Part shown: one piece after another, positions 1 to 64,000 of the stretch | Position numbering within the stretch: position 1 is the first letter of the stretch | Layout: every line of letters begins with the position of its first letter | Source: Candidatus Poseidoniales archaeon | GTDB taxonomy: Archaea; Thermoplasmatota; Poseidoniia; Poseidoniales; Poseidoniaceae | Reading direction: 5' to 3' | Assembly (NCBI GenBank): GCA_038106355.1 | Contig: JAYODQ010000006.1 | Span: forward strand, 6,628 to 70,627 | DNA: 64,000 nucleotides | Program-made: the position numbers and the translations under genes | Notes under the pieces: model-generated | What the model saw: only the letters and a program-made list of their open reading frames with translations | Told to the model about the DNA's origin: nothing | Databases searched by the model: none

Positions 1-1935
1 TGGTCAATGCGACAGCCTGTGATTCCTTGGTTGGATGAATATTCTAAGCAAGAATTAGGATTCTTTTCGAACGACCAACGAATAAGGCAAGGACGCCATC
101 AGTTACGTCATTTACTCAATTGTTCGCCCCAAATAGCCATTTTTGATTCAAGTTTAGAAGAAGGCGGTGAACCATCGGCACCTCTTTCTGAATGGTTGAC
201 CGAAATCGGAAACGACGGTTTGTCTGCAATCACAACTCCATTTGATTGGATGAATGTAGGTTCAGGGGGCAATTCATCATCGTACTGGGGGCACCACTAC
301 GATGAAAAAAATAAATTGACATGGATAACGCCTCACCCGCTTCTCATTCGTCAAGAACAGGGGCGATACATCATTGAAAAGAATGGGACACGGCAACGTA
401 ACATTCGACAAAATCTTGGTCTTGAGTTGAAATACGGACTTCAACCGTCTCAATCGCTCACCAGCATTGACTCTTTTTTGCCCTCCATGGAACGACAACT
501 GCATCAAGATAGGATATTACGGCAGCCATCGAAAAACGATGTAGTGAAAGGTGGAGTATTGGCATGGGATTCTCGAGGTTTACGTTCGTCAATATCAGAC
601 CTCAAATTCAGCATGAATCTAAAACAAGCTGAGAAAGAAGACACGGCAATCGTCGCCTTCCCCCATCTTGGGATTCGGGGCAGTCGAAGTTTAACGCCTT
701 ACATCGACCCAAATCCCTTGCCTCCAGCCCTTCTTCATCAGCCTGAGATGACACCTTTTAGCGGAGTGGTTTCAAGTGCACTTGAACGCAATCGATGGTC
801 TCCATCTCGTCTTCAAGCATGGTTAGAGTGTCCACGAAAGGGGTGGGCAAAGCAATTTCTTAATCTTGAAGATGCGCCAACAGATTTGGAGGAAGATATC
901 GACGCTATGAAACGAGGAGATATGGTGCATGAAATTTTGGCCCACATTCTTGCAAGTCATGGAGTTGAAGCATACGGCGATGAACACTCCTCCCCACTTC
1001 CACTTCATTGTGGGCCGATTCCTTCAGTTGAACAGGGGTGGGAACTCGCATTATCTTATCTTGCAGAACATGTCACTTGGCTGGAACAAGATTATGCCAT
1101 TTCAGTCCATCGTTGTCGAGGACTTATTGGCTCATCCCCCCAAGCATGGCGAGAGCATTTGGAAGGCACTCGTTTGTTGCCTCTTGGCGGTAGCATAGGT
1201 CACCTCATCAACCAAACATATTCGCTCATCTCTTCCGCTCCAGTTGCTGTCGAATGGCCTGTTTCGCAAAATGACCTTGGATTTGTGAATCTTGGAGGTG
1301 ATGATGATTTCACGTTGTGCGTCAATGGTTTTGCAGATAGGGTTGATGTCATTGTTTTCGATGAAGCATTAGAAGACGCCTTAGTCGATATGGGTTTACT
1401 CAATGAAACAGAATTTACTGACCCATTTCCAATGGATTTTGAAGATGAGATTCGTTCTGCCCAACGGTATGTGATCATCCGAGACATCAAGACCGTCCAT
1501 GGTCCGAAATCAGACAATATAGGTGCTCGACACTTCAAAGGTCTTTTGCGTGAATTGCAACTTGCACTGTATGCTCGTGCTTGGGAAATCACCCACCCCA
1601 ACGACCGAGTTGTGGGCATTGGAATTAGTGAAGTTGGCGAATGGTCAGAACATTATGTTGAACTTGATGGTTCGGCCTTTCCCCCCAATGTTTCGATCAG
1701 TGGTATCGGGAGACAAACTCAGATACTGAGCAAATTCTACCCAACCACAACAGATGAGAAACGGACCATGACCCCATTTCGAGTATGGATGAACGAGAGA
1801 ATTCAAACGGCATTGAGGGTGCTACAAACCGCAGCTCAAGGGCATGTTAATCCAACGCCAGGCTCGTATTGTTCGTATTGTCCAATCAACAATGTTTGTA
1901 CACTCTTTGACCTCGCTGGAGGTGAAATGGATTGA
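1..1935 (+). CDS. AddB/RexB-like PD-(D/E)XK nuclease subunit (5'-truncated at the window edge)
   Basis: Frame open from base 1. WSPSRLQAWLECPRK, RGDMVHEIL, GFADRVD...IRDIKT, LQLALYA and C-terminal CSYCPINNVC match a RecB-family nuclease with a four-Cys Fe-S staple. Overlaps the downstream helicase by 4 bp. Confidence 0.85.
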   Translation, partial: WSMRQPVIPWLDEYSKQELGFFSNDQRIRQGRHQLRHLLNCSPQIAIFDSSLEEGGEPSAPLSEWLTEIGNDGLSAITTPFDWMNVGSGGNSSSYWGHHYDEKNKLTWITPHPLLIRQEQGRYIIEKNGTRQRNIRQNLGLELKYGLQPSQSLTSIDSFLPSMERQLHQDRILRQPSKNDVVKGGVLAWDSRGLRSSISDLKFSMNLKQAEKEDTAIVAFPHLGIRGSRSLTPYIDPNPLPPALLHQPEMTPFSGVVSSALERNRWSPSRLQAWLECPRKGWAKQFLNLEDAPTDLEEDIDAMKRGDMVHEILAHILASHGVEAYGDEHSSPLPLHCGPIPSVEQGWELALSYLAEHVTWLEQDYAISVHRCRGLIGSSPQAWREHLEGTRLLPLGGSIGHLINQTYSLISSAPVAVEWPVSQNDLGFVNLGGDDDFTLCVNGFADRVDVIVFDEALEDALVDMGLLNETEFTDPFPMDFEDEIRSAQRYVIIRDIKTVHGPKSDNIGARHFKGLLRELQLALYARAWEITHPNDRVVGIGISEVGEWSEHYVELDGSAFPPNVSISGIGRQTQILSKFYPTTTDEKRTMTPFRVWMNERIQTALRVLQTAAQGHVNPTPGSYCSYCPINNVCTLFDLAGGEMD

Positions 1936-4900
1936 CCAATTTCAATAACAGCCAACGACTTGGTCTCGATGTTGATAAGCACATTGCCCTTGATGCTGGA
2001 GCAGGTACAGGTAAAACCACTGTGATGGCCCAACGCTATATTCAACACCTTTTATCCACCCTTCAACGCTCTACACTCGTGACGCCTCATGGTCCTCGAG
2101 ATATCCGAATTGCACCGAGCTCATTAATGTCCATGCCAAAGTCACGAACTTCAGTTGAAGAATGGCCGGGTTTACTTCCGTCTGAAACAGTAGCCATCAC
2201 ATTCACAAGAAAAGCAGCATCAGAACTCAAAGCCCGCATTCGTGATGCTTTGTCTCGATTACGAGATACATCAACTTCAACCGACAAAGAAGGAATATTC
2301 GACCCAAGAATTCAACAAAGTGGAGATGTTGAAATGTTGCTCTCTCAACTTGACAATGCACCAATTTCAACCATCGATAGTTTCCTCAATCAACTCATTC
2401 AACCATACCTCGATATCGTTGTCGTCACGCCTCCAACTGAACAAATTTCAGAAGAAATGTCAAGAATTCTCATACAAGATACACTGAGCAGTGTTTGGAG
2501 ATTACGACATGTCGAGGATGCATTAAATGCTGGCTTGCTTGAAAATCCAGAAGAATTCCTCGGAGCAAGAGATAGACTTGCTGTTCGTCTTGGTGGGCAA
2601 TCCAATGCAGAAGTCGTCATCAAAGGTTTGATGGCAAAATCGATGTTCGTTGATGAAGCTCATCGAAATTTACTGAGGCGAGCCCAAGACCAAAACATCG
2701 AATGGAATGGACATGATGTTGGGCCTATTGAACTGCTCTACGACATTATGTTTGATACAATGGACCAAGAACATCTTGAAACATTTTTTGCAACATTGTT
2801 TGTTCGTTTAACGAATTGGGTTGAACACTTCAGAGCATATGCTTCCCAATGCATCCCTGCTGGTCCGGCATATACACAAAGTCGAATGCATCATCTTATC
2901 CATTTGATTGAACATCCACCTGGGCAAGAACCGCTCGGTCAACTTCGATGGATTTGGCGAGTGTGCTTATCCATATCAAGTATGTCAAGTCTGAATGGAA
3001 GTGGCACGCCATCATACTTTCCACGTGGTACTCTTCCAAGTGATGATTGGCCAGCAGGTCTCTTCAAAAAAGGTGAATCAAATTTTAGTGACAAAGACCT
3101 AAAGAAACAAGTTTTTGATGTTGGATTGGAGTTATCTGACCTGATAAAGGAACACTTGCTCAGCCAAGAATCGTCAATTTTCTTACTGCTCGCACGAAGT
3201 ATTTTCACGCTTCAACCTGAAGATGGATATGCGTTCATGCCCCCTGGTGTCTCTTCGTATCTGTATGGATTGAATACAGAGATACCACACCAACATGAAG
3301 GCTTCGGCCACTATGTAGGCGAAGAACTTCAGATGGATGTACTACGAGATTTGTTCTTCGTTCACAAAGGAACTCAACAAATTCATTCCCACAGAAAAGC
3401 GATGGATGGATTCAGTGATTTTGATGATGTGCTTCGATATTCTGCAGACATATTGCTTTCACGTTGCCCAGATATGTGTCGACACATGTACCCTCGAGAG
3501 GCCGTTGATGCCCTCGATTCAATGACTTCAGAACCATGGACAGATGTGCACATCGCAAGGGCCATGACCATCTTGCATGATAACGAAGAATGCAGAAAAG
3601 ATTTACAATATCGATATCGAATTCTCCAAACTCTTCGAAGGCAATTCAGGGCATTCATCATCGATGAGTATCAGGATACAAATCCGAGTCATGCGAGGCT
3701 GTTAGCTCGATTGTGGGGTCGACGTGTTCGATCCTCGGAGGAGGTCAAAGAACCGATTGGATACTGGGAACCAACAATTTGTATTGTGGGGGATATGAAA
3801 CAAAGTATCTACCGATTTCGTCAAGCGGAAGTTTCTGTGATGCGAAATATGGTTGAACAGATACGACAAGCCAACCGAATGGAAGAAGATGATGAGCGAT
3901 TTTCAGAACTGCGAAGGCAAGACCATGGAAGAGACCCAAGGCCTGTTGGCGATGGGGCTTCTGGAAATGCATTTACGAACAAACACTCCGATGGCAAGAA
4001 AAGTGCACCATTTTCTTATGTTCATGTAGCTGAAAGGGATGACGATGAAAGCAGTTTCATGACCGATTTAGAGTGGGTTCAACGTCGAAGAGAAGGGCAT
4101 ATTGATTTGACAACGAATTATCGAACTCGATCCCATTTGCTTGAATTTATGAATGATGTGTTTGATGATGTGTTTTCGCCAAGACATGAGACTATCGTCG
4201 GAAACTGGTACGCTGATGCACAGCGGTTGCGCCCAGGACGAACAGATGGAGGAGGATACCTTGAATGGCTTCTTCCAATTCAAACCCAAACCGAACAAGC
4301 AAGCACTGACATGAATGATAGCTTTGACCCATTCCTCGATTCACGTTCATCGGTTAAACAACTTGAAAACGAACTTATCGCCGAAAGGGTTGCATCACTC
4401 CTTTCAGGGCAAAGCACGAGAATATGGGATACTGAGAACAACCTTTGGATAGAAGTTGGAGACCAATGCGAATATCAACCTCGCGATATTATGATCCTCT
4501 TTCATGCAAGAACCCACGTTCCTGATTTAATTCAACGGCTCTCCATTCGCGGAATTCCAGCGGTATCGGATAAACAGGGTGCATTGCTTCACCAACCAGT
4601 CATTCAACCTTTGATGTCGATGCTTGAATTCATTGCGTATCCAGATTCACGAAGGGCCTTGTTCGGTGTATTGCGTTCACCACTGGTAGGACTCAACGAC
4701 GACGAAATCAATACGCTCTATACAACAGAATTGAAGAACGATTTGTTCTCATGCTTTGATTCTCCTTTGTTCCCTCAATCAATTCAAAAAATGTTTTACG
4801 ATGTAAATTCTTATCGTCGACAAGGTCGTTTTTCTGATATATTCGATTATCTTCTCGATTATTCGGACCTCCTCGCAGTCCATTCCACCGAATCTGAGCG

Positions 4901-6839
4901 AAATCATGTTGAAGCTTGGTGTGCATTGCTGAATGATGCATTAGCAAATTTTGGATACAATATCCTTGCCACTCAACGTCATCTTCAATCATTGAAAGCA
5001 TTAGGAAATGACGGTCCTCCAGCAGAATCAACATCGTCTGCAAACGCGGTTCAAATTATGACGCTTCACAAGGCAAAAGGATTGCAGGCCAAAGTGGTCA
5101 TTGTTGCTGGTATGTTTGGCGCAGGTCAACAAGATGCATCCCAATCTGTGCGAGATAATGTCCTTGTTACCCCTCAAATTGTCGCAGGACGAATTCAACC
5201 ATGGACTGACCACGATCGCCCTCACGATGGTCTGTGGGAGTTCACCAAAGCCATTGAAGATGCACAAGGGCGTGCGGAAAGGCGAAGGCAACTCTATGTC
5301 GCCCTCACTCGAGCCGAAGAGCGATTGATTCTTGTTGGGTCACCTTCGTCTAGTACATTCGATGATGAATCTCAATGCTTCAAAATAAAACGAAGCACAA
5401 GTGTTCGTTCATTTGGAAATATGCTGATTGATGCCATGCGACATGTCGCAAAATGCGGGGGAAGCGAGCACTCTCCTTGGCTTCTTGAAGGAGATTTTGA
5501 AGCAGAACAATTACCCCCTGTGACTGAATCGCCCCTCTTCATCAATCCTGCACACTTGTTCATTGATTCGACATTTAATGAATCAGCTGTAGGTTCGTTA
5601 CGTATCTATCATCATCCTGACTGTTTTACAAGTTCACAGCCAGTTTCGGTGTTACAACAGACGTTGAATCTTTATTCAAGATTAGGGCAAGATGTTCATC
5701 TTCAGGCACGCTCAAGAAATATTCCACACTTGAATCTTGAAACAAAAGGCACGGTGTTTGACCTTGATACTTCATTTCGATGTCGAAGAAGACATTGGCT
5801 TGGTCATGTATTAGGTTGGCAAACAGAACCACTGTATATTCAATCTCGCCAAAAAGAATATGCCCAATCCAAGTTCCCTCGTCCCACCGAATTTGGTCTG
5901 ATTATGCATCGTCTCCTTGAGGTAGGTTTACCAAACCCTTGCAGCCATAACGGTAGGACGCCGCTTTTACCTAAGGAATGGTTCATAGAAAATGAAAGCA
6001 AATTGCTTGATGATTCAACCATCGAGAATGTGATCACAGAGTTTGGAGTTTCATCATCTGATGCTAAATTTTCATCGACAAAACAACGAGTGAAAGAAAT
6101 TTCTACCTTGATTGTGGGACAAAGGTTGGGTCTGCTCCTGAGCGGGGTTGAATGTGAAGGATTCCATATCGAAGCCGTTCGCACAGAATTGCCATTCCGC
6201 CACACACACAACATCTCACAACTATGTATTGAACGCACAAAAGAGACGCCATATGGGTCAGAAATCATGTCCATCATTGATGATATATCGATGATTTTTG
6301 AAGGGCGAATTGACTTAGCAATCGCACTACGTGATGAGCAAAACAAAGGGTATCTACAGGTGGTCGATTTGAAAACAAAAGGTTGTCTTGATGAATTTTC
6401 AAGTGATAGCAAACAGGGTCATCCGTTACAAGAAAACCATCAGAACGTAGAAGATTCTGAACCGAGAACTCATGATGAATTTGAACTGCTTAACGAACAC
6501 AGATTGCAATTAACCATGTATTCAATGGTGCTTGAATCCATCGAGGAACGAAAAGAACCAAATGAACGTCGAACAATACTTCCACCATCCATATTGGTTG
6601 GTGCATCAGGGCGGATGATACAACTCTCACAAGAGCAATTCAACCAAAGCAAATCAGATATTCTTGAGCATCTCAAATGGCGAGCTTTCGTGCATTCGAC
6701 TCCACAATCACTTGAGGCTCCACCCCGACTTGAAACAGATAAGGAATGTCGCTCTTGTCCATTTTTCATTGGCGATGTTCGTCGGTGCGGACCCGAATCT
6801 GAGGCATTAGGACTCAAGGTTTTTGACCCATCAAAATGA
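1932..6839 (+). CDS. AddA-like UvrD/Rep SF1A helicase with C-terminal PD-(D/E)XK nuclease
   Basis: AGAGTGKT (Walker A), AITFTRKAASEL, STIDSF, IIDEYQDTN, VGDMKQSIYRFRQA, TTNYRT, MTLHKAKGLQ, LYVALTRA; nuclease EGRIDL...VVDLKT...QLTMY; Cys motifs FRCRRR and CRSCPFFIGDVRRC. TTG start preceded by GGAGGTGA. Confidence 0.92.
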   Translation: MTNFNNSQRLGLDVDKHIALDAGAGTGKTTVMAQRYIQHLLSTLQRSTLVTPHGPRDIRIAPSSLMSMPKSRTSVEEWPGLLPSETVAITFTRKAASELKARIRDALSRLRDTSTSTDKEGIFDPRIQQSGDVEMLLSQLDNAPISTIDSFLNQLIQPYLDIVVVTPPTEQISEEMSRILIQDTLSSVWRLRHVEDALNAGLLENPEEFLGARDRLAVRLGGQSNAEVVIKGLMAKSMFVDEAHRNLLRRAQDQNIEWNGHDVGPIELLYDIMFDTMDQEHLETFFATLFVRLTNWVEHFRAYASQCIPAGPAYTQSRMHHLIHLIEHPPGQEPLGQLRWIWRVCLSISSMSSLNGSGTPSYFPRGTLPSDDWPAGLFKKGESNFSDKDLKKQVFDVGLELSDLIKEHLLSQESSIFLLLARSIFTLQPEDGYAFMPPGVSSYLYGLNTEIPHQHEGFGHYVGEELQMDVLRDLFFVHKGTQQIHSHRKAMDGFSDFDDVLRYSADILLSRCPDMCRHMYPREAVDALDSMTSEPWTDVHIARAMTILHDNEECRKDLQYRYRILQTLRRQFRAFIIDEYQDTNPSHARLLARLWGRRVRSSEEVKEPIGYWEPTICIVGDMKQSIYRFRQAEVSVMRNMVEQIRQANRMEEDDERFSELRRQDHGRDPRPVGDGASGNAFTNKHSDGKKSAPFSYVHVAERDDDESSFMTDLEWVQRRREGHIDLTTNYRTRSHLLEFMNDVFDDVFSPRHETIVGNWYADAQRLRPGRTDGGGYLEWLLPIQTQTEQASTDMNDSFDPFLDSRSSVKQLENELIAERVASLLSGQSTRIWDTENNLWIEVGDQCEYQPRDIMILFHARTHVPDLIQRLSIRGIPAVSDKQGALLHQPVIQPLMSMLEFIAYPDSRRALFGVLRSPLVGLNDDEINTLYTTELKNDLFSCFDSPLFPQSIQKMFYDVNSYRRQGRFSDIFDYLLDYSDLLAVHSTESERNHVEAWCALLNDALANFGYNILATQRHLQSLKALGNDGPPAESTSSANAVQIMTLHKAKGLQAKVVIVAGMFGAGQQDASQSVRDNVLVTPQIVAGRIQPWTDHDRPHDGLWEFTKAIEDAQGRAERRRQLYVALTRAEERLILVGSPSSSTFDDESQCFKIKRSTSVRSFGNMLIDAMRHVAKCGGSEHSPWLLEGDFEAEQLPPVTESPLFINPAHLFIDSTFNESAVGSLRIYHHPDCFTSSQPVSVLQQTLNLYSRLGQDVHLQARSRNIPHLNLETKGTVFDLDTSFRCRRRHWLGHVLGWQTEPLYIQSRQKEYAQSKFPRPTEFGLIMHRLLEVGLPNPCSHNGRTPLLPKEWFIENESKLLDDSTIENVITEFGVSSSDAKFSSTKQRVKEISTLIVGQRLGLLLSGVECEGFHIEAVRTELPFRHTHNISQLCIERTKETPYGSEIMSIIDDISMIFEGRIDLAIALRDEQNKGYLQVVDLKTKGCLDEFSSDSKQGHPLQENHQNVEDSEPRTHDEFELLNEHRLQLTMYSMVLESIEERKEPNERRTILPPSILVGASGRMIQLSQEQFNQSKSDILEHLKWRAFVHSTPQSLEAPPRLETDKECRSCPFFIGDVRRCGPESEALGLKVFDPSK

Positions 6840-7443
6840 GCGTGCCTGCCCAATCATCTGATGCACCAGTTCGCCTTGATGTCACGTGTTGAAAACCAAT
6901 GGACTCTAAGCAATCTCTCCATCCCTGTTCACTTAAAGTTGTCATGTGTACGCCTAATTTTTCTGGCCAAGTGTGGCTTGATTCATTTTCGAGATAATGA
7001 TCAATTCCAAAGACGAGCCAGCCATCTGAATTGAGCCAATGTTCGTACACTGAGGCAAGAAATTCCTGTGGTTGATGCAGATAATACATGAATTCCATGC
7101 TCATCGCTAAGTCAAATTTCTCTCGTGGGGCCCATTGAGGCAACGTTGCGAGGATGTAGTCACCATGTGGGTCAATCTGCTTTGCTTTTTGAATCATATT
7201 TTCTGCACCGTCGATGCCGATGGCCTTCGTACACTGGAGGTTGGATTGAAACTTTCGAACGACCCAACCATTTCCGCATCCGATATCGATGAATGTAAAA
7301 TTTGATTTCATGAAAGGAAGAATCAATTCAATCATTGCATTTACCGAAGGTCCATGACCTTGTTCCATTCCTTCATCTTTGCCGATTTCAGCCCAATCCG
7401 AAAAAACATCGGTAGCCGTCTTTGTGTTCATGTTCATTTCCAC
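6814..7443 (-). CDS. Class I SAM-dependent methyltransferase
   Basis: FIDIGCGNG motif I, GIDGAENMI, FDLAMSMEFMYY. Confidence 0.85.
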   Translation of the reverse strand: MEMNMNTKTATDVFSDWAEIGKDEGMEQGHGPSVNAMIELILPFMKSNFTFIDIGCGNGWVVRKFQSNLQCTKAIGIDGAENMIQKAKQIDPHGDYILATLPQWAPREKFDLAMSMEFMYYLHQPQEFLASVYEHWLNSDGWLVFGIDHYLENESSHTWPEKLGVHMTTLSEQGWRDCLESIGFQHVTSRRTGASDDWAGTLILMGQKP

Positions 7444-7503
7444 AAATCACTATTCGATAAATATCTCCACGATAGAAAAAAACATGTCCTCAACACACTT
7501 GCA

Positions 7504-8469
7504 ATGGATATGCAAATCTCATCACAGCCAATCGAGGAAGTTCTTTATCCTCCAATTGAACCACATACGACCGGTTTTTTGGAGGTCACATCACTTCATA
7601 CCATTTTTTATGAGAGGTCTGGAAATCCCGATGGCCTTCCCATTATCGTCATTCATGGTGGACCAGGTGGTGGCAGTCACCCTTCGTATAGGCAATATTT
7701 TGACCCAGAAAAATTTGACATTATCCAATTTGACCAGAGGGGTTGCGGCAAATCAACACCGCATGCTGAATTGGAAGAGAACCATACACACGCCTCAGTT
7801 GAAGATATTGAATCATTGAGGAAATTGTTCGGCTTTGAAAAATGGCATGTCTTTGGAGGTTCTTGGGGTTCAACTCTCTCACTCATCTATGCTCTCCATC
7901 ACCCAGATCGAGTGCTTAGTTTAGTGCTAAGGGGCATTTTTATGTGTCGAAAAAGCGAGTTGCAATGGTTTTACCAAGATGGTGCCAGCCATATCTTTCC
8001 TGATGCTTTTGAACCCTACCGAGACCACATCCCTCTCCAAGAGCGAGATAACCTCATCGAAGCCTATTATTCTCGTCTGACCGATGCCGATGTTGATGTT
8101 CGAAGGGCTGCAGCACGCGAATGGACTCGATGGGAAATGGCGACCAGTCGTTTGTTTCCCGACCCCAAATACGTAGAAAAAGCGGAAGATTTGGATTTTG
8201 CAGTTGCATTCGCTCGAATCGAATGCCATTACTTCATCAATGCAATATTTGTTGAAGAATCTTACATCTTAAACAACATCGAAAAAATCAATCACATTCC
8301 AACCATCATCGTTCAAGGGCGGTACGATGTGGTTTGCCCAGCACGAAGTGCATGGGAGTTGCACAAAGCAATGAAGCACAGTCAACTCATCATCGTGCCA
8401 GATGCAGGTCATTCGATGGGTGAGGTCAGTATTGCTCGAGAATTGGTGTCTGCTACTGACAAAATTTGA
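7504..8469 (+). CDS. pip: Proline iminopeptidase (peptidase S33)
   Basis: HGGPGGG, FDQRGCGKSTP, GGSWGS nucleophile elbow, VQGRYD, DAGHS. Start moved to ATG 7504 because the longer ORF overlaps the divergent methyltransferase. Confidence 0.93.
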   Translation: MDMQISSQPIEEVLYPPIEPHTTGFLEVTSLHTIFYERSGNPDGLPIIVIHGGPGGGSHPSYRQYFDPEKFDIIQFDQRGCGKSTPHAELEENHTHASVEDIESLRKLFGFEKWHVFGGSWGSTLSLIYALHHPDRVLSLVLRGIFMCRKSELQWFYQDGASHIFPDAFEPYRDHIPLQERDNLIEAYYSRLTDADVDVRRAAAREWTRWEMATSRLFPDPKYVEKAEDLDFAVAFARIECHYFINAIFVEESYILNNIEKINHIPTIIVQGRYDVVCPARSAWELHKAMKHSQLIIVPDAGHSMGEVSIARELVSATDKI

Positions 8470-8557
8470 ACATTGGAAATACGAGACCAATATGGCATGT
8501 TCAAGCGTCGGCTTGATATGTAAGGCCAATGTGGATTAGAAGCAGGCGTAGGCCGAG

Positions 8558-9331
8558 GTGAGCAAATTGACAGACGGTACAATAACCGATGAGGTTCGAA
8601 TAAAGGAGTTACAAGACGCCCTTAGAACAGAAACCGACCGACTTCAGAAATTGTTTGCAGCCTATGAAACACAAGAAAAAGAACTTGTTGATGCAAGAGC
8701 TGAAATCGAAGTTCTCGAAAAAGAAATTATTGACAGAGAAATCGAAAAGGAATCCCTTGAATCCATTATCGCTGAAAAGGATGTCAGACTCCGAGAATTG
8801 GAGCGAAAAGCAACAACATCGATGAAAAGAGTCGAACACCTTGAACCAGAACTTGAGAAAATGGAAGAAAAGTACACTCGAGAAAAAGACCGACTCGGCA
8901 AGGTGTTTTCTATCGCAGAGGAGTTGGACAACGATCTTCGTCTTGCGGTTGCTGAAATGTCAGCAAGAGATACTTGGTACATGGACCACATGGCTTTGTT
9001 TGAAGAACTGAACAAGGCCATTAAAGTGCGTTACGATATGATTGAACGGGCCGTTGAAGCAGAACGAAAATCTCAGCATCTGCGACGTGCGTTTACCGAA
9101 CGCGTTGACGAACTTGTCGAGGCACGTGCGAGCGAACTGTCAGTCGAGGATGAACAGTCTGAAGACGTCGAAGAGGAAGCACCACCCATAGAAGAAAGTT
9201 CATCACCAGAAGCCACAATCGAAGATGCAGGAGATGATGATGCATCGGTCGATGAAGAACCTGACAGCACACCGTCTGACAAAGAAGAAACTACTTGGTC
9301 AGATGCAGCAGACCCCTGGTCGTCATCATAA
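8558..9331 (+). CDS. Long coiled-coil protein with acidic disordered C-terminus
   Basis: E/K/R/L-rich heptad-like sequence over ~190 aa followed by an E/D/S/P-rich tail; GTG start. Confidence 0.75.
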   Translation: MSKLTDGTITDEVRIKELQDALRTETDRLQKLFAAYETQEKELVDARAEIEVLEKEIIDREIEKESLESIIAEKDVRLRELERKATTSMKRVEHLEPELEKMEEKYTREKDRLGKVFSIAEELDNDLRLAVAEMSARDTWYMDHMALFEELNKAIKVRYDMIERAVEAERKSQHLRRAFTERVDELVEARASELSVEDEQSEDVEEEAPPIEESSSPEATIEDAGDDDASVDEEPDSTPSDKEETTWSDAADPWSSS

Positions 9332-9342
9332 TCGGTGAGACA

Positions 9343-10206
9343 ATGGGCGGATTAGCCCCCGGAGGTTTAGCGCCAGTTTTGACGACTGGAACTATGGGCA
9401 TAAGTGCTCTCATTGTTGGTACAATCGTTGATCCAGTTGCAGGATTCATTCCTTTATTTGGCGTGCTTTGTATCATGATATCGTTGTTTTTTGCAAATTT
9501 TTGGAGAGATCCTGATCGACCAATTCCAAAGGATGAAGGCGTTGTGCTTTCTCCTGCAGATGGTCATGTGATGTTTATCAAACGAGAACGGGCAGTGGGG
9601 CGGCGACCATCTTCATCGGAACTCGATTCAAACGAAATTATTCGTGACGCATTGACAGGCGATTGGTTTGCAAAACCATTGGATAGCCCGCTTCGTTTTG
9701 AAACTGAACAACGATTTGAAGAAGTTCCTCAAGGTGAAGAATCGGACATTGATGTTTGGCGTATTGCTGTTTTTATGTCTCCACTCGATGTCCATGTGAA
9801 CCGAAGTCCAATTGAAGGCGAACTTATCATCACTGAACATCGAAAGGGAAAGGGTCTCAAAAGAGGTCCATTTTTACCCGCGTTCAAGAAAGAAAGTGAA
9901 TTCAATGAACGAGTTCGAAATGTGTTTGAAAATAGTCAAGGAGAACGCATCGAAGTCACTCAAATCTCTGGAGCCCTTGCCCGCACAATAGTTCCTTGGG
10001 TCATAGCTCCCTTTTCCCTTCGACGTGGCCAAAGAATCGGGATGATTCGATTAGGTTCAAGAGTCGATATTCGAGTCAAGGCAGATGCTTATCTTCCCAA
10101 CGTTGTTTCGGCAGAGGAAAAAAATGCTCAGCACCCCAAGGGGGAATTTGTTCAAGCTGGGTCAAGCATTCTTTTTGTACCAAATCTTGTGGAGGAGGCT
10201 GAATGA
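9343..10206 (+). CDS. psd: Phosphatidylserine/archaetidylserine decarboxylase proenzyme
   Basis: FWRDPDRPIP, LSPADG, VFMSPLDVHVNRSP, NER, IGMIRLGSRVD (GS autocleavage site giving the pyruvoyl group); N-terminal TM; GGTGA upstream of ATG 9343. Confidence 0.9.
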   Translation: MGGLAPGGLAPVLTTGTMGISALIVGTIVDPVAGFIPLFGVLCIMISLFFANFWRDPDRPIPKDEGVVLSPADGHVMFIKRERAVGRRPSSSELDSNEIIRDALTGDWFAKPLDSPLRFETEQRFEEVPQGEESDIDVWRIAVFMSPLDVHVNRSPIEGELIITEHRKGKGLKRGPFLPAFKKESEFNERVRNVFENSQGERIEVTQISGALARTIVPWVIAPFSLRRGQRIGMIRLGSRVDIRVKADAYLPNVVSAEEKNAQHPKGEFVQAGSSILFVPNLVEEAE

Positions 10207-11261
10207 AACCTCTCTACCGTACTCTACCGGCATTCTTGGTTCTGCTTCTTGCTGCAGCACCAGCCTTGTATTACCAAGTTGGATTGTATGTGTATTTTGA
10301 AATTGCCAAAACAGATTTGGAATGTACCAGTCATGCCCCGTACAATACACCAGCCGAATTTGAACCCCACCTTTACCCAGAAAACATCGAAGGATACACT
10401 CACCAGTGGAATGACACCATCGTAGCGAATATAAGCCAATATTACATGCAATCATGGGAAAACGCTACCATTCACCTTGAAGATGAACCCATCAGTATTT
10501 CTGCATGGTATGTGGAACAAGATACAAATGCACCATGGGTGATTCTGATCCACGGCATCCGGTCATGCAAAGCAAATCACGAGGTTCTCATTCCCGCAGG
10601 GATGTTATCGAACAATGGGTTTAATGTCTTGATGATTGATCTGCGCGACCACTGGCAAAGTACGGTTGAAGATGAGTTAGTTTCTGCAGGTCAACGAGAA
10701 TGGCGGGATGTCTTGGCGGCTTGGTCTTGGCTTCAATCTGAAAAGGGTGTCCAGGCAGAACACATTGGGCTCTATGGTGCATCGATGGGGGCTGGAACTG
10801 CAGCCCTAACCTTCGCTCAAGAATCTATGATTCAATCTGTTTTCTTGGATTCTGTGTACTTCTCTATGGACACCATTTTGCGTGAAGAACTCGAATATCA
10901 GGGATTACCTCCTGTGTTGGTTGATGCTGCAATTTTCGCAGGTAAAATGTATTCAGGCGATGATATCGTCGATATTGAACCATATGAGGCGGCAGAGAGA
11001 CTCAATGGCCGTTGGATGTTTATCGCTCAGTCCAACAACGACACACGTATTCGATTGCATCACGGGAACAGTATGTGCGAGGCAGCCAAAGAGCATAGTG
11101 AACACGTTGAGTGTTGGTTTGCCGATTCTGCGGTACAATTCACCTCAGATGATGGTGAACAAGCAGTGCTTGCTCATGTAACATTGATGCTCACCCAACC
11201 AGAATTGTATGAACAAAAATTGGTGATGTTCTTTACACAATCACTCAACGCAGGAGTTTGA
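10203..11261 (+). CDS. Secreted or membrane-anchored alpha/beta hydrolase
   Basis: N-terminal hydrophobic segment, ILIHG, IDLRDHWQS, GASMG nucleophile elbow; ATGA overlap with psd. Confidence 0.85.
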   Translation: MKPLYRTLPAFLVLLLAAAPALYYQVGLYVYFEIAKTDLECTSHAPYNTPAEFEPHLYPENIEGYTHQWNDTIVANISQYYMQSWENATIHLEDEPISISAWYVEQDTNAPWVILIHGIRSCKANHEVLIPAGMLSNNGFNVLMIDLRDHWQSTVEDELVSAGQREWRDVLAAWSWLQSEKGVQAEHIGLYGASMGAGTAALTFAQESMIQSVFLDSVYFSMDTILREELEYQGLPPVLVDAAIFAGKMYSGDDIVDIEPYEAAERLNGRWMFIAQSNNDTRIRLHHGNSMCEAAKEHSEHVECWFADSAVQFTSDDGEQAVLAHVTLMLTQPELYEQKLVMFFTQSLNAGV

Positions 11262-12406
11262 TGCACATGGCCGAACATCATTCATTGCTTTCACCGACTT
11301 CAAAGAGGTTAAGAATTCATGACTTGGTCAAGGCACCAGAGAACACGCCATTCGCTCAAAAAAAGAAGCACGCATGGGATGCGAAAGACCCAGCATTGGT
11401 GTACCAAACTCCTGAAGTGACTGCTGAGGGTTCCATTTGTCAAGCAGCCACGATTATTTTGCGAACCAAAGGGTGCCACTGGTGGTGGTCATCAGGTTGT
11501 ACGTTTTGCGGTTACTTTAATGACACAAGGGACGACGTTACCTCAGATGACTTACATGCTCAATGGGAGGAAGCGAAGAAGAAGCTTGATCATTTTTCAG
11601 AAGTGGACATGGTTAAAGTCTATACTTCAGGTAGTTTGCTTGAAGACAGAGAAATCCCCCTCGACTTTCAAGAGACGGTCTTGAAAGACTGCCATGCACT
11701 TCAAAAGGAATTAATCATTGAAAGCCGATGTGAACAACTGACACAAGAGAAACTCTCTTGGGCAGTATCTCACAATCCGAAGTTTACTGTTGCCATTGGC
11801 CTAGAGGCGTACGATGATGAGGTCCTTCGATTTCACGTGAACAAAGGATTCACGACAGCATCTTGGCATCGAGCAGTAGAAAATTTGAGAGCATTTGATT
11901 TACGAGTAAAAACCTACCTCATGTTCAAACCGCCCTTCATGAGTGAAGCTGACGCCCTTGACCACTCAATTTCTTGGATTTCTTCTGTCGCTCCGCTCTC
12001 GGATGAGATATCGGTGAATCCAATGAATGTTCAGAATGGAACAGTCATCGATCGACTTTATCGCAACGGCGATTATCATCCACCTTGGTTGTGGTCTCTG
12101 GTCGAAATGATTCAGCGAAGTCACTTGGCCTTGGAACAAAACAATTCAAAAACACGGATTATCGTTCATCCAACGGCAGGAGGAAAACTTCGAGGCTCAC
12201 ACAATTGCGGTCAGTGCGATGCAGAGGTTGTTGCAGCCATCGAACGATATGCAGTATCGGCATCTCTCGAAGAATTTAGTGGCCTTTCTTGTGAGTGTAA
12301 ACTTCGATGGTCACTTGAGTTAGATTTGGAGCGAACGATGCCTTTGCCGTTAGGCATTTCCAAGCATCGCCGAACTTCAAAATTCGATAAACTTCGTTCA
12401 CCCTAA
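11261..12406 (+). CDS. Archaeosine-biosynthesis radical SAM protein (RaSEA-like)
   Basis: ILRTKGCHWWWSSGCTFCGY (CX7CX2C variant), YTSGS, AIGLE, KTYLMFKPPF, SVNPMNVQ, YHPPWLWSL, RGSHNCGQC. Confidence 0.85.
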   Translation: MHMAEHHSLLSPTSKRLRIHDLVKAPENTPFAQKKKHAWDAKDPALVYQTPEVTAEGSICQAATIILRTKGCHWWWSSGCTFCGYFNDTRDDVTSDDLHAQWEEAKKKLDHFSEVDMVKVYTSGSLLEDREIPLDFQETVLKDCHALQKELIIESRCEQLTQEKLSWAVSHNPKFTVAIGLEAYDDEVLRFHVNKGFTTASWHRAVENLRAFDLRVKTYLMFKPPFMSEADALDHSISWISSVAPLSDEISVNPMNVQNGTVIDRLYRNGDYHPPWLWSLVEMIQRSHLALEQNNSKTRIIVHPTAGGKLRGSHNCGQCDAEVVAAIERYAVSASLEEFSGLSCECKLRWSLELDLERTMPLPLGISKHRRTSKFDKLRSP

Positions 12407-12493
12407 CATCAAAATTTTCCAACTCTTGCTTGAATGCCTTAACTGAATCTTTATGGATACCCGTCAAGTGGCGTGAGCATACCTCTATGGTGA

Positions 12494-12775
12494 GTGAGTA
12501 CGATGACAGATACATCAGTTCTTCCAGACACAACCGTTGGAAACAATGAACCAACCACGTCGAGAATGATTCTCGTGCTCATGGTCGTTGCTATTCTTGG
12601 ATTTTTTGCACTTTTTTCAAATATTTTTGGCTGGGATAATATCCCACTCCTCGGCGAAATTGTACCTTTGATAGGTAACCTTGGCGGAGGGGGAATTTGG
12701 TATTACCTCCTAGGATTCATCATCGGAATTGGTGCTATTGTTGCCACTCTTGTAGGGGAGATACTTGTCGATTGA
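12494..12775 (+). CDS. Small two-TM membrane protein
   Basis: Two hydrophobic stretches; 9-bp gap to the next gene; start GTG 12494 or ATG 12503. Confidence 0.7.
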   Translation: MSTMTDTSVLPDTTVGNNEPTTSRMILVLMVVAILGFFALFSNIFGWDNIPLLGEIVPLIGNLGGGGIWYYLLGFIIGIGAIVATLVGEILVD

Positions 12776-12784
12776 GGTGTTGAA

Positions 12785-14770
12785 ATGGATATTGTATTCT
12801 TCTTTGGTACCGCTCTTATTCTCGCTTTGTACTTTTTATCCCAATTTCTTGCCAAGGGCATTGGTGAAATGAAGTCAGTATTCACTCAAATTGGATTATT
12901 TATTTTGAAAAAGAATCCACCGGGTCTTGTCGACTTATTCAACGATGAAGACGGCAGTGGCTCAAAAACTTGGATGAATTTTGGAATGCTTTGGTTCTTT
13001 TTCGCAGGTATCCTTGGATTCCTCGTTGGCTGGCACACCTATGACCCGACAGCACTCAATTCATTGTCGAGTGTGGGTTGGTCCTACAATGACGGCTCCG
13101 CCCTCCTTGACTTTACTGTCAACGCCCTCAACATTGCATTGTTGCTTGGTCTTGTGGGGGGAGGTATGGTGGTCGTATCTCGAAATGCAAATGGACGTTT
13201 AGCAAGCGAGTCAAATGCATCGATGGTTGCCGTTCTCATGTCGGTTCTACTCATTACCCGACTCGTTTTACCGGGATTGATGAGTATTTTTGATATCGAT
13301 ACATCGTCAACCGGCATCGTGATTCTTTTGCTTTCACTTGAGACACTTGCCATTGCTGCCTTGCTCATTCCAGTTCTCATCAATCTCCTCGTGACCATTG
13401 GACAATCAAATGGTTCATCCCTTCTTACAGGCTCATGGTTTGTGATCATGGCAGTGACCGTGAAGATATTTGGATTAATGTTCATCTTCTTCGGCGAACT
13501 TGCAGACTCAACTCAAACGGTTTGGCTTGGCGAACGAGTTGCAAATGGTTGGGCGATTCTTGCTTTGTTGCTTGGAATGGGGTATTATGTTGTTCCTAAG
13601 GTCGCTGAGTCCCCAATTTGGTCACCATCGTTGAGAACGGCAAGCATGGTTCTCCTTTTTGTAACCCCAAGTGTATTCTTCATGACGTCATCAGACAGTA
13701 GCAACTTTTTGTCCAACGTCGGTGCTATCCTTCTCACCTTGTCCATGCTCCCGCTGTTTGCAGCAAGCGTGAACATCCTAATGACTGCAACCAATGGTTT
13801 TGACAAAGTGATGAATCACCCTGGCGCCCTAGCCGTCCTCTTGGCATTTTTCCTCCTGCCGTTCTTCGTGGTTGGTTCTTACTTTACCGCAATGGACGTA
13901 TTCGTAGGAACAGGTGAAATGACAAGCCTTGCAGCAATTATTGATGTTGGAGCAATGTTCACTATCGGTGGACTTGTACTTGTTGGAACGGTGTACACAA
14001 CCTATCCGTTGGCCTCAGGTAAGAAATTACCATCATCATCGACTGCCCATCTTTCGGTGTACATGATCTTCGTCGGTGGACTTGCATCAACAATTGCCTA
14101 TACCATCGGGGAGTTCTCAACCATGACCGTCAATGCACTTGCTCTTGAAGATGTAACAGCAGATGTTGGTGGTTATTACCTCACCGGCTCAGTCTTGTTT
14201 TACATCCTCCCAATCGGGGCACTCTTTGCTACATTGCTCATGATTCGAACAGGGATTTCAAGGTCAAATCAAGGAGCCATTGTTCAAGAAGCAGACATCA
14301 AATCTTACACATTGGTCTCCGGTGCCAAAACGACGATTCGGGACCTCATCGGACGTGGAGTTGGCATTGATACTGTTCTTGTACTCGCTAAAGAAGGGGA
14401 TGCCGAAGGAGGTACAACGCTCATCTCAGTTGGAGCAACGCTCCATGATGATGAAATCACAGAAATTCCAGACAAGGAAGTTGACCACCTTCTTGTCTTG
14501 CTCGCTAATCATCTCGTTGAGGAAAAGAAATCAGTTTTTGACTTGTTTCGACAATCCGATAAAGATGCAAGTGGTTCAATTGATGAACAAGAATTGATGG
14601 ATATTTTCTCAGACTTGGGGCAAGACCTTTCTGCGGCACAAACATCAGCGTTAGTACGCAGATTTGATATCGATGGAGATGGGTCCATCAACCTCCCTGA
14701 GATGGACATTCAAATCGCACTTATCAACGCGGCATACAATGTTTCATCATCCTCCGAAGAAGAAGAATGA
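12785..14770 (+). CDS. Heme-copper oxidase subunit I (cbb3 CcoN)-like polytopic membrane protein lacking His ligands, fused to two EF-hands
   Basis: ~12-13 TM segments; [21 protein letters not shown] and [18 protein letters not shown] resemble the CcoN YYFVPK...P(V/I)YS and LYHLVP motifs; EF loops [13 protein letters not shown] and [19 protein letters not shown] SD. Confidence 0.7.
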   Translation: [661 protein letters not shown]

Positions 14771-14779
14771 GGGTCTCAT

Positions 14780-16060
14780 GTGAAAATTGGTTTGGTCGGC
14801 AAACCAAATGTTGGTAAATCAACTTTCTTTAGTTCCTCAACTTTAGCGCATGTTGACATTGCGAATTATCCATTTTGTACCATTGACCCCAACATCGGCA
14901 TCGCATATGTTCGTTCTCCAATGCCTTGTCCCTGTCTTCAATTGCGAGAAAAGGCTGAATCAGAAGGCCGAGGACATCAGAATCAATCCAATGAAGATCG
15001 AAAGGGTAGCATATGCCAACCCCGAACTGGCTTTTGTATAGGTCATCAACGGTTTATTCCCGTTCAACTCGTCGATGTCGCAGGTTTGGTGCCAGGGGCG
15101 CATGAAGGACGGGGAAGAGGGAATGCATTTCTGGCAGATTTATCACACTGCGATGCATTAATTCACATTTTTGATGCATCGGGATCAACTGATATCGAAG
15201 GCCAATTTTTGGGATTTGACCAATCGTATGAGGCTATATTGCAACGTTCAAGTGAGGATATAGAATTTTTACAAGACGAGTTAGATTCATGGATTTTCCA
15301 GATCCTTTCCGAGGGTTGGAGCCGAGGAACAAGGAGAGTTCAATCCGAAGGTGAACGTGGTTTTGCATCTTTTTTGCTCGATAAATTAAGTGGCATAGGT
15401 GCCCAACAGTCGCACATCAATCAAACCATTCAAGACTACTTACACCAAGGTGGAGACGTATCTACGCCGTGGTCTCTCTCTGATGTTGAACAGAAAAAAC
15501 TTGCTACCATGTTGCGTACTCGAATTTTTCCGATTGTGTATGCAGGTAATAAATGCGATAAATTCGTTGATGCAAAGAAGTTGATGCAAGATCTTCACGT
15601 TGAATTTACTCCTTGTTTATCCGATTTGGAACTTGCATTACGGAGAGCTTCAGAGTCAAAAATCATCGATTACATTCCTGGCCAACCATCATTTTTAATT
15701 CGAGACCAAGTTGATCTCAATGATGCTCAAAAGAAAGCACTCGACCAAATGAAATCTTTGCTTGAGAAACATGGAACGACTGGGATTCTCCCGTTACTCG
15801 AACACATCATTTTTGAAATTCTCCGACAAGTTGTCGTTTTTCCAGTTCAAGATGAAAATCACTGGGTTGATGGTGAAGGACGAATTTTACCCGATGCATT
15901 CCTCGTGTCCTCAGAATCAAGTTGCAGAGAGATGGCTTACAAGGTTCACTCAGACCTTGGAGATGGTTTCATTCGAGCCATTCACGCAGTGACAAAGCGA
16001 ACCATAGGTGCAGATTATGTTGTTCAACCCAACGATGTCATCAAGATTCATTCAAAATAA
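14780..16060 (+). CDS. OBG-family GTPase, archaeal YchF/Ygr210-like, with C-terminal TGS domain
   Basis: GKPNVGKST, ANYPFCTIDPN, Cys-rich insert, DVAGLVPGAHEGRGRGNAFL, NKCD, AYKVHSDLGDGF. Confidence 0.92.
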   Translation: MKIGLVGKPNVGKSTFFSSSTLAHVDIANYPFCTIDPNIGIAYVRSPMPCPCLQLREKAESEGRGHQNQSNEDRKGSICQPRTGFCIGHQRFIPVQLVDVAGLVPGAHEGRGRGNAFLADLSHCDALIHIFDASGSTDIEGQFLGFDQSYEAILQRSSEDIEFLQDELDSWIFQILSEGWSRGTRRVQSEGERGFASFLLDKLSGIGAQQSHINQTIQDYLHQGGDVSTPWSLSDVEQKKLATMLRTRIFPIVYAGNKCDKFVDAKKLMQDLHVEFTPCLSDLELALRRASESKIIDYIPGQPSFLIRDQVDLNDAQKKALDQMKSLLEKHGTTGILPLLEHIIFEILRQVVVFPVQDENHWVDGEGRILPDAFLVSSESSCREMAYKVHSDLGDGFIRAIHAVTKRTIGADYVVQPNDVIKIHSK

Positions 16061-16447
16061 TCAATGCCCTTTAGGTCGCTCATATTTGGGGGTTAATCGA
16101 GCCATATCACCAGAGAATTTGCCTCCTCTGTAGATAAACCACACTGGACCGAGTGCGGTTAAGAGAAGGATAAGGATGAGAAAATAGGTGCCCCATGGGT
16201 CAATATTCGAGAGATACATCATCCAGAGTGTCCATAAGATCGGAATATAAAGCAGAATGCTGTACCTCCTTGCAACAATTCCAAATCGTGCATTTGCGAG
16301 GTCTCCACTGTACATGTTGGAGGCATCCGCCTTGGACACAAGTCCCAAATCAAGGCCGCAACGAACACATACCTGTGTTTTTGGTCCATTGCCGTGAATA
16401 AATTGTTCGCGAGGGTATGTACTGGCACAGTGTCTACACGTTGGCAT
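16061..16447 (-). CDS. Zinc-ribbon (CxxC...CxxC) membrane protein
   Basis: CRHC and CVRC followed by two TM segments. Confidence 0.7.
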   Translation of the reverse strand: MPTCRHCASTYPREQFIHGNGPKTQVCVRCGLDLGLVSKADASNMYSGDLANARFGIVARRYSILLYIPILWTLWMMYLSNIDPWGTYFLILILLLTALGPVWFIYRGGKFSGDMARLTPKYERPKGH

Positions 16448-16475
16448 TGGCTCCCCAACCTATCGGAATTGAAAC

Positions 16476-18716
16476 TCATTCTTCAACCATGCGTTTGCTG
16501 TTCAAGAAATTTGAGAAAATAATCCCTCCTGATTGGGAGCCAACTGACTCTGGATGAAATTGCACACCATAAATAGGTAATTTTGAATGTGCTATCGACA
16601 TGATTTCTCCTCTCTCATCGGTTGAAGTGATGATGAATTCATGTGCCATTTTGGGTTGTAACACAAGTGAATTGTAGCGAGTAAATTTCCAAGGTGACTG
16701 AATATTATGGAACAATCCCGTCGCATCGTGATGCATTTCACAAGGTCTTCCATGAACCGGTCCAAAAGGTGATTCAATGAGTTCAAAGCCCCCATGGAGC
16801 CCAATCGCTTGATGACCTAAACAAACCCCAAGCACAGATTGTTGGAGTTTCCCTTGGACTGCAAATTGTGCAATCTTGAAACTCAAAGATACATGTTCTG
16901 GTCGACCTGGGCCTGGACCTATAACAATAAATTTCGACTGATGACTTGTTATCCATTGGAGGACGTCATTCTCTTTCATTTCCGAAAATGGAGGGAGACG
17001 TGCTTTGACGACATGGACTGAGTAACCTTTAGCAGTCATAGCGTGAACAATATTCATTGAAAAGGAATCTAAATTGTCAATAAAGAGAACATCTGAATTA
17101 ATTTGGTCAACATTGTTGTAAACTTGTCCTGCGGGATTTTTAATTCGCTGCCAACTCCTCTCTTTTGGCAAACTGAATATTTTGATGTGCTGCTGTGCTG
17201 CTTTTTTTGAATTTGAAATCCATCCTGCTGCATGAAGCAACGGACTCGCCTTTTGAAATGCTTCATCAACTTCTGATTTCGGGTTCGAAGAAATAGTGAT
17301 GCCCCCACCAGCAGCTATTTTTCCGTTCCAATGCGTTCCATCCAATGTTGCTTCTATGGTTCGAATGAGGATATTCCATGAGGCATTGTTGGAAAATGGA
17401 TCGAACCAACCGATGGAACCAGTCCAAAATGACCGGCCTTGTTGTTCAATTTGATTGATGACATGGCAAACCATGGTTCTTGGACAACCGGTGATGGATC
17501 CACCGGGAAAAATAGCCTCAATCGTGTTTGAGGATGTCATGCCAATGTTGAGTTTCCCAGAAATTCGGCTCACAAGATGTTGAACGCTGGCGTATTGTTC
17601 AATATCAAAGCGGTCGACTTTGACGCTTCCAACTTCGCAAATGAGTCCGAGGTCATTCCTCATGAGGTCAACAAGCATACGGTGTTCAGCACGTTCTTTT
17701 TCATCATTGAGGAGCGTTGAACGAGCCAATTCGTTTTCAAATTCATCATTTCCTGTATGAATTGTACCTTTAATTGGAGCCGTGTGGACAAAATCATCAA
17801 TCGATTCGAGAAGGCATTCTGGTGAACTCGAAATGAGAGATATGCCTTCATCAATCATCTCAAAGAAGGCTGAATATGGTGCAGGATTGATATCATCTAA
17901 AGCACAAAACGTTTCCCAAGGATTGTTCTGAAGACGGCCTTCCCACATCTGACCAATATTGACTTGATACACCATCCCTGCAATAATTTGCTTTTGGACA
18001 AGCTCAATATTTTCGATATATTTCCCATCCGTTAATCGTGTAGAAAATTCCATTTGTTTGAAATCTCGAAGATTCTCTTTCTGTTTCAATTGGAAATCAA
18101 GAGGGGGATTCCAATGCGATGAGCCGATTTTAAAGATGGAAAATTTTTGTTCAAGGCAATCGAAAATACATCCCTGTTCAACCAAGTAAAAACAAGCAAG
18201 AAGAGATCCAGTATGTGGATTGAATTGTAGATTGAGTGGTTGAGTCCATTGTACTAAGTCGTAAGACAATGCGGCAACCCAAAACGGCTGTGAGGGCAAC
18301 TTTTGATGTGGAATCGAATCAAATACTGCAGTGGGGGTGATGTGCCTTAATTCATCAATCGCCTTTGATAACGCGTCAAACTTTGATCTTTGTTTGTGAT
18401 ACCATGCCCCATGTTTCCACTCTTCTATTTCAAGTTCAAAATTCAACACCTGTTGATTGATGTTGATGTTGGAGATGTCAATTTTTGAGTCTTGGCGCGA
18501 AGTGGGCACATCAGGTTGGCGAATCGTAGCCCTCATTCTTGGGGGGCCACATAGCAATGAAAAAGTCGCTAAGTGAGTTGGAGGTCCACCCGAGTGGAGC
18601 AGCACACAATCTGGGCTGCCAAAGCGATTGGCCTTTGCACCCAACCAACCTTGCTCCTCCCACAAATTTTTGAGGTGTAACAAATTATGCACAATCTTCA
18701 CCCCAGTGAATACCAA
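16476..18716 (-). CDS. pabB: Fused aminodeoxychorismate synthase (PabB domain + glutamine amidotransferase PabA domain)
   Basis: YQVN, NPAPYS, SSSPE, PIKGT (Lys typical of PabB), KERAEHRMLVDLMRNDL, FPGGSITGCP; GATase IDNLDSF, GPGPG, LGVCLGHQ, GVQFHPES. Confidence 0.85.
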   Translation of the reverse strand: MVFTGVKIVHNLLHLKNLWEEQGWLGAKANRFGSPDCVLLHSGGPPTHLATFSLLCGPPRMRATIRQPDVPTSRQDSKIDISNININQQVLNFELEIEEWKHGAWYHKQRSKFDALSKAIDELRHITPTAVFDSIPHQKLPSQPFWVAALSYDLVQWTQPLNLQFNPHTGSLLACFYLVEQGCIFDCLEQKFSIFKIGSSHWNPPLDFQLKQKENLRDFKQMEFSTRLTDGKYIENIELVQKQIIAGMVYQVNIGQMWEGRLQNNPWETFCALDDINPAPYSAFFEMIDEGISLISSSPECLLESIDDFVHTAPIKGTIHTGNDEFENELARSTLLNDEKERAEHRMLVDLMRNDLGLICEVGSVKVDRFDIEQYASVQHLVSRISGKLNIGMTSSNTIEAIFPGGSITGCPRTMVCHVINQIEQQGRSFWTGSIGWFDPFSNNASWNILIRTIEATLDGTHWNGKIAAGGGITISSNPKSEVDEAFQKASPLLHAAGWISNSKKAAQQHIKIFSLPKERSWQRIKNPAGQVYNNVDQINSDVLFIDNLDSFSMNIVHAMTAKGYSVHVVKARLPPFSEMKENDVLQWITSHQSKFIVIGPGPGRPEHVSLSFKIAQFAVQGKLQQSVLGVCLGHQAIGLHGGFELIESPFGPVHGRPCEMHHDATGLFHNIQSPWKFTRYNSLVLQPKMAHEFIITSTDERGEIMSIAHSKLPIYGVQFHPESVGSQSGGIIFSNFLNSKRMVEE

Positions 18717-19483
18717 GATTCCTTGTTGGATTGATGCTGATTGTAAAGTTGTTGAATTTGATGTGTTATGCTTTGGCTTGAACCAATTGGAATGGAGTCG
18801 ATTTCAAGGATCTGGGCAAAACCCACACCAGTACCACTAACAAATAGTTCTCGACATCTCCGAACCATTCGCTCAGTTAAGCGACCCGATTGAATGGCAA
18901 ATCCATGCTCGCTCAACTCTTTCTTGATCGCATCGAAGGTAATGCTTGCAACTCCGCCTGATTGATGAGATGCCATCCAAATCACACCATCCTCCGAAAT
19001 GAGGAGAGGAGTCGCACGGTCTGCATCAACAACATTGTTTTCATGCATGAACAAAGCGATATCAAATTGATGTTGATGTGCGATGTCTCGAGCCTCAAGA
19101 TATGGCCTCCAGTCTCCATGTTTACATCCGGTGATTGAACCGGGCCAACGTGGCGCAGCAATACTCATGGCCCGTAGATAAGGTCGATGAGGTGGCAGCG
19201 GCCGTGTTGTCGTTTGAACAACTCCATCAAATTGGACTTCGATCTTGACCAATTCATAGGCTTTGTATGGTTGACCTTGGTCATTGAAGAGTGGTTGAAG
19301 TTGTTTGAAAACATCCGATTCAAGTGTGTGAGGCAATTGTATTCCCAACCGGTCTGCATGTTGTTTCATTCGAAGAAAATGGAGGTGCCCATCCAACAGA
19401 TTTCCACACCCATCCCACACGCATGTCGTAAACACTGCGTCGACAGGTTGCTTCTGCGCATGAGTCATTGAGTAGGGCCTCAA
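18698..19483 (-). CDS. pabC: Class IV PLP enzyme, probable 4-amino-4-deoxychorismate lyase
   Basis: VFTT, HFLRMKQHA, GCKHGDW (PLP Lys), ELFVSGTGVG; adjacent to pabBA; likely start ATG 19468. Confidence 0.72.
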   Translation of the reverse strand: MRPYSMTHAQKQPVDAVFTTCVWDGCGNLLDGHLHFLRMKQHADRLGIQLPHTLESDVFKQLQPLFNDQGQPYKAYELVKIEVQFDGVVQTTTRPLPPHRPYLRAMSIAAPRWPGSITGCKHGDWRPYLEARDIAHQHQFDIALFMHENNVVDADRATPLLISEDGVIWMASHQSGGVASITFDAIKKELSEHGFAIQSGRLTERMVRRCRELFVSGTGVGFAQILEIDSIPIGSSQSITHQIQQLYNQHQSNKESWYSLG

Positions 19484-22400
19484 AGTAGGTCATCCAAAAA
19501 TGATGTGTCAATTGTTGTTGGTGCATTTTGTGGTGAGTTTTGCGTAGGCTGACTCAATTGTTGAGTGGGTTGTTGTATTGGTTGAAGAACTGGTTGAGTG
19601 GGTTGATACACCGCTCTACCAAATGCTCCTACTTGTTGGAAGGATTGAGGTTGTTCAGGTATTGAGGTGTTTTGAGCCGCTTCATAGCCTGTTTCGTTCC
19701 ATCTTGAATCCGTATCTATGCCCCATGTTGACTCTTGTAATTCCCAATCTTTGGAGACCCGCGTCGACCCTCCTGTTCCTCCGCGACCTCGAACAACGAA
19801 CACAAGGACGATGAGCAGAAGAAGTGCCAATCCAAGTGCAAGGAGCAATTCTTGGCTCAACAGGGCATTGATTGAGAACTCCGTTTCGTCTGAATCTTGG
19901 TTGTCTGTCCCGGTCGAATCCTCAACGCTATTGAGGACAACTGGTATCACTTCTTTCTCCATGCCTAAGGTATTGAACGGTGCAACAGCAATGTACCATC
20001 GTGATGTATTGACTAAATTTGGATAGTTTTCATTGTTGATGACAAATGAGGTTGCTCCCGCAACTTCAATGACGAAATCCGCTTCATCGGTACTGGAAAA
20101 ACCCTCATCCAAAATGTATATTCTCATTCCATCCACTCTGTCATCCACTGGATTTTGCCATTGTACCAAAATATCCTTCTCATCCACCCAAGATACTTTC
20201 ACATCTGTGGGTGTGCTGAGGGGGTCGTTTGCGGAAAATCCGCCATTATCAACGGATTGACCTTGAGTGACAAGGAGGTTCGATTTGTGGGCGTTGCCTG
20301 AAGCGTCAACTGCAACGACAGCAATCCAAATATCCAATCCAGCTATGATCGGAGTATCACCCGCGAGAAGTTCAATTCGGAGAGGCAATTCTGGAGCCCT
20401 GTTGAGGACCACAAGCGGTGTTGTCGGTCCGTCACCACCCACATTCACATTTGTGAATGCCCAGGTTGCACCGTAGATTTCGTAGGAGGCAATATCGGAG
20501 GCATCGGAGAGGTCGAAATCAACAAAAATCGCACTGCCATCATCGTTTGGTACATCAGAAATTACAACTGAATCAAGGCGATCAGGTGGAGTGTTATCGT
20601 TGATGTTGTCGATTGGAGTCACCGTTGCTTGTATCAAATCGTCGACATGAACGTTTCCTTTCAAGTCATGGACAGTGACCACGACGTAGAGTTTGATATC
20701 AGGCTTAATGAGTTGAGGTGTGGTAGCAAGCAGGTCTTGTCCACCGTAAAGACCAGTTGAAATGGTTAACTCAATCGGATTTGTTTTTTCGTCAATCCAT
20801 TGTTTTGAAAACGTAAAGCATCCACAGGTTTCAGCATTTGTTCCACGGGAGGCGTACAACCATGAGAGGTCACGTAATGGTTTGTCAGCAACCCAAACTG
20901 TGTAGGATGAGAAGTCGTCTGCTTCAGAAGGGGCCCATATGACATCGATTGCCGTTCCATCGTCATTGGGATGGTCAAAAGCCATGATATTGGTGATTCT
21001 ATCAGGAATCGAGCCTTGACCGACGACATTTTGGAGCGGAGTAACCGTCACGAGTGTGACAGCTGTGAGGTCAGCATTGAGCCATGCATCGTAAGCAACG
21101 ACACCCACCGCGTACATCTTTCCATCCACCAATGGAATGCCATCGAGTTGATTGATGATGACATCGGTTTCGTCACAAGGACTGACGACGGTTGCTTGTG
21201 AAAACGCGGTAACGTCACCCTGTTGAACATCGGGTAAATCCACATTCATATCCCATGGAGCCATGAACACTGCGTAGAATGAACAATCGGTCGCGGAACT
21301 TTCATTCCAACGAACGATGATTCTCCCACCTTCGTCGTTCGGAACATCTTCTGCTGAAGTTCCTTCAACTGGAGGAGGAGCCTGTTCGTCATTGAGGTCT
21401 CCTGTCGGCACAATCGGTCCGATGATGGTCACGTCTGATTTGTTTTCTTGACCCGAATCATCTTCGCAAGTAAATCCAATCCAATATGGGGTTTGAGGTG
21501 TGAGTGTAATAATCGATGTGTTGCCTTCGGTCATGTCAAATGTTGAGTGAACTTTCAATCCGATCACATCACTAAATTGTGTTTTTGACACGTACACATT
21601 GGTGGAGGCGAGGTCCAAAGCAGTGCATCGAGCCCATTCCAATTCGATTTCACCATCGGCACCATTGAGGTGAGGTTGGGCTTTTGCCCATACCGGGGGC
21701 CGCGGGATTTCGTCGGAAGGAGATGCTGGTCCAATTGGTGAAGGAATGTTCCCCCATCGCCCATCGTTGTATTTTGTGACAACAAGTGCGTAATATTCGG
21801 TGCCATCAATGAGGGTTTGTCCATTTGCAGTTGAAACATCCGTCGAAGTTCTGCTGTGGAGTGATATGATTTTATCAGGGGTCCTTTGACTTAGGTCGAG
21901 TTCAGTTGGTGCCATTGACCAAGGCCCTTGGTTGAGGAATACGTGGTATTGGGAAAAGTCAGGGTCATGTATGAGGGACCATTCGACCATCAATGTTGAA
22001 CCACCATCATCTGGACGATCGTAAATTGAACTCATTTGGATAGGTGTATCTCGGCGAATATAATCGTAACTTAATCGGATCAACATCGAACCATTTTGTG
22101 GCGATTGGAGTGTTAGTGACACATGCTGAGTATTGTTGAGTAACATTCCCGAATCGATAGCGTATTGCAAGTTTGATTGCAAATTCACATCGTTTGATAA
22201 GTTCAAAATGGCGTTGTATTTCAAATCAACAAGTTGAGTCCAAATCATGGCGTTCTCCACAGGAGAAGTAAACATGAGAGGCATGGTTGAGAATTGTATG
22301 TTGTGTGGTCCAGTAACATCACCGGCTAAATTGAGTTGCAATGGATTGGTCGAATCTATCAGTGATATCGCTTGGCCCACATGTGTTTGGGATGTGATAT

Positions 22401-25400
22401 TTCGAGCGATTGCACCTCCTGCTGTCGCCACTTGAAGCGGTTGTGCTCGTCTCAGCACGAAATCTTCGACATTGTTGTATTGCCCATTGTTTTCAAATCC
22501 AATCAATCCTTGATTGGTTGTTAACCAAAAGTGCGAAGAAGTGACGATACCTTGTCGGACTTCATTGACACCCTGAGGTGGCAAGGCTAAATTGAGAATC
22601 GAGTGAGACGAGGTTCGTGATTCGAGCATCGCGATGCCGTTGTTTGAACTGATGGTCACCAATTGGTTTCCATTACTCATAATGTCTCGTGCTGGCCACC
22701 AAGAGTTGAGATTGACAAAGCCTTGCCCCTCTTCAAAATCCCCACTGCTGCTGTTCCAGTGAATCATTTGTTGAGAGTTGAATGTCGACACATGGATGCC
22801 CCACCAATCGCTGGATAATGCAATCACAACGTTCGAGGGGAGTTGGTCAAATTTATGTGTCGAATCAACACTTGGAGGTGAAGTTCCAATGTCAAGAATA
22901 CTTACGCCAGGTCGCTCATCACCGCGCCCATCGTGTGAAACAAGGAGGCTGATTGAACCATCCGGATTTGTTCTCGGAGCAAACATCCATGAGGAGTCGC
23001 CATCAAGACCCTGAGCTTGCCCAATGGTTTGCAATTGAACTGACCCTTCATCAAATTCAACAATTCCGTCGGCCGTAGCGAAGTACACAAGGGAACCCTG
23101 TCCAGTTCCAGAACCGCCAACATACACATCGTTGACCACGGCGGCAGGCAAGCCATCAGCAGTGGTGATGGAATCCTCCCAATCTGCCGTTGAGTAGTTC
23201 CAAACGCCTACACCATTGTCGGTGGCGATGTACATGTGCGTTGAACTCGAACCGAAACCATTGACAATATTGGAGGGCAAACCTGCAATGAGTCTTCCTG
23301 TTGTGAAGGATTGTGAACCAAGATTGAATCGTTGAACTCCGGGGCTTGAACCAGATTGTGCTGCAAGTCCGATCACAAGTTCATTCCCATATCGGACAAT
23401 TCCGTCAAGATTTTCATGTAGTCCACCATTGATTTTTTGCAACTGTCCACTCGAAGATAGTTTAAACAGTCCATTTTGAATCGTTGAAAAGTAAATATCT
23501 GAATTGACCATTTCTGCATCATAAGCCACTGCACGACCGGGGAACGTCCATCCATAATCCCATTCAATGGTTCCGTTTTGCAAGAAATGACCTTTGAGAA
23601 CTCCGGTTGCAGCAAATGAATTTCCAGAACCACCATTGGTGGGGCGTGTGGTGACATAAACATGTGTTGAATTTCCCGTGATGGTACCCAACTGTCCACT
23701 TACGATACCAGGTAAGTCGAGCAAGACTTGTTCTCCAAGAATTGAAATGTTTGACACTCGACTGTACCCAGAAGAACCTCCCGCTTGGCCCATTAACCAA
23801 GATGAGCCAAGCCACTGGAATGATGTCGCAGAAGATCCCCCTCCCCGAACTGTTGCTTGACCAGTTGTTGCTCCGTTCGAGGTGAAAATTGAATATCCAC
23901 CAGCAATATCGTTACCGACGCCATGCCCAACAATCAGGCGTCCATTTGCCCAATCCAATCCGTCGTACCAAACGAGGTCTGAAGGCAATCCGTTTGCTGA
24001 GGTTGTGATTTGATTGAGCCATTGTTGAGTGGAATAACTGTATTTCGAAATACCCTGGTTGTTGTTGTAAAATCCAACATACAACGTTTGCGATGAATCA
24101 CATGCAACAGAAGCGACACCGAATCCACCAAAGTCAGAACGTTGGAACGGTGATACTGTGCTGGACTGGTTGTTGTTGATATTGAAACGTGCAATGGAAC
24201 CCGTGCCTTGGTACATCGCCATGTGGAGATATCCACCGCACATCGTGGCAGACATAGGATAACCATTCGGAATGTTGTTGGATTGACTGCTTCGATGAAG
24301 TGTCGTGATGTTCGTAATTCCGTTGATGTGTGTGACTACGCCTTCTTGGAAGAAATCTCCACCTCCAAAGTTCCCGTAAATACCACCGCCGATGATAAGA
24401 TGATTTCCATCGGTCCACAATTCAAAGAAATGCGAACCAGCATTATTTGGAAGGCCATTTCCTTCTGTCCATGTCGAGAGCCATTGTGAGTTTTGTTCAT
24501 CGTATCGAAGTATTCCATCTTCAGATGCTAACAACGTTGTTCCTTTCCATTCAACAATACCTCGAATGGGGAAATCAAACTGAGTCCAAGTACCGATGAG
24601 CGTATAGGTCGAGTCATAAAGTTCGAGTTTTGTTTCACCCCAAGCCACCCACGTGTTCCCGTAACTACTTTTGTACGCAGTGACGCGGTCGACCTGACCT
24701 TCGGGGAATACACTCGTTCCCCAAGAATTGTTTGATGTATTCCATAAAGCGAGACCGCCTGAACCCTCAGCATTCCACCACTGTCCTGAGGCTACTGAAG
24801 CGATAATGATGTCTCCAATCAGGCCGAGCCCGTAGATCACACCACCATTTTCGTTGACTTGAGGACCGGCATCAAGCAATGTCATTTGACTAAAGTTGGC
24901 GACATCAATTCGACCAATTGAATCTGAATTGTCACTTCTGTAATACATGACATTGTTGTGAAGAACCATTTGATACGGCTCAGAGGTTCCAGTGTAGAGG
25001 TTACTGTTTCGCTCAATATCGTAGACTTCCAAACCAGATGTGACATTGATCAGTTGGAAACCATCTCCTCCTCCAACCCAAAGATGATTCGGCCGGATAT
25101 CAGCGACAAGACCAGACACATCTTCGTTCCCATTGTCGAGTACATTGTCGAGTGTGTACGGTGTCAGCCATTGGTTTGTCGAAAGATCGTATCGAAGAAC
25201 ACCGAAACCATTGATTCCAATGTACGCAATGTTTCCAATAATCTCAACCACTGCATTACCTGATTGACCAAAATCGTTTTCCCAATTTTCTGACCATGTA
25301 AACGATGACTTGTCGATGAGGCCAGCACCACTCACAGTGCCGCCAAAGACGGTCGTTGCATTGGTTCCTACACTGTAGACTGCCCAGTTTGGCATTCCAT

Positions 25401-27816
25401 CCTGTTGGTTAATACAATCCTGCACTGCAAGGGTGCTCAATGTGTATTTGCACAGACCAATGTTTGTTCCAGCGTAAATGGCACTTCCCTCGACCATGAG
25501 GTCAAAGAATTGCGAGGGTCGGGTGCTCCAACTGCTTCCCAAACCGAAGGATGACACTGATTGACCATCCCATTTACGTGCCCCCTGTTGAGTTCCAATG
25601 TACAAATTACTTCCATCCGAAGCGAGAGCATAGACATTCGCTGATGGAAGGATAGCGAATCGATTACCACTGTTACCTTGTGCGGTCACCAAAGGTTGAA
25701 TGATTTCATTGAGAGAAAGGTCTTTTCGGGCAATACCAAATCCAGGTAATCCCAAGTGAAGGATGTCACCCATGATGGCTACCGGAGCAAAGTCAACCCC
25801 ATTCACACCAGTGGAGGCCCAAGGTTGTAAGAATGAGGTGGAGCTGATATTGTAACGTAAGACCCCTTCATCTTCTGATGCAATGTAAATGATTTGGTTG
25901 TGAATTGCAACATCGAGAAGGAAGGATGAATCAAGGCCGTTCTGTGTGTTAAACACATTCCAGCCCGAATTTGCGGACGTGTGGTCGATGTAAGCCATCA
26001 CACCTGAAGCAACGATCACCAAATTCGTTGAATCCACTGCACATCCTGAAAGTCGAGAACCGGTTTGCTGACTGCTTGAGTAAAATGTTTGAACTTGTCC
26101 TGAGGAAGAAACCTTTGAGACATCGCCATTTTCAAAGCATACAAAGATAGATTGTCCATCGGTTCGAAGAAAAGCGATATTGTTTTGATTTTGACTTCCC
26201 AAATTCGAAAAAGGAGAATCCCATTGGGCTGATGCAACATTGTATCGGTTGATGAGGCCCTCTGCACCGACATAAACGATGCCGTTTAATTCCACAATTC
26301 CCGTCATGTCGCCCGATGTTGGGCCGCTTGCGAGAACAATTTCAACATAAGATGAACTTCGGTCGGCGTTAAATGCAATCAATCGACCCGAACCATCGTC
26401 GATGAGCACCGGAGACCACGATGGGCCAAACTCGCCACCGGCAGGCCAAGAGAGAAGGCTTTGCCCATCACCTAAGAGTCCGAAGGTCGATGACAATCCG
26501 TAATTTCCACCACTCACAAAAACACCGCTTGTGAGGTTGTAGGTTTGGAGATTTTTTCCGTTCAAAATGTACAGGGTACTTGAATTGAGAGCAAGGCCAC
26601 CGACATAGTTTGAAGACAACCAATTCCCACTATTCCAACTTGAAAGCCAAAATCCAGAATTCCAATCGTATCGTCCAATTCCACTGTCATGCGATGCCAT
26701 GAAAATTTGGTTACCAACCACAAGAAAATTTGTTACTGAATCAGAGTGAAGGTTATTTGCAGTTGACCATTGGAACTTGACATTGCCACTTGTTGTATTG
26801 ATGGCTTGAACACCAAGATTTGCATGTGAAACATAAAGAACGCCGTTGTGGACAAGCATGGCAAGACCATCGTTAGGGCCAGAATTTTGCTGACCACTTG
26901 TCACCCAAGTTGAGGTTGTATTGGTCTGTTGAAGCGATGCTACGCCACCCGAATATGCAGCCCACCAAGTTTGACCATCGTGAATAAATTTGTTGAAATC
27001 ATAATTCGTTGGAGCATGTGGCAGACCATTTTGAATTGAATTATCATAAAGCGATAATCCAGAAAAATTTCCATCTTCGTGGAGGATGTGCAAAAGACCA
27101 CTCGACGCCTCAAGTTCAAGGTCGAGAATTCGTTCTTTTTGGAAATCGATCACATCAAGAATCGATGATGTCGTTCCGTCAAAGCCTAAGACGAGAATCG
27201 ATGTTCCAATCGCCATATACATCTTGTTATCGTTCACATCTCGTTCCGTATCAGTGATTTGGACGGTCACTTCCCGGAGTGAAATTGCAGGGTCTGCAGG
27301 AGAGAGTGCTTCAATAATCATCGTTGTAATTTCAGCATCGGTGGGGATTGTCACTTGTGCACCAGAATAACTATTCGGACTGAGTTGGCCTGATGCTGTT
27401 GAGGATGCAGGTGAACCATCGAACACATTTGTTTGACCGAGTGACCCCCAACCCCTCATGTCGACAATGTTGGCATTGTTTTGTTGTCCAAGGAAAAGAT
27501 GTGGTTCATCGATAATAATTCCATCTTGGCCACGGACTTGGATTTCGAGGTTGACATTTGAAACTTCAGCACCAGGAGCAAAGGTAAGATTCCAAGTCGC
27601 AGAAGCCTTTGTTCCCACAGCGGGATTTGCACCCGTTGTGGTCAATTGAACCCATCCTGTGTCGTTGCTTCCTTCTGTGGGCCATACGACATCTCCGGGC
27701 ACAGAATGTGCTTGAACAGGGGTGATGAGACCGAGTGGAATCGTGGTACTCAAGACCATAATGGCAATCATCAAAACGGCTGAAAACGCTTTGTTGTTCG
27801 GAGAGCGCTCCATCAT
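19480..27816 (-). CDS. Giant (2778 aa) cell-surface protein: signal peptide, multiple beta-propellers, FN3-like repeats, C-terminal TM and Q/P-rich tail
   Basis: N-terminal signal; recurring (N/D)GLP(S/N)(N/D)-type propeller blades; DxP(N/D)DxG-led FN3-like units; TM LLLALGLALLLLIVLVFVV followed by RGR. Confidence 0.85.
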   Translation of the reverse strand: MMERSPNNKAFSAVLMIAIMVLSTTIPLGLITPVQAHSVPGDVVWPTEGSNDTGWVQLTTTGANPAVGTKASATWNLTFAPGAEVSNVNLEIQVRGQDGIIIDEPHLFLGQQNNANIVDMRGWGSLGQTNVFDGSPASSTASGQLSPNSYSGAQVTIPTDAEITTMIIEALSPADPAISLREVTVQITDTERDVNDNKMYMAIGTSILVLGFDGTTSSILDVIDFQKERILDLELEASSGLLHILHEDGNFSGLSLYDNSIQNGLPHAPTNYDFNKFIHDGQTWWAAYSGGVASLQQTNTTSTWVTSGQQNSGPNDGLAMLVHNGVLYVSHANLGVQAINTTSGNVKFQWSTANNLHSDSVTNFLVVGNQIFMASHDSGIGRYDWNSGFWLSSWNSGNWLSSNYVGGLALNSSTLYILNGKNLQTYNLTSGVFVSGGNYGLSSTFGLLGDGQSLLSWPAGGEFGPSWSPVLIDDGSGRLIAFNADRSSSYVEIVLASGPTSGDMTGIVELNGIVYVGAEGLINRYNVASAQWDSPFSNLGSQNQNNIAFLRTDGQSIFVCFENGDVSKVSSSGQVQTFYSSSQQTGSRLSGCAVDSTNLVIVASGVMAYIDHTSANSGWNVFNTQNGLDSSFLLDVAIHNQIIYIASEDEGVLRYNISSTSFLQPWASTGVNGVDFAPVAIMGDILHLGLPGFGIARKDLSLNEIIQPLVTAQGNSGNRFAILPSANVYALASDGSNLYIGTQQGARKWDGQSVSSFGLGSSWSTRPSQFFDLMVEGSAIYAGTNIGLCKYTLSTLAVQDCINQQDGMPNWAVYSVGTNATTVFGGTVSGAGLIDKSSFTWSENWENDFGQSGNAVVEIIGNIAYIGINGFGVLRYDLSTNQWLTPYTLDNVLDNGNEDVSGLVADIRPNHLWVGGGDGFQLINVTSGLEVYDIERNSNLYTGTSEPYQMVLHNNVMYYRSDNSDSIGRIDVANFSQMTLLDAGPQVNENGGVIYGLGLIGDIIIASVASGQWWNAEGSGGLALWNTSNNSWGTSVFPEGQVDRVTAYKSSYGNTWVAWGETKLELYDSTYTLIGTWTQFDFPIRGIVEWKGTTLLASEDGILRYDEQNSQWLSTWTEGNGLPNNAGSHFFELWTDGNHLIIGGGIYGNFGGGDFFQEGVVTHINGITNITTLHRSSQSNNIPNGYPMSATMCGGYLHMAMYQGTGSIARFNINNNQSSTVSPFQRSDFGGFGVASVACDSSQTLYVGFYNNNQGISKYSYSTQQWLNQITTSANGLPSDLVWYDGLDWANGRLIVGHGVGNDIAGGYSIFTSNGATTGQATVRGGGSSATSFQWLGSSWLMGQAGGSSGYSRVSNISILGEQVLLDLPGIVSGQLGTITGNSTHVYVTTRPTNGGSGNSFAATGVLKGHFLQNGTIEWDYGWTFPGRAVAYDAEMVNSDIYFSTIQNGLFKLSSSGQLQKINGGLHENLDGIVRYGNELVIGLAAQSGSSPGVQRFNLGSQSFTTGRLIAGLPSNIVNGFGSSSTHMYIATDNGVGVWNYSTADWEDSITTADGLPAAVVNDVYVGGSGTGQGSLVYFATADGIVEFDEGSVQLQTIGQAQGLDGDSSWMFAPRTNPDGSISLLVSHDGRGDERPGVSILDIGTSPPSVDSTHKFDQLPSNVVIALSSDWWGIHVSTFNSQQMIHWNSSSGDFEEGQGFVNLNSWWPARDIMSNGNQLVTISSNNGIAMLESRTSSHSILNLALPPQGVNEVRQGIVTSSHFWLTTNQGLIGFENNGQYNNVEDFVLRRAQPLQVATAGGAIARNITSQTHVGQAISLIDSTNPLQLNLAGDVTGPHNIQFSTMPLMFTSPVENAMIWTQLVDLKYNAILNLSNDVNLQSNLQYAIDSGMLLNNTQHVSLTLQSPQNGSMLIRLSYDYIRRDTPIQMSSIYDRPDDGGSTLMVEWSLIHDPDFSQYHVFLNQGPWSMAPTELDLSQRTPDKIISLHSRTSTDVSTANGQTLIDGTEYYALVVTKYNDGRWGNIPSPIGPASPSDEIPRPPVWAKAQPHLNGADGEIELEWARCTALDLASTNVYVSKTQFSDVIGLKVHSTFDMTEGNTSIITLTPQTPYWIGFTCEDDSGQENKSDVTIIGPIVPTGDLNDEQAPPPVEGTSAEDVPNDEGGRIIVRWNESSATDCSFYAVFMAPWDMNVDLPDVQQGDVTAFSQATVVSPCDETDVIINQLDGIPLVDGKMYAVGVVAYDAWLNADLTAVTLVTVTPLQNVVGQGSIPDRITNIMAFDHPNDDGTAIDVIWAPSEADDFSSYTVWVADKPLRDLSWLYASRGTNAETCGCFTFSKQWIDEKTNPIELTISTGLYGGQDLLATTPQLIKPDIKLYVVVTVHDLKGNVHVDDLIQATVTPIDNINDNTPPDRLDSVVISDVPNDDGSAIFVDFDLSDASDIASYEIYGATWAFTNVNVGGDGPTTPLVVLNRAPELPLRIELLAGDTPIIAGLDIWIAVVAVDASGNAHKSNLLVTQGQSVDNGGFSANDPLSTPTDVKVSWVDEKDILVQWQNPVDDRVDGMRIYILDEGFSSTDEADFVIEVAGATSFVINNENYPNLVNTSRWYIAVAPFNTLGMEKEVIPVVLNSVEDSTGTDNQDSDETEFSINALLSQELLLALGLALLLLIVLVFVVRGRGGTGGSTRVSKDWELQESTWGIDTDSRWNETGYEAAQNTSIPEQPQSFQQVGAFGRAVYQPTQPVLQPIQQPTQQLSQPTQNSPQNAPTTIDTSFLDDLL

Positions 27817-27973
27817 GAAAAAATTTGCAGTCTAATGATATTTGAAGCCATTCCCTCACTGACTCTTTTTTTCTTCGTGAACATCACATCAAATCGATAG
27901 AAACGCATTGGTTCTCATCATTCATTCGCAAGCCTCATACATGAAGTATGCACGGGTTTTGAAAAGTGATGCT

Positions 27974-30283
27974 ATGAATCGACGACAGAAAGAATCTCGA
28001 CTCAAAAAAGAAGCATTGGAATACCACGAAGCAGAACCTCGTGGTAAAATCAAGGTTGTACCTACAAAACCTCATTCCACATCTCACGAATTAAGTTTGG
28101 CTTACTCACCAGGCGTTGCATATCCTTGTCTTGAAATTGCAAAAGAACCAGAGAATGCCTACAAGTATACATCCAAAGGAAATCTTGTCGCCGTCATCAG
28201 CAATGGAACTGCCGTTTTAGGTTTGGGAAATATAGGGCCTCTCGCAAGCAAACCCGTCATGGAAGGAAAAGGCCTTCTTCTCAAGACATTTGCGGGCATT
28301 GATGTGTTTGACATCGAAGTCAATACAGAAGATCCAGATGAATTTGTAAACACGGTTGTGAATATTTCGAAAACATTTGGTGGAATTAACCTTGAGGACA
28401 TCAAAGCCCCGGAATGTTTTGAAATTGAAAAGAGAATTGCCGAAGCAACAGACATTCCAGTCATGCATGACGACCAACATGGAACTGCGATTATTTCTGG
28501 TGCAGCTCTTCTTAATGCTTGTGAACTACAAGGGAAAAAGCTGGACGACGTCAAGGTCGTAGTGGTCGGCGCAGGTGCGTCTGCAATTGCCTGTGCCACT
28601 CATTATGTGGCCCTCGGCGTGAACATGAGCAACATCACAATGGTTGATAGTCAAGGCATCGTAACGAAAAACCGCGTTCAAAAAGGCGAAGTGAATGAGT
28701 ACAAACAACCCTTTGCTCAAGACCGAAAGGATGGTGACCTAAGTGAGGCACTTGAAGGTGCAGATGTGCTTCTTGGCCTCTCAAAAGGCGGATTGGTGTC
28801 CAAGGACATGGTAGCAAAGATGGCTGCGAAACCTATCGTTTTTGCCTTAGCCAACCCCACCCCGGAAATTACCCCCGAGGAGGTCATGAAAGTACGGAAG
28901 GATGCTATTGTGGCGACAGGTCGGTCCGACTATCCGAATCAAGTGAACAATGTTCTCGGATTCCCTTACATTTTCCGAGGTGCTCTTGATGTACGGGCGA
29001 GAGATATCACCCAAAATATGAAGATGGCGGCAACAAAAGCTCTAGCACAATTGGCAAAAGAACCCGTTCCCGATTACATATCAGAAGCCTACGACGGCGT
29101 TACCATGCAATATGGTCCGGAATACATTATACCAAAACCATTTGATCGACGAGTCTTGATTTGGGAAGCAGCAGCCGTAGCCCAAGCGGCAATTGACGAA
29201 GGGATCACTGGTGTGACAGCAGAGGAGTTTGACTTCAAAGAATATCAAGAACAACTTGAGGCAAGGCTTGGAGAAACGTATTCTGTGATGCGACAAGTCA
29301 TCAATCAAGTGCGAAGGAAAAACAAGAAAATTGTATTCCCAGAAGGGGACAATGAGAAAGTCATACGTGCAGCTGCACAACTGCATGAGGAGAAAATCTG
29401 CCACCCAATTTTACTTGGAAAGGTCGATAGAATTCATAAGATGGTGGAAGATTTAGGATTACATTTTGAGTATGAAGTCTATGATCCACCGAATGATCCA
29501 AGGCGAAAAACAACGTATGCAGAAGCATTTTTCAAAAGACGTCAGAGGAAAGGAATTACGTTAGCAGATGCCCAACGAATGATGAGAAGTAGGCCGTATT
29601 TTGCAAGTCAAATGGTGATGCAAGGTGATGCAGATGGTTTCGTTGGAGGCGTGAGCCGAAATTATGCTGATGTCTTGCGACCAACGCTTGAATCAATTGG
29701 AAAGAGCAACAACAGTCATTGTGTTATTGGATGCTATATGATGAACATCAAAGGAAAAACAATATTTCTTGCTGATGCAACAGTCAATGTTTACCCTGAT
29801 GAGAGAACGCTTGCTGAAATCGCTGTTCAAACAGCGAAGGTGGCAAGGCGTTTTGGTGTGAGTCCACGGGTAGCCATGCTTTCGTTTTCGAATTTTGGTT
29901 CGACAAGAGAAATTCGAACGAATCGAATTGAAAAAGCACTTCAAATTGCAAAAGAATTGGACCCTACTCTTGTGATTGACGGTCCAATGCAAGCAGATAC
30001 AGCGCTCAACGTAGATGTTCAACAAGAATATCCATTCATGGCTTTTAGTGGCCCTGCCAATGTCCTCATTTTACCAAATTTGGCAGCTGCCAATATCGCC
30101 TATAAATTGCTTGAAGAATTGGGGGATGCTGAAACAACTGGCCCGATTCTTGAAGGTATGCAGTGTCCAGTACAACTCGTTGCACAACAAGATGGTGTGA
30201 GGCATATCTTCAACATGGCAACTATTTGCGTTGCAGATGCTATCCGAAAGGAATCAATATGGGATCAATTCTCACCGGAATAA
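27974..30283 (+). CDS. maeB: NADP-dependent malic enzyme with phosphotransacetylase-like domain
   Basis: LSLAYSPGVA, NGTAVLGLGNIG, KPVMEGK, INLEDI, HDDQHGT, GAGASA, ATGRSDYPNQVNN; PTA domain IVFPEG, VAMLSFSNFGS, DGPMQAD. Confidence 0.95.
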   Translation: MNRRQKESRLKKEALEYHEAEPRGKIKVVPTKPHSTSHELSLAYSPGVAYPCLEIAKEPENAYKYTSKGNLVAVISNGTAVLGLGNIGPLASKPVMEGKGLLLKTFAGIDVFDIEVNTEDPDEFVNTVVNISKTFGGINLEDIKAPECFEIEKRIAEATDIPVMHDDQHGTAIISGAALLNACELQGKKLDDVKVVVVGAGASAIACATHYVALGVNMSNITMVDSQGIVTKNRVQKGEVNEYKQPFAQDRKDGDLSEALEGADVLLGLSKGGLVSKDMVAKMAAKPIVFALANPTPEITPEEVMKVRKDAIVATGRSDYPNQVNNVLGFPYIFRGALDVRARDITQNMKMAATKALAQLAKEPVPDYISEAYDGVTMQYGPEYIIPKPFDRRVLIWEAAAVAQAAIDEGITGVTAEEFDFKEYQEQLEARLGETYSVMRQVINQVRRKNKKIVFPEGDNEKVIRAAAQLHEEKICHPILLGKVDRIHKMVEDLGLHFEYEVYDPPNDPRRKTTYAEAFFKRRQRKGITLADAQRMMRSRPYFASQMVMQGDADGFVGGVSRNYADVLRPTLESIGKSNNSHCVIGCYMMNIKGKTIFLADATVNVYPDERTLAEIAVQTAKVARRFGVSPRVAMLSFSNFGSTREIRTNRIEKALQIAKELDPTLVIDGPMQADTALNVDVQQEYPFMAFSGPANVLILPNLAAANIAYKLLEELGDAETTGPILEGMQCPVQLVAQQDGVRHIFNMATICVADAIRKESIWDQFSPE

Positions 30284-31113
30284 TCTCCCATTTCATATGA
30301 AATAGTTGGTCGTCGAGGGCGCCAAATCGCTCCGCTTACAAATCCAGCAACAAGTCCCCCAAACAGAAGATTTGGCCAATCTGATATTGCATAATCGTGC
30401 ATTCCTCGCAAGATGGGTATCAGAAAGGATGGTAGAATGCCAAAGAGGGAAATCCAAAATATTTCTGATCGTAATGTTGCACTGAAGTCAGCATTTTTTG
30501 GTACCACCCTTGGTGTTTCTGTTCTTCGGGGAGATAAAACAATGCGTGCAATGACATGCGGCAAATTTCTATCAATTGGAACAGAGGTCAGGGCAGTAAT
30601 ACCCTTTTGTTTTGGGTGAACTGCGATGGCAGCAACTTGTGCAGCAGCAGGGCCAATTAGCGTGTTTGGCCGAGGTCTCCCGTCCATCATTGCACCTCGA
30701 TTTCCCATGAGAGGTGCATCGGACAGTAACTCCGTGGTTCCGGGGCTTGTCATGATGTTTTCTTGTTCATAAGCACATTGCCATTCTGATAAAGTAGGTA
30801 ATCGGATTTCTAATTGCTCCTGTTCGATAAATTCTGCAACTTGTTTTATTTGACTGAACACTTCAATGATTTCACGAGTTTCAATAAAATTGAGAGCATC
30901 ATAATCCCCATGTGCATCATCGGCCATCGTTCCGAAGAGCGTTCCAAGATGGTGGTGTTGAATGGGCGATTCAAGAATGAAGTACGATGGAAGCCTTACC
31001 TCGTACCGAGGACGCTGATTGGCATACATCCACCCTCCCTTGTCCGTCCCGATATAGCATGACTGAGCTTCAATTTTAACGAATGTAAAATCCAAAAAAT
31101 TGAGATGTTCCAC
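30265..31113 (-). CDS. Formylglycine-generating-enzyme (SUMF1)-like domain protein with C-terminal TM pair
   Basis: YIGT...QRPRYEVRLPSYFI, IRLPTLSEWQCA; two hydrophobic C-terminal helices. Confidence 0.6.
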   Translation of the reverse strand: MEHLNFLDFTFVKIEAQSCYIGTDKGGWMYANQRPRYEVRLPSYFILESPIQHHHLGTLFGTMADDAHGDYDALNFIETREIIEVFSQIKQVAEFIEQEQLEIRLPTLSEWQCAYEQENIMTSPGTTELLSDAPLMGNRGAMMDGRPRPNTLIGPAAAQVAAIAVHPKQKGITALTSVPIDRNLPHVIARIVLSPRRTETPRVVPKNADFSATLRSEIFWISLFGILPSFLIPILRGMHDYAISDWPNLLFGGLVAGFVSGAIWRPRRPTISYEMGDYSGEN

Positions 31114-31122
31114 GATGATTCC

Positions 31123-31815
31123 TCATGAAACTAAATCCATCATCCGTGTATACCAAGTCATTCCTAACTCATGACTTGTGAGAAGGGAAAATTGCTTGAA
31201 CGGAGAGATTGACCGCATGTATCCAAATGCCGCAAAATCGACTAAATCAGGTGCTGAGCCTCCAAAAAAAGGCTGCTCGCCAAATTCAGATGTGAATTCA
31301 TCGAGTAGGTCATGCCAAAGTTTCTGAGGACTTCTGCCATCTTTTTTGACCCGAGAACGTGCAATAATGCCCCACATGATGGGAAATCCTAACCATGCAT
31401 ACATTCTTCGTGAAACGAAGCCAAATTTTTCTTCTTTGGACACCCTTCTGGTTGTGCTTAACGCAGAAAAAAATCCACCGTAGAGGATAGGAATCGTCGC
31501 TTTGGATAATTTTGAATCGCACCATTCAAGCCATTCATCCTGTCGAACTTGATCTGAACTTGAACGTAATGAACCTCCATTAAAAACATCGTCCAAATGT
31601 TTCATAATTGGTGTTGAGTCAACAACATGCTTTCCATTTGCATCTGTGAATACTGGCACTTTGTTCCAATCTTCTACAAACTTCAATTCTTTTTTTGCAC
31701 GGAGCCCATTAATCCCATGATACTTGATATCGAGTTTGAGATACTCAATCATACCTCGAACCTTCCAACAAAAAGGGCAGGTGTACAGTAAGTGCAGGGT
31801 TCCATCGTTGCCCAT
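31123..31815 (-). CDS. Glutaredoxin/GST-fold protein, prostaglandin E synthase 2 (mPGES-2)-like
   Basis: YTCPFCWKVR, KVPV, VDSTPI, WLEWCD, PFFGGSAPDLVDFAAFG. Confidence 0.82.
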   Translation of the reverse strand: MGNDGTLHLLYTCPFCWKVRGMIEYLKLDIKYHGINGLRAKKELKFVEDWNKVPVFTDANGKHVVDSTPIMKHLDDVFNGGSLRSSSDQVRQDEWLEWCDSKLSKATIPILYGGFFSALSTTRRVSKEEKFGFVSRRMYAWLGFPIMWGIIARSRVKKDGRSPQKLWHDLLDEFTSEFGEQPFFGGSAPDLVDFAAFGYMRSISPFKQFSLLTSHELGMTWYTRMMDLVS

Positions 31816-31849
31816 ATGGTTGCCAAGAATTGTCCCTTCTTAAGCCTCA

Positions 31850-32182
31850 TCAATTTGTTTCATCTTCACTAATTTTCCAACCAGGTTTCCAAAATTCAAG
31901 ATTGTCCAACCAGTGTAACCATTCACTATCGTTGCAAGAAAGGAGCACTTGTGCTCTAGATTCTAAACCACGGAGATTGACTTTTGTTAAGGTCCCATCA
32001 TCATGAGAGTCTTTCCACTCTGACCGCAAAAGCTCAATTTGTCGACGACCCTCAACTGGTTGTTCATAATGATGCTCACAAGATTCACGAAGTTCAGCCA
32101 ACCAATTCGCGTAGGTTTTGAGAATAGGGTCGTTGGAGAGGTTGTGTTTTTTCGTCCAGAACCTCCACCGCATGAGTGTCAA
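31850..32182 (-). CDS. Hypothetical Trp-rich protein
   Basis: 110-aa ORF filling the gap between the GST-like gene and rlmH; natural-looking composition. Confidence 0.65.
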   Translation of the reverse strand: MTLMRWRFWTKKHNLSNDPILKTYANWLAELRESCEHHYEQPVEGRRQIELLRSEWKDSHDDGTLTKVNLRGLESRAQVLLSCNDSEWLHWLDNLEFWKPGWKISEDETN

Positions 32183-32251
32183 TCATTCATCCACTCATTT
32201 GAGTATTTTGTTCATCAAAGCAAGTATCAACAAGTTCGTCATCGCGAGAAC

Positions 32252-32683
32252 ATGGGCCGAATTGTTCTTCATCATCACGGCCGACTGAAGGAGAAATCAA
32301 TTGTTGCACTTTATGCAGTGTATGAACAGAGATTGAAAGCACGAAGCATTAAGATTGAATTCCATTCAGAAAAGTTAGAAATTCAAGATTACTATGCTCA
32401 TCTTTCTACTCTTGATGGAAAGAAATTCTTCCTCGACGAACATGGGGAATTCAAATCGTCATTGGAATTTGCCGAAATGGTCAAACTTTCAACCCTTGAA
32501 TCTGAACATATCCATTTTTGCATTGGGCCATTTGACGGATGGCAAGGTGTCTTATCCAAGAGCGATATGAAATTGTCATTATCTCCAATGACATTAACAC
32601 ATGAATTTACAGCAGTCCTACTCTTGGAACAAATATATCGGGCATTTGAAATTCTTCGAGGATCAAATTATCACAAAGAATAG
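32252..32683 (+). CDS. rlmH: 23S rRNA (pseudouridine1915-N3)-methyltransferase, SPOUT family
   Basis: FLDEHG...SSLEFA, FCIGPFDG, LSLSPMTLTHE...LLEQIYRAFEILRGSNYHK; start set at ATG 32252. Confidence 0.88.
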   Translation: MGRIVLHHHGRLKEKSIVALYAVYEQRLKARSIKIEFHSEKLEIQDYYAHLSTLDGKKFFLDEHGEFKSSLEFAEMVKLSTLESEHIHFCIGPFDGWQGVLSKSDMKLSLSPMTLTHEFTAVLLLEQIYRAFEILRGSNYHKE

Positions 32684-32715
32684 GAAAACCAATGGATAAA
32701 GAATGAACCTACGAA

Positions 32716-33486
32716 ATGAGGAGGAATGACATGCTCATCGAATCATTCGCGAATAAAAATGTGCTTTATGTCATTGTAGGTTCCATAGCCTTAATTCTTA
32801 CAATGTGGAGTCGCCATCAGCCTTTTCCTACGATTTCAAAGCGGCTTGGGATGATTACTTTCGGCTTTCTTGGTTTACTCTTGCTATCCGAAACTGCACC
32901 TCGGCCCATGAGATTAGAAGCAGTTCTCCTCACAATGTTTGTTTTTTCTGGCCTTGGTCTTTGGGTTGGCATGTATCATCTCATGAAAACAAGACGAGAT
33001 GTCATTATTGCGCCAATGTTTGGTTTCATTTTTTGTATTTCAAGCACTGGATTGGTGGTGAATCTTTGGGATCAGTTAGAATCCTTGGAGCATTGGGTTG
33101 GATTCATCACCCTTGGTGCATTGTATTCAGGACAGACATGGTTGGTTTTTCGAGGTCTGTTAATTGGACGACTCCCTTTGGCTTGGAGTCAGGCAGGATT
33201 TATTGCCCTCTCACGAGGCCAATTGTACGGTACTCACGGAGCGATTGAATGCTTCGAAAAGGCTTGGGATGCTGAAGAAGAACATCTCAATCCAATGGCG
33301 TATTTTGCCCTTATGAGCATCCATAAATTTCTCAACAACACCGATGAGATGAATCGGTGGAGCGACTTGCTCATCCTCTCAGGTGGCATGGATGCCATCG
33401 ATGAACAATGGATTCAAGCGGTCCGGAAACATATCGTTGTGTTAACCAAAGATTCATTGGGTGACGTACATGATAGTGAAGAATGA
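32716..33486 (+). CDS. Multi-pass membrane protein with C-terminal TPR-like helices
   Basis: About five TM segments, then AWSQAG...AIECFEKAW...AYFAL. Confidence 0.7.
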   Translation: MRRNDMLIESFANKNVLYVIVGSIALILTMWSRHQPFPTISKRLGMITFGFLGLLLLSETAPRPMRLEAVLLTMFVFSGLGLWVGMYHLMKTRRDVIIAPMFGFIFCISSTGLVVNLWDQLESLEHWVGFITLGALYSGQTWLVFRGLLIGRLPLAWSQAGFIALSRGQLYGTHGAIECFEKAWDAEEEHLNPMAYFALMSIHKFLNNTDEMNRWSDLLILSGGMDAIDEQWIQAVRKHIVVLTKDSLGDVHDSEE

Positions 33487-33543
33487 TTGGAATTTGAGTC
33501 AAAGAATACAAGATTTAATAATCTTCAAGGTCGATATACAACC

Positions 33544-33828
33544 ATGAACAAAACGCTTCGGCACGAAGATTGGTCTATTCAAACCATGATGTGGTATGCA
33601 GTTCTTATATGGTTTTCAGCAAGTTTGCTTTCACAATCACTGTACCTTGCATTCAATCGAGAACCATATGATGCGGTTGAACTCCTCCGAACACTTGGGC
33701 CGATTTATTACTTGATTTTCTTTATTGAAATCGTAATGTGGGTAACGCTCATTTTCCTTGGATATTCAAAGGTGAAGTCGTTAAAATCCAAAAAAACCAC
33801 GGAATTGGGGAATTCAATTGTAGTTTGA
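33544..33828 (+). CDS. Small two-TM membrane protein
   Basis: Two hydrophobic helices and a basic tail; ATG 33544. Confidence 0.65.
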   Translation: MNKTLRHEDWSIQTMMWYAVLIWFSASLLSQSLYLAFNREPYDAVELLRTLGPIYYLIFFIEIVMWVTLIFLGYSKVKSLKSKKTTELGNSIVV

Positions 33829-33915
33829 TGCGGTTGAATTTTTTGAATAAAAAAACGGTCATTTCCATACAAAATGAACCGATGAATTCAAAGGCTGTCA
33901 AAATTAAGAACTATC

Positions 33916-34398
33916 GTGAATTCAAAGAAAGATGAGCCTTTTCTCTCCGGAATTCCGATGGATGTGGAGCCCACTCATCTGGAACAGTTTTCGGAAGATT
34001 TGCCAAGACATGCACGTTTAGTGAGTCTTGATGAGGCGAGGAGTTCTTTAGACCAAGCATCGAGTACGATGTGTATTCTTCAATCTCTTAGTGAAGAAGC
34101 ACATGACCTTACCGACGAACTAGAGATTTTATTGGAACAATTGGACATCAACGATGAACATGTTGTTCAGGTAGCAGAACAGCTTGCTTGCTTAGTTTCA
34201 CAATGGCAAGGTTTGGTTGAAGAACTGGAACTGACTGGTGCAAGAATAGCCTCTCTCGACCTGGGCAGATTAGAATGGTACGGCATTGTCGATGGTACAT
34301 TAGCCATTTATTCTTGGATGATTGGTGAACATGATATTGAATGGTATCATGATGTACATTGCAGTTTTCAAACCCGAAAACCCCTCATAGAAGCATGA
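33916..34398 (+). CDS. DUF2203-like protein
   Basis: SLDEARSSL, helical middle, SLDLGRLEW...YSWMIGEHDIEWYH...RKPL. Confidence 0.7.
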   Translation: MNSKKDEPFLSGIPMDVEPTHLEQFSEDLPRHARLVSLDEARSSLDQASSTMCILQSLSEEAHDLTDELEILLEQLDINDEHVVQVAEQLACLVSQWQGLVEELELTGARIASLDLGRLEWYGIVDGTLAIYSWMIGEHDIEWYHDVHCSFQTRKPLIEA

Positions 34399-34420
34399 AT
34401 GCGGTAGACTTGGTGAGGCC

Positions 34421-35116
34421 ATGGTTCGAATAGACCGAGTTCATACTGGAGCAGGCGATGCAGGAGATACATCACTTGTTGATGGAACACGTACTGCAAA
34501 ATCAAATCCTCGAATACACATGGTCGGTACCCTCGACGAAGTGAATTCATGCATCGGCATTGTTTGTATGGAGACAAACAGGCTTGCCCATCATACTGAT
34601 GGGGGCGATAGCAGTTCAATTCAACGTGTCCAAAGTATTGCATTAGTCGCTTTACAACGGATTCAACATGAACTTTTTGACCTCGGTGCTGAATTGGGTT
34701 GCGACATCAATCACATTCCAGAATATTTGACATTATTGGATACAAACCATTCAAATGTTTTACTTCAAGAAATGGAAGCGTGGATAAAAGATACACCACC
34801 CTTGACAAGCTTCATTTTACCCGGTGGTAGTCCGCCCGCTACCTTTCTCCATCTTGCCCGGACGGTAACTCGACGCTTAGAACGAATTATGGTTCAATGT
34901 GAACGAGATATGCAAGGGTCAATCCGTCCAATTGTGCTTCAATATATCAATCGCTTGTCTGATTGGTTCTTTGTGCTTGGTAGATGGATCAGTTCGACGT
35001 TGGGTGATAACGAACCTCTATGGTTGCCATTAAATCAACGAGGTTCAGAGAAGGGAATTGTCGATATGTTATCTCAAATGAAGGCAAATGACGCCGATTT
35101 TGATGCCTTAGATTGA
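34421..35116 (+). CDS. PduO-type ATP:cob(I)alamin adenosyltransferase
   Basis: TGAGDAGDTSL, GTLDEVNSCIG, IQHELFDLGAEL, FILPGGS, LHLARTVTRRLER, YINRLSDWFF. Confidence 0.9.
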   Translation: MVRIDRVHTGAGDAGDTSLVDGTRTAKSNPRIHMVGTLDEVNSCIGIVCMETNRLAHHTDGGDSSSIQRVQSIALVALQRIQHELFDLGAELGCDINHIPEYLTLLDTNHSNVLLQEMEAWIKDTPPLTSFILPGGSPPATFLHLARTVTRRLERIMVQCERDMQGSIRPIVLQYINRLSDWFFVLGRWISSTLGDNEPLWLPLNQRGSEKGIVDMLSQMKANDADFDALD

Positions 35117-35554
35117 ATGTAAAAACTCCTTTGCGGCCCGTACTACTTCACGAGTTTCATCATGGGTGATTAATTGGAATGCACTGTCCCAGTCGAGCCA
35201 AATGTAGTCACGATGTTCGTGGGATAATGTGACACTCAATTCCTCTGTTTCTGCCAAGAACCAGTACACTTGCTTTATTCGTTCTTTACCCTTATAGGTG
35301 TAGGAGTACGATGTAGTTTTTTGGAAGCCTTCGTGGATTCGTATTTCCTCGATGCCAGTTTCCTCGTGCAGTTCTCTTTTCATGGTCTCCGCGTATGGCT
35401 CATCTTCCTCGACATGCCCCTTTGGCAGGTCCCAGTGACCTTGTGGATACTGCAAGAGCAGAACCGTTCCAAAATTCACCAGGACAACACCGCATGATGT
35501 CTCCATACATTTCGGACCGTCTTCCACTTCATTGAATTGACGGGTCCATGTCAT
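35108..35554 (-). CDS. NUDIX hydrolase (Ap4A hydrolase-like)
   Basis: HWDLPKGHVEEDE...RELHEETG Nudix box; LSHEH. Confidence 0.88.
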   Translation of the reverse strand: MTWTRQFNEVEDGPKCMETSCGVVLVNFGTVLLLQYPQGHWDLPKGHVEEDEPYAETMKRELHEETGIEEIRIHEGFQKTTSYSYTYKGKERIKQVYWFLAETEELSVTLSHEHRDYIWLDWDSAFQLITHDETREVVRAAKEFLHSI

Positions 35555-35558
35555 CGGG

Positions 35559-37859
35559 TTAAATCGTCTTTTTTCGTTGGAAAATCTGTGGCGACCACCA
35601 GTTAAATTTGCCCATCAATCGCATGGTGGATGGGACAACCAAAGCCCGAACCAAGGTGGCATCGATAAGAATGGCGAGGGCCAATCCTAAGCCAATTTGT
35701 TTCAAAATGATAACCGATGACAAGCCGAAGGCGCTAAACACCACGACCATGATGGCTGCAGCACCGGTGATGAGGCCACCCGTCTTCTGCAGTCCGTTGG
35801 CCACGGCGAGCGTGTTATCGCCAGTTCGTTCCCATTCTTCGTGAATACGAGACAACATCAGCACTTCGTAGTCCATAGAAAGTCCAAACACAATGCAGAA
35901 CATGATGACGGGGTTGCCTGAATCGATGGGCTGTGCGGTGAAATTGAGGAGGCTTTCTCCGTACCCCCACTGGAATACCCACACCAGCATGCCGAACGAA
36001 GCCGAGATGGACAAGATGTTCATGGCGATGGCCTTGATTGGGATGATGACAGAACGAACTTGGAGAAAAATCAACAGAATGGTAGCGATGAGGATGAAGG
36101 CCAGAGCCCGCGGAAGATTGTCAGCGATGGCGTCAAGATTGTCTGCATTGTAGGCTGCAAAACCAGCAACCAACAAGCGGTCGTTCTCCCCATCTAATTC
36201 ATCGAGAAAACCGTCCCGATGTTCTCGGATGTTCTCAACCATCATTCTGGAATCAACGTTGGTTTGAGCCCCCACCAATTGAAGAGAAATCATGGTAGCG
36301 TTGTCACCCACCAAAGCTGAACGCAAACTTTCTCGCATAGCGATTTGTTCAGCAGGGAGGAATTCATCTGGCGTTTGCCAGAATTGCAGCACCTCGTCGA
36401 CGTTCATCGTGGGAGACGGCAACCCCACACCGATGCCTCCTGACGTTCTTGAATCGTTGAGTAGTTCGGTCATGTAAGCGTGCTGAACACGCAGGTTTGC
36501 TTCTGAAAGCGGGTCGGCTCCGTCGGTATCAATGACCAAGAAAATCGAGTTGGCTGCTTGGTCTGGCCAATGTTCATCGATGAGTTCCATACCTTGTCGG
36601 GATTCGTCATCGGGTGGCAGGGCTTTCCACGAAGAGAGGGAAAATTCAGCGTAGGCAAACGGCAATCCAGCGCCGATCAACAACACCAATGTAGGAATGA
36701 GAACAGTCCAAGGCCGGTCCATGACTCGCTTGGCGATGCGAGCCCACATGCCATCGTCTTTGGCCGACATGTCAAACGCATAGGGAATCGTTCCTTTGTT
36801 GACTCGAGGGCCCAGCCAAGCCAGTACCGCAGGCAGGACGATGGTGGAATAGACCATGGCAATAGAAACGGCAATCGTCCCCCCAATGCCGAGTGATGGC
36901 AGCGAAGTGTTGGTAAAAAAGAGCATCCCCATGAGGCCGATAGCGACAGTGATGCCGGAATAAAAGACCGCTTTTCCAGCGGTAGCACAACTCATTGCCG
37001 TGGCGGTCCGAACATCGAGACCACGTTCTAATTCTTCTCTGAATCGATTGACAAGGAACAAGGAATAATCAATGGACACCCCGATGCCGATGAGTGAAAC
37101 GATGTTCGTGGCATAAACGGTCACCTCGGTAACGTTTGAGAGCCATATGGTCATTCCCACTGCAGCGAGAAGTGTTCCTCCACCAATGCCCATTGGAAGG
37201 ATTGCGGCAATGAGTGAACCAAAGATAAGTCCCAAAATGATGAGTGTCAGCGGAATAGCAACGAGTTCGGCTTTGACGAGGTCATTTTTGATTCGGTCGT
37301 CAAAGGTCCAATCAATCGCAATCCCATCAGTCTGCCATCCTTCAAATCCGCTTGCGATTTCAATCGAATCGTGGTGTTCATCCATAATGGCTTTTGCCTC
37401 TTTTCGGCTAGTGGCGAAGTTGACGGTATTGATGGCGTAATTGCCGTCGTCACTGTTGACGAACACATCATCTCTGTCAACATCTTCTGCATCCCAAGAA
37501 TAGTCAATCGTTACGAGAGGGTTAGATGCAAACGGTTCCAAAGCAGCAATTACAGCTTCTTGCCATGCATCAGTGGTGTCGTTCAATGTGGGATGGTAGA
37601 CAAGGTATCTGAGTGTTTGTCCTCCGTTATCATCGTCGGTCCCGAACCGCTCAGAGATGAGTCGTCCCGCATTGACAGACTCTACGTCGTCTTCACCGAA
37701 TCCTTCTGCCCAATCTGCCCCAATGGAGATGAGTCCACCCATGAGCATACATGAAACGAGGCCAAAGGCTATCATCATCTTCCGATGGTCGTGAATGAAC
37801 AAGCCTAGTCGAAATGAGACACGGTTTTTGATGGCTTCAGGGTCGGTTGCACCTTCCAT
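35559..37859 (-). CDS. MMPL/RND-family membrane transporter
   Basis: Two MMPL halves: IGIGVSIDYSLFLVNRFREEL, TAGKAVFYSG; FGLSMDYEVLMLSRIHEE, TGGLITGAAAIM, DATLVRALVVP. Confidence 0.9.
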   Translation of the reverse strand: MEGATDPEAIKNRVSFRLGLFIHDHRKMMIAFGLVSCMLMGGLISIGADWAEGFGEDDVESVNAGRLISERFGTDDDNGGQTLRYLVYHPTLNDTTDAWQEAVIAALEPFASNPLVTIDYSWDAEDVDRDDVFVNSDDGNYAINTVNFATSRKEAKAIMDEHHDSIEIASGFEGWQTDGIAIDWTFDDRIKNDLVKAELVAIPLTLIILGLIFGSLIAAILPMGIGGGTLLAAVGMTIWLSNVTEVTVYATNIVSLIGIGVSIDYSLFLVNRFREELERGLDVRTATAMSCATAGKAVFYSGITVAIGLMGMLFFTNTSLPSLGIGGTIAVSIAMVYSTIVLPAVLAWLGPRVNKGTIPYAFDMSAKDDGMWARIAKRVMDRPWTVLIPTLVLLIGAGLPFAYAEFSLSSWKALPPDDESRQGMELIDEHWPDQAANSIFLVIDTDGADPLSEANLRVQHAYMTELLNDSRTSGGIGVGLPSPTMNVDEVLQFWQTPDEFLPAEQIAMRESLRSALVGDNATMISLQLVGAQTNVDSRMMVENIREHRDGFLDELDGENDRLLVAGFAAYNADNLDAIADNLPRALAFILIATILLIFLQVRSVIIPIKAIAMNILSISASFGMLVWVFQWGYGESLLNFTAQPIDSGNPVIMFCIVFGLSMDYEVLMLSRIHEEWERTGDNTLAVANGLQKTGGLITGAAAIMVVVFSAFGLSSVIILKQIGLGLALAILIDATLVRALVVPSTMRLMGKFNWWSPQIFQRKKTI

Positions 37860-37910
37860 AAACGAATGGGCAAATCATGAGTTTATCAAAAAGTGCATTT
37901 CACCTCATGA

Positions 37911-38390
37911 TTATAATACTTCAAAAATATACAAAAAACCTAGGAAGGCGTGAATAAAAACGAGAATCATGACCAAATCCGAGGCCCGGCCGTGTTGCTT
38001 TTTTGGAAGAGCAAACGATTCTCCTTTTTCTTTCAATTCAGCCGCTCGTCGGCCAAATCGCACCATGTAATACAGCAAAAAGAGCCCAATTGGACCCGAA
38101 AAACCATGGAGGCTCGATGGAATAAGACTTGCCAAAATACTTTCATTGTGGATATATGCATGTATCGCCCGAGCGATGAATGCGAGTAAGACAACTGCTA
38201 TTGCGGAAGAGAGTAATAGTTCCCCAAACTTTTGATGTTGGGCTACATGTGTAACCCGCGTTTCACCTTTGTACTGCAATTGTCTCGTTTTCCATGAATA
38301 TTGCCACCACATTGCAGTAATGAGCACAATGGCGAAAATTGGATGAAGAAGCAAGACAATGGTCGAGAACATATCCATCTGATTCACCAT
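37911..38390 (-). CDS. DUF4079 / cytochrome b561-like four-TM protein
   Basis: Four TM segments with His at helix positions (LLHP, HQKFG, LHGFSG, QHG...IHAFLG). Confidence 0.6.
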   Translation of the reverse strand: MVNQMDMFSTIVLLLHPIFAIVLITAMWWQYSWKTRQLQYKGETRVTHVAQHQKFGELLLSSAIAVVLLAFIARAIHAYIHNESILASLIPSSLHGFSGPIGLFLLYYMVRFGRRAAELKEKGESFALPKKQHGRASDLVMILVFIHAFLGFLYIFEVL

Positions 38391-38503
38391 GACTATGGCT
38401 CTTTCCTATGTTGAGTTTGTGTTTGAAGAACACAGAAGTCAAACTTTCGTAGCGGTGGATTGAAAGCACATCGTACCCGCGTTTGCATTGTCGAGGTAAT
38501 CCT

Positions 38504-41500
38504 ATGATTGAACTTAGGATGGAACAATGCTTGAAGGAAGTATTGGGATATCCGAAGCAAAATAGGCTCAAATCCGCTGTCCGCTCTCCTTCGTGGGAAC
38601 TCATTGATAAGCCGCACAAAGGCATTCTTTCCTTTGCGATGAATGAAGAAGAAATACCAGCAGAGGATGAGGAAAAAAGTTCAACGTCTCAACCTATGAG
38701 GTCAAAGGGCCGAAGATTAAGGAACAAAAGTAGAGGGCTCACATCAGCAATATCACCGTTTGAATATTTGCCCGAATTAAATGAAATGAATCAATATGAT
38801 CTTTCTTCAGCTTCAACCCTTGCAATTTTGCTTATTCGAAAGCAGATGAAAGACCCACAATGGAACGATGATTTTGATGCTCTTGAACAGGTCATGAGAA
38901 ACGATTGTCTTGAGAAAGGCGTTCATCCGGTTTGGCATATGGTTGCAGAAAAAACAAATTATCTCACTCAATTCCTGGCATTTTCAAAAGTTAGGCCAAA
39001 ATCAGAAACATCGACGATACCTTTTGATGTTACCAAAGTAGCAATCAATCCGACGAAATCCGCCCAAATCGTACATTTGTTATCTCACGCCTTGGCGACA
39101 ACAATAGATGCAAATTTGCAAGTTGCAATGAATCGATTAATTGGACAACTGCAATCTCCTTCTGGTCAAGCAGGTAAAGTTGAACATGAATTACTTGATA
39201 TGATTGGGGACCACAAATATTTGAGCATCGTGTTGAAATTTTTCATTCAACAACCCCTCAATGAATTGGACATTGAGTTTCTTCAAAATTCTCAAATCGA
39301 AGTCGCTGCACTTCTACATTTGTATCATCAATTCCAACTCAAAAATTACGCATCGTGGAAGACTGTCATCGAACTGAAAGGCGCGAATGAACTCGAGATG
39401 ATTCTTCTCGAAACACTTTGGATGAATATCCCCGATGAGGCATCTGAACTTTCTTCAGATGAACTTGAAAAGGGGATTGAACGAATTTTAAACATAACAA
39501 ATTCCAAAACCCAGATTGAAAAAATAAAATGGTGGAAAATGAGTGCATTGCAAAAAGAAGGAGCAGGCAGCATAGCATTAGAAGTGCTTCAGGATGTATC
39601 GATGAGCTCTTCGACCGATATCGACGCATTGTTGAAATTCCTCACCATGTTTCCCCAAAAAGACACTTCATCTTGGCTTGAAAAATATTTAGATGTGATC
39701 GATATTGATGGATTGAGTGCAATTCTCATTTCAAACCATTACGAAGGCGAATTACAACTACGTATCGCCCAGAAAATATTCGACACGCATGGTTTAGATG
39801 TTGAACAAGAACGAAGTTTTCTCCTGAAAGCGTTTGTGTGTGGCTTGGATTTTGAACGCTTAGTTCTCTTGTTCAGTTTGGACCCTGTGCTCAGTATGTC
39901 CTACCCTTATGATGCGTTATTTTGCTTTCATGCTACACCATCAGGACTGTCAGCAAACGATGAAAAAAAGTTCAATGAATTGAGATTTCATTCTATTCAA
40001 AGTTTAAACGACTCGCAAAGGCCCGATTATTTGTCAGATGCAACCGAAGAACTCCTTCTCCTTATGGAAGGAATCCAAAGTGAATCCAACGCCTTAATGA
40101 AAACCTTGGGTAATAAGACATACATCGATTTTTTACCAATCATCAACGCTCTTCATCACGGTATTGCAGAAGTCAACATCCAACAACACAGACTCGAAGC
40201 CGTAAAACTAAGGGTCGATAACATCGATAATTTATCAAACATTGAACGCCATTTATTCAACGTATTGTTTGCCACCATTTCTGTGAACAATATTCGCCAA
40301 GCATTTCACAATCGAATGGAGGATCATGAGCAACGAAAGACATTGTCAAGTATCGTCAAAGAACCTTTTTTCACGCTGACTATATTACATACCATTCATG
40401 AACTTGTGTTGGATTATGATTTAGGCATTCCTGAATTGGTCGAGTGGTATCAACGTTGGAGTCCATCTTCTCCGTGGCAAACTCTCTCCCGAGCAGCCAA
40501 TCATGTCGCACGAAATGAGCAACTCAATGCAGCGAGAGAATACAAACGAATTGCAGATCAAATCCATCAGGTTCGAATCCAATCAGATAAAGGGAAACAG
40601 AGTGAAGAAGAAGTGAGTTATTACATAGAGCAAGGAGTTTTTGGCATAGAACAAGAAATTGCGTTGTACAGAAAGGCACTTATCCATTACGCCCATGCTG
40701 AACATTGGTCCGAGGCTTTGGAATTACTCGAAAAGAATGCATCTTTAAAATCGGCCCTCACAAAACGATTCCAACTCTATCTAAATGTGTCTGATTTAGC
40801 CAGTCGTCAACAATCTGGACCAGCAACTCGTCGCATTTTGGACCATGTTCATAAGAAGCAAGATGCGAAAAATGAACACGATGAAGGTCATCGACATCGG
40901 GACACATACGATGAAGAAGAACTTGAAATCTTGCGAAGTTACACAACCAGTCACGCGGTTCATTTGCCAGGAAAACCGTTCAATGGTCGGGTGATAGCAG
41001 CCCACACCGAATTGTCACGAAATTTGTCGAGAAATCGAGATGAATTTGAACGAAGGTACCAAACACTTGCCAAGGAAAAGAAATTGGATACGATGGCTGT
41101 CTATCAACTTGCGAAGGATGCAAGTCAGGAGAGTCCTCTTACTGGATTAAAAATTCTTGAGAGAGCCCAACATCAATCCAATATCACATCAAAGCAACGC
41201 GATAGTTTGCAGGCAGCTGAGTTGAATTTATTCAAATCACATGAGTCTGAAATTGCGCTCAAACACAGAAGTCAGTTACGCCAATTAAATTTGAAGCCTC
41301 TTGTTATCGTCGATACCAACATCCTTGTCAACGCGCTCATTGAAGAGGTGTACGCCCATCTAGGCATTATTATCGGTCATCAACGTTCCTCAATGAACCA
41401 AAGTGATTCGCTTGGAGATGTTCTGCCCAATTCTGGGCTTGGTGATTTTTTCAGATTTTTGAAAAATCAAGCGGATTCGGGTAAAATTTTCCTCCATGTG

Positions 41501-42007
41501 CCGGACGTTATTCGCGGCGAATTGGGTATGTTCAAAGATAAACGCCGATTAGAAAGACAAATGAATCTTCAATCGATGTACTCAAAATCAAATGGTAATG
41601 AAATAACTCAAGAGTTCTTGCAAAAGACAATTGATGACGTAATTGATTCTTTTTCGACATGGACGAGCCCAGTTCAAATCGAAGCACTGGAGGATGTTAT
41701 TACACCAGATATCGAAGAATTTTTTATCCACCACGAAGAAGTGTTTCAAGAGATTTCAGAGGTGAAGCAGAAGAATGGTGCTACAACTCCTCGAACTGAA
41801 ATTGCTGGGAAAAAGTATTATCCCGAAGAAAATGATATGCATTTATTGCATTACACAAAGTCAATTTCGGAACTTGCATCAAAAGATATCGGGGTCGTGC
41901 TCATTGCATCATATGACAATGATTTCACCTTTATCTCCCGTTCGTTGGAGGAATCGTTTGGATTTTCAGTTGTTCGAAATCCAAGAACACTAACTGATTG
42001 GCTGTAA
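38504..42007 (+). CDS. Large alpha-helical (TPR-like) protein with C-terminal PIN domain
   Basis: PIN motifs VIVDTNILV, VPDVIRGEL, ENDMHLL, IASYDNDF; preceding ~930 aa is Leu/Glu-rich and helical; GAGGT upstream of ATG 38504. Confidence 0.72.
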   Translation: MIELRMEQCLKEVLGYPKQNRLKSAVRSPSWELIDKPHKGILSFAMNEEEIPAEDEEKSSTSQPMRSKGRRLRNKSRGLTSAISPFEYLPELNEMNQYDLSSASTLAILLIRKQMKDPQWNDDFDALEQVMRNDCLEKGVHPVWHMVAEKTNYLTQFLAFSKVRPKSETSTIPFDVTKVAINPTKSAQIVHLLSHALATTIDANLQVAMNRLIGQLQSPSGQAGKVEHELLDMIGDHKYLSIVLKFFIQQPLNELDIEFLQNSQIEVAALLHLYHQFQLKNYASWKTVIELKGANELEMILLETLWMNIPDEASELSSDELEKGIERILNITNSKTQIEKIKWWKMSALQKEGAGSIALEVLQDVSMSSSTDIDALLKFLTMFPQKDTSSWLEKYLDVIDIDGLSAILISNHYEGELQLRIAQKIFDTHGLDVEQERSFLLKAFVCGLDFERLVLLFSLDPVLSMSYPYDALFCFHATPSGLSANDEKKFNELRFHSIQSLNDSQRPDYLSDATEELLLLMEGIQSESNALMKTLGNKTYIDFLPIINALHHGIAEVNIQQHRLEAVKLRVDNIDNLSNIERHLFNVLFATISVNNIRQAFHNRMEDHEQRKTLSSIVKEPFFTLTILHTIHELVLDYDLGIPELVEWYQRWSPSSPWQTLSRAANHVARNEQLNAAREYKRIADQIHQVRIQSDKGKQSEEEVSYYIEQGVFGIEQEIALYRKALIHYAHAEHWSEALELLEKNASLKSALTKRFQLYLNVSDLASRQQSGPATRRILDHVHKKQDAKNEHDEGHRHRDTYDEEELEILRSYTTSHAVHLPGKPFNGRVIAAHTELSRNLSRNRDEFERRYQTLAKEKKLDTMAVYQLAKDASQESPLTGLKILERAQHQSNITSKQRDSLQAAELNLFKSHESEIALKHRSQLRQLNLKPLVIVDTNILVNALIEEVYAHLGIIIGHQRSSMNQSDSLGDVLPNSGLGDFFRFLKNQADSGKIFLHVPDVIRGELGMFKDKRRLERQMNLQSMYSKSNGNEITQEFLQKTIDDVIDSFSTWTSPVQIEALEDVITPDIEEFFIHHEEVFQEISEVKQKNGATTPRTEIAGKKYYPEENDMHLLHYTKSISELASKDIGVVLIASYDNDFTFISRSLEESFGFSVVRNPRTLTDWL

Positions 42008-42008
42008 T

Positions 42009-42386
42009 TTAGACAAATTGAGGGACAGTTGTTCCAGATTTGGTCGGCTTGAGTGAATCCTCATTTACCATGTCAATCAAATCTTTTCCTAAGATCATGG
42101 CGCATGATAATTCTGTTCGGTCCGTTACTGATACTTCTATATCGTACGTGGTTCTACCGACTCGAATTTTCGCTTCAACCAATCGACGGGTTTGCTTTCC
42201 CATCGCATTCCGAACTTGAATTTCACCGATTTCTTTCAAACCAAGCGCTTTTGCTAATTTTTTATCGATTGAACATCGTGCTGCGCCAGTATCGATTTTA
42301 GCCTTCAAACGAATCCACCATTTTCGCTTTCCTCCACCTTTGAGGCTTACCCAACGGGCCTCAAACGATTTTGCCATCGTTGTCAC
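42009..42386 (-). CDS. Retropepsin-like aspartic protease (RimK/LysX-associated putative protease family)
   Basis: AKIDTGAARCSID, VTDRTEL...MILGKD. Confidence 0.8.
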   Translation of the reverse strand: MTTMAKSFEARWVSLKGGGKRKWWIRLKAKIDTGAARCSIDKKLAKALGLKEIGEIQVRNAMGKQTRRLVEAKIRVGRTTYDIEVSVTDRTELSCAMILGKDLIDMVNEDSLKPTKSGTTVPQFV

Positions 42387-42392
42387 CTCAAA

Positions 42393-43703
42393 TTACATGT
42401 GTTGAATGATTTCATTTCCGAATTCGCTGCACGACACAAGGGTCGCACCATCCATCAGCCGTTCAAAATCATAGGTCACGGTCCCTGCTGAAATTGCACC
42501 CTCCATCCCTTTGATGATGAGATTCGCAGCCTCTATCCAACCCATGTGTCTCAACATCATTTCTGCACTTAGAATAAGAGAACCTGGATTCACCTTATCT
42601 TGCCCAGCGTATTTTGGAGCAGTGCCGTGTGTTGCTTCAAAGATTGCATGACCACTCGTGTAGTTGATGTTAGCGCCTGGTGCAATTCCAATTCCGCCAA
42701 CTTGTGCTGCGAGAGCATCGCTGAGATAATCTCCATTAAGGTTGAGGGTTGCAATCACGTCGTATTCTTTTGGCCTCAGTAAGATTTGTTGAAGCATAGC
42801 GTCAGCTATGACATCCTTGATGATGATTCCTGCTCCATTTTTCCCTTCAGGAATCACATGCCACGGTCCTCCTTCAAACGGTACAGCACCGAAGAATTCT
42901 CGTGCGACTTTGTAAGACCAATCCGCAAACGAACCTTCAGTGAATTTCATGATGTTCCCTTTGTGAACGATGGTTACGTTGGGTCTGTTATTTTGGATTG
43001 CGTATTCAATTGCACTGTGAACAAGACGTTCAGTTCCAAGGTAACTTACTGGCTTGAGACCAATGCCAACGGTGACAGGAAGGTCACGGGATGGTGCTCC
43101 AATGGATGTTAAAGCATTGATCCACTGGTCTGATTTTTCTTTGGTTCCAAAGCGAATTTTTGCATATCTTGCGGGGAAATGCTCTGAAAGCATTCGAAGA
43201 AACGAGGCATTGTCTTCAGTTCCTGCCTCAAATTCAATTCCAGCGTAAATATCTTCGGTGTTTTCCCTAAAAATTACCATGTCCACGTTTTGTGGCTCTC
43301 GCACCGGAGCTGGTACTCCATTGTACCATCGAACAGGTCGAACACACGCAAATAAATCGAGTTGTTGTCGAAGAGCAACATTGAGGGAACGAATACCTCC
43401 CCCCACAGGAGTTGTAAGTGGCCCTTTGATAGAAACGAATCCTTCTGACATGGCTTGCAAAGTAGCTTCAGGCAACCATTCACCGGTGGCATGAAATGCT
43501 TTTTCTCCAGCCAAAACTTCATTCCAGTGAATTTTTTTGCTACCCCCGTAAGCTTTCTCGACAGCAGCATCAACGACTTTGAGCATAACAGGTGAGATGT
43601 CAATACCTATTCCATCACCTTCAATGTAGTGTACGATGGGTTCATCCGGTACGTGTAGTGTTCCGTTTTCAAAGGATATTGGCATTCCTGTCATGACTCT
43701 CAT
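42393..43703 (-). CDS. icd: Isocitrate dehydrogenase (NADP, E. coli-type)
   Basis: [71 protein letters not shown]. Confidence 0.96.
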
Positions 43704-43752
43704 GTCTTGCGACCGACATCTCCTTCAAGAATGAAACGCACGCAATTTATTG

Positions 43753-44139
43753 ATGAAGGCGAGCGTTAGGTGGGGTGGCGGAACAAAAATAACTGGAGTA
43801 ACCTCTCTAGGACAGGAATTAAACTTGGATTGGGAGGAGGGCCCTTCTCCAATGCAAGTGACACTCCAAATGATCGGGGCCTGTTCACTGGTTGATGTGG
43901 TCATTGGACTCAAAGATAGAGCATTTGATGATGTTTGGGTCGAATGTGATGCTATTCGAGCCACAGATTACCCTCGCATTTTTACGAACATTCACATGGA
44001 GTACCATGTGAAAGGTAATGTTCCGTTGAACTTGGTCCAGCGAATTGTGGAAAAGAGCCATGAAAAGTATTGTAGTGTTTCAAACATGCTGAGCCAGTCT
44101 GTTTCCATTACTTTTGAAGTAAAGGTTCATTCAGATTGA
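43753..44139 (+). CDS. OsmC/YhfA-family protein
   Basis: GPSPM...IGACSLVDV and SHEKYCSVS (two conserved Cys). Confidence 0.85.
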   Translation: MKASVRWGGGTKITGVTSLGQELNLDWEEGPSPMQVTLQMIGACSLVDVVIGLKDRAFDDVWVECDAIRATDYPRIFTNIHMEYHVKGNVPLNLVQRIVEKSHEKYCSVSNMLSQSVSITFEVKVHSD

Positions 44140-44601
44140 TGGAGTGTTGAACTGTTTTTTCATCACCGATTGCAAAACTTTCAACAATTGCGTAAAAAAT
44201 TCATTCCATTTTTCTGGTAAATTCTTAGGTGAAGTAAGCCCAACAAAAGTGTCATCTTTTTGAAGCACTGTTGCAAATGGACGAATCTTTTCACCATGAC
44301 TGTCGGAAAGTTCGAGCAAAAGGTGGTAAGCATCTCTGTCCCTTTTGATGAGAACAGAGTTCACATCCAATTCCATTTCATGTCTCTGAATAGTTTGCAG
44401 CAACTGGGCATCGGAAGCAATTTCCTTTTGGGCTAAGATTCGTAACAAATCTTCTATGCTCTCCTCTTGTTCAGTATCGCCTTCCATAAATGCTTCAAGT
44501 GGGTCGGACAAAGAGGGTTGTTCAATGATATTTGGTTGGTTTACCCCCAACACCATGAAGATATCAATGTCATCATCGTCGTCAAAATCGTCCTCAATCA
44601 T
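44131..44601 (-). CDS. Hypothetical acidic protein
   Basis: 156-aa ORF with Asp-rich N-terminus; TTTATATT box ~28 bp upstream. Confidence 0.65.
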   Translation of the reverse strand: MIEDDFDDDDDIDIFMVLGVNQPNIIEQPSLSDPLEAFMEGDTEQEESIEDLLRILAQKEIASDAQLLQTIQRHEMELDVNSVLIKRDRDAYHLLLELSDSHGEKIRPFATVLQKDDTFVGLTSPKNLPEKWNEFFTQLLKVLQSVMKKQFNTPSI

Positions 44602-44700
44602 AAGTATGTGTCACTCCATTCAAATATAAATCATCGTTTTCTTTGAATGTGAATTGCATCAAGAACAAGCCTCAAAAAGTAGGGTTGAAGTCATAAGGTA

Positions 44701-45318
44701 ATGAGGTGGGTGTTTGTATGGTTCACTCTCCTTGTATTCCTTGTTAGCCCATCATTTCTCTCAACAAATGCGAGTCAACTGGGGGTTGGTGATGCAGCCA
44801 ATGAGGGTTGTCAATGCCATACCTTCTCTTCAAACACGGTGATTCATGTTGATGGCCTTCCTCAACGTTTCGAATCAAATATGACATTGAATATTACGAT
44901 TTCATTAGAGAGTTCGATTCCTCTGGTCGAGGGTCAACATAATGGCGGCTTCCGATTGGAGTACATTGGAGACGGCCTTGTCGCACCCTCCAATCTTTCG
45001 CTGATACAAGAATTGGATGGCTTTCTTACACACACTGAAAACGGTTCACTTCTTCGAGAATGGGTCATAGTTTGGACGACACCAGTCGATAACTCATCCG
45101 TGGTTGAATTTCGAGTGTATGGAAATGCAGTAAATGGCAACAATGCACCAACTGGAGATGGTTGGTCTGAGTTGGTTGTCAAAGTTCCTGGTATCCAAAG
45201 CAATGAAAATTTTTCACTTGATGATGCACAGGATATTGATTACACTGATATTGCAATTCTTATCCTTGGTCTTTTGTTGCTTGGATATTTGTTGTGGAGC
45301 AGTTTTAGGTCTAATTGA
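44701..45318 (+). CDS. Secreted Reeler-like ('choice-of-anchor V'-type) domain protein with C-terminal TM
   Basis: Signal peptide, GCQCH, GGFRL, LTHT, WTTP, GNAVNGNNAPTGDGW, C-terminal TM. Confidence 0.65.
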   Translation: MRWVFVWFTLLVFLVSPSFLSTNASQLGVGDAANEGCQCHTFSSNTVIHVDGLPQRFESNMTLNITISLESSIPLVEGQHNGGFRLEYIGDGLVAPSNLSLIQELDGFLTHTENGSLLREWVIVWTTPVDNSSVVEFRVYGNAVNGNNAPTGDGWSELVVKVPGIQSNENFSLDDAQDIDYTDIAILILGLLLLGYLLWSSFRSN

Positions 45319-46441
45319 CGAATTCTATACTTTGATTTCGCAAAGCTCGCAACTGACGATTTTCGTTTGAACCATGAATTTGAGCACTCTTTACCCCCGT
45401 GAGTACAATCATAACTCGAATTTCATCACCCATTGAATCATCAACAGCAGCTCCCCAGATAATCTTGGCATGAGGAGAAATACGTTGTTGAATCAATTGG
45501 GCACAGATTTCTGCTTCCCCAAGGCTGAGGGAGGCGCCTCCAACAACATTGATGAGTGCACCACGGGCATCGGAGGTATCCATTTCGAGCAATGGCGATT
45601 CGAAGGCTTCCAGTGTTGCCTTTGTTGCTCTTTCTGGCCCACGACCAGAACCAAGGCCGATCATCGCAACCCCGCTGCCCGATTGTATTACGGAACGCAA
45701 GTCCTCAAAGTCGAGATTCACCATTCCTTCGGTGGTGAGGAGTTCTGTCACGCCTGTAATCGAGCGAACAAGCAATTCATCGCCAACCCTGAAGGCTTTG
45801 GCAATTGGTAAATCTTTCACGCCCTCAATTTCAAGGAGGCGCTCGTTTGGAATGACAAGAATAGTATCGCAGAATTCTCTCAATCGTTCGAGTCCCCATT
45901 CTGCGTTTTGCTTTCGAAGCGAACCTTCGGATTTGAACGGATAGGTTACAACTGCAAGTGTTAGTGCTCCCTGTTGCTTTGCGAGCCGGGCGAGTTGGCC
46001 AGCGGCACCTGTTCCTGAACCGCCACCCATGCCTGCTGTGATAATAGCAAGTTGAGTATCATCTGTGATTCGTCGAAGGGCATTTTCGGATTCCAAAGCA
46101 GCTGCTTCACCTTTGGTGGGGTCTCCACCTGCGCCTCGTCCGCGAGCCGTTCTGCCGATCAAGATTTTTTGTTCGAGTGGTGATTGCAGTAAGGCTTGGG
46201 CATCGGTATTAATTGCATAACCAGTAACATACGAGGAGTCGAACAACCCCTCCTCATGCAATCTGTTAATTGCATTGCATCCAGCACCACCTACGCCGTA
46301 CACTCGAATCCTTGGTTGCAAGGATTCCAAAAGTGCTCTAAGTTCTGCATCACTGCCTTCATCGAGATGAATTGGTGGTGTAGAATCGGATTGCAATTCG
46401 TCTTCAGATAAATGTAACACTCGTTCGATGAGATGGCGCAT
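45311..46441 (-). CDS. ftsZ: Cell division GTPase FtsZ
   Basis: GVGGAGCNA, AINTDAQAL, AGMGGGSGTG tubulin signature, NLDFED T7 loop, IIWGA; GGTGG SD before ATG 46441. Confidence 0.95.
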   Translation of the reverse strand: MRHLIERVLHLSEDELQSDSTPPIHLDEGSDAELRALLESLQPRIRVYGVGGAGCNAINRLHEEGLFDSSYVTGYAINTDAQALLQSPLEQKILIGRTARGRGAGGDPTKGEAAALESENALRRITDDTQLAIITAGMGGGSGTGAAGQLARLAKQQGALTLAVVTYPFKSEGSLRKQNAEWGLERLREFCDTILVIPNERLLEIEGVKDLPIAKAFRVGDELLVRSITGVTELLTTEGMVNLDFEDLRSVIQSGSGVAMIGLGSGRGPERATKATLEAFESPLLEMDTSDARGALINVVGGASLSLGEAEICAQLIQQRISPHAKIIWGAAVDDSMGDEIRVMIVLTGVKSAQIHGSNENRQLRALRNQSIEFVN

Positions 46442-46527
46442 GGATAATTTTCCACCGAACACATTTTGAATGTGCCGCTTCAAAGGAGGCTAATCATTGC
46501 GATTTTCAAAGGAAAATTGTTTTTCCG

Positions 46528-47553
46528 TCAGTCTCGAAGACCGTCTTGTGTCACTTCGTAGACACATTCTCCGTCTGGCAAGTTTGGGGAGTCGACAAGT
46601 CGTGCTATCCTTCTGCCACCCTTCGCCTTTCGGAGATACAATCTGAATGTACTTGCGTGTGCTAAGATGTGCCCTCCAATTGGTTTGGTAGGGTCTCCCC
46701 ATAGGGCATCAGGTTTGGCATGAACTTGATTGGTGACCAACACAAGGGCGTTGTTCACATCGGCAAGTTGCTTCAAATCTTTGAGGTGACTGTTGAGTTT
46801 TTGTTGTCGACGTGCAAGCATGCCCCGACCAATGAATTCCGCTCTAAAGTGACTGGTTAAAGAATCGACAATGATCATTTTTACTTTCAATCCTTTGCTC
46901 ATTCTCTTGATTTCATCCGTAAGCAGCATTTGATGAGCTGAATTGTATGCTCTTGCTACATGAATACGTGATAAGACATAATCTGGGTCAAGTCCGTGAC
47001 CCCTCGCCATTTGAGAGATTCGCTCAGGACGAAAAGTATCTTCTGTATCGATATAAAATACATCACCATCGAGGCCGCCTTGGTCAATTGGTAACGTACA
47101 ATTTACGGCGAGTTGGTGCCCAATTTGGGTTTTCCCGCTGCCGAATTCACCGTAAACCTCGACAAGGGCTTGTGTTTCAAAACCTCCACCGAGGAGGTCA
47201 TCGATTGACTGAACCTTTGAGGATAATTTCTGTACTTCTTTTCTTCGTTCGAGGAGGGCATCCCCGGAAACGAATCCACCGATGTTGGCCATTTTCTTCG
47301 CCGCAGCAATTATTTTTGCTGCAACTGCTTCACCGAGTTCTGCTTCTTCTGAAAGATCTGAAGGTGACATCACCGCAAGGGAAAGAAGTTCTTCAAAACC
47401 TGCTTCCCTCAACTTTTCTGCTGTTGCAGGTCCTACACCTGGTAGGTCTTCAATGGTCAACTCTGGTACTTCATCTTCCATTGGTATTGACTCTTCAATC
47501 GGTGACGCTTTGTCTTTTTCATCTGTTTGTATGGCTTTCGTTTTTGCTGGCAT
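46528..47553 (-). CDS. radA: Archaeal recombinase RadA
   Basis: N-terminal Hh[54 protein letters not shown]; start ATG 47553. Confidence 0.97.
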
Positions 47554-47681
47554 GAACGGAGAACATCTGCCATCTCTATATGAAAGGTGAAAAGACTGCA
47601 ATGGAATTATTTTCTTTGAAAAATGACGCTAATGTTCCGCTATGGGCTGTTTTTTTACTTTTAATTCATTTTAATACTCAG

Positions 47682-48491
47682 TTAAAGTGAAGATGACTCG
47701 GGTACATCAATTGGGTTTGGCTCTGTTTCTTTTTCTTCGTAGCGTATAGAAACATCGTGTTCGATGTTGATGTTATCCTCACCATTGTCGATGATGACAT
47801 CGAGGCTCCATATTCCTGGAGTTACACCCAATTGGTCATGCTCCCACAGTTTTGTTTGCCCGTCTGCAATAGGTTCAGTTTTTGATGCTGTTGTATTATC
47901 TTCTGGGTCATTTAATTGCCATGTAATTGTGGTCGTTGACCCAGTTGGGGGAAATACACTTTCAGGATTTGATACTTGTGAGTCAATGGAGATGAGCGTC
48001 GGACCTTCACATTGCTCACAATCGGGGATTGTGTTGATGCTCATTGTTTGGGGATCATCTGAATTTTGTTCAATCCAATGGACAAAGGAATCGATTCGAA
48101 TTGTGATGTCCATTTCAGCGCGATTTTCGCTCTCGTCGGTAGCAGAAAGCTTACCCAGAAAGAGGCCATGTGTTTGATATTCGTACGTAATGGACGCAGA
48201 ATCCGATGCGAGAACTTCAATCTCTGCACTACCATCACCTGGTGAAAATGAAAATGATTGCATTTCTCCTTTGCTCGATGTGGTCCTTGCAAAATCAAAA
48301 TTCAATTCGACCCCCGTTTGTGATATCCGTTGACCATTGGTCCAGTTCTCATAGAGCGTTCCCGAGGTCGAATCAAAATATACAACAAGAGAAATAGGAG
48401 ACGCACTTGTGTCATCACTTGTTAAACAACCAGCAACAACAGAACTCATGAACAATGAGACAAACATCAAACATGTCGTCCTTCTGCTCAT
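47682..48491 (-). CDS. Predicted lipoprotein with PKD-like domain
   Basis: MSRR, hydrophobic stretch and VAGC lipobox; FSFSPGDGS...YEYQTHG PKD-like motif. Confidence 0.7.
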   Translation of the reverse strand: MSRRTTCLMFVSLFMSSVVAGCLTSDDTSASPISLVVYFDSTSGTLYENWTNGQRISQTGVELNFDFARTTSSKGEMQSFSFSPGDGSAEIEVLASDSASITYEYQTHGLFLGKLSATDESENRAEMDITIRIDSFVHWIEQNSDDPQTMSINTIPDCEQCEGPTLISIDSQVSNPESVFPPTGSTTTITWQLNDPEDNTTASKTEPIADGQTKLWEHDQLGVTPGIWSLDVIIDNGEDNINIEHDVSIRYEEKETEPNPIDVPESSSL

Positions 48492-48589
48492 GTGCATGGT
48501 AAAGCATGGACATAGATGAATCCAATGGCTGTGTTTTGGATTGTTCATGCATCGGTGGTTTCAAATTGGTGCATCAAGGCGGATGAGTC

Positions 48590-48667
48590 AGCGAGGTGGG
48601 GTAGTCTGGATATCCCGTCGGGCTCATAACCCGGAGATCGATGGTTCAAATCCATCCCTCGCTACCA
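48590..48667 (+). tRNA. tRNA-Met initiator (CAT), CCA encoded
   Basis: Acceptor stem AGCGAGG/CCTCGCT with A1-U72; anticodon arm CGGG-CTCATAA-CCCG with three consecutive G-C pairs; T arm GATGG-TTCAAAT-CCATC; ends ACCA. Confidence 0.96.
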
Positions 48668-49435
48668 CTAACCATACTCGTAATAGTCATGTTTTGGTTG
48701 CAAACTTTGCAATGCAGCCTCAAGTTGAGCATTTGCGGCTCTCTCTCCAGCGTCAATTTTGGTCATTTCATCTTGAAGGAATTGAATGAACTTCGATCCT
48801 TGTTGTTCATGTTGAGGGGATGCTTTGATGGTGTTAAGAGCGTTCTTCACCGTTTCAATGTTCACTTTGGCACCAGATGTAGAGTGAACCCAAAATTCAC
48901 CATTGATTCTTGATACGCCTTTGTGTTGTTCACAAGCATCGATGAGAAGTGAGTAGGTTTTTGAATCGAAAATCCCATTGAGCACTGCATCGGACCAGAC
49001 CTCAATTGGTTTCTCTAGAAACGAGGCACTTTTTTTGTACATTTTTCTCGCTTTGCCGATTTTTCCTGCTTGGGCATGTAAATTTCCAGAGAGGTGAAAA
49101 TCTTCACCAGGGGATGGAAGAGAATCCAATAAATGGGGTGCATTTTTATTCAAATATCTGTAAAGTTTGTTTCGAAATGAATGTAGTTTACTGATCCATT
49201 TTAACCCATCATGCCCCTTGTTTCGTTTGAAATGAATGGTACATAGGAGTCGCAAACCCTTCACCAAATACACAAGTTGTTGAACATCTTCGCCATGTTT
49301 GGTAAGCATCAATTGGCAAAATTCAGTTGCCATCACTTCGGCCAATTCAAGTCGTCCTTCACTTGAATAACGGTCAATTTGGAGGATGGTTTGGGCAGGG
49401 TCGCTCATGCCAAACATCGTACTCGGAAATCGCAA
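48668..49435 (-). CDS. Hypothetical helical (TPR-like) protein
   Basis: ~250-aa ORF with GNLHAQAGKIGKARKMYKKS TPR-like helix; probable start ATG 49417 or 49408. Confidence 0.65.
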   Translation of the reverse strand: MRFPSTMFGMSDPAQTILQIDRYSSEGRLELAEVMATEFCQLMLTKHGEDVQQLVYLVKGLRLLCTIHFKRNKGHDGLKWISKLHSFRNKLYRYLNKNAPHLLDSLPSPGEDFHLSGNLHAQAGKIGKARKMYKKSASFLEKPIEVWSDAVLNGIFDSKTYSLLIDACEQHKGVSRINGEFWVHSTSGAKVNIETVKNALNTIKASPQHEQQGSKFIQFLQDEMTKIDAGERAANAQLEAALQSLQPKHDYYEYG

Positions 49436-49504
49436 CTCTTCATTATGTATGATGTCTTTGTATCATTGATACGAAATCTACGCCCGATGAACAGCAACAC
49501 CTAA

Positions 49505-50077
49505 GTGATTGCAGGTGCTGGTCTTGATGTGGAATTTCGAGGAAGTATCTCAATCACGGGAACACCAGGTGTTGGAAAGACAACACTTTCTGCGTGTCTA
49601 TCATCCACATTAGGCATCGAAGTTTTTTCGATTGAGAGCATTGCTTCCGAGACTCAATGTTTTGCGGGGTTCGATGAAACCGATAAAACGTCACTTATTG
49701 ATGTGGATTGCCTGCAAACTCAATCAGGTTACTTCGGCAAAAATCTGATCATCGAAGGCCATCTTTCGCATTATGTTCCTACGAATGTCATTATTATCTT
49801 GCGATGCCACCCTCAAGAACTCCAACATCGATTGGAAAAAAGAGGGTACTTGCCTCCCAAAATTCGAAACAATGTAGAATGGGAAATGATTGGTGGGGTT
49901 TGGACAGAAATTCAAGAATTGGAGCATTCAGCCTCACTCCTTGAATTCGATACCACGAATCAATCTGCAGAAGAGATTGCAATTGCAATTATTGAGCGCT
50001 TGTCTTCGGGAGTATTCATGGACGAAGCAAGTGAAGTTATCGATTGGCTTGATGAAGATATGGAGAATGGAAATTGA
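49505..50077 (+). CDS. Atypical adenylate kinase, AK6/Fap7/CINAP family
   Basis: ITGTPGVGKTT, IIEGHLSH (Walker B with His), LRCHPQELQHRLEKRGY...KIRNN. Confidence 0.87.
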   Translation: MIAGAGLDVEFRGSISITGTPGVGKTTLSACLSSTLGIEVFSIESIASETQCFAGFDETDKTSLIDVDCLQTQSGYFGKNLIIEGHLSHYVPTNVIIILRCHPQELQHRLEKRGYLPPKIRNNVEWEMIGGVWTEIQELEHSASLLEFDTTNQSAEEIAIAIIERLSSGVFMDEASEVIDWLDEDMENGN

Positions 50078-50849
50078 TGGCTTTGCCCTTGAAATCATAC
50101 AAAAGCATAACAATGTTCAAGCGTTACGACCAATTGATTCCATGGTGCTTGAGCAACTTCGAAAATCCTGGGAAAAAAGTCTTGACCCAATTCTTGAGAA
50201 ATACGATTGGATTTCTCCCTCGACTATCACATGGATTGCTTTACCCATCGGCTTGCTTGCAGCAATCTTATCTTGGTTTGCTCCCATGGGTTCAGAAGGG
50301 GGATGGTGGTTTCTTGGGAGTGCAGCGTTGATCGGCATTGCCATGATTTTTGACGGATTGGATGGGCCAATTGCAAGGAAAAGGGGGATGGTGACTCGTT
50401 GGGGGGATTACCTCGACCATACATTCGACCGTATTCTCGATGCAGCGTGGCTGATTGGACTGAGTGCCTCAGTCTATGTTGATAATTTCGCATTAGGTTT
50501 TGCTGCTGCCTTCTTTACGTTACTCGGCTCGTACATGGGTACGCAAGCTCAAGCAGTTTCAGGAACAAGAAATTATGGTGGTTTTTCAAGAGCGGACCGA
50601 ACCATCCTCATCATCCTGATGCTCACGATTATGGGTGTGGTGACACTCGCGGATTATCCGTTTAACGACCGATTTTTTGCGCCGTTCGATACCATTGCAC
50701 TCAATCCGTTATCTGTTGTTTTGTTTGTCAGCCTTTTTGGAGGTTTGTGGACATTTTTCCTTCGATTTTTCCAAGCCCAGAAGGTCATTCAATCCATGGA
50801 TGCCAACAAGCCCCTTTCCCAACCAAAGGTCTCATTTGAAGAAGAATAA
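50067..50849 (+). CDS. CDP-alcohol phosphatidyltransferase (archaeal phospholipid head-group synthase)
   Basis: SPSTIT; signature DGLDGPIAR...WGDYLDHTFDRILD; several TM; start uncertain (50067 or 50142). Confidence 0.88.
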   Translation: MEIDGFALEIIQKHNNVQALRPIDSMVLEQLRKSWEKSLDPILEKYDWISPSTITWIALPIGLLAAILSWFAPMGSEGGWWFLGSAALIGIAMIFDGLDGPIARKRGMVTRWGDYLDHTFDRILDAAWLIGLSASVYVDNFALGFAAAFFTLLGSYMGTQAQAVSGTRNYGGFSRADRTILIILMLTIMGVVTLADYPFNDRFFAPFDTIALNPLSVVLFVSLFGGLWTFFLRFFQAQKVIQSMDANKPLSQPKVSFEEE

Positions 50850-50952
50850 CCGGATGACATGCAAACATACTCAAATAGAACAGTTTAAGCAAAATGGCGG
50901 CATAGTCATAATATACGAAGTTCACAGGAGTATAAGCGGGGTGGGTTATCCA

Positions 50953-53900
50953 ATGAACAAAACAAGGCGATACACAATTTTTGTGCTTGCAATCATGCTC
51001 CTTTCAATCGTGCCAATTTCACCAATCGCAATTGCTCAAGACCAAGGTGTTCCATCAAACTATCAAGCACAAAATATTGAAGCATATTTTGACCCAATCA
51101 CTGAATCAACAACCGTAAATTGGACTGTTCAAGCCACTGTGGATGGCACCGCTCAATTTATTCGATTCCAATATTATCAAGTCTATCGTTCTTCAAATCC
51201 CATCACTCCCCAAACGATATCAAGCCTCACACCGTTTGCTACCAAGCAGGTTTGTCCTCCCTCCGTCGTCGATCCATTCTCTTGTTACGGAATGAGCCAC
51301 TCAGTGACGTATGATGTAGCACCTGGTGTGAATGGTTCATTTTACTACGGCATCACCACGATGCTTTCGAATGGAACCGAAGCGGCCGAACTCATCATGA
51401 ATTCATCTTCGTTGTACGAACCAGTTCAAGAATTGACTTCATCGATTCGTACTCCTTACTTCGTTTCAGCATCATTTGACCCTGCAACGAGCATCACTTC
51501 TTTGAGGTGGATAAATCACAACAAAATCTGTAATTGCAATGACCTTCCTGAAACAGGTGATTCCGCCATGAGTATACGCGTGTGGCGAACAGAATACCCA
51601 GTCGACCGAAGTGTTGGACTTACCTTACCCACACAAGGTACTTTGGTTGCAAATCTGTCGGCCAACGCTTCGTCACTCAATATTGTCATTCCTCAAGATA
51701 CGGAAAGAACAAGCTATTACTCACTGACATATTACTTACCAAATTGGTCTGGTCCAAATCAATCCTATGAGGACTTCCGCTTTCTCGCAGAAAACACTCT
51801 TGATGAACCAGTGGAAGAAGACAATATGCCCCCTGCCCAACCAACGATTATCTATGCAGAATTCCAGCCAGAACCAGATTCAGGTGGTGGAGCAACCCTC
51901 ATTGAATGGAATGACCTTCTCGATGAAGAGGGCGAAACATATCGGATTTACCGCTCAGACCAACCGTTCACAACAATTTTGCGTGCGGATGTTGAACTCG
52001 TCGTCAAAGACATCATCGAAGGCATTGAATCCTATGAAGTCCCAGTACCTCGTGGATATCTTGGATACTCATACTACTGTATGGTCACCGTCGATGCTAC
52101 CGGCGTCATCAACACCAACACCACTCAAACGAGTTGCACCTCACAAGATGGAATTTTAGAAGACGCCTTCTACAACTGGATTGCTGAGCCAACTAGTGTT
52201 GAGTGTGAATACTTAGGCGATCGAACAACACGTGTCACGTGGGATGACCAACTCGGCGTGGAAGGAGAGCAATACCATGTGTGGCATGCCACATACAGAG
52301 TTTCAGGTGTTGAAGTCCAAAACAACCCTAGTGCGTTGAATTGGAACATGTCTGTTGATACGGGTGCACAACTTTGGCTCAAGGGTTCAGTTGCTGACGG
52401 TGTAGGAGAGTTGCTCATCGAAATCGAAGAAGGCATCGAGTACACCCAATCAAGGTACTTTGTGACCACGGAAGCTTTGTATGGCAACCACAATGGAACC
52501 TATCATTATCTTGGTTTGAAGCAGAATTTCTGCACACCAGGGTTAGAGGATTCCGAAGCACCAGACATTCCATCCATTCGAACTGCTGAAACAAATGGTG
52601 TGCTCAACCTTGTTCAAATTGAGTGGGTCAACGATGATGATGAACAAGGAGAAACCTATGCCATTTGGAGGCATTATGGTGACCCATTTGACCCACTTGG
52701 TGATTCACAAGCCATCGAAGACGGATGGGAACTCGTTCGCTCCAACATTCAAGAAAAGCCTGGTCAATACCTGTATGAAGAATTTGAAATCGAGGTCAAT
52801 GTGGACCGAGATGTATGGTATGCCATCACTATTACCGACCGATTTAACAACACCAACTATGAAATCACGAGCAATCTTGGTGGAAACGCCTACCAAGTTC
52901 ACGAGGACACACTCTTGCCCAATGCAACACTCTTGTTCCTCGATAGCAACGGTGCCCCTTACACAAGCCCCTCCTTGGTTTCAGGCTCATACACCCTCCG
53001 AGTTGAAGTCAACGAAGATCTTTCAACGACCCCAACCATCAACATTACAACCTCAAGCGGCGGTCAACTTACTGGTGATGAAGAGCCATTACCGATTCTT
53101 CAAGACAACAGGAACGACCCCAACCGTGGTCCGGTGTACGAATACGATTTTTCCATCACATCAAACACAAAAGCAGGTCTCATGACCATTCAAATTCGTA
53201 TGACTGATGAGTCGAACAACGAAGTTGTCCAATCATGGAGTGAGAAATTTGTCGATGCAAAAATGCCGTCAGTTACCGTCTTCTCACCTTCTTCAAGGAA
53301 CGATGAATCCCAGTATCTCTATGGAAACAACATCAACGTTCTTGTTGGCGCTGAAGATGACGTCATGATTGCCTCATTCCAATACCGATTCACCTACCAC
53401 TATGGTGGAACAACCGGAAACTCCGTCTCAACAGAATGGTCCGATTTGACCGGCATTACTGATATCGACGGAGATTGGTCAGCATTAACAGCAAACATGG
53501 ATGTTGCAGCAGGTAACTTTGGATTGGGTTATCATAGACTCTCGGTTCGAGTTGTAGATACGGCTGGAAATCAAAACACAGCAAATGTTGATTTTACGGT
53601 TGATTTCTGTCGAAACACAATCAATGGAACCACAATTTGTGAGGTCGTTGAGGCTTTAAAGGGGACTCCAGACCCCATTGAAATTCGCCCGTCATTTACA
53701 GACCCTCCCTACGTTATTGTATGGATTGTTGCTGGCATCAATTTGCTTGCAATTCTTGTATCCATGCTTGTCATTAAGACTGGAATGAGTGGTCCTAAGA
53801 AAAAGAAAGGTGACGAGGAGGAGACTGATGATTGGATGGCTGAGTTCATTGGCTCAGGCTCATCACAAGAATTGGATATGTCCGCCATTACTGGTACTGA

Positions 53901-54252
53901 AAAGAAGGTGGTTCCAGAGCTGAGTAGCGAGAGTTCAGAGAAATCGAACGAACCTGAAGAAGACGATCCATTTGCTATTAACATCACACAAAGGAAACCG
54001 CGTCGACGGTCGAAGAAGGAAGAACCTGAAGATGATGACGATGATGATGACGATGATGATGACGACGATGAAGACCTCTTTGACGACGATGACGAAGACG
54101 ACGATGACGATGATGACGATGATGGTCCACGACGGCCACGACGACGACCCACTGGTCGAGCACCATCTCGTCAGCGACCTACAACCGGAAGAAGGCCAGC
54201 ACCAAGTTCAGCACCTCGCAAGCGTCGAACTGTCAAACAATCCGATGATTGA
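50953..54252 (+). CDS. Large surface protein: signal peptide, five FN3-like repeats, Ig-like domains, C-terminal TM, cytoplasmic poly-Asp/Arg-rich tail
   Basis: Signal MNKTRR...IAQ; repeats YQVYRS/IRVWRT/YRIYRS/YHVWHA/YAIWRH each followed by an aromatic (YY/YF/WY)-x-x-T strand; TM YVIVWIVAGINLLAILVSMLVI followed by KKKK. Confidence 0.85.
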   Translation: MNKTRRYTIFVLAIMLLSIVPISPIAIAQDQGVPSNYQAQNIEAYFDPITESTTVNWTVQATVDGTAQFIRFQYYQVYRSSNPITPQTISSLTPFATKQVCPPSVVDPFSCYGMSHSVTYDVAPGVNGSFYYGITTMLSNGTEAAELIMNSSSLYEPVQELTSSIRTPYFVSASFDPATSITSLRWINHNKICNCNDLPETGDSAMSIRVWRTEYPVDRSVGLTLPTQGTLVANLSANASSLNIVIPQDTERTSYYSLTYYLPNWSGPNQSYEDFRFLAENTLDEPVEEDNMPPAQPTIIYAEFQPEPDSGGGATLIEWNDLLDEEGETYRIYRSDQPFTTILRADVELVVKDIIEGIESYEVPVPRGYLGYSYYCMVTVDATGVINTNTTQTSCTSQDGILEDAFYNWIAEPTSVECEYLGDRTTRVTWDDQLGVEGEQYHVWHATYRVSGVEVQNNPSALNWNMSVDTGAQLWLKGSVADGVGELLIEIEEGIEYTQSRYFVTTEALYGNHNGTYHYLGLKQNFCTPGLEDSEAPDIPSIRTAETNGVLNLVQIEWVNDDDEQGETYAIWRHYGDPFDPLGDSQAIEDGWELVRSNIQEKPGQYLYEEFEIEVNVDRDVWYAITITDRFNNTNYEITSNLGGNAYQVHEDTLLPNATLLFLDSNGAPYTSPSLVSGSYTLRVEVNEDLSTTPTINITTSSGGQLTGDEEPLPILQDNRNDPNRGPVYEYDFSITSNTKAGLMTIQIRMTDESNNEVVQSWSEKFVDAKMPSVTVFSPSSRNDESQYLYGNNINVLVGAEDDVMIASFQYRFTYHYGGTTGNSVSTEWSDLTGITDIDGDWSALTANMDVAAGNFGLGYHRLSVRVVDTAGNQNTANVDFTVDFCRNTINGTTICEVVEALKGTPDPIEIRPSFTDPPYVIVWIVAGINLLAILVSMLVIKTGMSGPKKKKGDEEETDDWMAEFIGSGSSQELDMSAITGTEKKVVPELSSESSEKSNEPEEDDPFAINITQRKPRRRSKKEEPEDDDDDDDDDDDDDEDLFDDDDEDDDDDDDDDGPRRPRRRPTGRAPSRQRPTTGRRPAPSSAPRKRRTVKQSDD
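54031..54123 (+). repeat. Imperfect GAT/GAC trinucleotide tract encoding poly-Asp (D13-EDLF-D4-E-D9)
   Basis: Read directly from the sequence, in frame with the 50953-54252 CDS. Confidence 0.95.
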
Positions 54253-54278
54253 GGAACTTCGTTCCGGGTGATGCTTTC

Positions 54279-55418
54279 ATGAGCGATGAAGCAGAACATC
54301 AACATGGGATTGGGGGGCCCTATCGCCCGTTGATTTCGATTTTCCATCCTGGAGACAACAAATTGAATTGGCTATTACTCTTTTTACCCGTTTCAATTTA
54401 TTTCTCCTTGACCCACCAACTTACTTTAGCATTTTTTTCATCCATGCTTGCCATCGCACCACTTGCCTTCCTCATGGGCAAAGCAACCGAAGAAATTGCG
54501 ATACGAACTGGAGAATCCATAGGGGGATTGTTAAACGCCACTTTTGGAAATGCTGTTGAAATGATCATCGCAGGTATGGCTCTCTATGCTGCGAGCACCA
54601 ACCCTGACATTTTGGATACAATGGTTACCGTTACCCAGGCCTCATTGATTGGCTCAATTTTGGGTAATCTTCTGCTCGTGCTTGGCCTCTCCATTGTTTG
54701 GGGTGGGCTGCGACACAATGAACAATCGTTTAGTCGCGTTGGAGGTGAAATGAATGGAGCGTTGCTTGTGATCGCTATTGCTTGTTTGATTATTCCATCG
54801 GCAATGGATTATTCTGGAGGTACAGCCGAAGACGTGCTCAAACTTTCAAGAGCAACTGCCGTGATCATGCTTGTTGTGTATGGATGTTCTCTTCTGTTTC
54901 AACTCAAAACTCATTCATCGATGTTCGAATCATCTGAACATGGTGAACACGAAGAGCCAGAACTCTCTATTCGTGATTCTTGGATTCTCTTGCTTACTGC
55001 GACCATACTTGTGGGTTGGATGGCCCACATTCTTGTCCATAGTTTGGAGGAAACAGTGACAAAATATGCCATTCCGGAGTTGTTTATTGGTGTCATCTTA
55101 CTTCCATTTTTTGGCAATGCGGCAGAACATTTTACCGCAGTATTAGTTGCAGGGAAAGGAAAAATGGACCTTTCCATGTCAATTGCTATCGGAAGTAGCA
55201 TCCAAATTGCACTCTTCGTCGCTCCTGTGATGGTTCTTCTTGCTTGGGTTCTTGGTGTTCATCTTCCATTGGAATTTGGATTGCTTGAAACCGCTGCAAC
55301 CTTTGTTGCCGTACTCATCACCATAGCCATTCTCAATGATGGGAAAACCAATTGGCTTGAAGGCGTCCTCGCTCTTGCTTGTTACACAATTCTTGGTATT
55401 GCATTTTTCTTTATGTGA
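54279..55418 (+). CDS. cax: Ca2+/H+ antiporter (CAX/ChaA family)
   Basis: Alpha-1 repeat GGLLNATFGNAVE and alpha-2 repeat GNAAEH; GSSIQIALFVAP; DGKTNWLEG. Confidence 0.92.
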   Translation: MSDEAEHQHGIGGPYRPLISIFHPGDNKLNWLLLFLPVSIYFSLTHQLTLAFFSSMLAIAPLAFLMGKATEEIAIRTGESIGGLLNATFGNAVEMIIAGMALYAASTNPDILDTMVTVTQASLIGSILGNLLLVLGLSIVWGGLRHNEQSFSRVGGEMNGALLVIAIACLIIPSAMDYSGGTAEDVLKLSRATAVIMLVVYGCSLLFQLKTHSSMFESSEHGEHEEPELSIRDSWILLLTATILVGWMAHILVHSLEETVTKYAIPELFIGVILLPFFGNAAEHFTAVLVAGKGKMDLSMSIAIGSSIQIALFVAPVMVLLAWVLGVHLPLEFGLLETAATFVAVLITIAILNDGKTNWLEGVLALACYTILGIAFFFM

Positions 55419-55427
55419 GGGGCTGAG

Positions 55428-55982
55428 ATGATTTCAAGGCCAGAAACGAAAAAGCAACTCGCTGGAAGCATTCTTGTAATTTTGAGCGTAATGAGTTGCA
55501 TGTTGGGTTTTTTGGGCTGGAGCACCGAAGGTGAAGTTTCAGACATTCAAACGCCGACGATTCGAGACTACTCCTTTTTTTCAAGTGAACCACTTCCTTC
55601 GGAATTATCCAATATGCTGCTCACATCACAATTGAAATTGACGTGGGATAGCGAGGAGATTTATGTTGTCATCGTCGATGAAGATGAGAAAAATTCCTGC
55701 CCTGTTGAAGCAGCATTCATCGAAGGGGCCACGCCAGGTGGCCAGTGTTCATCCACAGACCAAGACATTCTTGCCGGAGGTGCCGCATTTGGACCAGATC
55801 AAGGTATCACTTGGGAAGTTGAGCAAGGGTCGCATTATGTGGGCATTGGTTCTCGTGTCGACACACTATCTTCCGACCAAGATGTGACTATCGATTATGA
55901 AGTTCATATCCGTGCTTCGTTCGCCTTGTATTTCATCATCTTTCTGTTAGGAATCGGTGGAGCAGTCATGTGGTGGGATTAA
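55428..55982 (+). CDS. Membrane protein with N- and C-terminal TM and a small extracellular beta domain
   Basis: Hydrophobic ends; a Cys pair; 9 bp after cax. Confidence 0.65.
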   Translation: MISRPETKKQLAGSILVILSVMSCMLGFLGWSTEGEVSDIQTPTIRDYSFFSSEPLPSELSNMLLTSQLKLTWDSEEIYVVIVDEDEKNSCPVEAAFIEGATPGGQCSSTDQDILAGGAAFGPDQGITWEVEQGSHYVGIGSRVDTLSSDQDVTIDYEVHIRASFALYFIIFLLGIGGAVMWWD

Positions 55983-57286
55983 TTTCCTTCGACACCTTCG
56001 TAATAGTGCTCAACAGCGAGATTGATGTCATCTCGGATTTGCTGTTCATCAAGTGAAAGTGTGATGCCGTCTTTTCGCAGTGGCCTTCCTTCGACCCACA
56101 TATCGAGGCATTCTCCACCATTGTATACAAGATGAGAAAGATAGCGATTCCTACCTCGACCATGAGGTGACATTCGAATGTCGTCTGTAGCCCAAGCAAC
56201 CCAATCTTGACTTTCTTTTGTGGCTATTTGAAAGATCTCAGATGCAGGCAACAAGGTCGAATCCCAATGGTCATGTCGTTGAACAAGACTTGCAGTCTTC
56301 GCCTCAGCGAGCAGATTTAGTCCGTTGCCTGAGGACGCTGCACCATCGGTTCCGAGCCGGATATCAACACCTGCTTGAGCGTAGGCTGGATAAGAAAGAG
56401 TGCCTCCGCAAGCGAGTTTCATGTTTGATGAAGGGCAATGCACGACCGTTGTATCGTGGTTCTTCAGAAGTTGAATTTCATTCTTTTTGACCCAAGAGGC
56501 ATGAGCACATATCGTACCAGGTTTGAAAAAATCAATTGAATCCAAATATTCAACGGGATATTTGTTGTGTGCTGAAAAACAATCTGAAATTTCCTTTCTC
56601 GTTTCACTCACATGAATATGCAACCGTGCTTTCCTTTTTTCAGCTAAGTCAGACGCTTTTTGCAGGGTCTCTTCCGTGCAAAGGTAGACAGAATGTGTCG
56701 CAATTGCATATTGAATTCGGTGTGACGCATCATTTGTAGATAAGAGGCTGTCCAATTCGTCAAGTGCGGACACGGCATCGGGATGACTTGGAAGAGCAAC
56801 ATCACTTACAGGGCCACCGACCAAACCACGTAGGCCTGCTTTGTCAAGAACATCACCAGTTGTCGAAGGGAAAAAATACATGTCTGCTGCAAAGGTTGAA
56901 CCTGTTCGAATCATTTCAGCGGCTGCAGCACTTGAACCAACACGCACGTACTCTGGAGAAATTCGGGATTCGGTAGGAAAAATTGCTTCGTTGAGCCATC
57001 GATGCAGCGGAAATCCATCGCTAAAATCACGTCCATTAAGTTGCATAGCGAGATGGGTATGCCAGTTCTGTAGGGATCTTGTGATGAGTTTCTTTGAGCC
57101 ATCCAGCACTTCATGGACATCCTCATCACCATTGGAGACAGACCATGAACCGTCGGCGTGAAGGAGAACATCACCCTCATGGCGAAGACCGTGATGGTCA
57201 ATGAGAATCGTGTTCGTGTATCGAACAGAAGCATCTTCGCCCATGGTTCTTGGGAAGGCTTCTCTCTCATCAATGCTAGTATTCAT
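55979..57286 (-). CDS. Amidohydrolase (MTA/SAH deaminase-like)
   Basis: NWHTH, EMIRTGSTFAADMYF, THSVYLC, LHIHVSET, AHAS, HCPSSNMKL, LGTDGAAS. Confidence 0.88.
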   Translation of the reverse strand: MNTSIDEREAFPRTMGEDASVRYTNTILIDHHGLRHEGDVLLHADGSWSVSNGDEDVHEVLDGSKKLITRSLQNWHTHLAMQLNGRDFSDGFPLHRWLNEAIFPTESRISPEYVRVGSSAAAAEMIRTGSTFAADMYFFPSTTGDVLDKAGLRGLVGGPVSDVALPSHPDAVSALDELDSLLSTNDASHRIQYAIATHSVYLCTEETLQKASDLAEKRKARLHIHVSETRKEISDCFSAHNKYPVEYLDSIDFFKPGTICAHASWVKKNEIQLLKNHDTTVVHCPSSNMKLACGGTLSYPAYAQAGVDIRLGTDGAASSGNGLNLLAEAKTASLVQRHDHWDSTLLPASEIFQIATKESQDWVAWATDDIRMSPHGRGRNRYLSHLVYNGGECLDMWVEGRPLRKDGITLSLDEQQIRDDINLAVEHYYEGVEGN

Positions 57287-57327
57287 ACCGACTTGCTTAT
57301 GTTCAAAAATAAATTCGGCCGCCTTAT

Positions 57328-57400
57328 GCCACTGTGGCTTAGCTGGTAGAGCATCTGATTCGTAATCAGAAGGTCGGGGGTTCGAATCCCCCCAGTGGCT
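57328..57400 (+). tRNA. tRNA-Thr (CGT)
   Basis: Acceptor GCCACTG/CAGTGGC; anticodon arm TCTGA-TTCGTAA-TCAGA; T arm GGGGG-TTCGAAT-CCCCC; CCA not encoded. Confidence 0.95.
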
Positions 57401-57401
57401 T

Positions 57402-58661
57402 CTATTCCTTTTTGCTTACCTTTGTAAGTTCCATGGAAAATAAGGTCGCACTCGATTCAAGGCTCACGACCCCCGGTAAAGCACGGCCTGCGATATAATC
57501 GAGGCATGCCCCTCCACCGGTTGATACATGGCCCATCTTATGGGCTAATTTTCGTTTCGAAACGAGGGTTGCAGTGTGTCCTCCACCAACGACAGTGTAA
57601 GCATTTGATTCAGCACATGCATTGAGAATTTCATAGGTGCCAAGTGCAAAATCACTGTTCTCAAACACCCCTGCTGGACCGTTGAGGATGACGGTACCCG
57701 CTTGCTTAATTGCTGTTGAAATCTCAAAGATTGATTTGATTCCAAGGTCATGAATTGGTGCGTCAAAGGGTAATTTGTCGAGCGGGATATCCACCCGATT
57801 GTTTTCAACATTGACGGCTACATCTATGGGCAGACGAATTTTTTCTGAGAAGTTGGCGAGTAATGAGGTCGCAATATCAACGACATGTTCCCATGCGCCC
57901 TCGGCCGCTTTGATGAGAAAGTCGATGTTCTCTTTCCCAATGTCGATTCCTTTGGCGTGGAAGAATACATTGGCGACTCCACCGGTTGCCCAAATTTCGT
58001 CGGCGATTTTGTTGCGAAGCATGTTTTGAGCAACTTCAATTGAATCGTCGATTTTGACGCCACCCAAGACTGCGAGGCATGGACGAACTGGCTGTTCGAG
58101 TGCTTGGTCCAATTTTTTGATTTCTTTGCCCATGAGCACTCCTGCAACGCAAGGAATATGACTGGTAAATCCAACGATGGATGCGCTTCCACGGTGAGCA
58201 CAGGCAAAAGCATCATTGACGAACACATCGGCAATGCTTGCCAAATGTTGGACCATATTTGTGTCGCCCAAGGTGTTCATGTCTCCTTTGAGCAACTCAT
58301 CATCATCCATTCGTACGTTGTTGAGCATGAGAATGTCTCCATTACTCATTTGTTCGATGGCCTGCATTGCACGTTCGCCATGGATATCATTGACCCACTG
58401 TACTTTTCGCCCCAATAAACGACCGAGTTCTCTTGCATGTCCGAGCGTACTTGTGAAATCGAATTTACCACGACGAGATTGGTGAGCTAAAATGACGACT
58501 TTGGCCCCTTTCAATTTGTTCATGGTCGGAACGATTGCTCGAATTCGAGTCACATCAAGAAATTCTTTGGTTTGAGGGTCCATTGGGCTGTTGATATCCA
58601 CGCGAAGCAACACGGTCTTACCAGCGATGTCCACATCGGACAAGGTAAGGACCTTCGCCAT
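57402..58661 (-). CDS. pgk: Phosphoglycerate kinase
   Basis: VLLRVDINSP, LAHQSR, FVNDAFACAHR, LGGVK, NGPAGVFE, GGGHT, HVSTGGGA; start ATG 58661. Confidence 0.95.
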   Translation of the reverse strand: MAKVLTLSDVDIAGKTVLLRVDINSPMDPQTKEFLDVTRIRAIVPTMNKLKGAKVVILAHQSRRGKFDFTSTLGHARELGRLLGRKVQWVNDIHGERAMQAIEQMSNGDILMLNNVRMDDDELLKGDMNTLGDTNMVQHLASIADVFVNDAFACAHRGSASIVGFTSHIPCVAGVLMGKEIKKLDQALEQPVRPCLAVLGGVKIDDSIEVAQNMLRNKIADEIWATGGVANVFFHAKGIDIGKENIDFLIKAAEGAWEHVVDIATSLLANFSEKIRLPIDVAVNVENNRVDIPLDKLPFDAPIHDLGIKSIFEISTAIKQAGTVILNGPAGVFENSDFALGTYEILNACAESNAYTVVGGGHTATLVSKRKLAHKMGHVSTGGGACLDYIAGRALPGVVSLESSATLFSMELTKVSKKE

Positions 58662-58802
58662 TGTGAGAACGAAGCGAAGTCGGTTTTTCATATCTTTTGT
58701 TATGAAAAAAACTGTTTCGCTACCGTACATTGATTGAGAATATTGGTTGGAATGCCTTTGATTTTGAAAAAAATAGAAAGGGCTTCGCGTTGATTCGGAG
58801 AT

Positions 58803-59747
58803 ATGGCAGAAGATCCTTTGCATGAACAAAAGGGTCTCGAGGGGCCTCGTCGGCGAGCAAAAACCGCAACCTCAGCCTTTGGCGTTTCAAAGAGGGAAGG
58901 CCATGATTCTTCAGCGTTTTATACTGCAAAAATGAATCAAGCTTTCATATCATCGAGGGAAGTTGGCGATGCAGATTCGATTCCACCTCATCTGAGCAAC
59001 ACTATTCATTGCCACGATTCCACCGACCTTCATTTCATACCGAACAACTGTGTCGACCTTGTCGTCACATCTCCGCCTTACAATGCTACCAAAGAATACG
59101 ATGAAGATTTGACCTTTGATCAATATTTGAATCTGCTTCGCGGTGTGTTTTCAGAATGCTATCGAGTCTTGGCTCCTGGAGGTCGAATGGTCGTGAATGT
59201 GGCTAATCTTGGCAGGAAGCCGTACTTGCCGCTTACTTCGTACATCAATGTGATGATGATTGAATTAGGGTTCTTGATGCGAGGCGAAATTATTTGGGAC
59301 AAATCGGCGAGTGCGGGAAGTTCTTGTGCTTGGGGTTCATTCCAATCAGCAAGCAATCCATGTTTACGCGATGTGCATGAATATTTGCTCGTTTTTTCAA
59401 AAGGAGACTTCAAGAAATCAAAGGTTGGTCCTGATAAAAATGTGAAACAGAACACCATCGATAAAGATGAATTCATTCAATTTTCAAAATCAATTTGGTC
59501 TTTTTCGACCGAGCGAGCCTCACGTGTTCAACATCCAGCGCCGTTCCCCATCGAATTACCTCGAAGATGCATTGAATTCTACTCGTACGAAGGCGATGTC
59601 GTGCTCGACCCATTCCTCGGCTCCGGTTCAACTGCACTTGCTGCTCTCTTGACCAATCGAACATACATCGGCGTTGATATTTCAGAGGAATATTGCAAGA
59701 CAGCTCAACAACGTGTAGCAGATCTGCTTCCTTCCCTTAAATTGTGA
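58803..59747 (+). CDS. Beta-class amino-DNA methyltransferase (probably N4-cytosine), orphan
   Basis: Catalytic VTSPPY precedes SAM-binding VLDPFLGSGST; HPAPFP; HEYLLVF. Confidence 0.88.
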   Translation: MAEDPLHEQKGLEGPRRRAKTATSAFGVSKREGHDSSAFYTAKMNQAFISSREVGDADSIPPHLSNTIHCHDSTDLHFIPNNCVDLVVTSPPYNATKEYDEDLTFDQYLNLLRGVFSECYRVLAPGGRMVVNVANLGRKPYLPLTSYINVMMIELGFLMRGEIIWDKSASAGSSCAWGSFQSASNPCLRDVHEYLLVFSKGDFKKSKVGPDKNVKQNTIDKDEFIQFSKSIWSFSTERASRVQHPAPFPIELPRRCIEFYSYEGDVVLDPFLGSGSTALAALLTNRTYIGVDISEEYCKTAQQRVADLLPSLKL

Positions 59748-59812
59748 CCGAATGCAAAGAAGAAAACCATTGAAGCAGGAGTTGTTTTGAACCACTCCCT
59801 CATGGCCGAATC

Positions 59813-61093
59813 ATGGAGGAGTCGCTTGGTCTACAACTTGGTCCCGAAGGAGAAGATTGGCGAGTTCCGGTTCAAGAATTAGAAACCAGACAACAACAGT
59901 TCGCGCATCTTCTTGCAGAACATGGCCTTCAGGGTGCACTTATCCACCATCCTATTGATCTCTATTACTTCACGGGAGGTCGACAAGATTCCACCTTTTT
60001 CATACCAGCCAAGGGGGCCCCCGGTTCAACCGAAGATGGTGGTGATGGACCGATAGCCTTTGTTCGTCGTTCGCTTCGTCGAGCCGTTTACGAAGCTGGT
60101 GGCGACAACGCACCGCATCGAATCGAGGATTTTGGTCGATTGTCACAATTTTCAGAGCGGTTGAAATCAATGGGTGTTTCTAGCAAACCATGTTTGCAGT
60201 ACGGCGAAATCCCGTCTGAATTTGGTAAACGGTTTGAAGCAGCATTGCAAGGACTCGAAGGCGAGTTCCAAGACACGACTTCTCTGGTTCATGCGATGAG
60301 GGAAGTGAAGTCGGAATGGGAATTGGAACAGATGCATATCGGAGCACAAGTCCAACGAAGAATGTTTGACACCATTGAAGCCGTTGGAGGCGAAGGGATG
60401 TCAGAACTTGACCTCGTCGCTGCAGCCGAAGCCATCAGTCGAAGCGAAGGATTTGGTGGCAATGTGCAAATGCGACGATACCCTCTCCAATGCGATAGAG
60501 GCGTGATTGTAGCAGGTAGAGCAGGCGGCGTCCCATCTTTTTTCGATTCGGCCATTGGAGGCGAAGGCCCTCATCCTCTGTCGGGCATGGGTTCGGGATT
60601 TAACAAGGTCAAAAGGGATGAACCAGTGCTCGTTGACCTTGTCCATGTTCATCGTGGATATGTTGTTGATACGACGCGCATCTTTGTCTCAGGTCGTTTA
60701 AACAATGTGTGGGAGGAGCGTCTTGATGATATGCTCACGGTCAAAAATACCGTCATTGATGTCCTTGACCAAGGTATGAATTGCAGCCAGGCTTGGGAAG
60801 AGGGTCTTGAGGTTGCTACCGAGTTAGGCCATGCTGACCATCTCATGGGTATGGCTCCTGACCAAAGTAAATTCCTAGGCCATTCCGTTGGTTTACAACT
60901 TGACGAAAGTCCGGTGATAGCCAAAGGCTTTGACCGTCCGCTTCCAATCAATGGGGTCATGGCCATCGAACCAAAAGTTGTCCATCCTCAAGGGTCAATA
61001 GGAACTGAAGATACGTGGGTTCGAACTCAAGATGGACTTGAGCCCATCACCGCTGATGCCGATTTGCCTTGGCTGATTCAATGGGATGCTTGA
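59813..61093 (+). CDS. Xaa-Pro peptidase (M24)
   Basis: Creatinase-like N-terminal domain; VKSEWEL, LVDL...GYVVDTTR, GHSVGLQLDESP, MAIEP, GTEDT. Confidence 0.88.
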   Translation: MEESLGLQLGPEGEDWRVPVQELETRQQQFAHLLAEHGLQGALIHHPIDLYYFTGGRQDSTFFIPAKGAPGSTEDGGDGPIAFVRRSLRRAVYEAGGDNAPHRIEDFGRLSQFSERLKSMGVSSKPCLQYGEIPSEFGKRFEAALQGLEGEFQDTTSLVHAMREVKSEWELEQMHIGAQVQRRMFDTIEAVGGEGMSELDLVAAAEAISRSEGFGGNVQMRRYPLQCDRGVIVAGRAGGVPSFFDSAIGGEGPHPLSGMGSGFNKVKRDEPVLVDLVHVHRGYVVDTTRIFVSGRLNNVWEERLDDMLTVKNTVIDVLDQGMNCSQAWEEGLEVATELGHADHLMGMAPDQSKFLGHSVGLQLDESPVIAKGFDRPLPINGVMAIEPKVVHPQGSIGTEDTWVRTQDGLEPITADADLPWLIQWDA

Positions 61094-61143
61094 GTCAAAT
61101 TCCCTCACCACATGGTTGAAAGAGAATACTCCGTAAGGCAACC

Positions 61144-61932
61144 ATGGGCGCAAAACCGTATGCACCAAGTCATATCGCAGCCGTTGCATCTTCCTTCACA
61201 TCGATGCGATTATCAGGTGAGGTTAAGGATGAGTTGGTGACCTTATTGCTTGGGCAGTTGGATGACTATGTTCCGGTGCTTGAACAAGAAACCCTCGCCC
61301 AGGACAGTGAACGTAAAACACTCGACGACCCATTTCGAACAAGACTCAATTATAATCGGACAAGGGAACATATGATCGACAGAATTCAATCGGTGGATTC
61401 CGTCGGCTCTGCAGCCGTGCAAGCAGGTATTGAACATCTCGAACAGTACCTTGCCAAGACGCTGCGATTTGCCCAAGAAGCGGCGGAACGAGACAGGGTC
61501 TCAACAATTAAGCCCCGACACCTCAAAGCCGCCCTCGTTCAAATGGAAGAACAAAACGATGAGCAACAAGAAGAATCCAGTGCATCGTTCGATACCGAAT
61601 TTGTCGCAGGGCAGGTTGGTGGCGTGGTGACGGCAACTACCATCCAATCTCTTGCGAGGTCGATGGCGAAAATGCCCGTCACCAAAGAAGCCGTAGAAGA
61701 ATTACTTGAAACATACACATTGGTGCTCGAGGAACTGGAAAGCGATATTCGTCAGCATGCTCAACTTGGCCGAAACCCGCAATTGTTCATCGAATCAATA
61801 CAGCGAATGAAGGGTTTGATGACACTTGGTTGGATTCGTTCAATGGTTTCCCGAGCTGCAAAGAATGCTGCAGAACAAGGAAAAAGAGCCATTGACATCG
61901 ATGATATTGTTCATCTCGACCCATTTGCATAG
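61144..61932 (+). CDS. Multi-histone-fold protein (three tandem histone folds)
   Basis: Three alpha1-L1-alpha2-L2 units: MRLSGE...ERKTL, DSVGSAA...RVSTIKPRHL, MPVTKEA...GKRAIDIDDI. Confidence 0.72.
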   Translation: MGAKPYAPSHIAAVASSFTSMRLSGEVKDELVTLLLGQLDDYVPVLEQETLAQDSERKTLDDPFRTRLNYNRTREHMIDRIQSVDSVGSAAVQAGIEHLEQYLAKTLRFAQEAAERDRVSTIKPRHLKAALVQMEEQNDEQQEESSASFDTEFVAGQVGGVVTATTIQSLARSMAKMPVTKEAVEELLETYTLVLEELESDIRQHAQLGRNPQLFIESIQRMKGLMTLGWIRSMVSRAAKNAAEQGKRAIDIDDIVHLDPFA

Positions 61933-61989
61933 TCCATTTTCCAATACAATGAAATAATGCCTTTGAATAGTTGAACGAGAGGTGCAGTG

Positions 61990-62520
61990 ATGAACTTCAT
62001 CGGGCAATCTGTACCAGAATGGTCATTGCAAGGTTTTGGACCAAGCGGAAGTCAAGAATATTCCTCGAAGGCATTGTTTGGAAACTGGTATGTCATCTAT
62101 TGGTACCCGAGAGATTTTTCCTCGGTATGCCCAACTGAAGTATTAGCACTGAATCGCCATCTTGAGGATTTTGAAGATGCAGAAGTGACCTTGTTTGGAT
62201 GTTCGCTTGATTCCATTGAAACGCATGAACGATGGGTTTCCCAACAGGATATTTTCCCTGAAGGTATTCATCACGTGCTTCTCTCCGATGTAGACGGTAA
62301 GGTCACAAAGTCATTTGATCTCATTCACGAAGCATCGGGTTTACCATGTCGTGGACTGGTGATTGTCGATGAATTTGGCAAGATTCAGCATTATTCCCAA
62401 AGTTCACTCATCGTTGGACGTCAACCGAAATCAATTCTTCGAATGGTTGAGGCCTTGAAATCAAATGGTCTTTGTTCGGCAACGTGGCAAAAAGGTGACA
62501 AACACATTGGTGAAGATTGA
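61990..62520 (+). CDS. 2-Cys peroxiredoxin (AhpC/Prx1-like)
   Basis: YPRDFSSVCPTE, SLDSIETHERW, RGLVIVD, resolving Cys in LCSATW. Confidence 0.9.
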   Translation: MNFIGQSVPEWSLQGFGPSGSQEYSSKALFGNWYVIYWYPRDFSSVCPTEVLALNRHLEDFEDAEVTLFGCSLDSIETHERWVSQQDIFPEGIHHVLLSDVDGKVTKSFDLIHEASGLPCRGLVIVDEFGKIQHYSQSSLIVGRQPKSILRMVEALKSNGLCSATWQKGDKHIGED

Positions 62521-62855
62521 TGATACAGATAGAACAATTTGATGAGAGTTCGTTGAATTCGATGCCTAAAATAGAACTTGCTGTGCTTGTTTTCGGTCGT
62601 AGCAATTGCCAAAATTGTTCCAATTGGCATGCTGAATTACGTCAAGCAGCGGCATCTGGAGATATACCAACGTGTAGAATTTTTTTGGTAAATCTCGATT
62701 CAGGCGTGGCTGAAGACCTAGCAGAATCGTATCGATGGGTCAACAATATCGATGTCCTGCCCATGAACATCATTCTCGTTCAAGGCGAGGTCAAAAAAGA
62801 ATGGGCTGGTGGCACCATCCAACAATTATCACACCGTCTTTCCCGCTATTTGTGA
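62517..62855 (+). CDS. Thioredoxin-like protein
   Basis: CQNC motif, VNLD, VLP cis-Pro loop; 4-bp overlap with the peroxiredoxin. Confidence 0.75.
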   Translation: MMIQIEQFDESSLNSMPKIELAVLVFGRSNCQNCSNWHAELRQAAASGDIPTCRIFLVNLDSGVAEDLAESYRWVNNIDVLPMNIILVQGEVKKEWAGGTIQQLSHRLSRYL

Positions 62856-62859
62856 TGGC

Positions 62860-63699
62860 ATGTCTGCTTCGACAGTGATGTTGTCCGCTGTTTTTGCAGG
62901 TGTCGTTGCAACGTTGGTGACCGTTGCCATCGAGAAGTGGGGCGGTGTTATCGGCGGAATTTTGGGAACTGTTCCTTCAACCATAGTACCAGCATCCATC
63001 GGAATGTACATGATTTCAACGCCTGAAGAATTTCTTGAAAGTATGGCTATTATTCCATTTGGTATGATGTTGAATGCTATGTTCCTCGGTGTGTGGCTCA
63101 TTTTACCTTCGAAGTTTCCGCATTCTAACCATCTTCTTGCAAAAACTACGACGTCATCCATCATCTTCTGGGTTGTATGCGGCTCAGCATTGTTTTTTGC
63201 TTTGGAATCACAAGTATTTTCGAACATTCCTCCACAACAACTCGGGTACGTCGGCTTCTTTGGTGTCTTTTGTGTTGCCCTTTACTTTAACATCAAACGC
63301 CTTCCCGCACCGGGGGGCCATCGTAAAGTTAGTCGACTCACGCTCTTCATTCGTGGCATCATGGCTGCTACTGCCATTGGATTCGCAGTGGCCCTATCCC
63401 ATCTTCATCAACCACTCCTTGCAGGTCTAGCCAGTGTGTTTCCAGCTATTTTCCTCACAACAATGGTTGCTTTGTGGCACGCTCAAGGTCCTTCGGTACC
63501 AAAGGGTGCTGCAGGCCCAATGATGCTCGGTGGGATGAGTGTGGCTGTTTTTGCTCTTCTTGCGATGGTTTGTTTTCCCCTTTTCGGGCCTTGGTTTGGA
63601 GCCATATCCTCATGGTTAGGGGCTATTGTGCTGTGGTCGGTACCTGCGTTTTTTGCATTACAAAAGTATAGAAATCGAGAGCACAAAAGTCTCGCATGA
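62860..63699 (+). CDS. Multi-pass membrane protein with internal duplication (DUF3147-like)
   Basis: About eight TM; paired motifs GGILGTVPST and AGLASVFPAI. Confidence 0.65.
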   Translation: MSASTVMLSAVFAGVVATLVTVAIEKWGGVIGGILGTVPSTIVPASIGMYMISTPEEFLESMAIIPFGMMLNAMFLGVWLILPSKFPHSNHLLAKTTTSSIIFWVVCGSALFFALESQVFSNIPPQQLGYVGFFGVFCVALYFNIKRLPAPGGHRKVSRLTLFIRGIMAATAIGFAVALSHLHQPLLAGLASVFPAIFLTTMVALWHAQGPSVPKGAAGPMMLGGMSVAVFALLAMVCFPLFGPWFGAISSWLGAIVLWSVPAFFALQKYRNREHKSLA

Positions 63700-63701
63700 C
63701 C

Positions 63702-64000
63702 TTACTCCTCTTTGGATGAACGGTCATCGTTGATGAGTCTCGTCCACCGCCCGGCTTCCGGTACACCTTCAATTTCAATGTGCACAGTTGTGATATGTTT
63801 GACACCTGAGATTTTTTTTCTCAATTCACTCAAGTCGTACAGGCAACAAGGACAGTGTGGCCTTGATGGTTTGATCACCAACTCAACTTCACCCTCGAAA
63901 GAAACCTGCATCCTCTGAACGACATCGATGGATGTGAGTGGTGCAACATCGTGAGGGTCCTTCCATTGCTGCAAGGTCTTGAAGACCTGGCGTTGAGCCG
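63702..64000 (-). CDS. DUF59/MIP18-like Fe-S assembly domain protein (5' end beyond the window)
   Basis: Frame open to the window end; LQQWKDP, IDVV, HCPCC. Confidence 0.55.
   Translation of the reverse strand, partial: AQRQVFKTLQQWKDPHDVAPLTSIDVVQRMQVSFEGEVELVIKPSRPHCPCCLYDLSELRKKISGVKHITTVHIEIEGVPEAGRWTRLINDDRSSKEE

Follow-up and report, generated by a model that had tools for sequence, protein, structure and literature searches.

What use does an archaeon make of a protein that resembles subunit I of a haem-copper oxidase when the histidine-held haems and CuB, which are treated as defining for these enzymes, have all been lost from its branch, which occurs in the order Poseidoniales? The gene in question lies in the window, the whole 64,000-nucleotide stretch of a Candidatus Poseidoniales contig that was analysed. 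An earlier note on this DNA, made from its letters, had proposed that the oxidase fold, and possibly its proton channel, was co-opted for a Ca2+-regulated, non-redox function. The gene product very probably descends from a C-family (cbb3-type) subunit I and has lost its cofactors; the gene has been passed down vertically from the ancestor of the Poseidoniales, in which it is single-copy and near-universal. Its near-universal presence in one of the most abundant archaeal groups of the ocean makes it a concrete target for finding a non-redox use of the fold.

Organization of the locus

The oxidase-like gene and its neighbours are encoded on the forward strand.

11258..12406, forward strand: archaeosine radical-SAM enzyme RaSEA (TIGR01210, 284.7 bits against a cut-off of 212), 88 bases before the small open reading frame
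12503..12775, forward strand: two-helix mini-protein of 90 residues, listed as an open reading frame at 12494..12775 with a GTG start and 93 residues
12785..14770, forward strand: oxidase-like open reading frame lacking the ligand histidines, 661 residues
12785..14245, forward strand: membrane core of the oxidase-like protein, residues 1–487, with an N-terminal extra helix and 12 helices colinear with CcoN
14294..14419, forward strand: tail motif after the last helix, residues 504–545, Y-x-L...T-(T/S)-(I/V)-R-x-L-L-x-x-G-x-G-x-D-T-x-L...G-x-T
14531..14704, forward strand: EF-hand pair, residues 583–640, with loops at residues 592–603 and 628–639
14780..16060, forward strand: YchF-related GTPase with a TGS domain (NCBIfam NF007171, 429.7 bits against a cut-off of 387; Pfam domains)

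The ATG of the oxidase-like gene at position 12785 is preceded at a distance of 5 nt by the Shine-Dalgarno-like (SD-like) sequence GAGGTG. A hydropathy scan of the 661-residue protein identifies 13 hydrophobic segments, in keeping with the approximately 12–13 membrane helices of the earlier note. Twelve of the segments are colinear with CcoN, subunit I of cbb3 oxidases, and one, formed by residues 3–25, is additional and N-terminal. The positions of the helices and the charges are compatible with the topology of CcoN with the tail inside; according to this topology and the positive-inside rule, the tail would be cytoplasmic. In public annotation, the protein is called 'hypothetical' or 'EF-hand domain-containing'.

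Homology to subunit I of cbb3 oxidases

Sequence comparison shows that the 661-residue protein is genuinely, though very remotely, homologous to CcoN. In a phmmer search of the PDB with residues 1–527, two cbb3 subunit I chains alone score below an E-value of 0.1 (6xkw_n, 1.1e-5; 9g83_t, 1.7e-5). A profile built from 38 sequences of the family matches five distinct PDB sequences at E ≤ 10, all five of which are cbb3 CcoN, with a best E-value of 2.1e-13; chains of nitric oxide reductases (NOR) are absent from the PDB matches at this threshold. The alignment of the same profile by hhalign to a natural CcoN encoded on a Phyllobacterium plasmid (L046) has a probability of 98.1% and an E-value of 7e-14 over 391 columns, spanning residues 49–468 of the query and 12–426 of the template. 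The CcoN-like scaffold, previously recognized by eye, is thus recovered by both profile methods.

The Pfam family COX1 (PF00115) is matched at E ≤ 0.01 by 3 of 21 relatives, two of which, P0130 (43.2 bits) and P0140 (42 bits), pass the cut-off of 34.8 bits. The window protein does not reach the gathering score of 34.8 bits and has no match to COX1 at E ≤ 1. A feature-based search of the ESM Atlas with the stored homologues P0019 and P0158, which serves as a lead only, returned COX1 clusters as 24 of 30 matches, with a score of 0.92. An origin by duplication of the A-type COX1 of the same genome was considered and rejected: the hhalign probability is 1.3%, and the gene is therefore no recent copy of COX1.

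None of the 301 genomes of the phylum contains a true ccoN above the TIGR00780 cut-off. A C-family-like core in an order where no true cbb3 oxidase was found bears on the spread of oxidase families. Automatic pipelines that assign the protein to cbb3 subunit I would be led to a false prediction of microaerobic respiration. The main texts of Tully 2019 and Rinke 2019 contain neither 'cbb3' nor 'ccoN', and no paper found in the literature joins 'pseudoenzyme' with 'heme-copper oxidase'.

Loss of haem and CuB ligands

Ligand residues are numbered as in CcoN of P. stutzeri. We take H60 and H347 to be the ligands of the low-spin haem b and H345 to be that of haem b3; they match conserved histidines of the CcoN templates. 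Y251 is presumably the tyrosine of the His-Tyr cross-link. The CuB ligands are given as H207, H257, and H258 in PMC3578206. In the window protein, the column of H60 is occupied by F110, and that of H207 by R251, or by E250 in the pairwise phmmer alignment. The columns of H257 and H258 correspond to F298 and F299 according to HMMER and BLASTP, or to S296 and V297 according to hhalign. Those of H345 and H347 correspond to I385 and D387, to I386 and V388 (hhalign), or to G389 and M391 (BLASTP). No histidine is present in the window protein at residues 107–113, 249–252, 294–300, or 384–389, and the loss of the ligands is therefore independent of alignment offsets of one to four residues. The first 500 residues contain three histidines, none of them within the ligand regions. 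The position of the cross-linked tyrosine is occupied by F292 (phmmer, BLASTP) or L290 (hhalign), and one of 55 relatives has a tyrosine there.

The loss of the paired ligands extends to the 55 non-identical relatives. Neither the HH pair of helix 7 nor the HxH motif of helix 10 occurs in any of them (0/55 each), and 23 of the 55 are without histidine in all four ligand regions. The absence of all six ligands, suspected in the earlier note, is confirmed for the window protein. The note had also reported no ccoO, ccoP, or other respiratory genes nearby, and none are found among the 34 open reading frames of the window that were scanned. At a completeness of 93.8%, the genome contains no match to FixO/CcoO (PF02433) at E ≤ 0.01. 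Because the ligand histidines and the cross-linked tyrosine are replaced and CcoO and CcoP are absent, no reduction of O2 or NO is possible.

Distribution and selection

The oxidase-like gene is present in 150 of 151 Poseidoniales genomes and in all 22 genera (22/22), mostly as a single copy. In the 237 genomes of the phylum outside the order, its profile has one weak, unrelated match; the outgroup match in genome G380 (E-value 3.8e-4) was rejected as an orthologue, since it is another COX1-like open reading frame of 471 residues that keeps the HVH motif. The gene tree, obtained by a quick search, resolves the taxonomic families, with SH-aLRT values of 95 for the clade of family f1 and 98 for that of family f3; the branch to the CcoN outgroup has a length of four changes per column, and the tree is read as unrooted.

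The oxidase-like gene is under strong purifying selection. The median dN/dS is 0.064 with a range of 0.041–0.121 in 19 pairs, all of which belong to f3 because the f1 pairs are saturated. Since all ligands are lost and yet selection is strong, the scaffold must have a second, non-redox use. Conserved columns make up 23 of 157 on the inferred cytoplasmic side and 8 of 89 in the outer loops. This enrichment is weak, which indicates that the outer face is also under constraint, and the idea of a clearly more conserved cytoplasmic face was dropped.

The stretch is contained, in part or whole, in 20 DNA sequencing runs from nine studies of estuary, lagoon, freshwater, and seawater metagenomes; no RNA runs are among those listed.

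The mini-protein and other neighbouring genes

The mini-protein most likely starts at the ATG at position 12503, which is preferred because the orthologues start there. Its conserved motifs are E-P (residues 19–20 of the 93-residue form), P51, and SGIW. Among 39 loci from other genomes, 38 have this gene immediately 5' of the oxidase-like gene, and in the 39th the contig ends at that point. The gap between the two genes is 5–27 bp across the loci, and in one locus they overlap by 4 bp. As the earlier note had stated for the window, the listed open reading frames at 12494..12775 and 14780..16060 flank 12785..14770 at a distance of nine bases each. When 301 genomes of the phylum are searched with the profile of the mini-protein, 63 have a match, none of them among the 237 outside the order. 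These are the genomes that contain the oxidase-like gene, apart from one weak and unrelated match of the profile of the larger gene. All 12 rows in which the coordinates of the two genes were compared (12/12) show them side by side, and the median dN/dS of the mini-protein gene is 0.06 (14 pairs). The strict co-occurrence and conserved adjacency support the earlier suggestion that the two-helix protein is a partner; the pairing, as well as the fold of the larger protein, is predicted from sequence and gene order. The mini-protein has no above-cut-off match in Pfam, where DUF3021 is sub-threshold, and none in PDB or PHROG. The possibility that it is a relic of CcoO or CoxII was rejected at the sequence level (probabilities of 0.2% and 0.1%, respectively).

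At 38 of the 39 other loci, the GTPase gene is found on the 3' side of the oxidase-like gene; at the remaining one (L038) the contig ends. Its GTG is preceded by the SD-like sequence GAGGGT, and the two genes are probably co-transcribed. In the sister order, the same GTPase comes after a CARDB/Ig surface protein, and the outgroup contigs differ, so a general link to the GTPase was dropped. The link between the oxidase-like protein and the GTPase is one of gene order only. The RaSEA gene is upstream in 38 of the 39 other loci, with the contig ending in L017, and RaSEA and the GTPase are on different contigs in all four outgroup genomes that hold both (4/4).

The C-terminal tail

The tail motif that follows the last helix is found in every family of the Poseidoniales. 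Within it, R519 and G525 never vary, and T516, D529, and T530 do so only rarely. A profile of the motif built from 22 sequences has no match in the PDB at E ≤ 10. A resemblance of the tail to a DHHA1-like piece, which arose from a match of a single sequence to archaeal RecJ2 (E-value 0.011), was dropped since the 22-sequence profile did not reproduce it.

Residues 583–640 score 36.6 bits with the Pfam family EF-hand_7 (PF13499; cut-off 30), and calmodulin chains match the tail with an E-value of 5e-15. Both 12-residue loops are canonical: Asp occupies position 1, Gly position 6, and Glu position 12. The two loops described in the earlier note thus form a canonical EF-hand pair, which is predicted to bind Ca2+. 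However, the synteny and EF-hand survey that the note had called for gave different results for the two features. Whereas the partner gene is conserved in 38 of 39 loci, two EF-hand loops are present in all 12 f1 loci (12/12) and the one f2 locus (1/1), and in none of the 27 loci of the sister family f3, which retain both the membrane core and the partner gene. Sensing of Ca2+ is therefore not the core function; the EF-hands are a lineage-specific addition and do not explain why the fold was kept. The claim that the fold was co-opted for a Ca2+-regulated function is not supported in this form. The EF-hands may have been gained once or lost in f3, a choice that depends on where the tree is rooted.

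Other modules occupy the tails of relatives. Among 21 relatives, 13 contain an EF-hand and 11 a SAP domain, and in L038 an HHH_5 domain (30.7 bits) is found in place of SAP. The window protein has neither SAP nor a helix-hairpin-helix (HhH) module, and nucleic-acid tethering is therefore not its role. Signalling by Ca2+ is plausible in this organism, because the genome contains seven places with EF-hand pairs and the window a gene for a Na+/Ca2+ exchanger.

Proposed function and alternatives

The best overall reading, which we hold tentatively and with not quite even confidence, is that the protein is a dead enzyme which acts as a scaffold in the membrane and gives its output through a modular tail in the cytoplasm. 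Its working mode is more conjectural. The dead oxidase core and the 90-residue mini-protein could form a complex embedded in the membrane that functions as a scaffold or relay. The output of the scaffold would be the cytoplasmic C-terminal tail with its universal TTIRxLLxxGxGxDT motif, to which lineages would have appended an EF-hand pair, as in the family of the window protein, SAP domains, or helix-hairpin-helix modules. Binding of Ca2+ would switch the conformation of the tail and thereby select the cytoplasmic partner that is retained at the membrane. The GTPase of the same putative operon is one candidate for this partner; for the SAP/HhH forms, nucleic acid is another. The fixed pairing with a 90-residue protein and the variable tail modules (EF-hand, SAP, HhH) provide testable handles on archaeal Ca2+ signalling.

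A bolder version, rather doubtful in its entirety, is that the protein represents the first cofactor-free lineage of haem-copper oxidases. In this lineage, an ancient C-family core, which the ancestor of the Poseidoniales had either acquired or retained, would have been turned into a membrane machine for signalling or tethering with a dedicated mini-subunit. An ion would be bound in, or pass through, the emptied cavity with its Ser/Thr, Asp, and Asn lining. The tail would relay this to the cytoplasm by way of Ca2+ (EF-hands), to the translation-linked GTPase, and also to nucleic acid in the forms with SAP/HhH.

An unlikely alternative to the scaffold is that the protein is a Ca2+-gated ion channel or transporter, in which protons or cations move through the vacated haem/CuB cavity or through what is left of the proton path, with the EF-hands gating the passage. 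Polar residues are conserved within the helices, among them the invariant N330; conservation is at least 90% for T334, N200, and T204 and at least 80% for S141/E142. Such residues are as compatible with an ion path as with a scaffold. The haem-ligand columns of helix 10 contain Ser/Thr in 47 of 55 relatives and Asp/Glu/Asn in 39 of 55, with Asp in the column of H347 in 29 of 55; however, the window protein has an Ile and not Ser/Thr at column 385. Pairs of EF-hands gate other membrane carriers, such as the mitochondrial ATP-Mg/Pi carriers, but here they are missing from 27 of 27 f3 loci in which the core is conserved. We take T215, S240, H243, and Y251 to be residues of the cbb3 proton path. 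Their columns contain L259, R284, S287, and F292 in the window protein, so that the path is mostly replaced and nothing shows the reuse of the proton channel that the earlier note had envisaged. Similarity to transporter families was found in none of Pfam, NCBIfam, and PDB.

It is improbable that the protein is instead a non-catalytic subunit, assembly factor, or organizer of the respiratory chain, which would act with the A-type oxidase or an unusual complex III through the old oxidase surfaces. Such a role would fit the descent from an oxidase subunit and the universal presence of the gene in an aerobic order whose genomes carry a normal COX2-COX1-COX3 operon. However, the gene is not linked to the A-type cox operon of its genome (contig C53 versus C76), and the genes conserved next to it encode a tRNA-modification enzyme and a GTPase. 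To our knowledge, the known oxidase accessory subunits do not have SAP/HhH or EF-hand tails. The non-canonical electron transport chain described for the group in Tully 2019 (PMC6336850) is a further point in favour of a respiratory role.

A redox enzyme that holds haem or metal through unconventional ligands is very improbable. A histidine is present at the CuB-ligand column H207 in 18 of 55 relatives: one f1 locus (L030) and 17 others, which comprise f3 loci and the f3-like representative P0158. The tryptophan equivalent to W203, the role of which is described in PMC3578206, is kept as W247 and in at least 80% of relatives. However, the highest histidine occupancy of any column is 31 of 55, and that column is a non-ligand site; besides the missing HH and HxH pairs and the lack of histidines in the ligand regions of the window protein, there is no CcoO for electron delivery. 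According to PMC11214002, one active-site histidine is replaceable in gNOR (His to Asp), whereas the other known families all keep these histidines.

The reading of the gene as a pseudogene in decay or as an open frame that arose by chance, to which its strong divergence (54% identity within the genus) and the lack of a Pfam family of its own might point, is refuted by the intact single open reading frame in 150 of 151 genomes, the dN/dS of about 0.06 (median 0.064), and the motifs conserved across three families of the order, which also answers the question of decay raised in the earlier note.

Comparison with known systems

The closest known structures are those of CcoN (PDB 3mk7/5djq, 6xkw, 8smr, 9g6b, and 9g83). 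The 12-helix core is colinear with them over approximately 390 columns, and the inferred topology is the same. Motifs common to CcoN and the window protein are the W203-equivalent tryptophan, G..YY.VP....P.(W/Y)S, P..(A/G)..N...T, and YP...GR.L. In contrast to CcoN, the window protein lacks the six ligand histidines, the cross-linked tyrosine (F292; L290 by hhalign), and the partners CcoO, CcoP, and CcoQ, and contains one additional N-terminal helix and a long cytoplasmic tail bearing EF-hands.

The NOR branches (cNOR, qNOR, and eNOR/bNOR/sNOR/gNOR/nNOR), as described in PMC11214002, belong to the same superfamily and have likewise abandoned O2 reduction and lost the active-site tyrosine. However, they keep both haems and the metal site, whereas in the window protein all ligands are gone.

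A lineage-specific archaeal parallel is the halobacterial family fam02696, presented by Meheust et al. 2022 (PMC9258230) as an unannotated distant homologue of subunit I, the haem-copper kinship of which is recognized by HMM-HMM comparison alone. The same paper reports Poseidoniales-specific families with Ca-binding domains, and the oxidase-like family may be within the family tables of that paper. According to its published description, fam02696 adjoins real cbb3/NOR genes in Halobacteria. In contrast, the Poseidoniales gene adjoins the mini-protein and the GTPase, and the C-family oxidase is absent.

Two further likenesses are analogies only, with no relationship in sequence or fold. The inactive rhomboids, iRhoms and Derlins, use a polytopic enzyme fold without catalytic residues as a platform. 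The mitochondrial ATP-Mg/Pi carriers resemble the window protein in having a cytoplasmic EF-hand pair added to a membrane core.

Gene order at the oxidase-like locus

The oxidase-like gene is flanked by three other genes on the same strand.

Genes of the oxidase-like locus
11258-12406, + strand: radical-SAM gene, archaeosine enzyme RaSEA (TIGR01210, 284.7 bits, cut-off 212)
12494/12503-12775, + strand: small ORF encoding a mini-protein of about 90 residues (ORF listing)
12785-14770, + strand: oxidase-like ORF with an EF-hand pair, 661 residues (ORF listing)
14780-16060, + strand: YchF-related GTPase, 426 residues (NF007171, 429.7 bits, cut-off 387)

The 661-residue ORF is separated from the small ORF and from the GTPase ORF by nine bases each, and the two gaps contain the Shine-Dalgarno-like sequences GAGGTG and GAGGGT close upstream of the start codons. 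Of 39 loci in other genomes, 38 keep RaSEA upstream and 38 keep the GTPase downstream. In outgroups, the RaSEA and GTPase genes are unlinked, and the GTPase gene is preceded by a surface-protein gene. Therefore, the four-gene order is a trait of the order Poseidoniales. The conserved gene order does not prove a functional tie between the oxidase-like protein and the GTPase. A search for RNA sequence data matching the stretch yielded none. In two loci of the sister order f4 (L043:810-4022 and L045:67-3786), the YchF-like GTPase gene overlaps the 3' end of a CARDB/Ig-like surface-protein gene (1070-1239 aa) by 1-4 bases.

Just past the GTPase gene, on the opposite strand, lies a 128-residue ORF (16061-16447, -) that opens with Cys-x2-Cys ... 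Cys-x2-Cys, has two hydrophobic helices and lacks a Pfam match; it is conserved in nine of the 12 f1/f2 loci. Three very large ORFs of the window (19483-27816, -, 2778 aa; 38483-42004, +, 1174 aa; 50677-54249, +, 1191 aa) have no Pfam match at E<=1e-5.

Immediately before the oxidase-like gene, 38 of the 39 loci carry a homologue of the small ORF; at the remaining one, the contig ends 20 bases upstream of the oxidase-like gene. The mini-proteins are about 90 residues long, and the gap to the larger gene is 5-27 bp, with one 4-bp overlap; the coordinates abut in all 12 rows compared. The mini-protein profile finds 63 of 301 genomes of the phylum, exactly the source genome and the 62 genomes of the order that carry the larger gene, and none of the 237 genomes outside the order. 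The mini-protein is more conserved than its partner (65% versus 45% identity at locus L030), with a median dN/dS of 0.06 (14 pairs). No resemblance was found in Pfam, the PDB or PHROGs. A relationship to CcoO or CoxII was considered and rejected at the sequence level, as the mini-protein resembles neither.

Relationship to subunit I of cbb3 oxidases

The 661-residue protein has 13 helices in a hydropathy scan, followed by a hydrophilic, acidic tail of 174 residues. Pfam recognises only the EF-hand pair described in the earlier note (residues 583-640, 36.6 bits, cut-off 30), and NCBIfam adds a faint match to cbb3 subunit I/II (E 0.0018). The membrane part alone retrieves two cbb3 subunit I chains from the PDB (E 1.1e-5 and 1.7e-5) and no other below E 0.1. 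Profiles built from relatives reach E 1.3e-12 (nine sequences) and 2.1e-13 (38 sequences); in both searches, all matches at E<=10 are CcoN chains, and A- or B-type oxidases, NOR and unrelated membrane proteins are not among them. The hhalign probability for the family profile against an annotated natural CcoN from a Phyllobacterium plasmid is 98.1% (E 7e-14), and the 391 aligned columns begin ahead of helix 1 and extend to helix 12; this CcoN is called a divergent cbb3 protein because its 211 bits on TIGR00780 lie under the model's cut-off of 583. Two relatives pass the Pfam COX1 threshold, and the window protein lies below it. These matches show that the oxidase likeness, also claimed by the earlier note, is real.

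A recent copy of the resident A-type COX1 was rejected as the origin, since the family profile matches that protein with a probability of 1.3% (hhalign). Therefore, the family is closest to the C-family of haem-copper oxidases. The resident COX1 sits on a different contig in a normal COX2-COX1-COX3 operon (L001:1258-3600, -, contig C76), with COX2 upstream and a COX3-like gene downstream. It has 781 residues, the COX1 domain covering residues 247-700 only, with about 246 residues before it.

Haem and copper ligand positions

Ligands are numbered as in P. stutzeri, counted along the 3mk7_A alignment. At H60, H345 and H347, which we take to be the haem ligands, the window protein has F110 and, depending on the aligner, I385/D387, I386/V388 or G389/M391. 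The CuB ligands are H207, H257 and H258, according to PMC3578206. The H207 column holds R251, the H257/H258 columns hold F298/F299, or S296/V297 by hhalign, and the Y251 column holds F292, or L290 by hhalign. The aligner offsets are immaterial because the window protein has no histidine in any of the four ligand regions, and the loss of all six ligands, read by eye before, is thus upheld by alignment. Also, no CcoO gene was found in the source genome, which is 93.8% complete; this extends the previous remark that none is nearby.

Among 55 non-identical relatives, the fullest histidine column is filled in 31 sequences and is not a ligand site. None has HH in helix 7 or HxH in helix 10, and 23 have no histidine in any of the four regions. 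Histidine occupies the H207 column in 18 of the 55 (16 f3 loci, the f3-like representative P0158 and the f1 locus L030); the f3 rows read WLLFHLSGG or WLVYHMIGG, the CcoN counterpart being WWYGHNAVG. The helix-10 ligand columns contain Ser/Thr in 47 of 55 and Asp in 29 of 55 (Glu in five, Asn in five). Because the defining ligands and partners were looked for and not found, the family is best classed as a CcoN homologue, but outside the cbb3 oxidases.

Distribution and selection

Of the 151 genomes sampled from the order, 150 carry the oxidase-like gene by profile search, as an open frame that is nearly always single-copy; all 22 genera are represented, as are 57 of the 58 genomes at least 90% complete. 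The partner gene is absent from the one negative genome too, which probably means that a contig is missing. In the 301-genome sample of the phylum, the gene is present in 40 of 41 genomes of f1, 22 of 22 of f3 and none of eight of f4, and ccoN above the cut-off in none of the 301. The 237 genomes outside the order gave a single weak match (E 3.8e-4), a different COX1-like ORF bearing HVH.

This ORF, the 471-residue P0271 (L042:2596-4008, -), lies in genome G380, from another family of the phylum. It keeps HVH and matches Pfam COX1 weakly (E 0.0024) over profile positions 10-396. A long frame that overlaps it is spurious, except for a real part encoding an Ogt methyltransferase. P0271 may be a further small oxidase-like protein of an unusual kind.

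The median dN/dS of the oxidase-like gene is 0.064 (range 0.041-0.121; Nei-Gojobori, 19 pairs with 0.05<dS<1.5, all from f3 because f1 pairs are saturated). The gene is not dying, and decay, which the earlier note had named as a possible refutation, does not apply. In a quick maximum-likelihood tree with an unreliable root, the f1-labelled loci all fall into a single clade (SH-aLRT 95), as do the f3-labelled loci (98), a pattern consistent with vertical descent. We infer that f1 is Poseidoniaceae and f3 Thalassarchaeaceae.

The tail and its EF-hands

Directly after the last helix, all members share a motif (T516, R519, G525, D529, T530). That the tail lies in the cytoplasm is suggested by the order of the helices, by the alignment with CcoN and by the way charges are distributed. 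Each of the 12 f1 loci and the single f2 locus encodes two EF-hand loops. In contrast to the upstream partner, the EF-hand fusion is not general: EF-hand loops are missing from all 27 f3 loci, and f3 proteins, 527-616 residues long, mostly stop shortly past the motif. Of 21 representatives, 11 carry SAP domains further on, the EF-less P0140 and P0151 among them, and an f1 protein of 862 residues (L038:2488-5073, +) carries helix-hairpin-helix modules (HHH_5, 30.7 bits) in place of SAP. Of these modules, the window protein has just the EF-hand pair, and its C-terminus is an acidic run. The tail is thus modular.

Nucleic-acid-binding modules, SAP in many cases, end the tails of orthologues in other genera (L038, L031, L040, L037, P0140, P0151). 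At least three of the last four residues are acidic in 23 of 55 sequences (the window protein ends SSSEEEE), and another 17 end in TEL; such endings may serve as a short motif for recognition at the C-terminus.

EF-hand pairs occur at seven places in the source genome and seem unusually common in this archaeon. The other six exceed the Pfam cut-off and lie in open frames of 130-848 residues. Ca-binding domains are noted among Poseidoniales-specific families in PMC9258230.

Further EF-hand pairs in the source genome (contig:coordinates; Pfam, above cut-off)
C21:105029-105214
C34:41114-41290
C20:23957-24139
C10:201-368
C88:7718-7876
C83:25307-25477

The window also encodes a member of the Na+/Ca2+ exchanger family (54249-55415, +; Na_Ca_ex, E 8e-40), which could keep cytoplasmic Ca2+ low.

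Possible function and known relatives

The comparisons show that the 661-residue protein descends from subunit I of a C-family oxidase, that it is cofactor-less, under selection and found across the order, and that it has a dedicated mini-protein gene. We tentatively favour a reading in which the two proteins would form a membrane scaffold with the cytoplasmic tail as its working end, switched by Ca2+ in the family of the window protein and binding nucleic acid in relatives. Passage of ions through the emptied oxidase core, with or without gating by Ca2+, is rather unlikely: Asn, Thr and Asp are conserved within helices, but the EF-hands are a lineage-specific addition and the residues of the cbb3 proton path are replaced. 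Conservation of the inferred inner face is a weak argument, because it is just slightly higher there (23 of 157 columns versus 8 of 89). A respiratory-chain subunit without catalysis is improbable, residual redox chemistry is highly improbable, and a pseudogene can be dismissed.

The literature searched holds no description of this family, nor does it describe any haem-copper oxidase homologue without its histidine ligands; the main texts of the group's two main genomic papers mention neither cbb3 nor ccoN. The nearest report, in PMC9258230, concerns a halobacterial protein that is unannotated and distantly homologous to subunit I.

Follow-up and report, generated by a model that had tools for sequence, protein, structure and literature searches.

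The gene at positions 61144..61932 (+ strand) of the window, which is the whole 64,000-nucleotide stretch of DNA from a Candidatus Poseidoniales archaeon analysed here, encodes a protein in which the initial annotation recognized three histone folds within one polypeptide. This locus raises the question of how many histone folds the chain holds, how those folds pair with one another, and what a protein of this kind may do in the cell.

The gene and its published family

The gene consists of 262 codons plus a stop, and no other long open reading frame competes with it on either strand. The product is an acidic multi-histone-fold protein of the Poseidoniales with a pI of 5.04 and a net charge of -12, and its N-terminal half is near neutral. 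Within its own genome (1.9 Mb, 93.8% complete) the gene was found to be single-copy and to be the sole match for PF00808, PF00125, and the family profile. Two other nucleoid proteins, Alba (E 1.3e-12) and MC1 (E 5.6e-23, at a contig end), coexist with the histone-fold gene in this one genome, in which an HU-type protein was not detected.

The gene is directly preceded by an M24 peptidase (59813-61093), and a DNA methylase N6/N4 (PF01555, E 2.8e-50) is found two genes upstream at 58803-59747. A peroxiredoxin-like gene (61987-62520) lies downstream, together with a 112-aa open reading frame (62517-62855) and a 296-aa membrane open reading frame (62809-63699). Neither of the latter two has a Pfam match, and their relatives occur in 2 and 9, respectively, of 12 neighbourhood loci that were compared, all from one related genus. 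The gene order is kept in these loci, with the M24 peptidase upstream in 9 of the 12 and a peroxiredoxin-like gene downstream in all 12. The neighbourhood of peptidase, histone-fold gene, and peroxiredoxin gives no functional link.

A word-indexed search returned 363 relatives at E<=1e-3. The 120 of these that were listed are all 252-281 aa in length with a query coverage of 98-100%. Their named sources are Poseidoniaceae, Poseidonia, or unclassified Euryarchaeota, with the sole exception of a contig labelled as Crocinitomicaceae bacterium (P0016). An exhaustive search among 50%-identity representatives gave 73 relatives, which include full-length ones at 38-50% identity and four at about 21%. 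The sequences P0166, P0174, P0177, and P0184 are full-length relatives (233-262 aa) at about 21% identity that lack both the arginine in loop L1 of the first histone fold (HF1) and the SVGS loop of the second (HF2). No match was obtained in the class's two remaining sampled families. A viral origin of the gene was considered and rejected after a scan of viral contigs, in which 36 stretches matched the search pattern and none encoded a relative.

The distribution of the gene was determined by applying the family profile to 201 genomes of the class, with the window's own genome not counted in its own family. Full-length relatives were found in 87 of the 89 genomes sampled from this family, and the profile matched in 16 of the 66 from the sister family of the same order. 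More than one copy of the gene per genome is rare. No matches were found in the two further families of the class (0/43 and 0/2). The 50 sister-family genomes with no match include whole genera (0/12, 0/10, and 0/7) with genomes that are more than 90% complete, and the gene is therefore dispensable there. In five sister-family genomes without the gene, only weak PF00808 matches were found (three of the five), inside open reading frames of 743-759 aa, and these are probably AAA+ lid regions. The sister-family lineages that lack the family gene thus seem to have no histone-fold gene at all.

The initial annotation allowed that the family might already be described, and this turned out to be so. 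The gene is a member of "cluster 5, acidic quadruplets", which is defined in PMC13260811 (Nat Commun 2026) by 130 sequences with a median length of 262 aa and a pI of 5.2. According to the description of cluster 5 given there, the family occurs only in Poseidoniales, and no genome that carries it has another histone gene. The protein from the window agrees with that description in its length of 262 aa, its pI of about 5 (family median 5.25), its source, and its status as the only histone-fold gene. The agreement extends to the presence of several histone-fold motifs per chain, with the classic signatures mainly in the first motif, and nothing in the published definition sets the protein outside cluster 5. 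The family, with a mean column identity of 56-67%, is better conserved than the phrase "not well conserved" used in PMC13260811 suggests.

In the account of PMC13260811, cluster 5 is known through clustering and AlphaFold3 models alone. The N terminus of the representative pairs within the chain, and the C termini take conformations resembling a histone-fold dimer through interchain interactions. No four-helix-bundle assemblies are reported for the representative in that account, and the authors suggest that the function of cluster 5 is unrelated to genome compaction. The main text of the prokaryotic histone catalogue of Schwab et al. 2024 (PMC11390915) contains neither Poseidoniales nor quadruplets. 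The family is likewise absent from the main text of a 2026 review of double histone folds (PMC13088155), where quadruplets are only viral, and Marine Group II is not mentioned in the paper on HTa (PMC6877293).

The N-terminal half as a predicted histone doublet

The motifs quoted in the initial annotation are all present in the translation where they had been placed: MRLSGE (21-26), RKTL (57-60), SVGSAA (86-91), RVSTIKPRHL (118-127), EEQNDEQQEESS (135-146), PVTKEA (178-183), and GKRAIDIDDI (246-255). The full-length protein was modelled with AF2 from a 40-sequence alignment (mean pLDDT 74.9), and the pTM of 0.50 leaves the relative placement of the two halves unfixed. Six loop bridges are found in this model, three of type L1 and three of type L2, at residues 22-23, 59-60, 86-87, 121-122, 179, and 250. 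The helices of the N-terminal half (aa 1-136) span residues 8-15, 25-53, 70-80, 89-116, and 124-146.

HF1 (aa 1-64; 61144..61335, + strand) is predicted to consist of alpha1 (8-15), an L1 loop that includes R22, alpha2 (25-53), and the L2 sequence ERKTL (56-60). The third helix of HF1 had been described as apparently missing, and the AF2 model has indeed no helix between residues 54 and 69. HF2 (aa 65-136; 61336..61551, + strand) begins with the lead-in RTRLNYNRTR and continues through alpha1 (70-80), the L1 loop SVGS, alpha2 (89-116), the L2 loop RVSTIK, and an alpha3 helix that starts at residue 124. The assignment of HF2 comes from the AF2 model, a PF00808 match to aa 84-131, and alignments with H2A.Z over aa 70-136. 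HF2 is the only complete histone fold of the chain in the model.

In a Foldseek search with the full model nothing matched at E<=0.001, and the top matches were single chains of H2B-H2A(.Z) at 2.6e-3. We therefore relied on VIA-align, with which this model was compared against 48,161 chains. Residues 1-140 superpose on the Melbournevirus doublet 7n8n_A (Z 13.5, 133 residues aligned, rmsd 2.2), on HMk from M. kandleri (1f1e_A; Z 12.7, 130 residues aligned, rmsd 2.9), and on an H2A-H2B fusion (8uqe_B; Z 13.3). The other structural neighbours of the N-terminal half are 9cvt_B (Z 11.8), the histone domain of SOS (Z 11.1), core chains of SAGA (Z 11.7 and 11.3), and 1wwi. The handshake pair of helix-loop-helix-loop-helix units is thus found in the predicted N-terminal half by comparison with solved doublets (Z 12.7-13.5), and this half of the model is a histone pseudo-dimer whose first fold is without alpha3.

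The doublets of HMk (1F1E) and Melbournevirus (7N8N and 9CVT) share with this protein the formation of a pseudo-dimer by two folds in one chain, at a sequence identity of 12-15%. The first fold of 9CVT is likewise shortened, as described in PMC12297534. Unlike these doublets, HF1 is here entirely without alpha3, and the chain continues into an acidic linker and a degenerate second copy of the doublet.

The initial annotation proposed a scan with PF00808 as a check on the histone folds. The profile does match (E 0.0053), but the score of 17.4 bits is under the curated cut-off of 21.4 bits, and the relatives score better. The match to PF00125 (14.7 bits) is also under its cut-off of 26.4, and the NCBIfam search gave a match at chance level only (E 1.6). 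Among 52 members of the family, PF00125 matches 44 and PF00808 matches 14 at E<=0.01, with best E-values of 2.1e-5 and 5.7e-7, respectively. The histone signal at the level of sequence is weak for this protein alone and clearer across the family.

In the PDB sequence search HF2 (61336-61551) resembles eukaryotic H2A and H2A.Z more than any archaeal histone, and the 60 best rows shown are of the H2A type throughout. HF2 has in common with these proteins an R-x-x-L...R lead-in, and its alpha3 likewise starts with P-R-H-L. It differs at the arginines of the H2A.Z "RVG" and "KRI" sequences, to which S86 and T121 align. The comparison of the family profile with an H2B-H2A.Z chain is borderline (E 1.3e-4). 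The look-alikes found outside the family with a language model are archaeal proteins of doublet size (score 0.87), which is itself a lead. With E-values that are borderline and archaeal doublets as the nearest language-model neighbours, an origin of the N-terminal half from H2A or from a viral H2B-H2A doublet is a lead only.

The linker and the C-terminal half

The acidic linker recognized in the initial annotation exists. It spans aa 137-159 (61552..61620, + strand), and residues 140-159 are disordered in the AF2 model (pLDDT <50). The linker has a median net charge of -8.5 across the family, with a pI of about 4.05, and it is the least conserved part of the protein, with a mean top-residue frequency of 0.36 over 52 members.

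The C-terminal half (aa 160-262) had been read as a third histone fold with an insertion of 35-40 residues in alpha2. The excess is real, since 64 residues (181-244) separate the third L1 from the third L2, about 35 more than the 28-29 of the alpha2 helices of HF1 and HF2. In the reading that follows from an insertion, HF1 and HF2 would pair in cis, and the third fold would be left unpaired and would dimerize in trans to give a six-fold particle or a bridge between DNA segments. The AF2 model has exactly three L1 and three L2 loops, as that reading calls for. The representative described in PMC13260811 has interchain pairing at its C terminus, and pairing in trans is a property that monomer models cannot reveal.

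The profile comparison suggests a different origin for the C-terminal half. Column blocks of a 54-sequence alignment were compared with hhalign, using the reversed C-half and 100 column shuffles as controls. HF1 (aa 5-48) aligned with aa 161-204 at a probability of 90.4 and a score of 31.6, compared with 8.8±1.9 for the shuffles (maximum 16.0). The entire N-half aligned with the C-half at a probability of 91.6 and a score of 41.4 over 89 columns, and the controls gave 11.7 for the reversed C-half and 12.0±2.3 for the 100 shuffles (maximum 23.7). The HF2-like part of the C-half is weak when compared alone, with a probability of 13. The alignment of the two halves contains two gaps, which remove ERKTLDDP (L2 of HF1) and aa 84-100 (L1 of HF2 and the first half of its alpha2). 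In the N-half the two removed loops are precisely those that form a pair, and an entire L1-L2 site would thus have been lost at once. The C-half consequently resembles a copy of the whole N-terminal doublet with internal deletions, and this homology to a doublet, not to one fold, is a point against a third fold with an insertion.

The first part of the C-half (aa 160-209; 61621..61770, + strand) is the part with hhalign homology to HF1. It contains alpha1 (164-174), the L1 bridge at residue 179, and alpha2 (181-208). The second part (aa 210-262; 61771..61929, + strand) would be the remnant of an HF2-like fold without L1 and the first half of alpha2. It comprises a turn at G209/P212, a helix at 212-226, a kink at G229, and a second helix at 229-244. 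The end of this part, as assigned from the C-half model and the gap in the hhalign comparison with the N-half, holds the L2 bridge at residue 250, a short alpha3, and a DPF tail. The G209/P212 turn lies between two long helices and would break the alpha2 helix of a single third fold. The turn is invariant in 40 close relatives, and G209 varies in distant ones, so that it is conserved within the family and not universally.

The C-half was also modelled alone from 55 sequences (pLDDT 85.7, pTM 0.77). In whole-protein numbering its helices span residues 164-174, 181-207, 212-226, and 229-244. Residues 179 and 250 are the only bridge residues in this model, so they must pair with each other there, in cis. 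The C-terminal unit is thus not left unpaired in the model. The C-half model was found to match whole doublets, with Z values of 7.8 for 1f1e_A (100 of 108 residues aligned), 7.6 for 8uqe_B, 7.5 for 7n8n_D, and 7.3 for 1wwi, and it also matched AAA+ lids, with RuvBL1 at Z 8.2 (71 residues aligned, rmsd 2.3) and further matches to MCM, clamp-loader delta, Lon, and DnaA, although a Z of about 8 is moderate evidence for a helical domain and may reflect a common arrangement alone. No single histone chain is present among the best 50 structural matches of the C-half model. The profile comparison, the conserved turn, the bridge in cis, and the alignment to whole doublets favour a shortened doublet copy, and we regard a third fold that dimerizes in trans as improbable, though the C-halves of two chains may pair with each other.

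The C-half is therefore described here, on the basis of the model, as a hairpin paired in cis that resembles both whole doublets and AAA+ lids, with a tie between the two. It superposes on the lids of RuvBL1, MCM, clamp-loader delta, Lon, and DnaA with Z 6-8.6 over about 70 residues at an rmsd of about 2. The AAA+ lid and the C-half are alike in being composed of two helix-strand-helix units paired in cis; they differ in that the helices of the C-half have about twice the length. Pfam gave no ATPase family for this protein, and 4 of 52 members match AAA+ lid families of Pfam at E<=0.01, a weak signal. Alva et al. 2007 (PMC1847821) proposed that the histone fold was derived from an AAA+ lid by a 3D domain swap, and both the likeness of the C-half to the lids and the four lid matches fit that proposal as it is described there. 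Because the profile comparison relates the C-half to the N-terminal doublet of the same chain, its likeness to the lids probably arose secondarily, by a return to the unswapped form.

These results reconcile two counts. The three folds of the initial annotation correspond to loop pairs, and the four motifs described for cluster 5 in PMC13260811 correspond to fold-derived units. By internal homology the chain would hold four such units, with three L1 and three L2 loops and one complete alpha1-L1-alpha2-L2-alpha3 fold. To the published description of the family in PMC13260811 the present analysis adds that HF2 is the sole complete fold in the model, and that the C-half appears to be a deleted copy of the N-half doublet.

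Pairing and predicted function

A homodimer was modelled with ESMFold2 from two full-length copies, using a 52-row alignment and three controls. The score was 0.79, compared with 0.00 for the best control. Of 30 proteins whose solved structures are pairs of one chain, 20 reached this mark, as did 1 of 23 with single-chain structures. At least 64% of the contacts are shared between runs, with a partner pLDDT of at least 69. The confident interface is confined to aa 2-131. The C-half lies outside it in the dimer model, whereas the representative in PMC13260811 is reported to pair between chains at its C terminus.

The best interchain contacts are those of a handshake between HF1 and HF2, with residue 22 against 122, residue 60 against 86-88, and residues 34-39 against 95-106. 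These contacts would be expected in a reciprocally swapped homodimer, in which HF1 of each chain pairs with HF2 of the other and the two chains make up a closed particle with eight fold-derived units. Such pairing in trans would be favoured by the 9-residue link found in place of alpha3. However, the AF2 monomer satisfies the identical contacts in cis, and co-variation is blind to the difference. The histone handshake is a textbook complex, and the favourable score of the dimer model may reflect likeness to solved handshake structures. In addition, the description of the representative in PMC13260811 has intrachain pairing at the N terminus. We therefore consider the swapped homodimer to be doubtful. 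What stands of the initial proposal that HF1 and HF2 pair within the chain is the pairing itself, seen as a cis pseudo-dimer in the AF2 monomer; the dimer model makes the same contacts in trans, and the direction of the pairing is not told by it.

The distribution of conserved basic residues was used to assess DNA binding. At 17 positions at least 80% of 52 members have K or R, and 13 of these positions are in the N-half: K4, R22, K28, R57, K58, R65, R67, R72, R74, R108, R118, K123, and R125. They sit at L1, at L2, and in the arginine-rich stretch that takes the place of alpha3 in HF1 and runs up to alpha1 of HF2. At R22, R57, and K58 a basic residue is present in at least 92% of the 52 members. 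The conserved basic residues of the C-half (R172, R203, R232, and R237) are all outside its loops, and no position in the linker is basic in at least 80% of the 52 members. The six-fold or DNA-bridging particle of the initial annotation found no support, and the lack of any conserved basic residue in the loops of the C-half argues against a second DNA-binding site for bridging.

R22, in the first loop of HF1, lies opposite T121, an invariant residue in L2 of HF2, and this pair resembles the arginine-threonine pairing that is one of the universal histone signatures listed in PMC13260811. The L1 arginine is absent from HF2 (S86) and from the C-half (P178). Since 13 of the 17 conserved basic residues are at the loops and lead-in of the N-half, we favour a role for this half as a non-polymerising module that binds and bends DNA. 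This role is likely, and it is held with moderate confidence, as judged from the conserved residues. The points against it are that the protein is acidic overall, that the L1 arginine is missing in HF2 and in the C-half, and that the gene is dispensable in much of the sister family.

An alternative is that the protein does not bind DNA and that its histone folds serve as a scaffold for protein-protein interactions, as in TAFs, Spt3 of SAGA, and the histone domain of SOS. The acidity of the whole protein is consistent with such a role, and the SOS histone domain and the SAGA core chains are among the structural neighbours of the N-half. The genome has MC1 and Alba available as nucleoid proteins, 50 of the 66 genomes from the sister family gave no match, and a function apart from genome compaction is what the authors of PMC13260811 suggest in their account of cluster 5. 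A scaffold does not readily explain 13 strongly conserved basic residues at the canonical DNA-contact loops and the alpha1 lead-in, including R22 opposite T121, and no conserved partner gene is nearby, the neighbours being a peptidase and a peroxiredoxin. The scaffold is possible, though we think it unlikely.

The explanation that we consider probable, with some reservation, is one of four fold-derived units of which one is complete, arranged as an N-terminal doublet with a basic ridge and a C-half derived from a deleted doublet, in a protein with a discrete DNA-binding role. The architecture is drawn from predicted models and profile comparison, and DNA binding and all of the roles are what we infer. 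HF1, without alpha3, and HF2 would form a histone pseudo-dimer that keeps the conserved basic ridge, followed by the acidic disordered linker. The C-half would be a duplicate of the doublet from which one L1-L2 site was removed, consisting of L2 of the first unit and L1 with the first half of alpha2 of the second. This duplicate would fold back as a helical hairpin with its remaining L1 and L2 paired in cis, in a shape near that of the AAA+ lids. The N-half would bind and bend one histone-dimer's worth of DNA. The C-half may be a structural or partner-binding module that does not bind DNA, and the acidic linker is a possible modulator. HF1 and the first unit of the C-half differ from HMfB-type (hyper)nucleosomal histones in being without alpha3 (AF2), and because of this the protein would not be expected to stack into a hypernucleosome. 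It would therefore act next to MC1 and Alba as a discrete DNA-binding protein, either architectural or regulatory.

A bolder combination, which we hold to be quite unlikely, is that the C-half doublet lost the two loops of one L1-L2 site together and collapsed to a self-paired module resembling an AAA+ lid, while the N-halves of two chains swap HF1 and HF2 to make a closed particle of eight units with a basic ridge. If this were true, the collapse of the C-half would have undone, in nature, the domain swap that is proposed to have created the histone fold, and one gene would build a closed, non-polymerising particle with a basic DNA-binding ridge.

The C-half in any case provides a natural system in which to test the link that has been proposed between histone folds and AAA+ lids. 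Its apparent origin as a deleted copy, and the concentration of conserved basic residues in the N-half, point to aa 1-136 and aa 160-262 as the constructs of choice. The uncultured Poseidoniales rank among the most abundant archaea of the plankton, and most of their phylum is without histones. For the question of how Poseidoniales use the histone fold, this lone and unusual gene offers the main clue.
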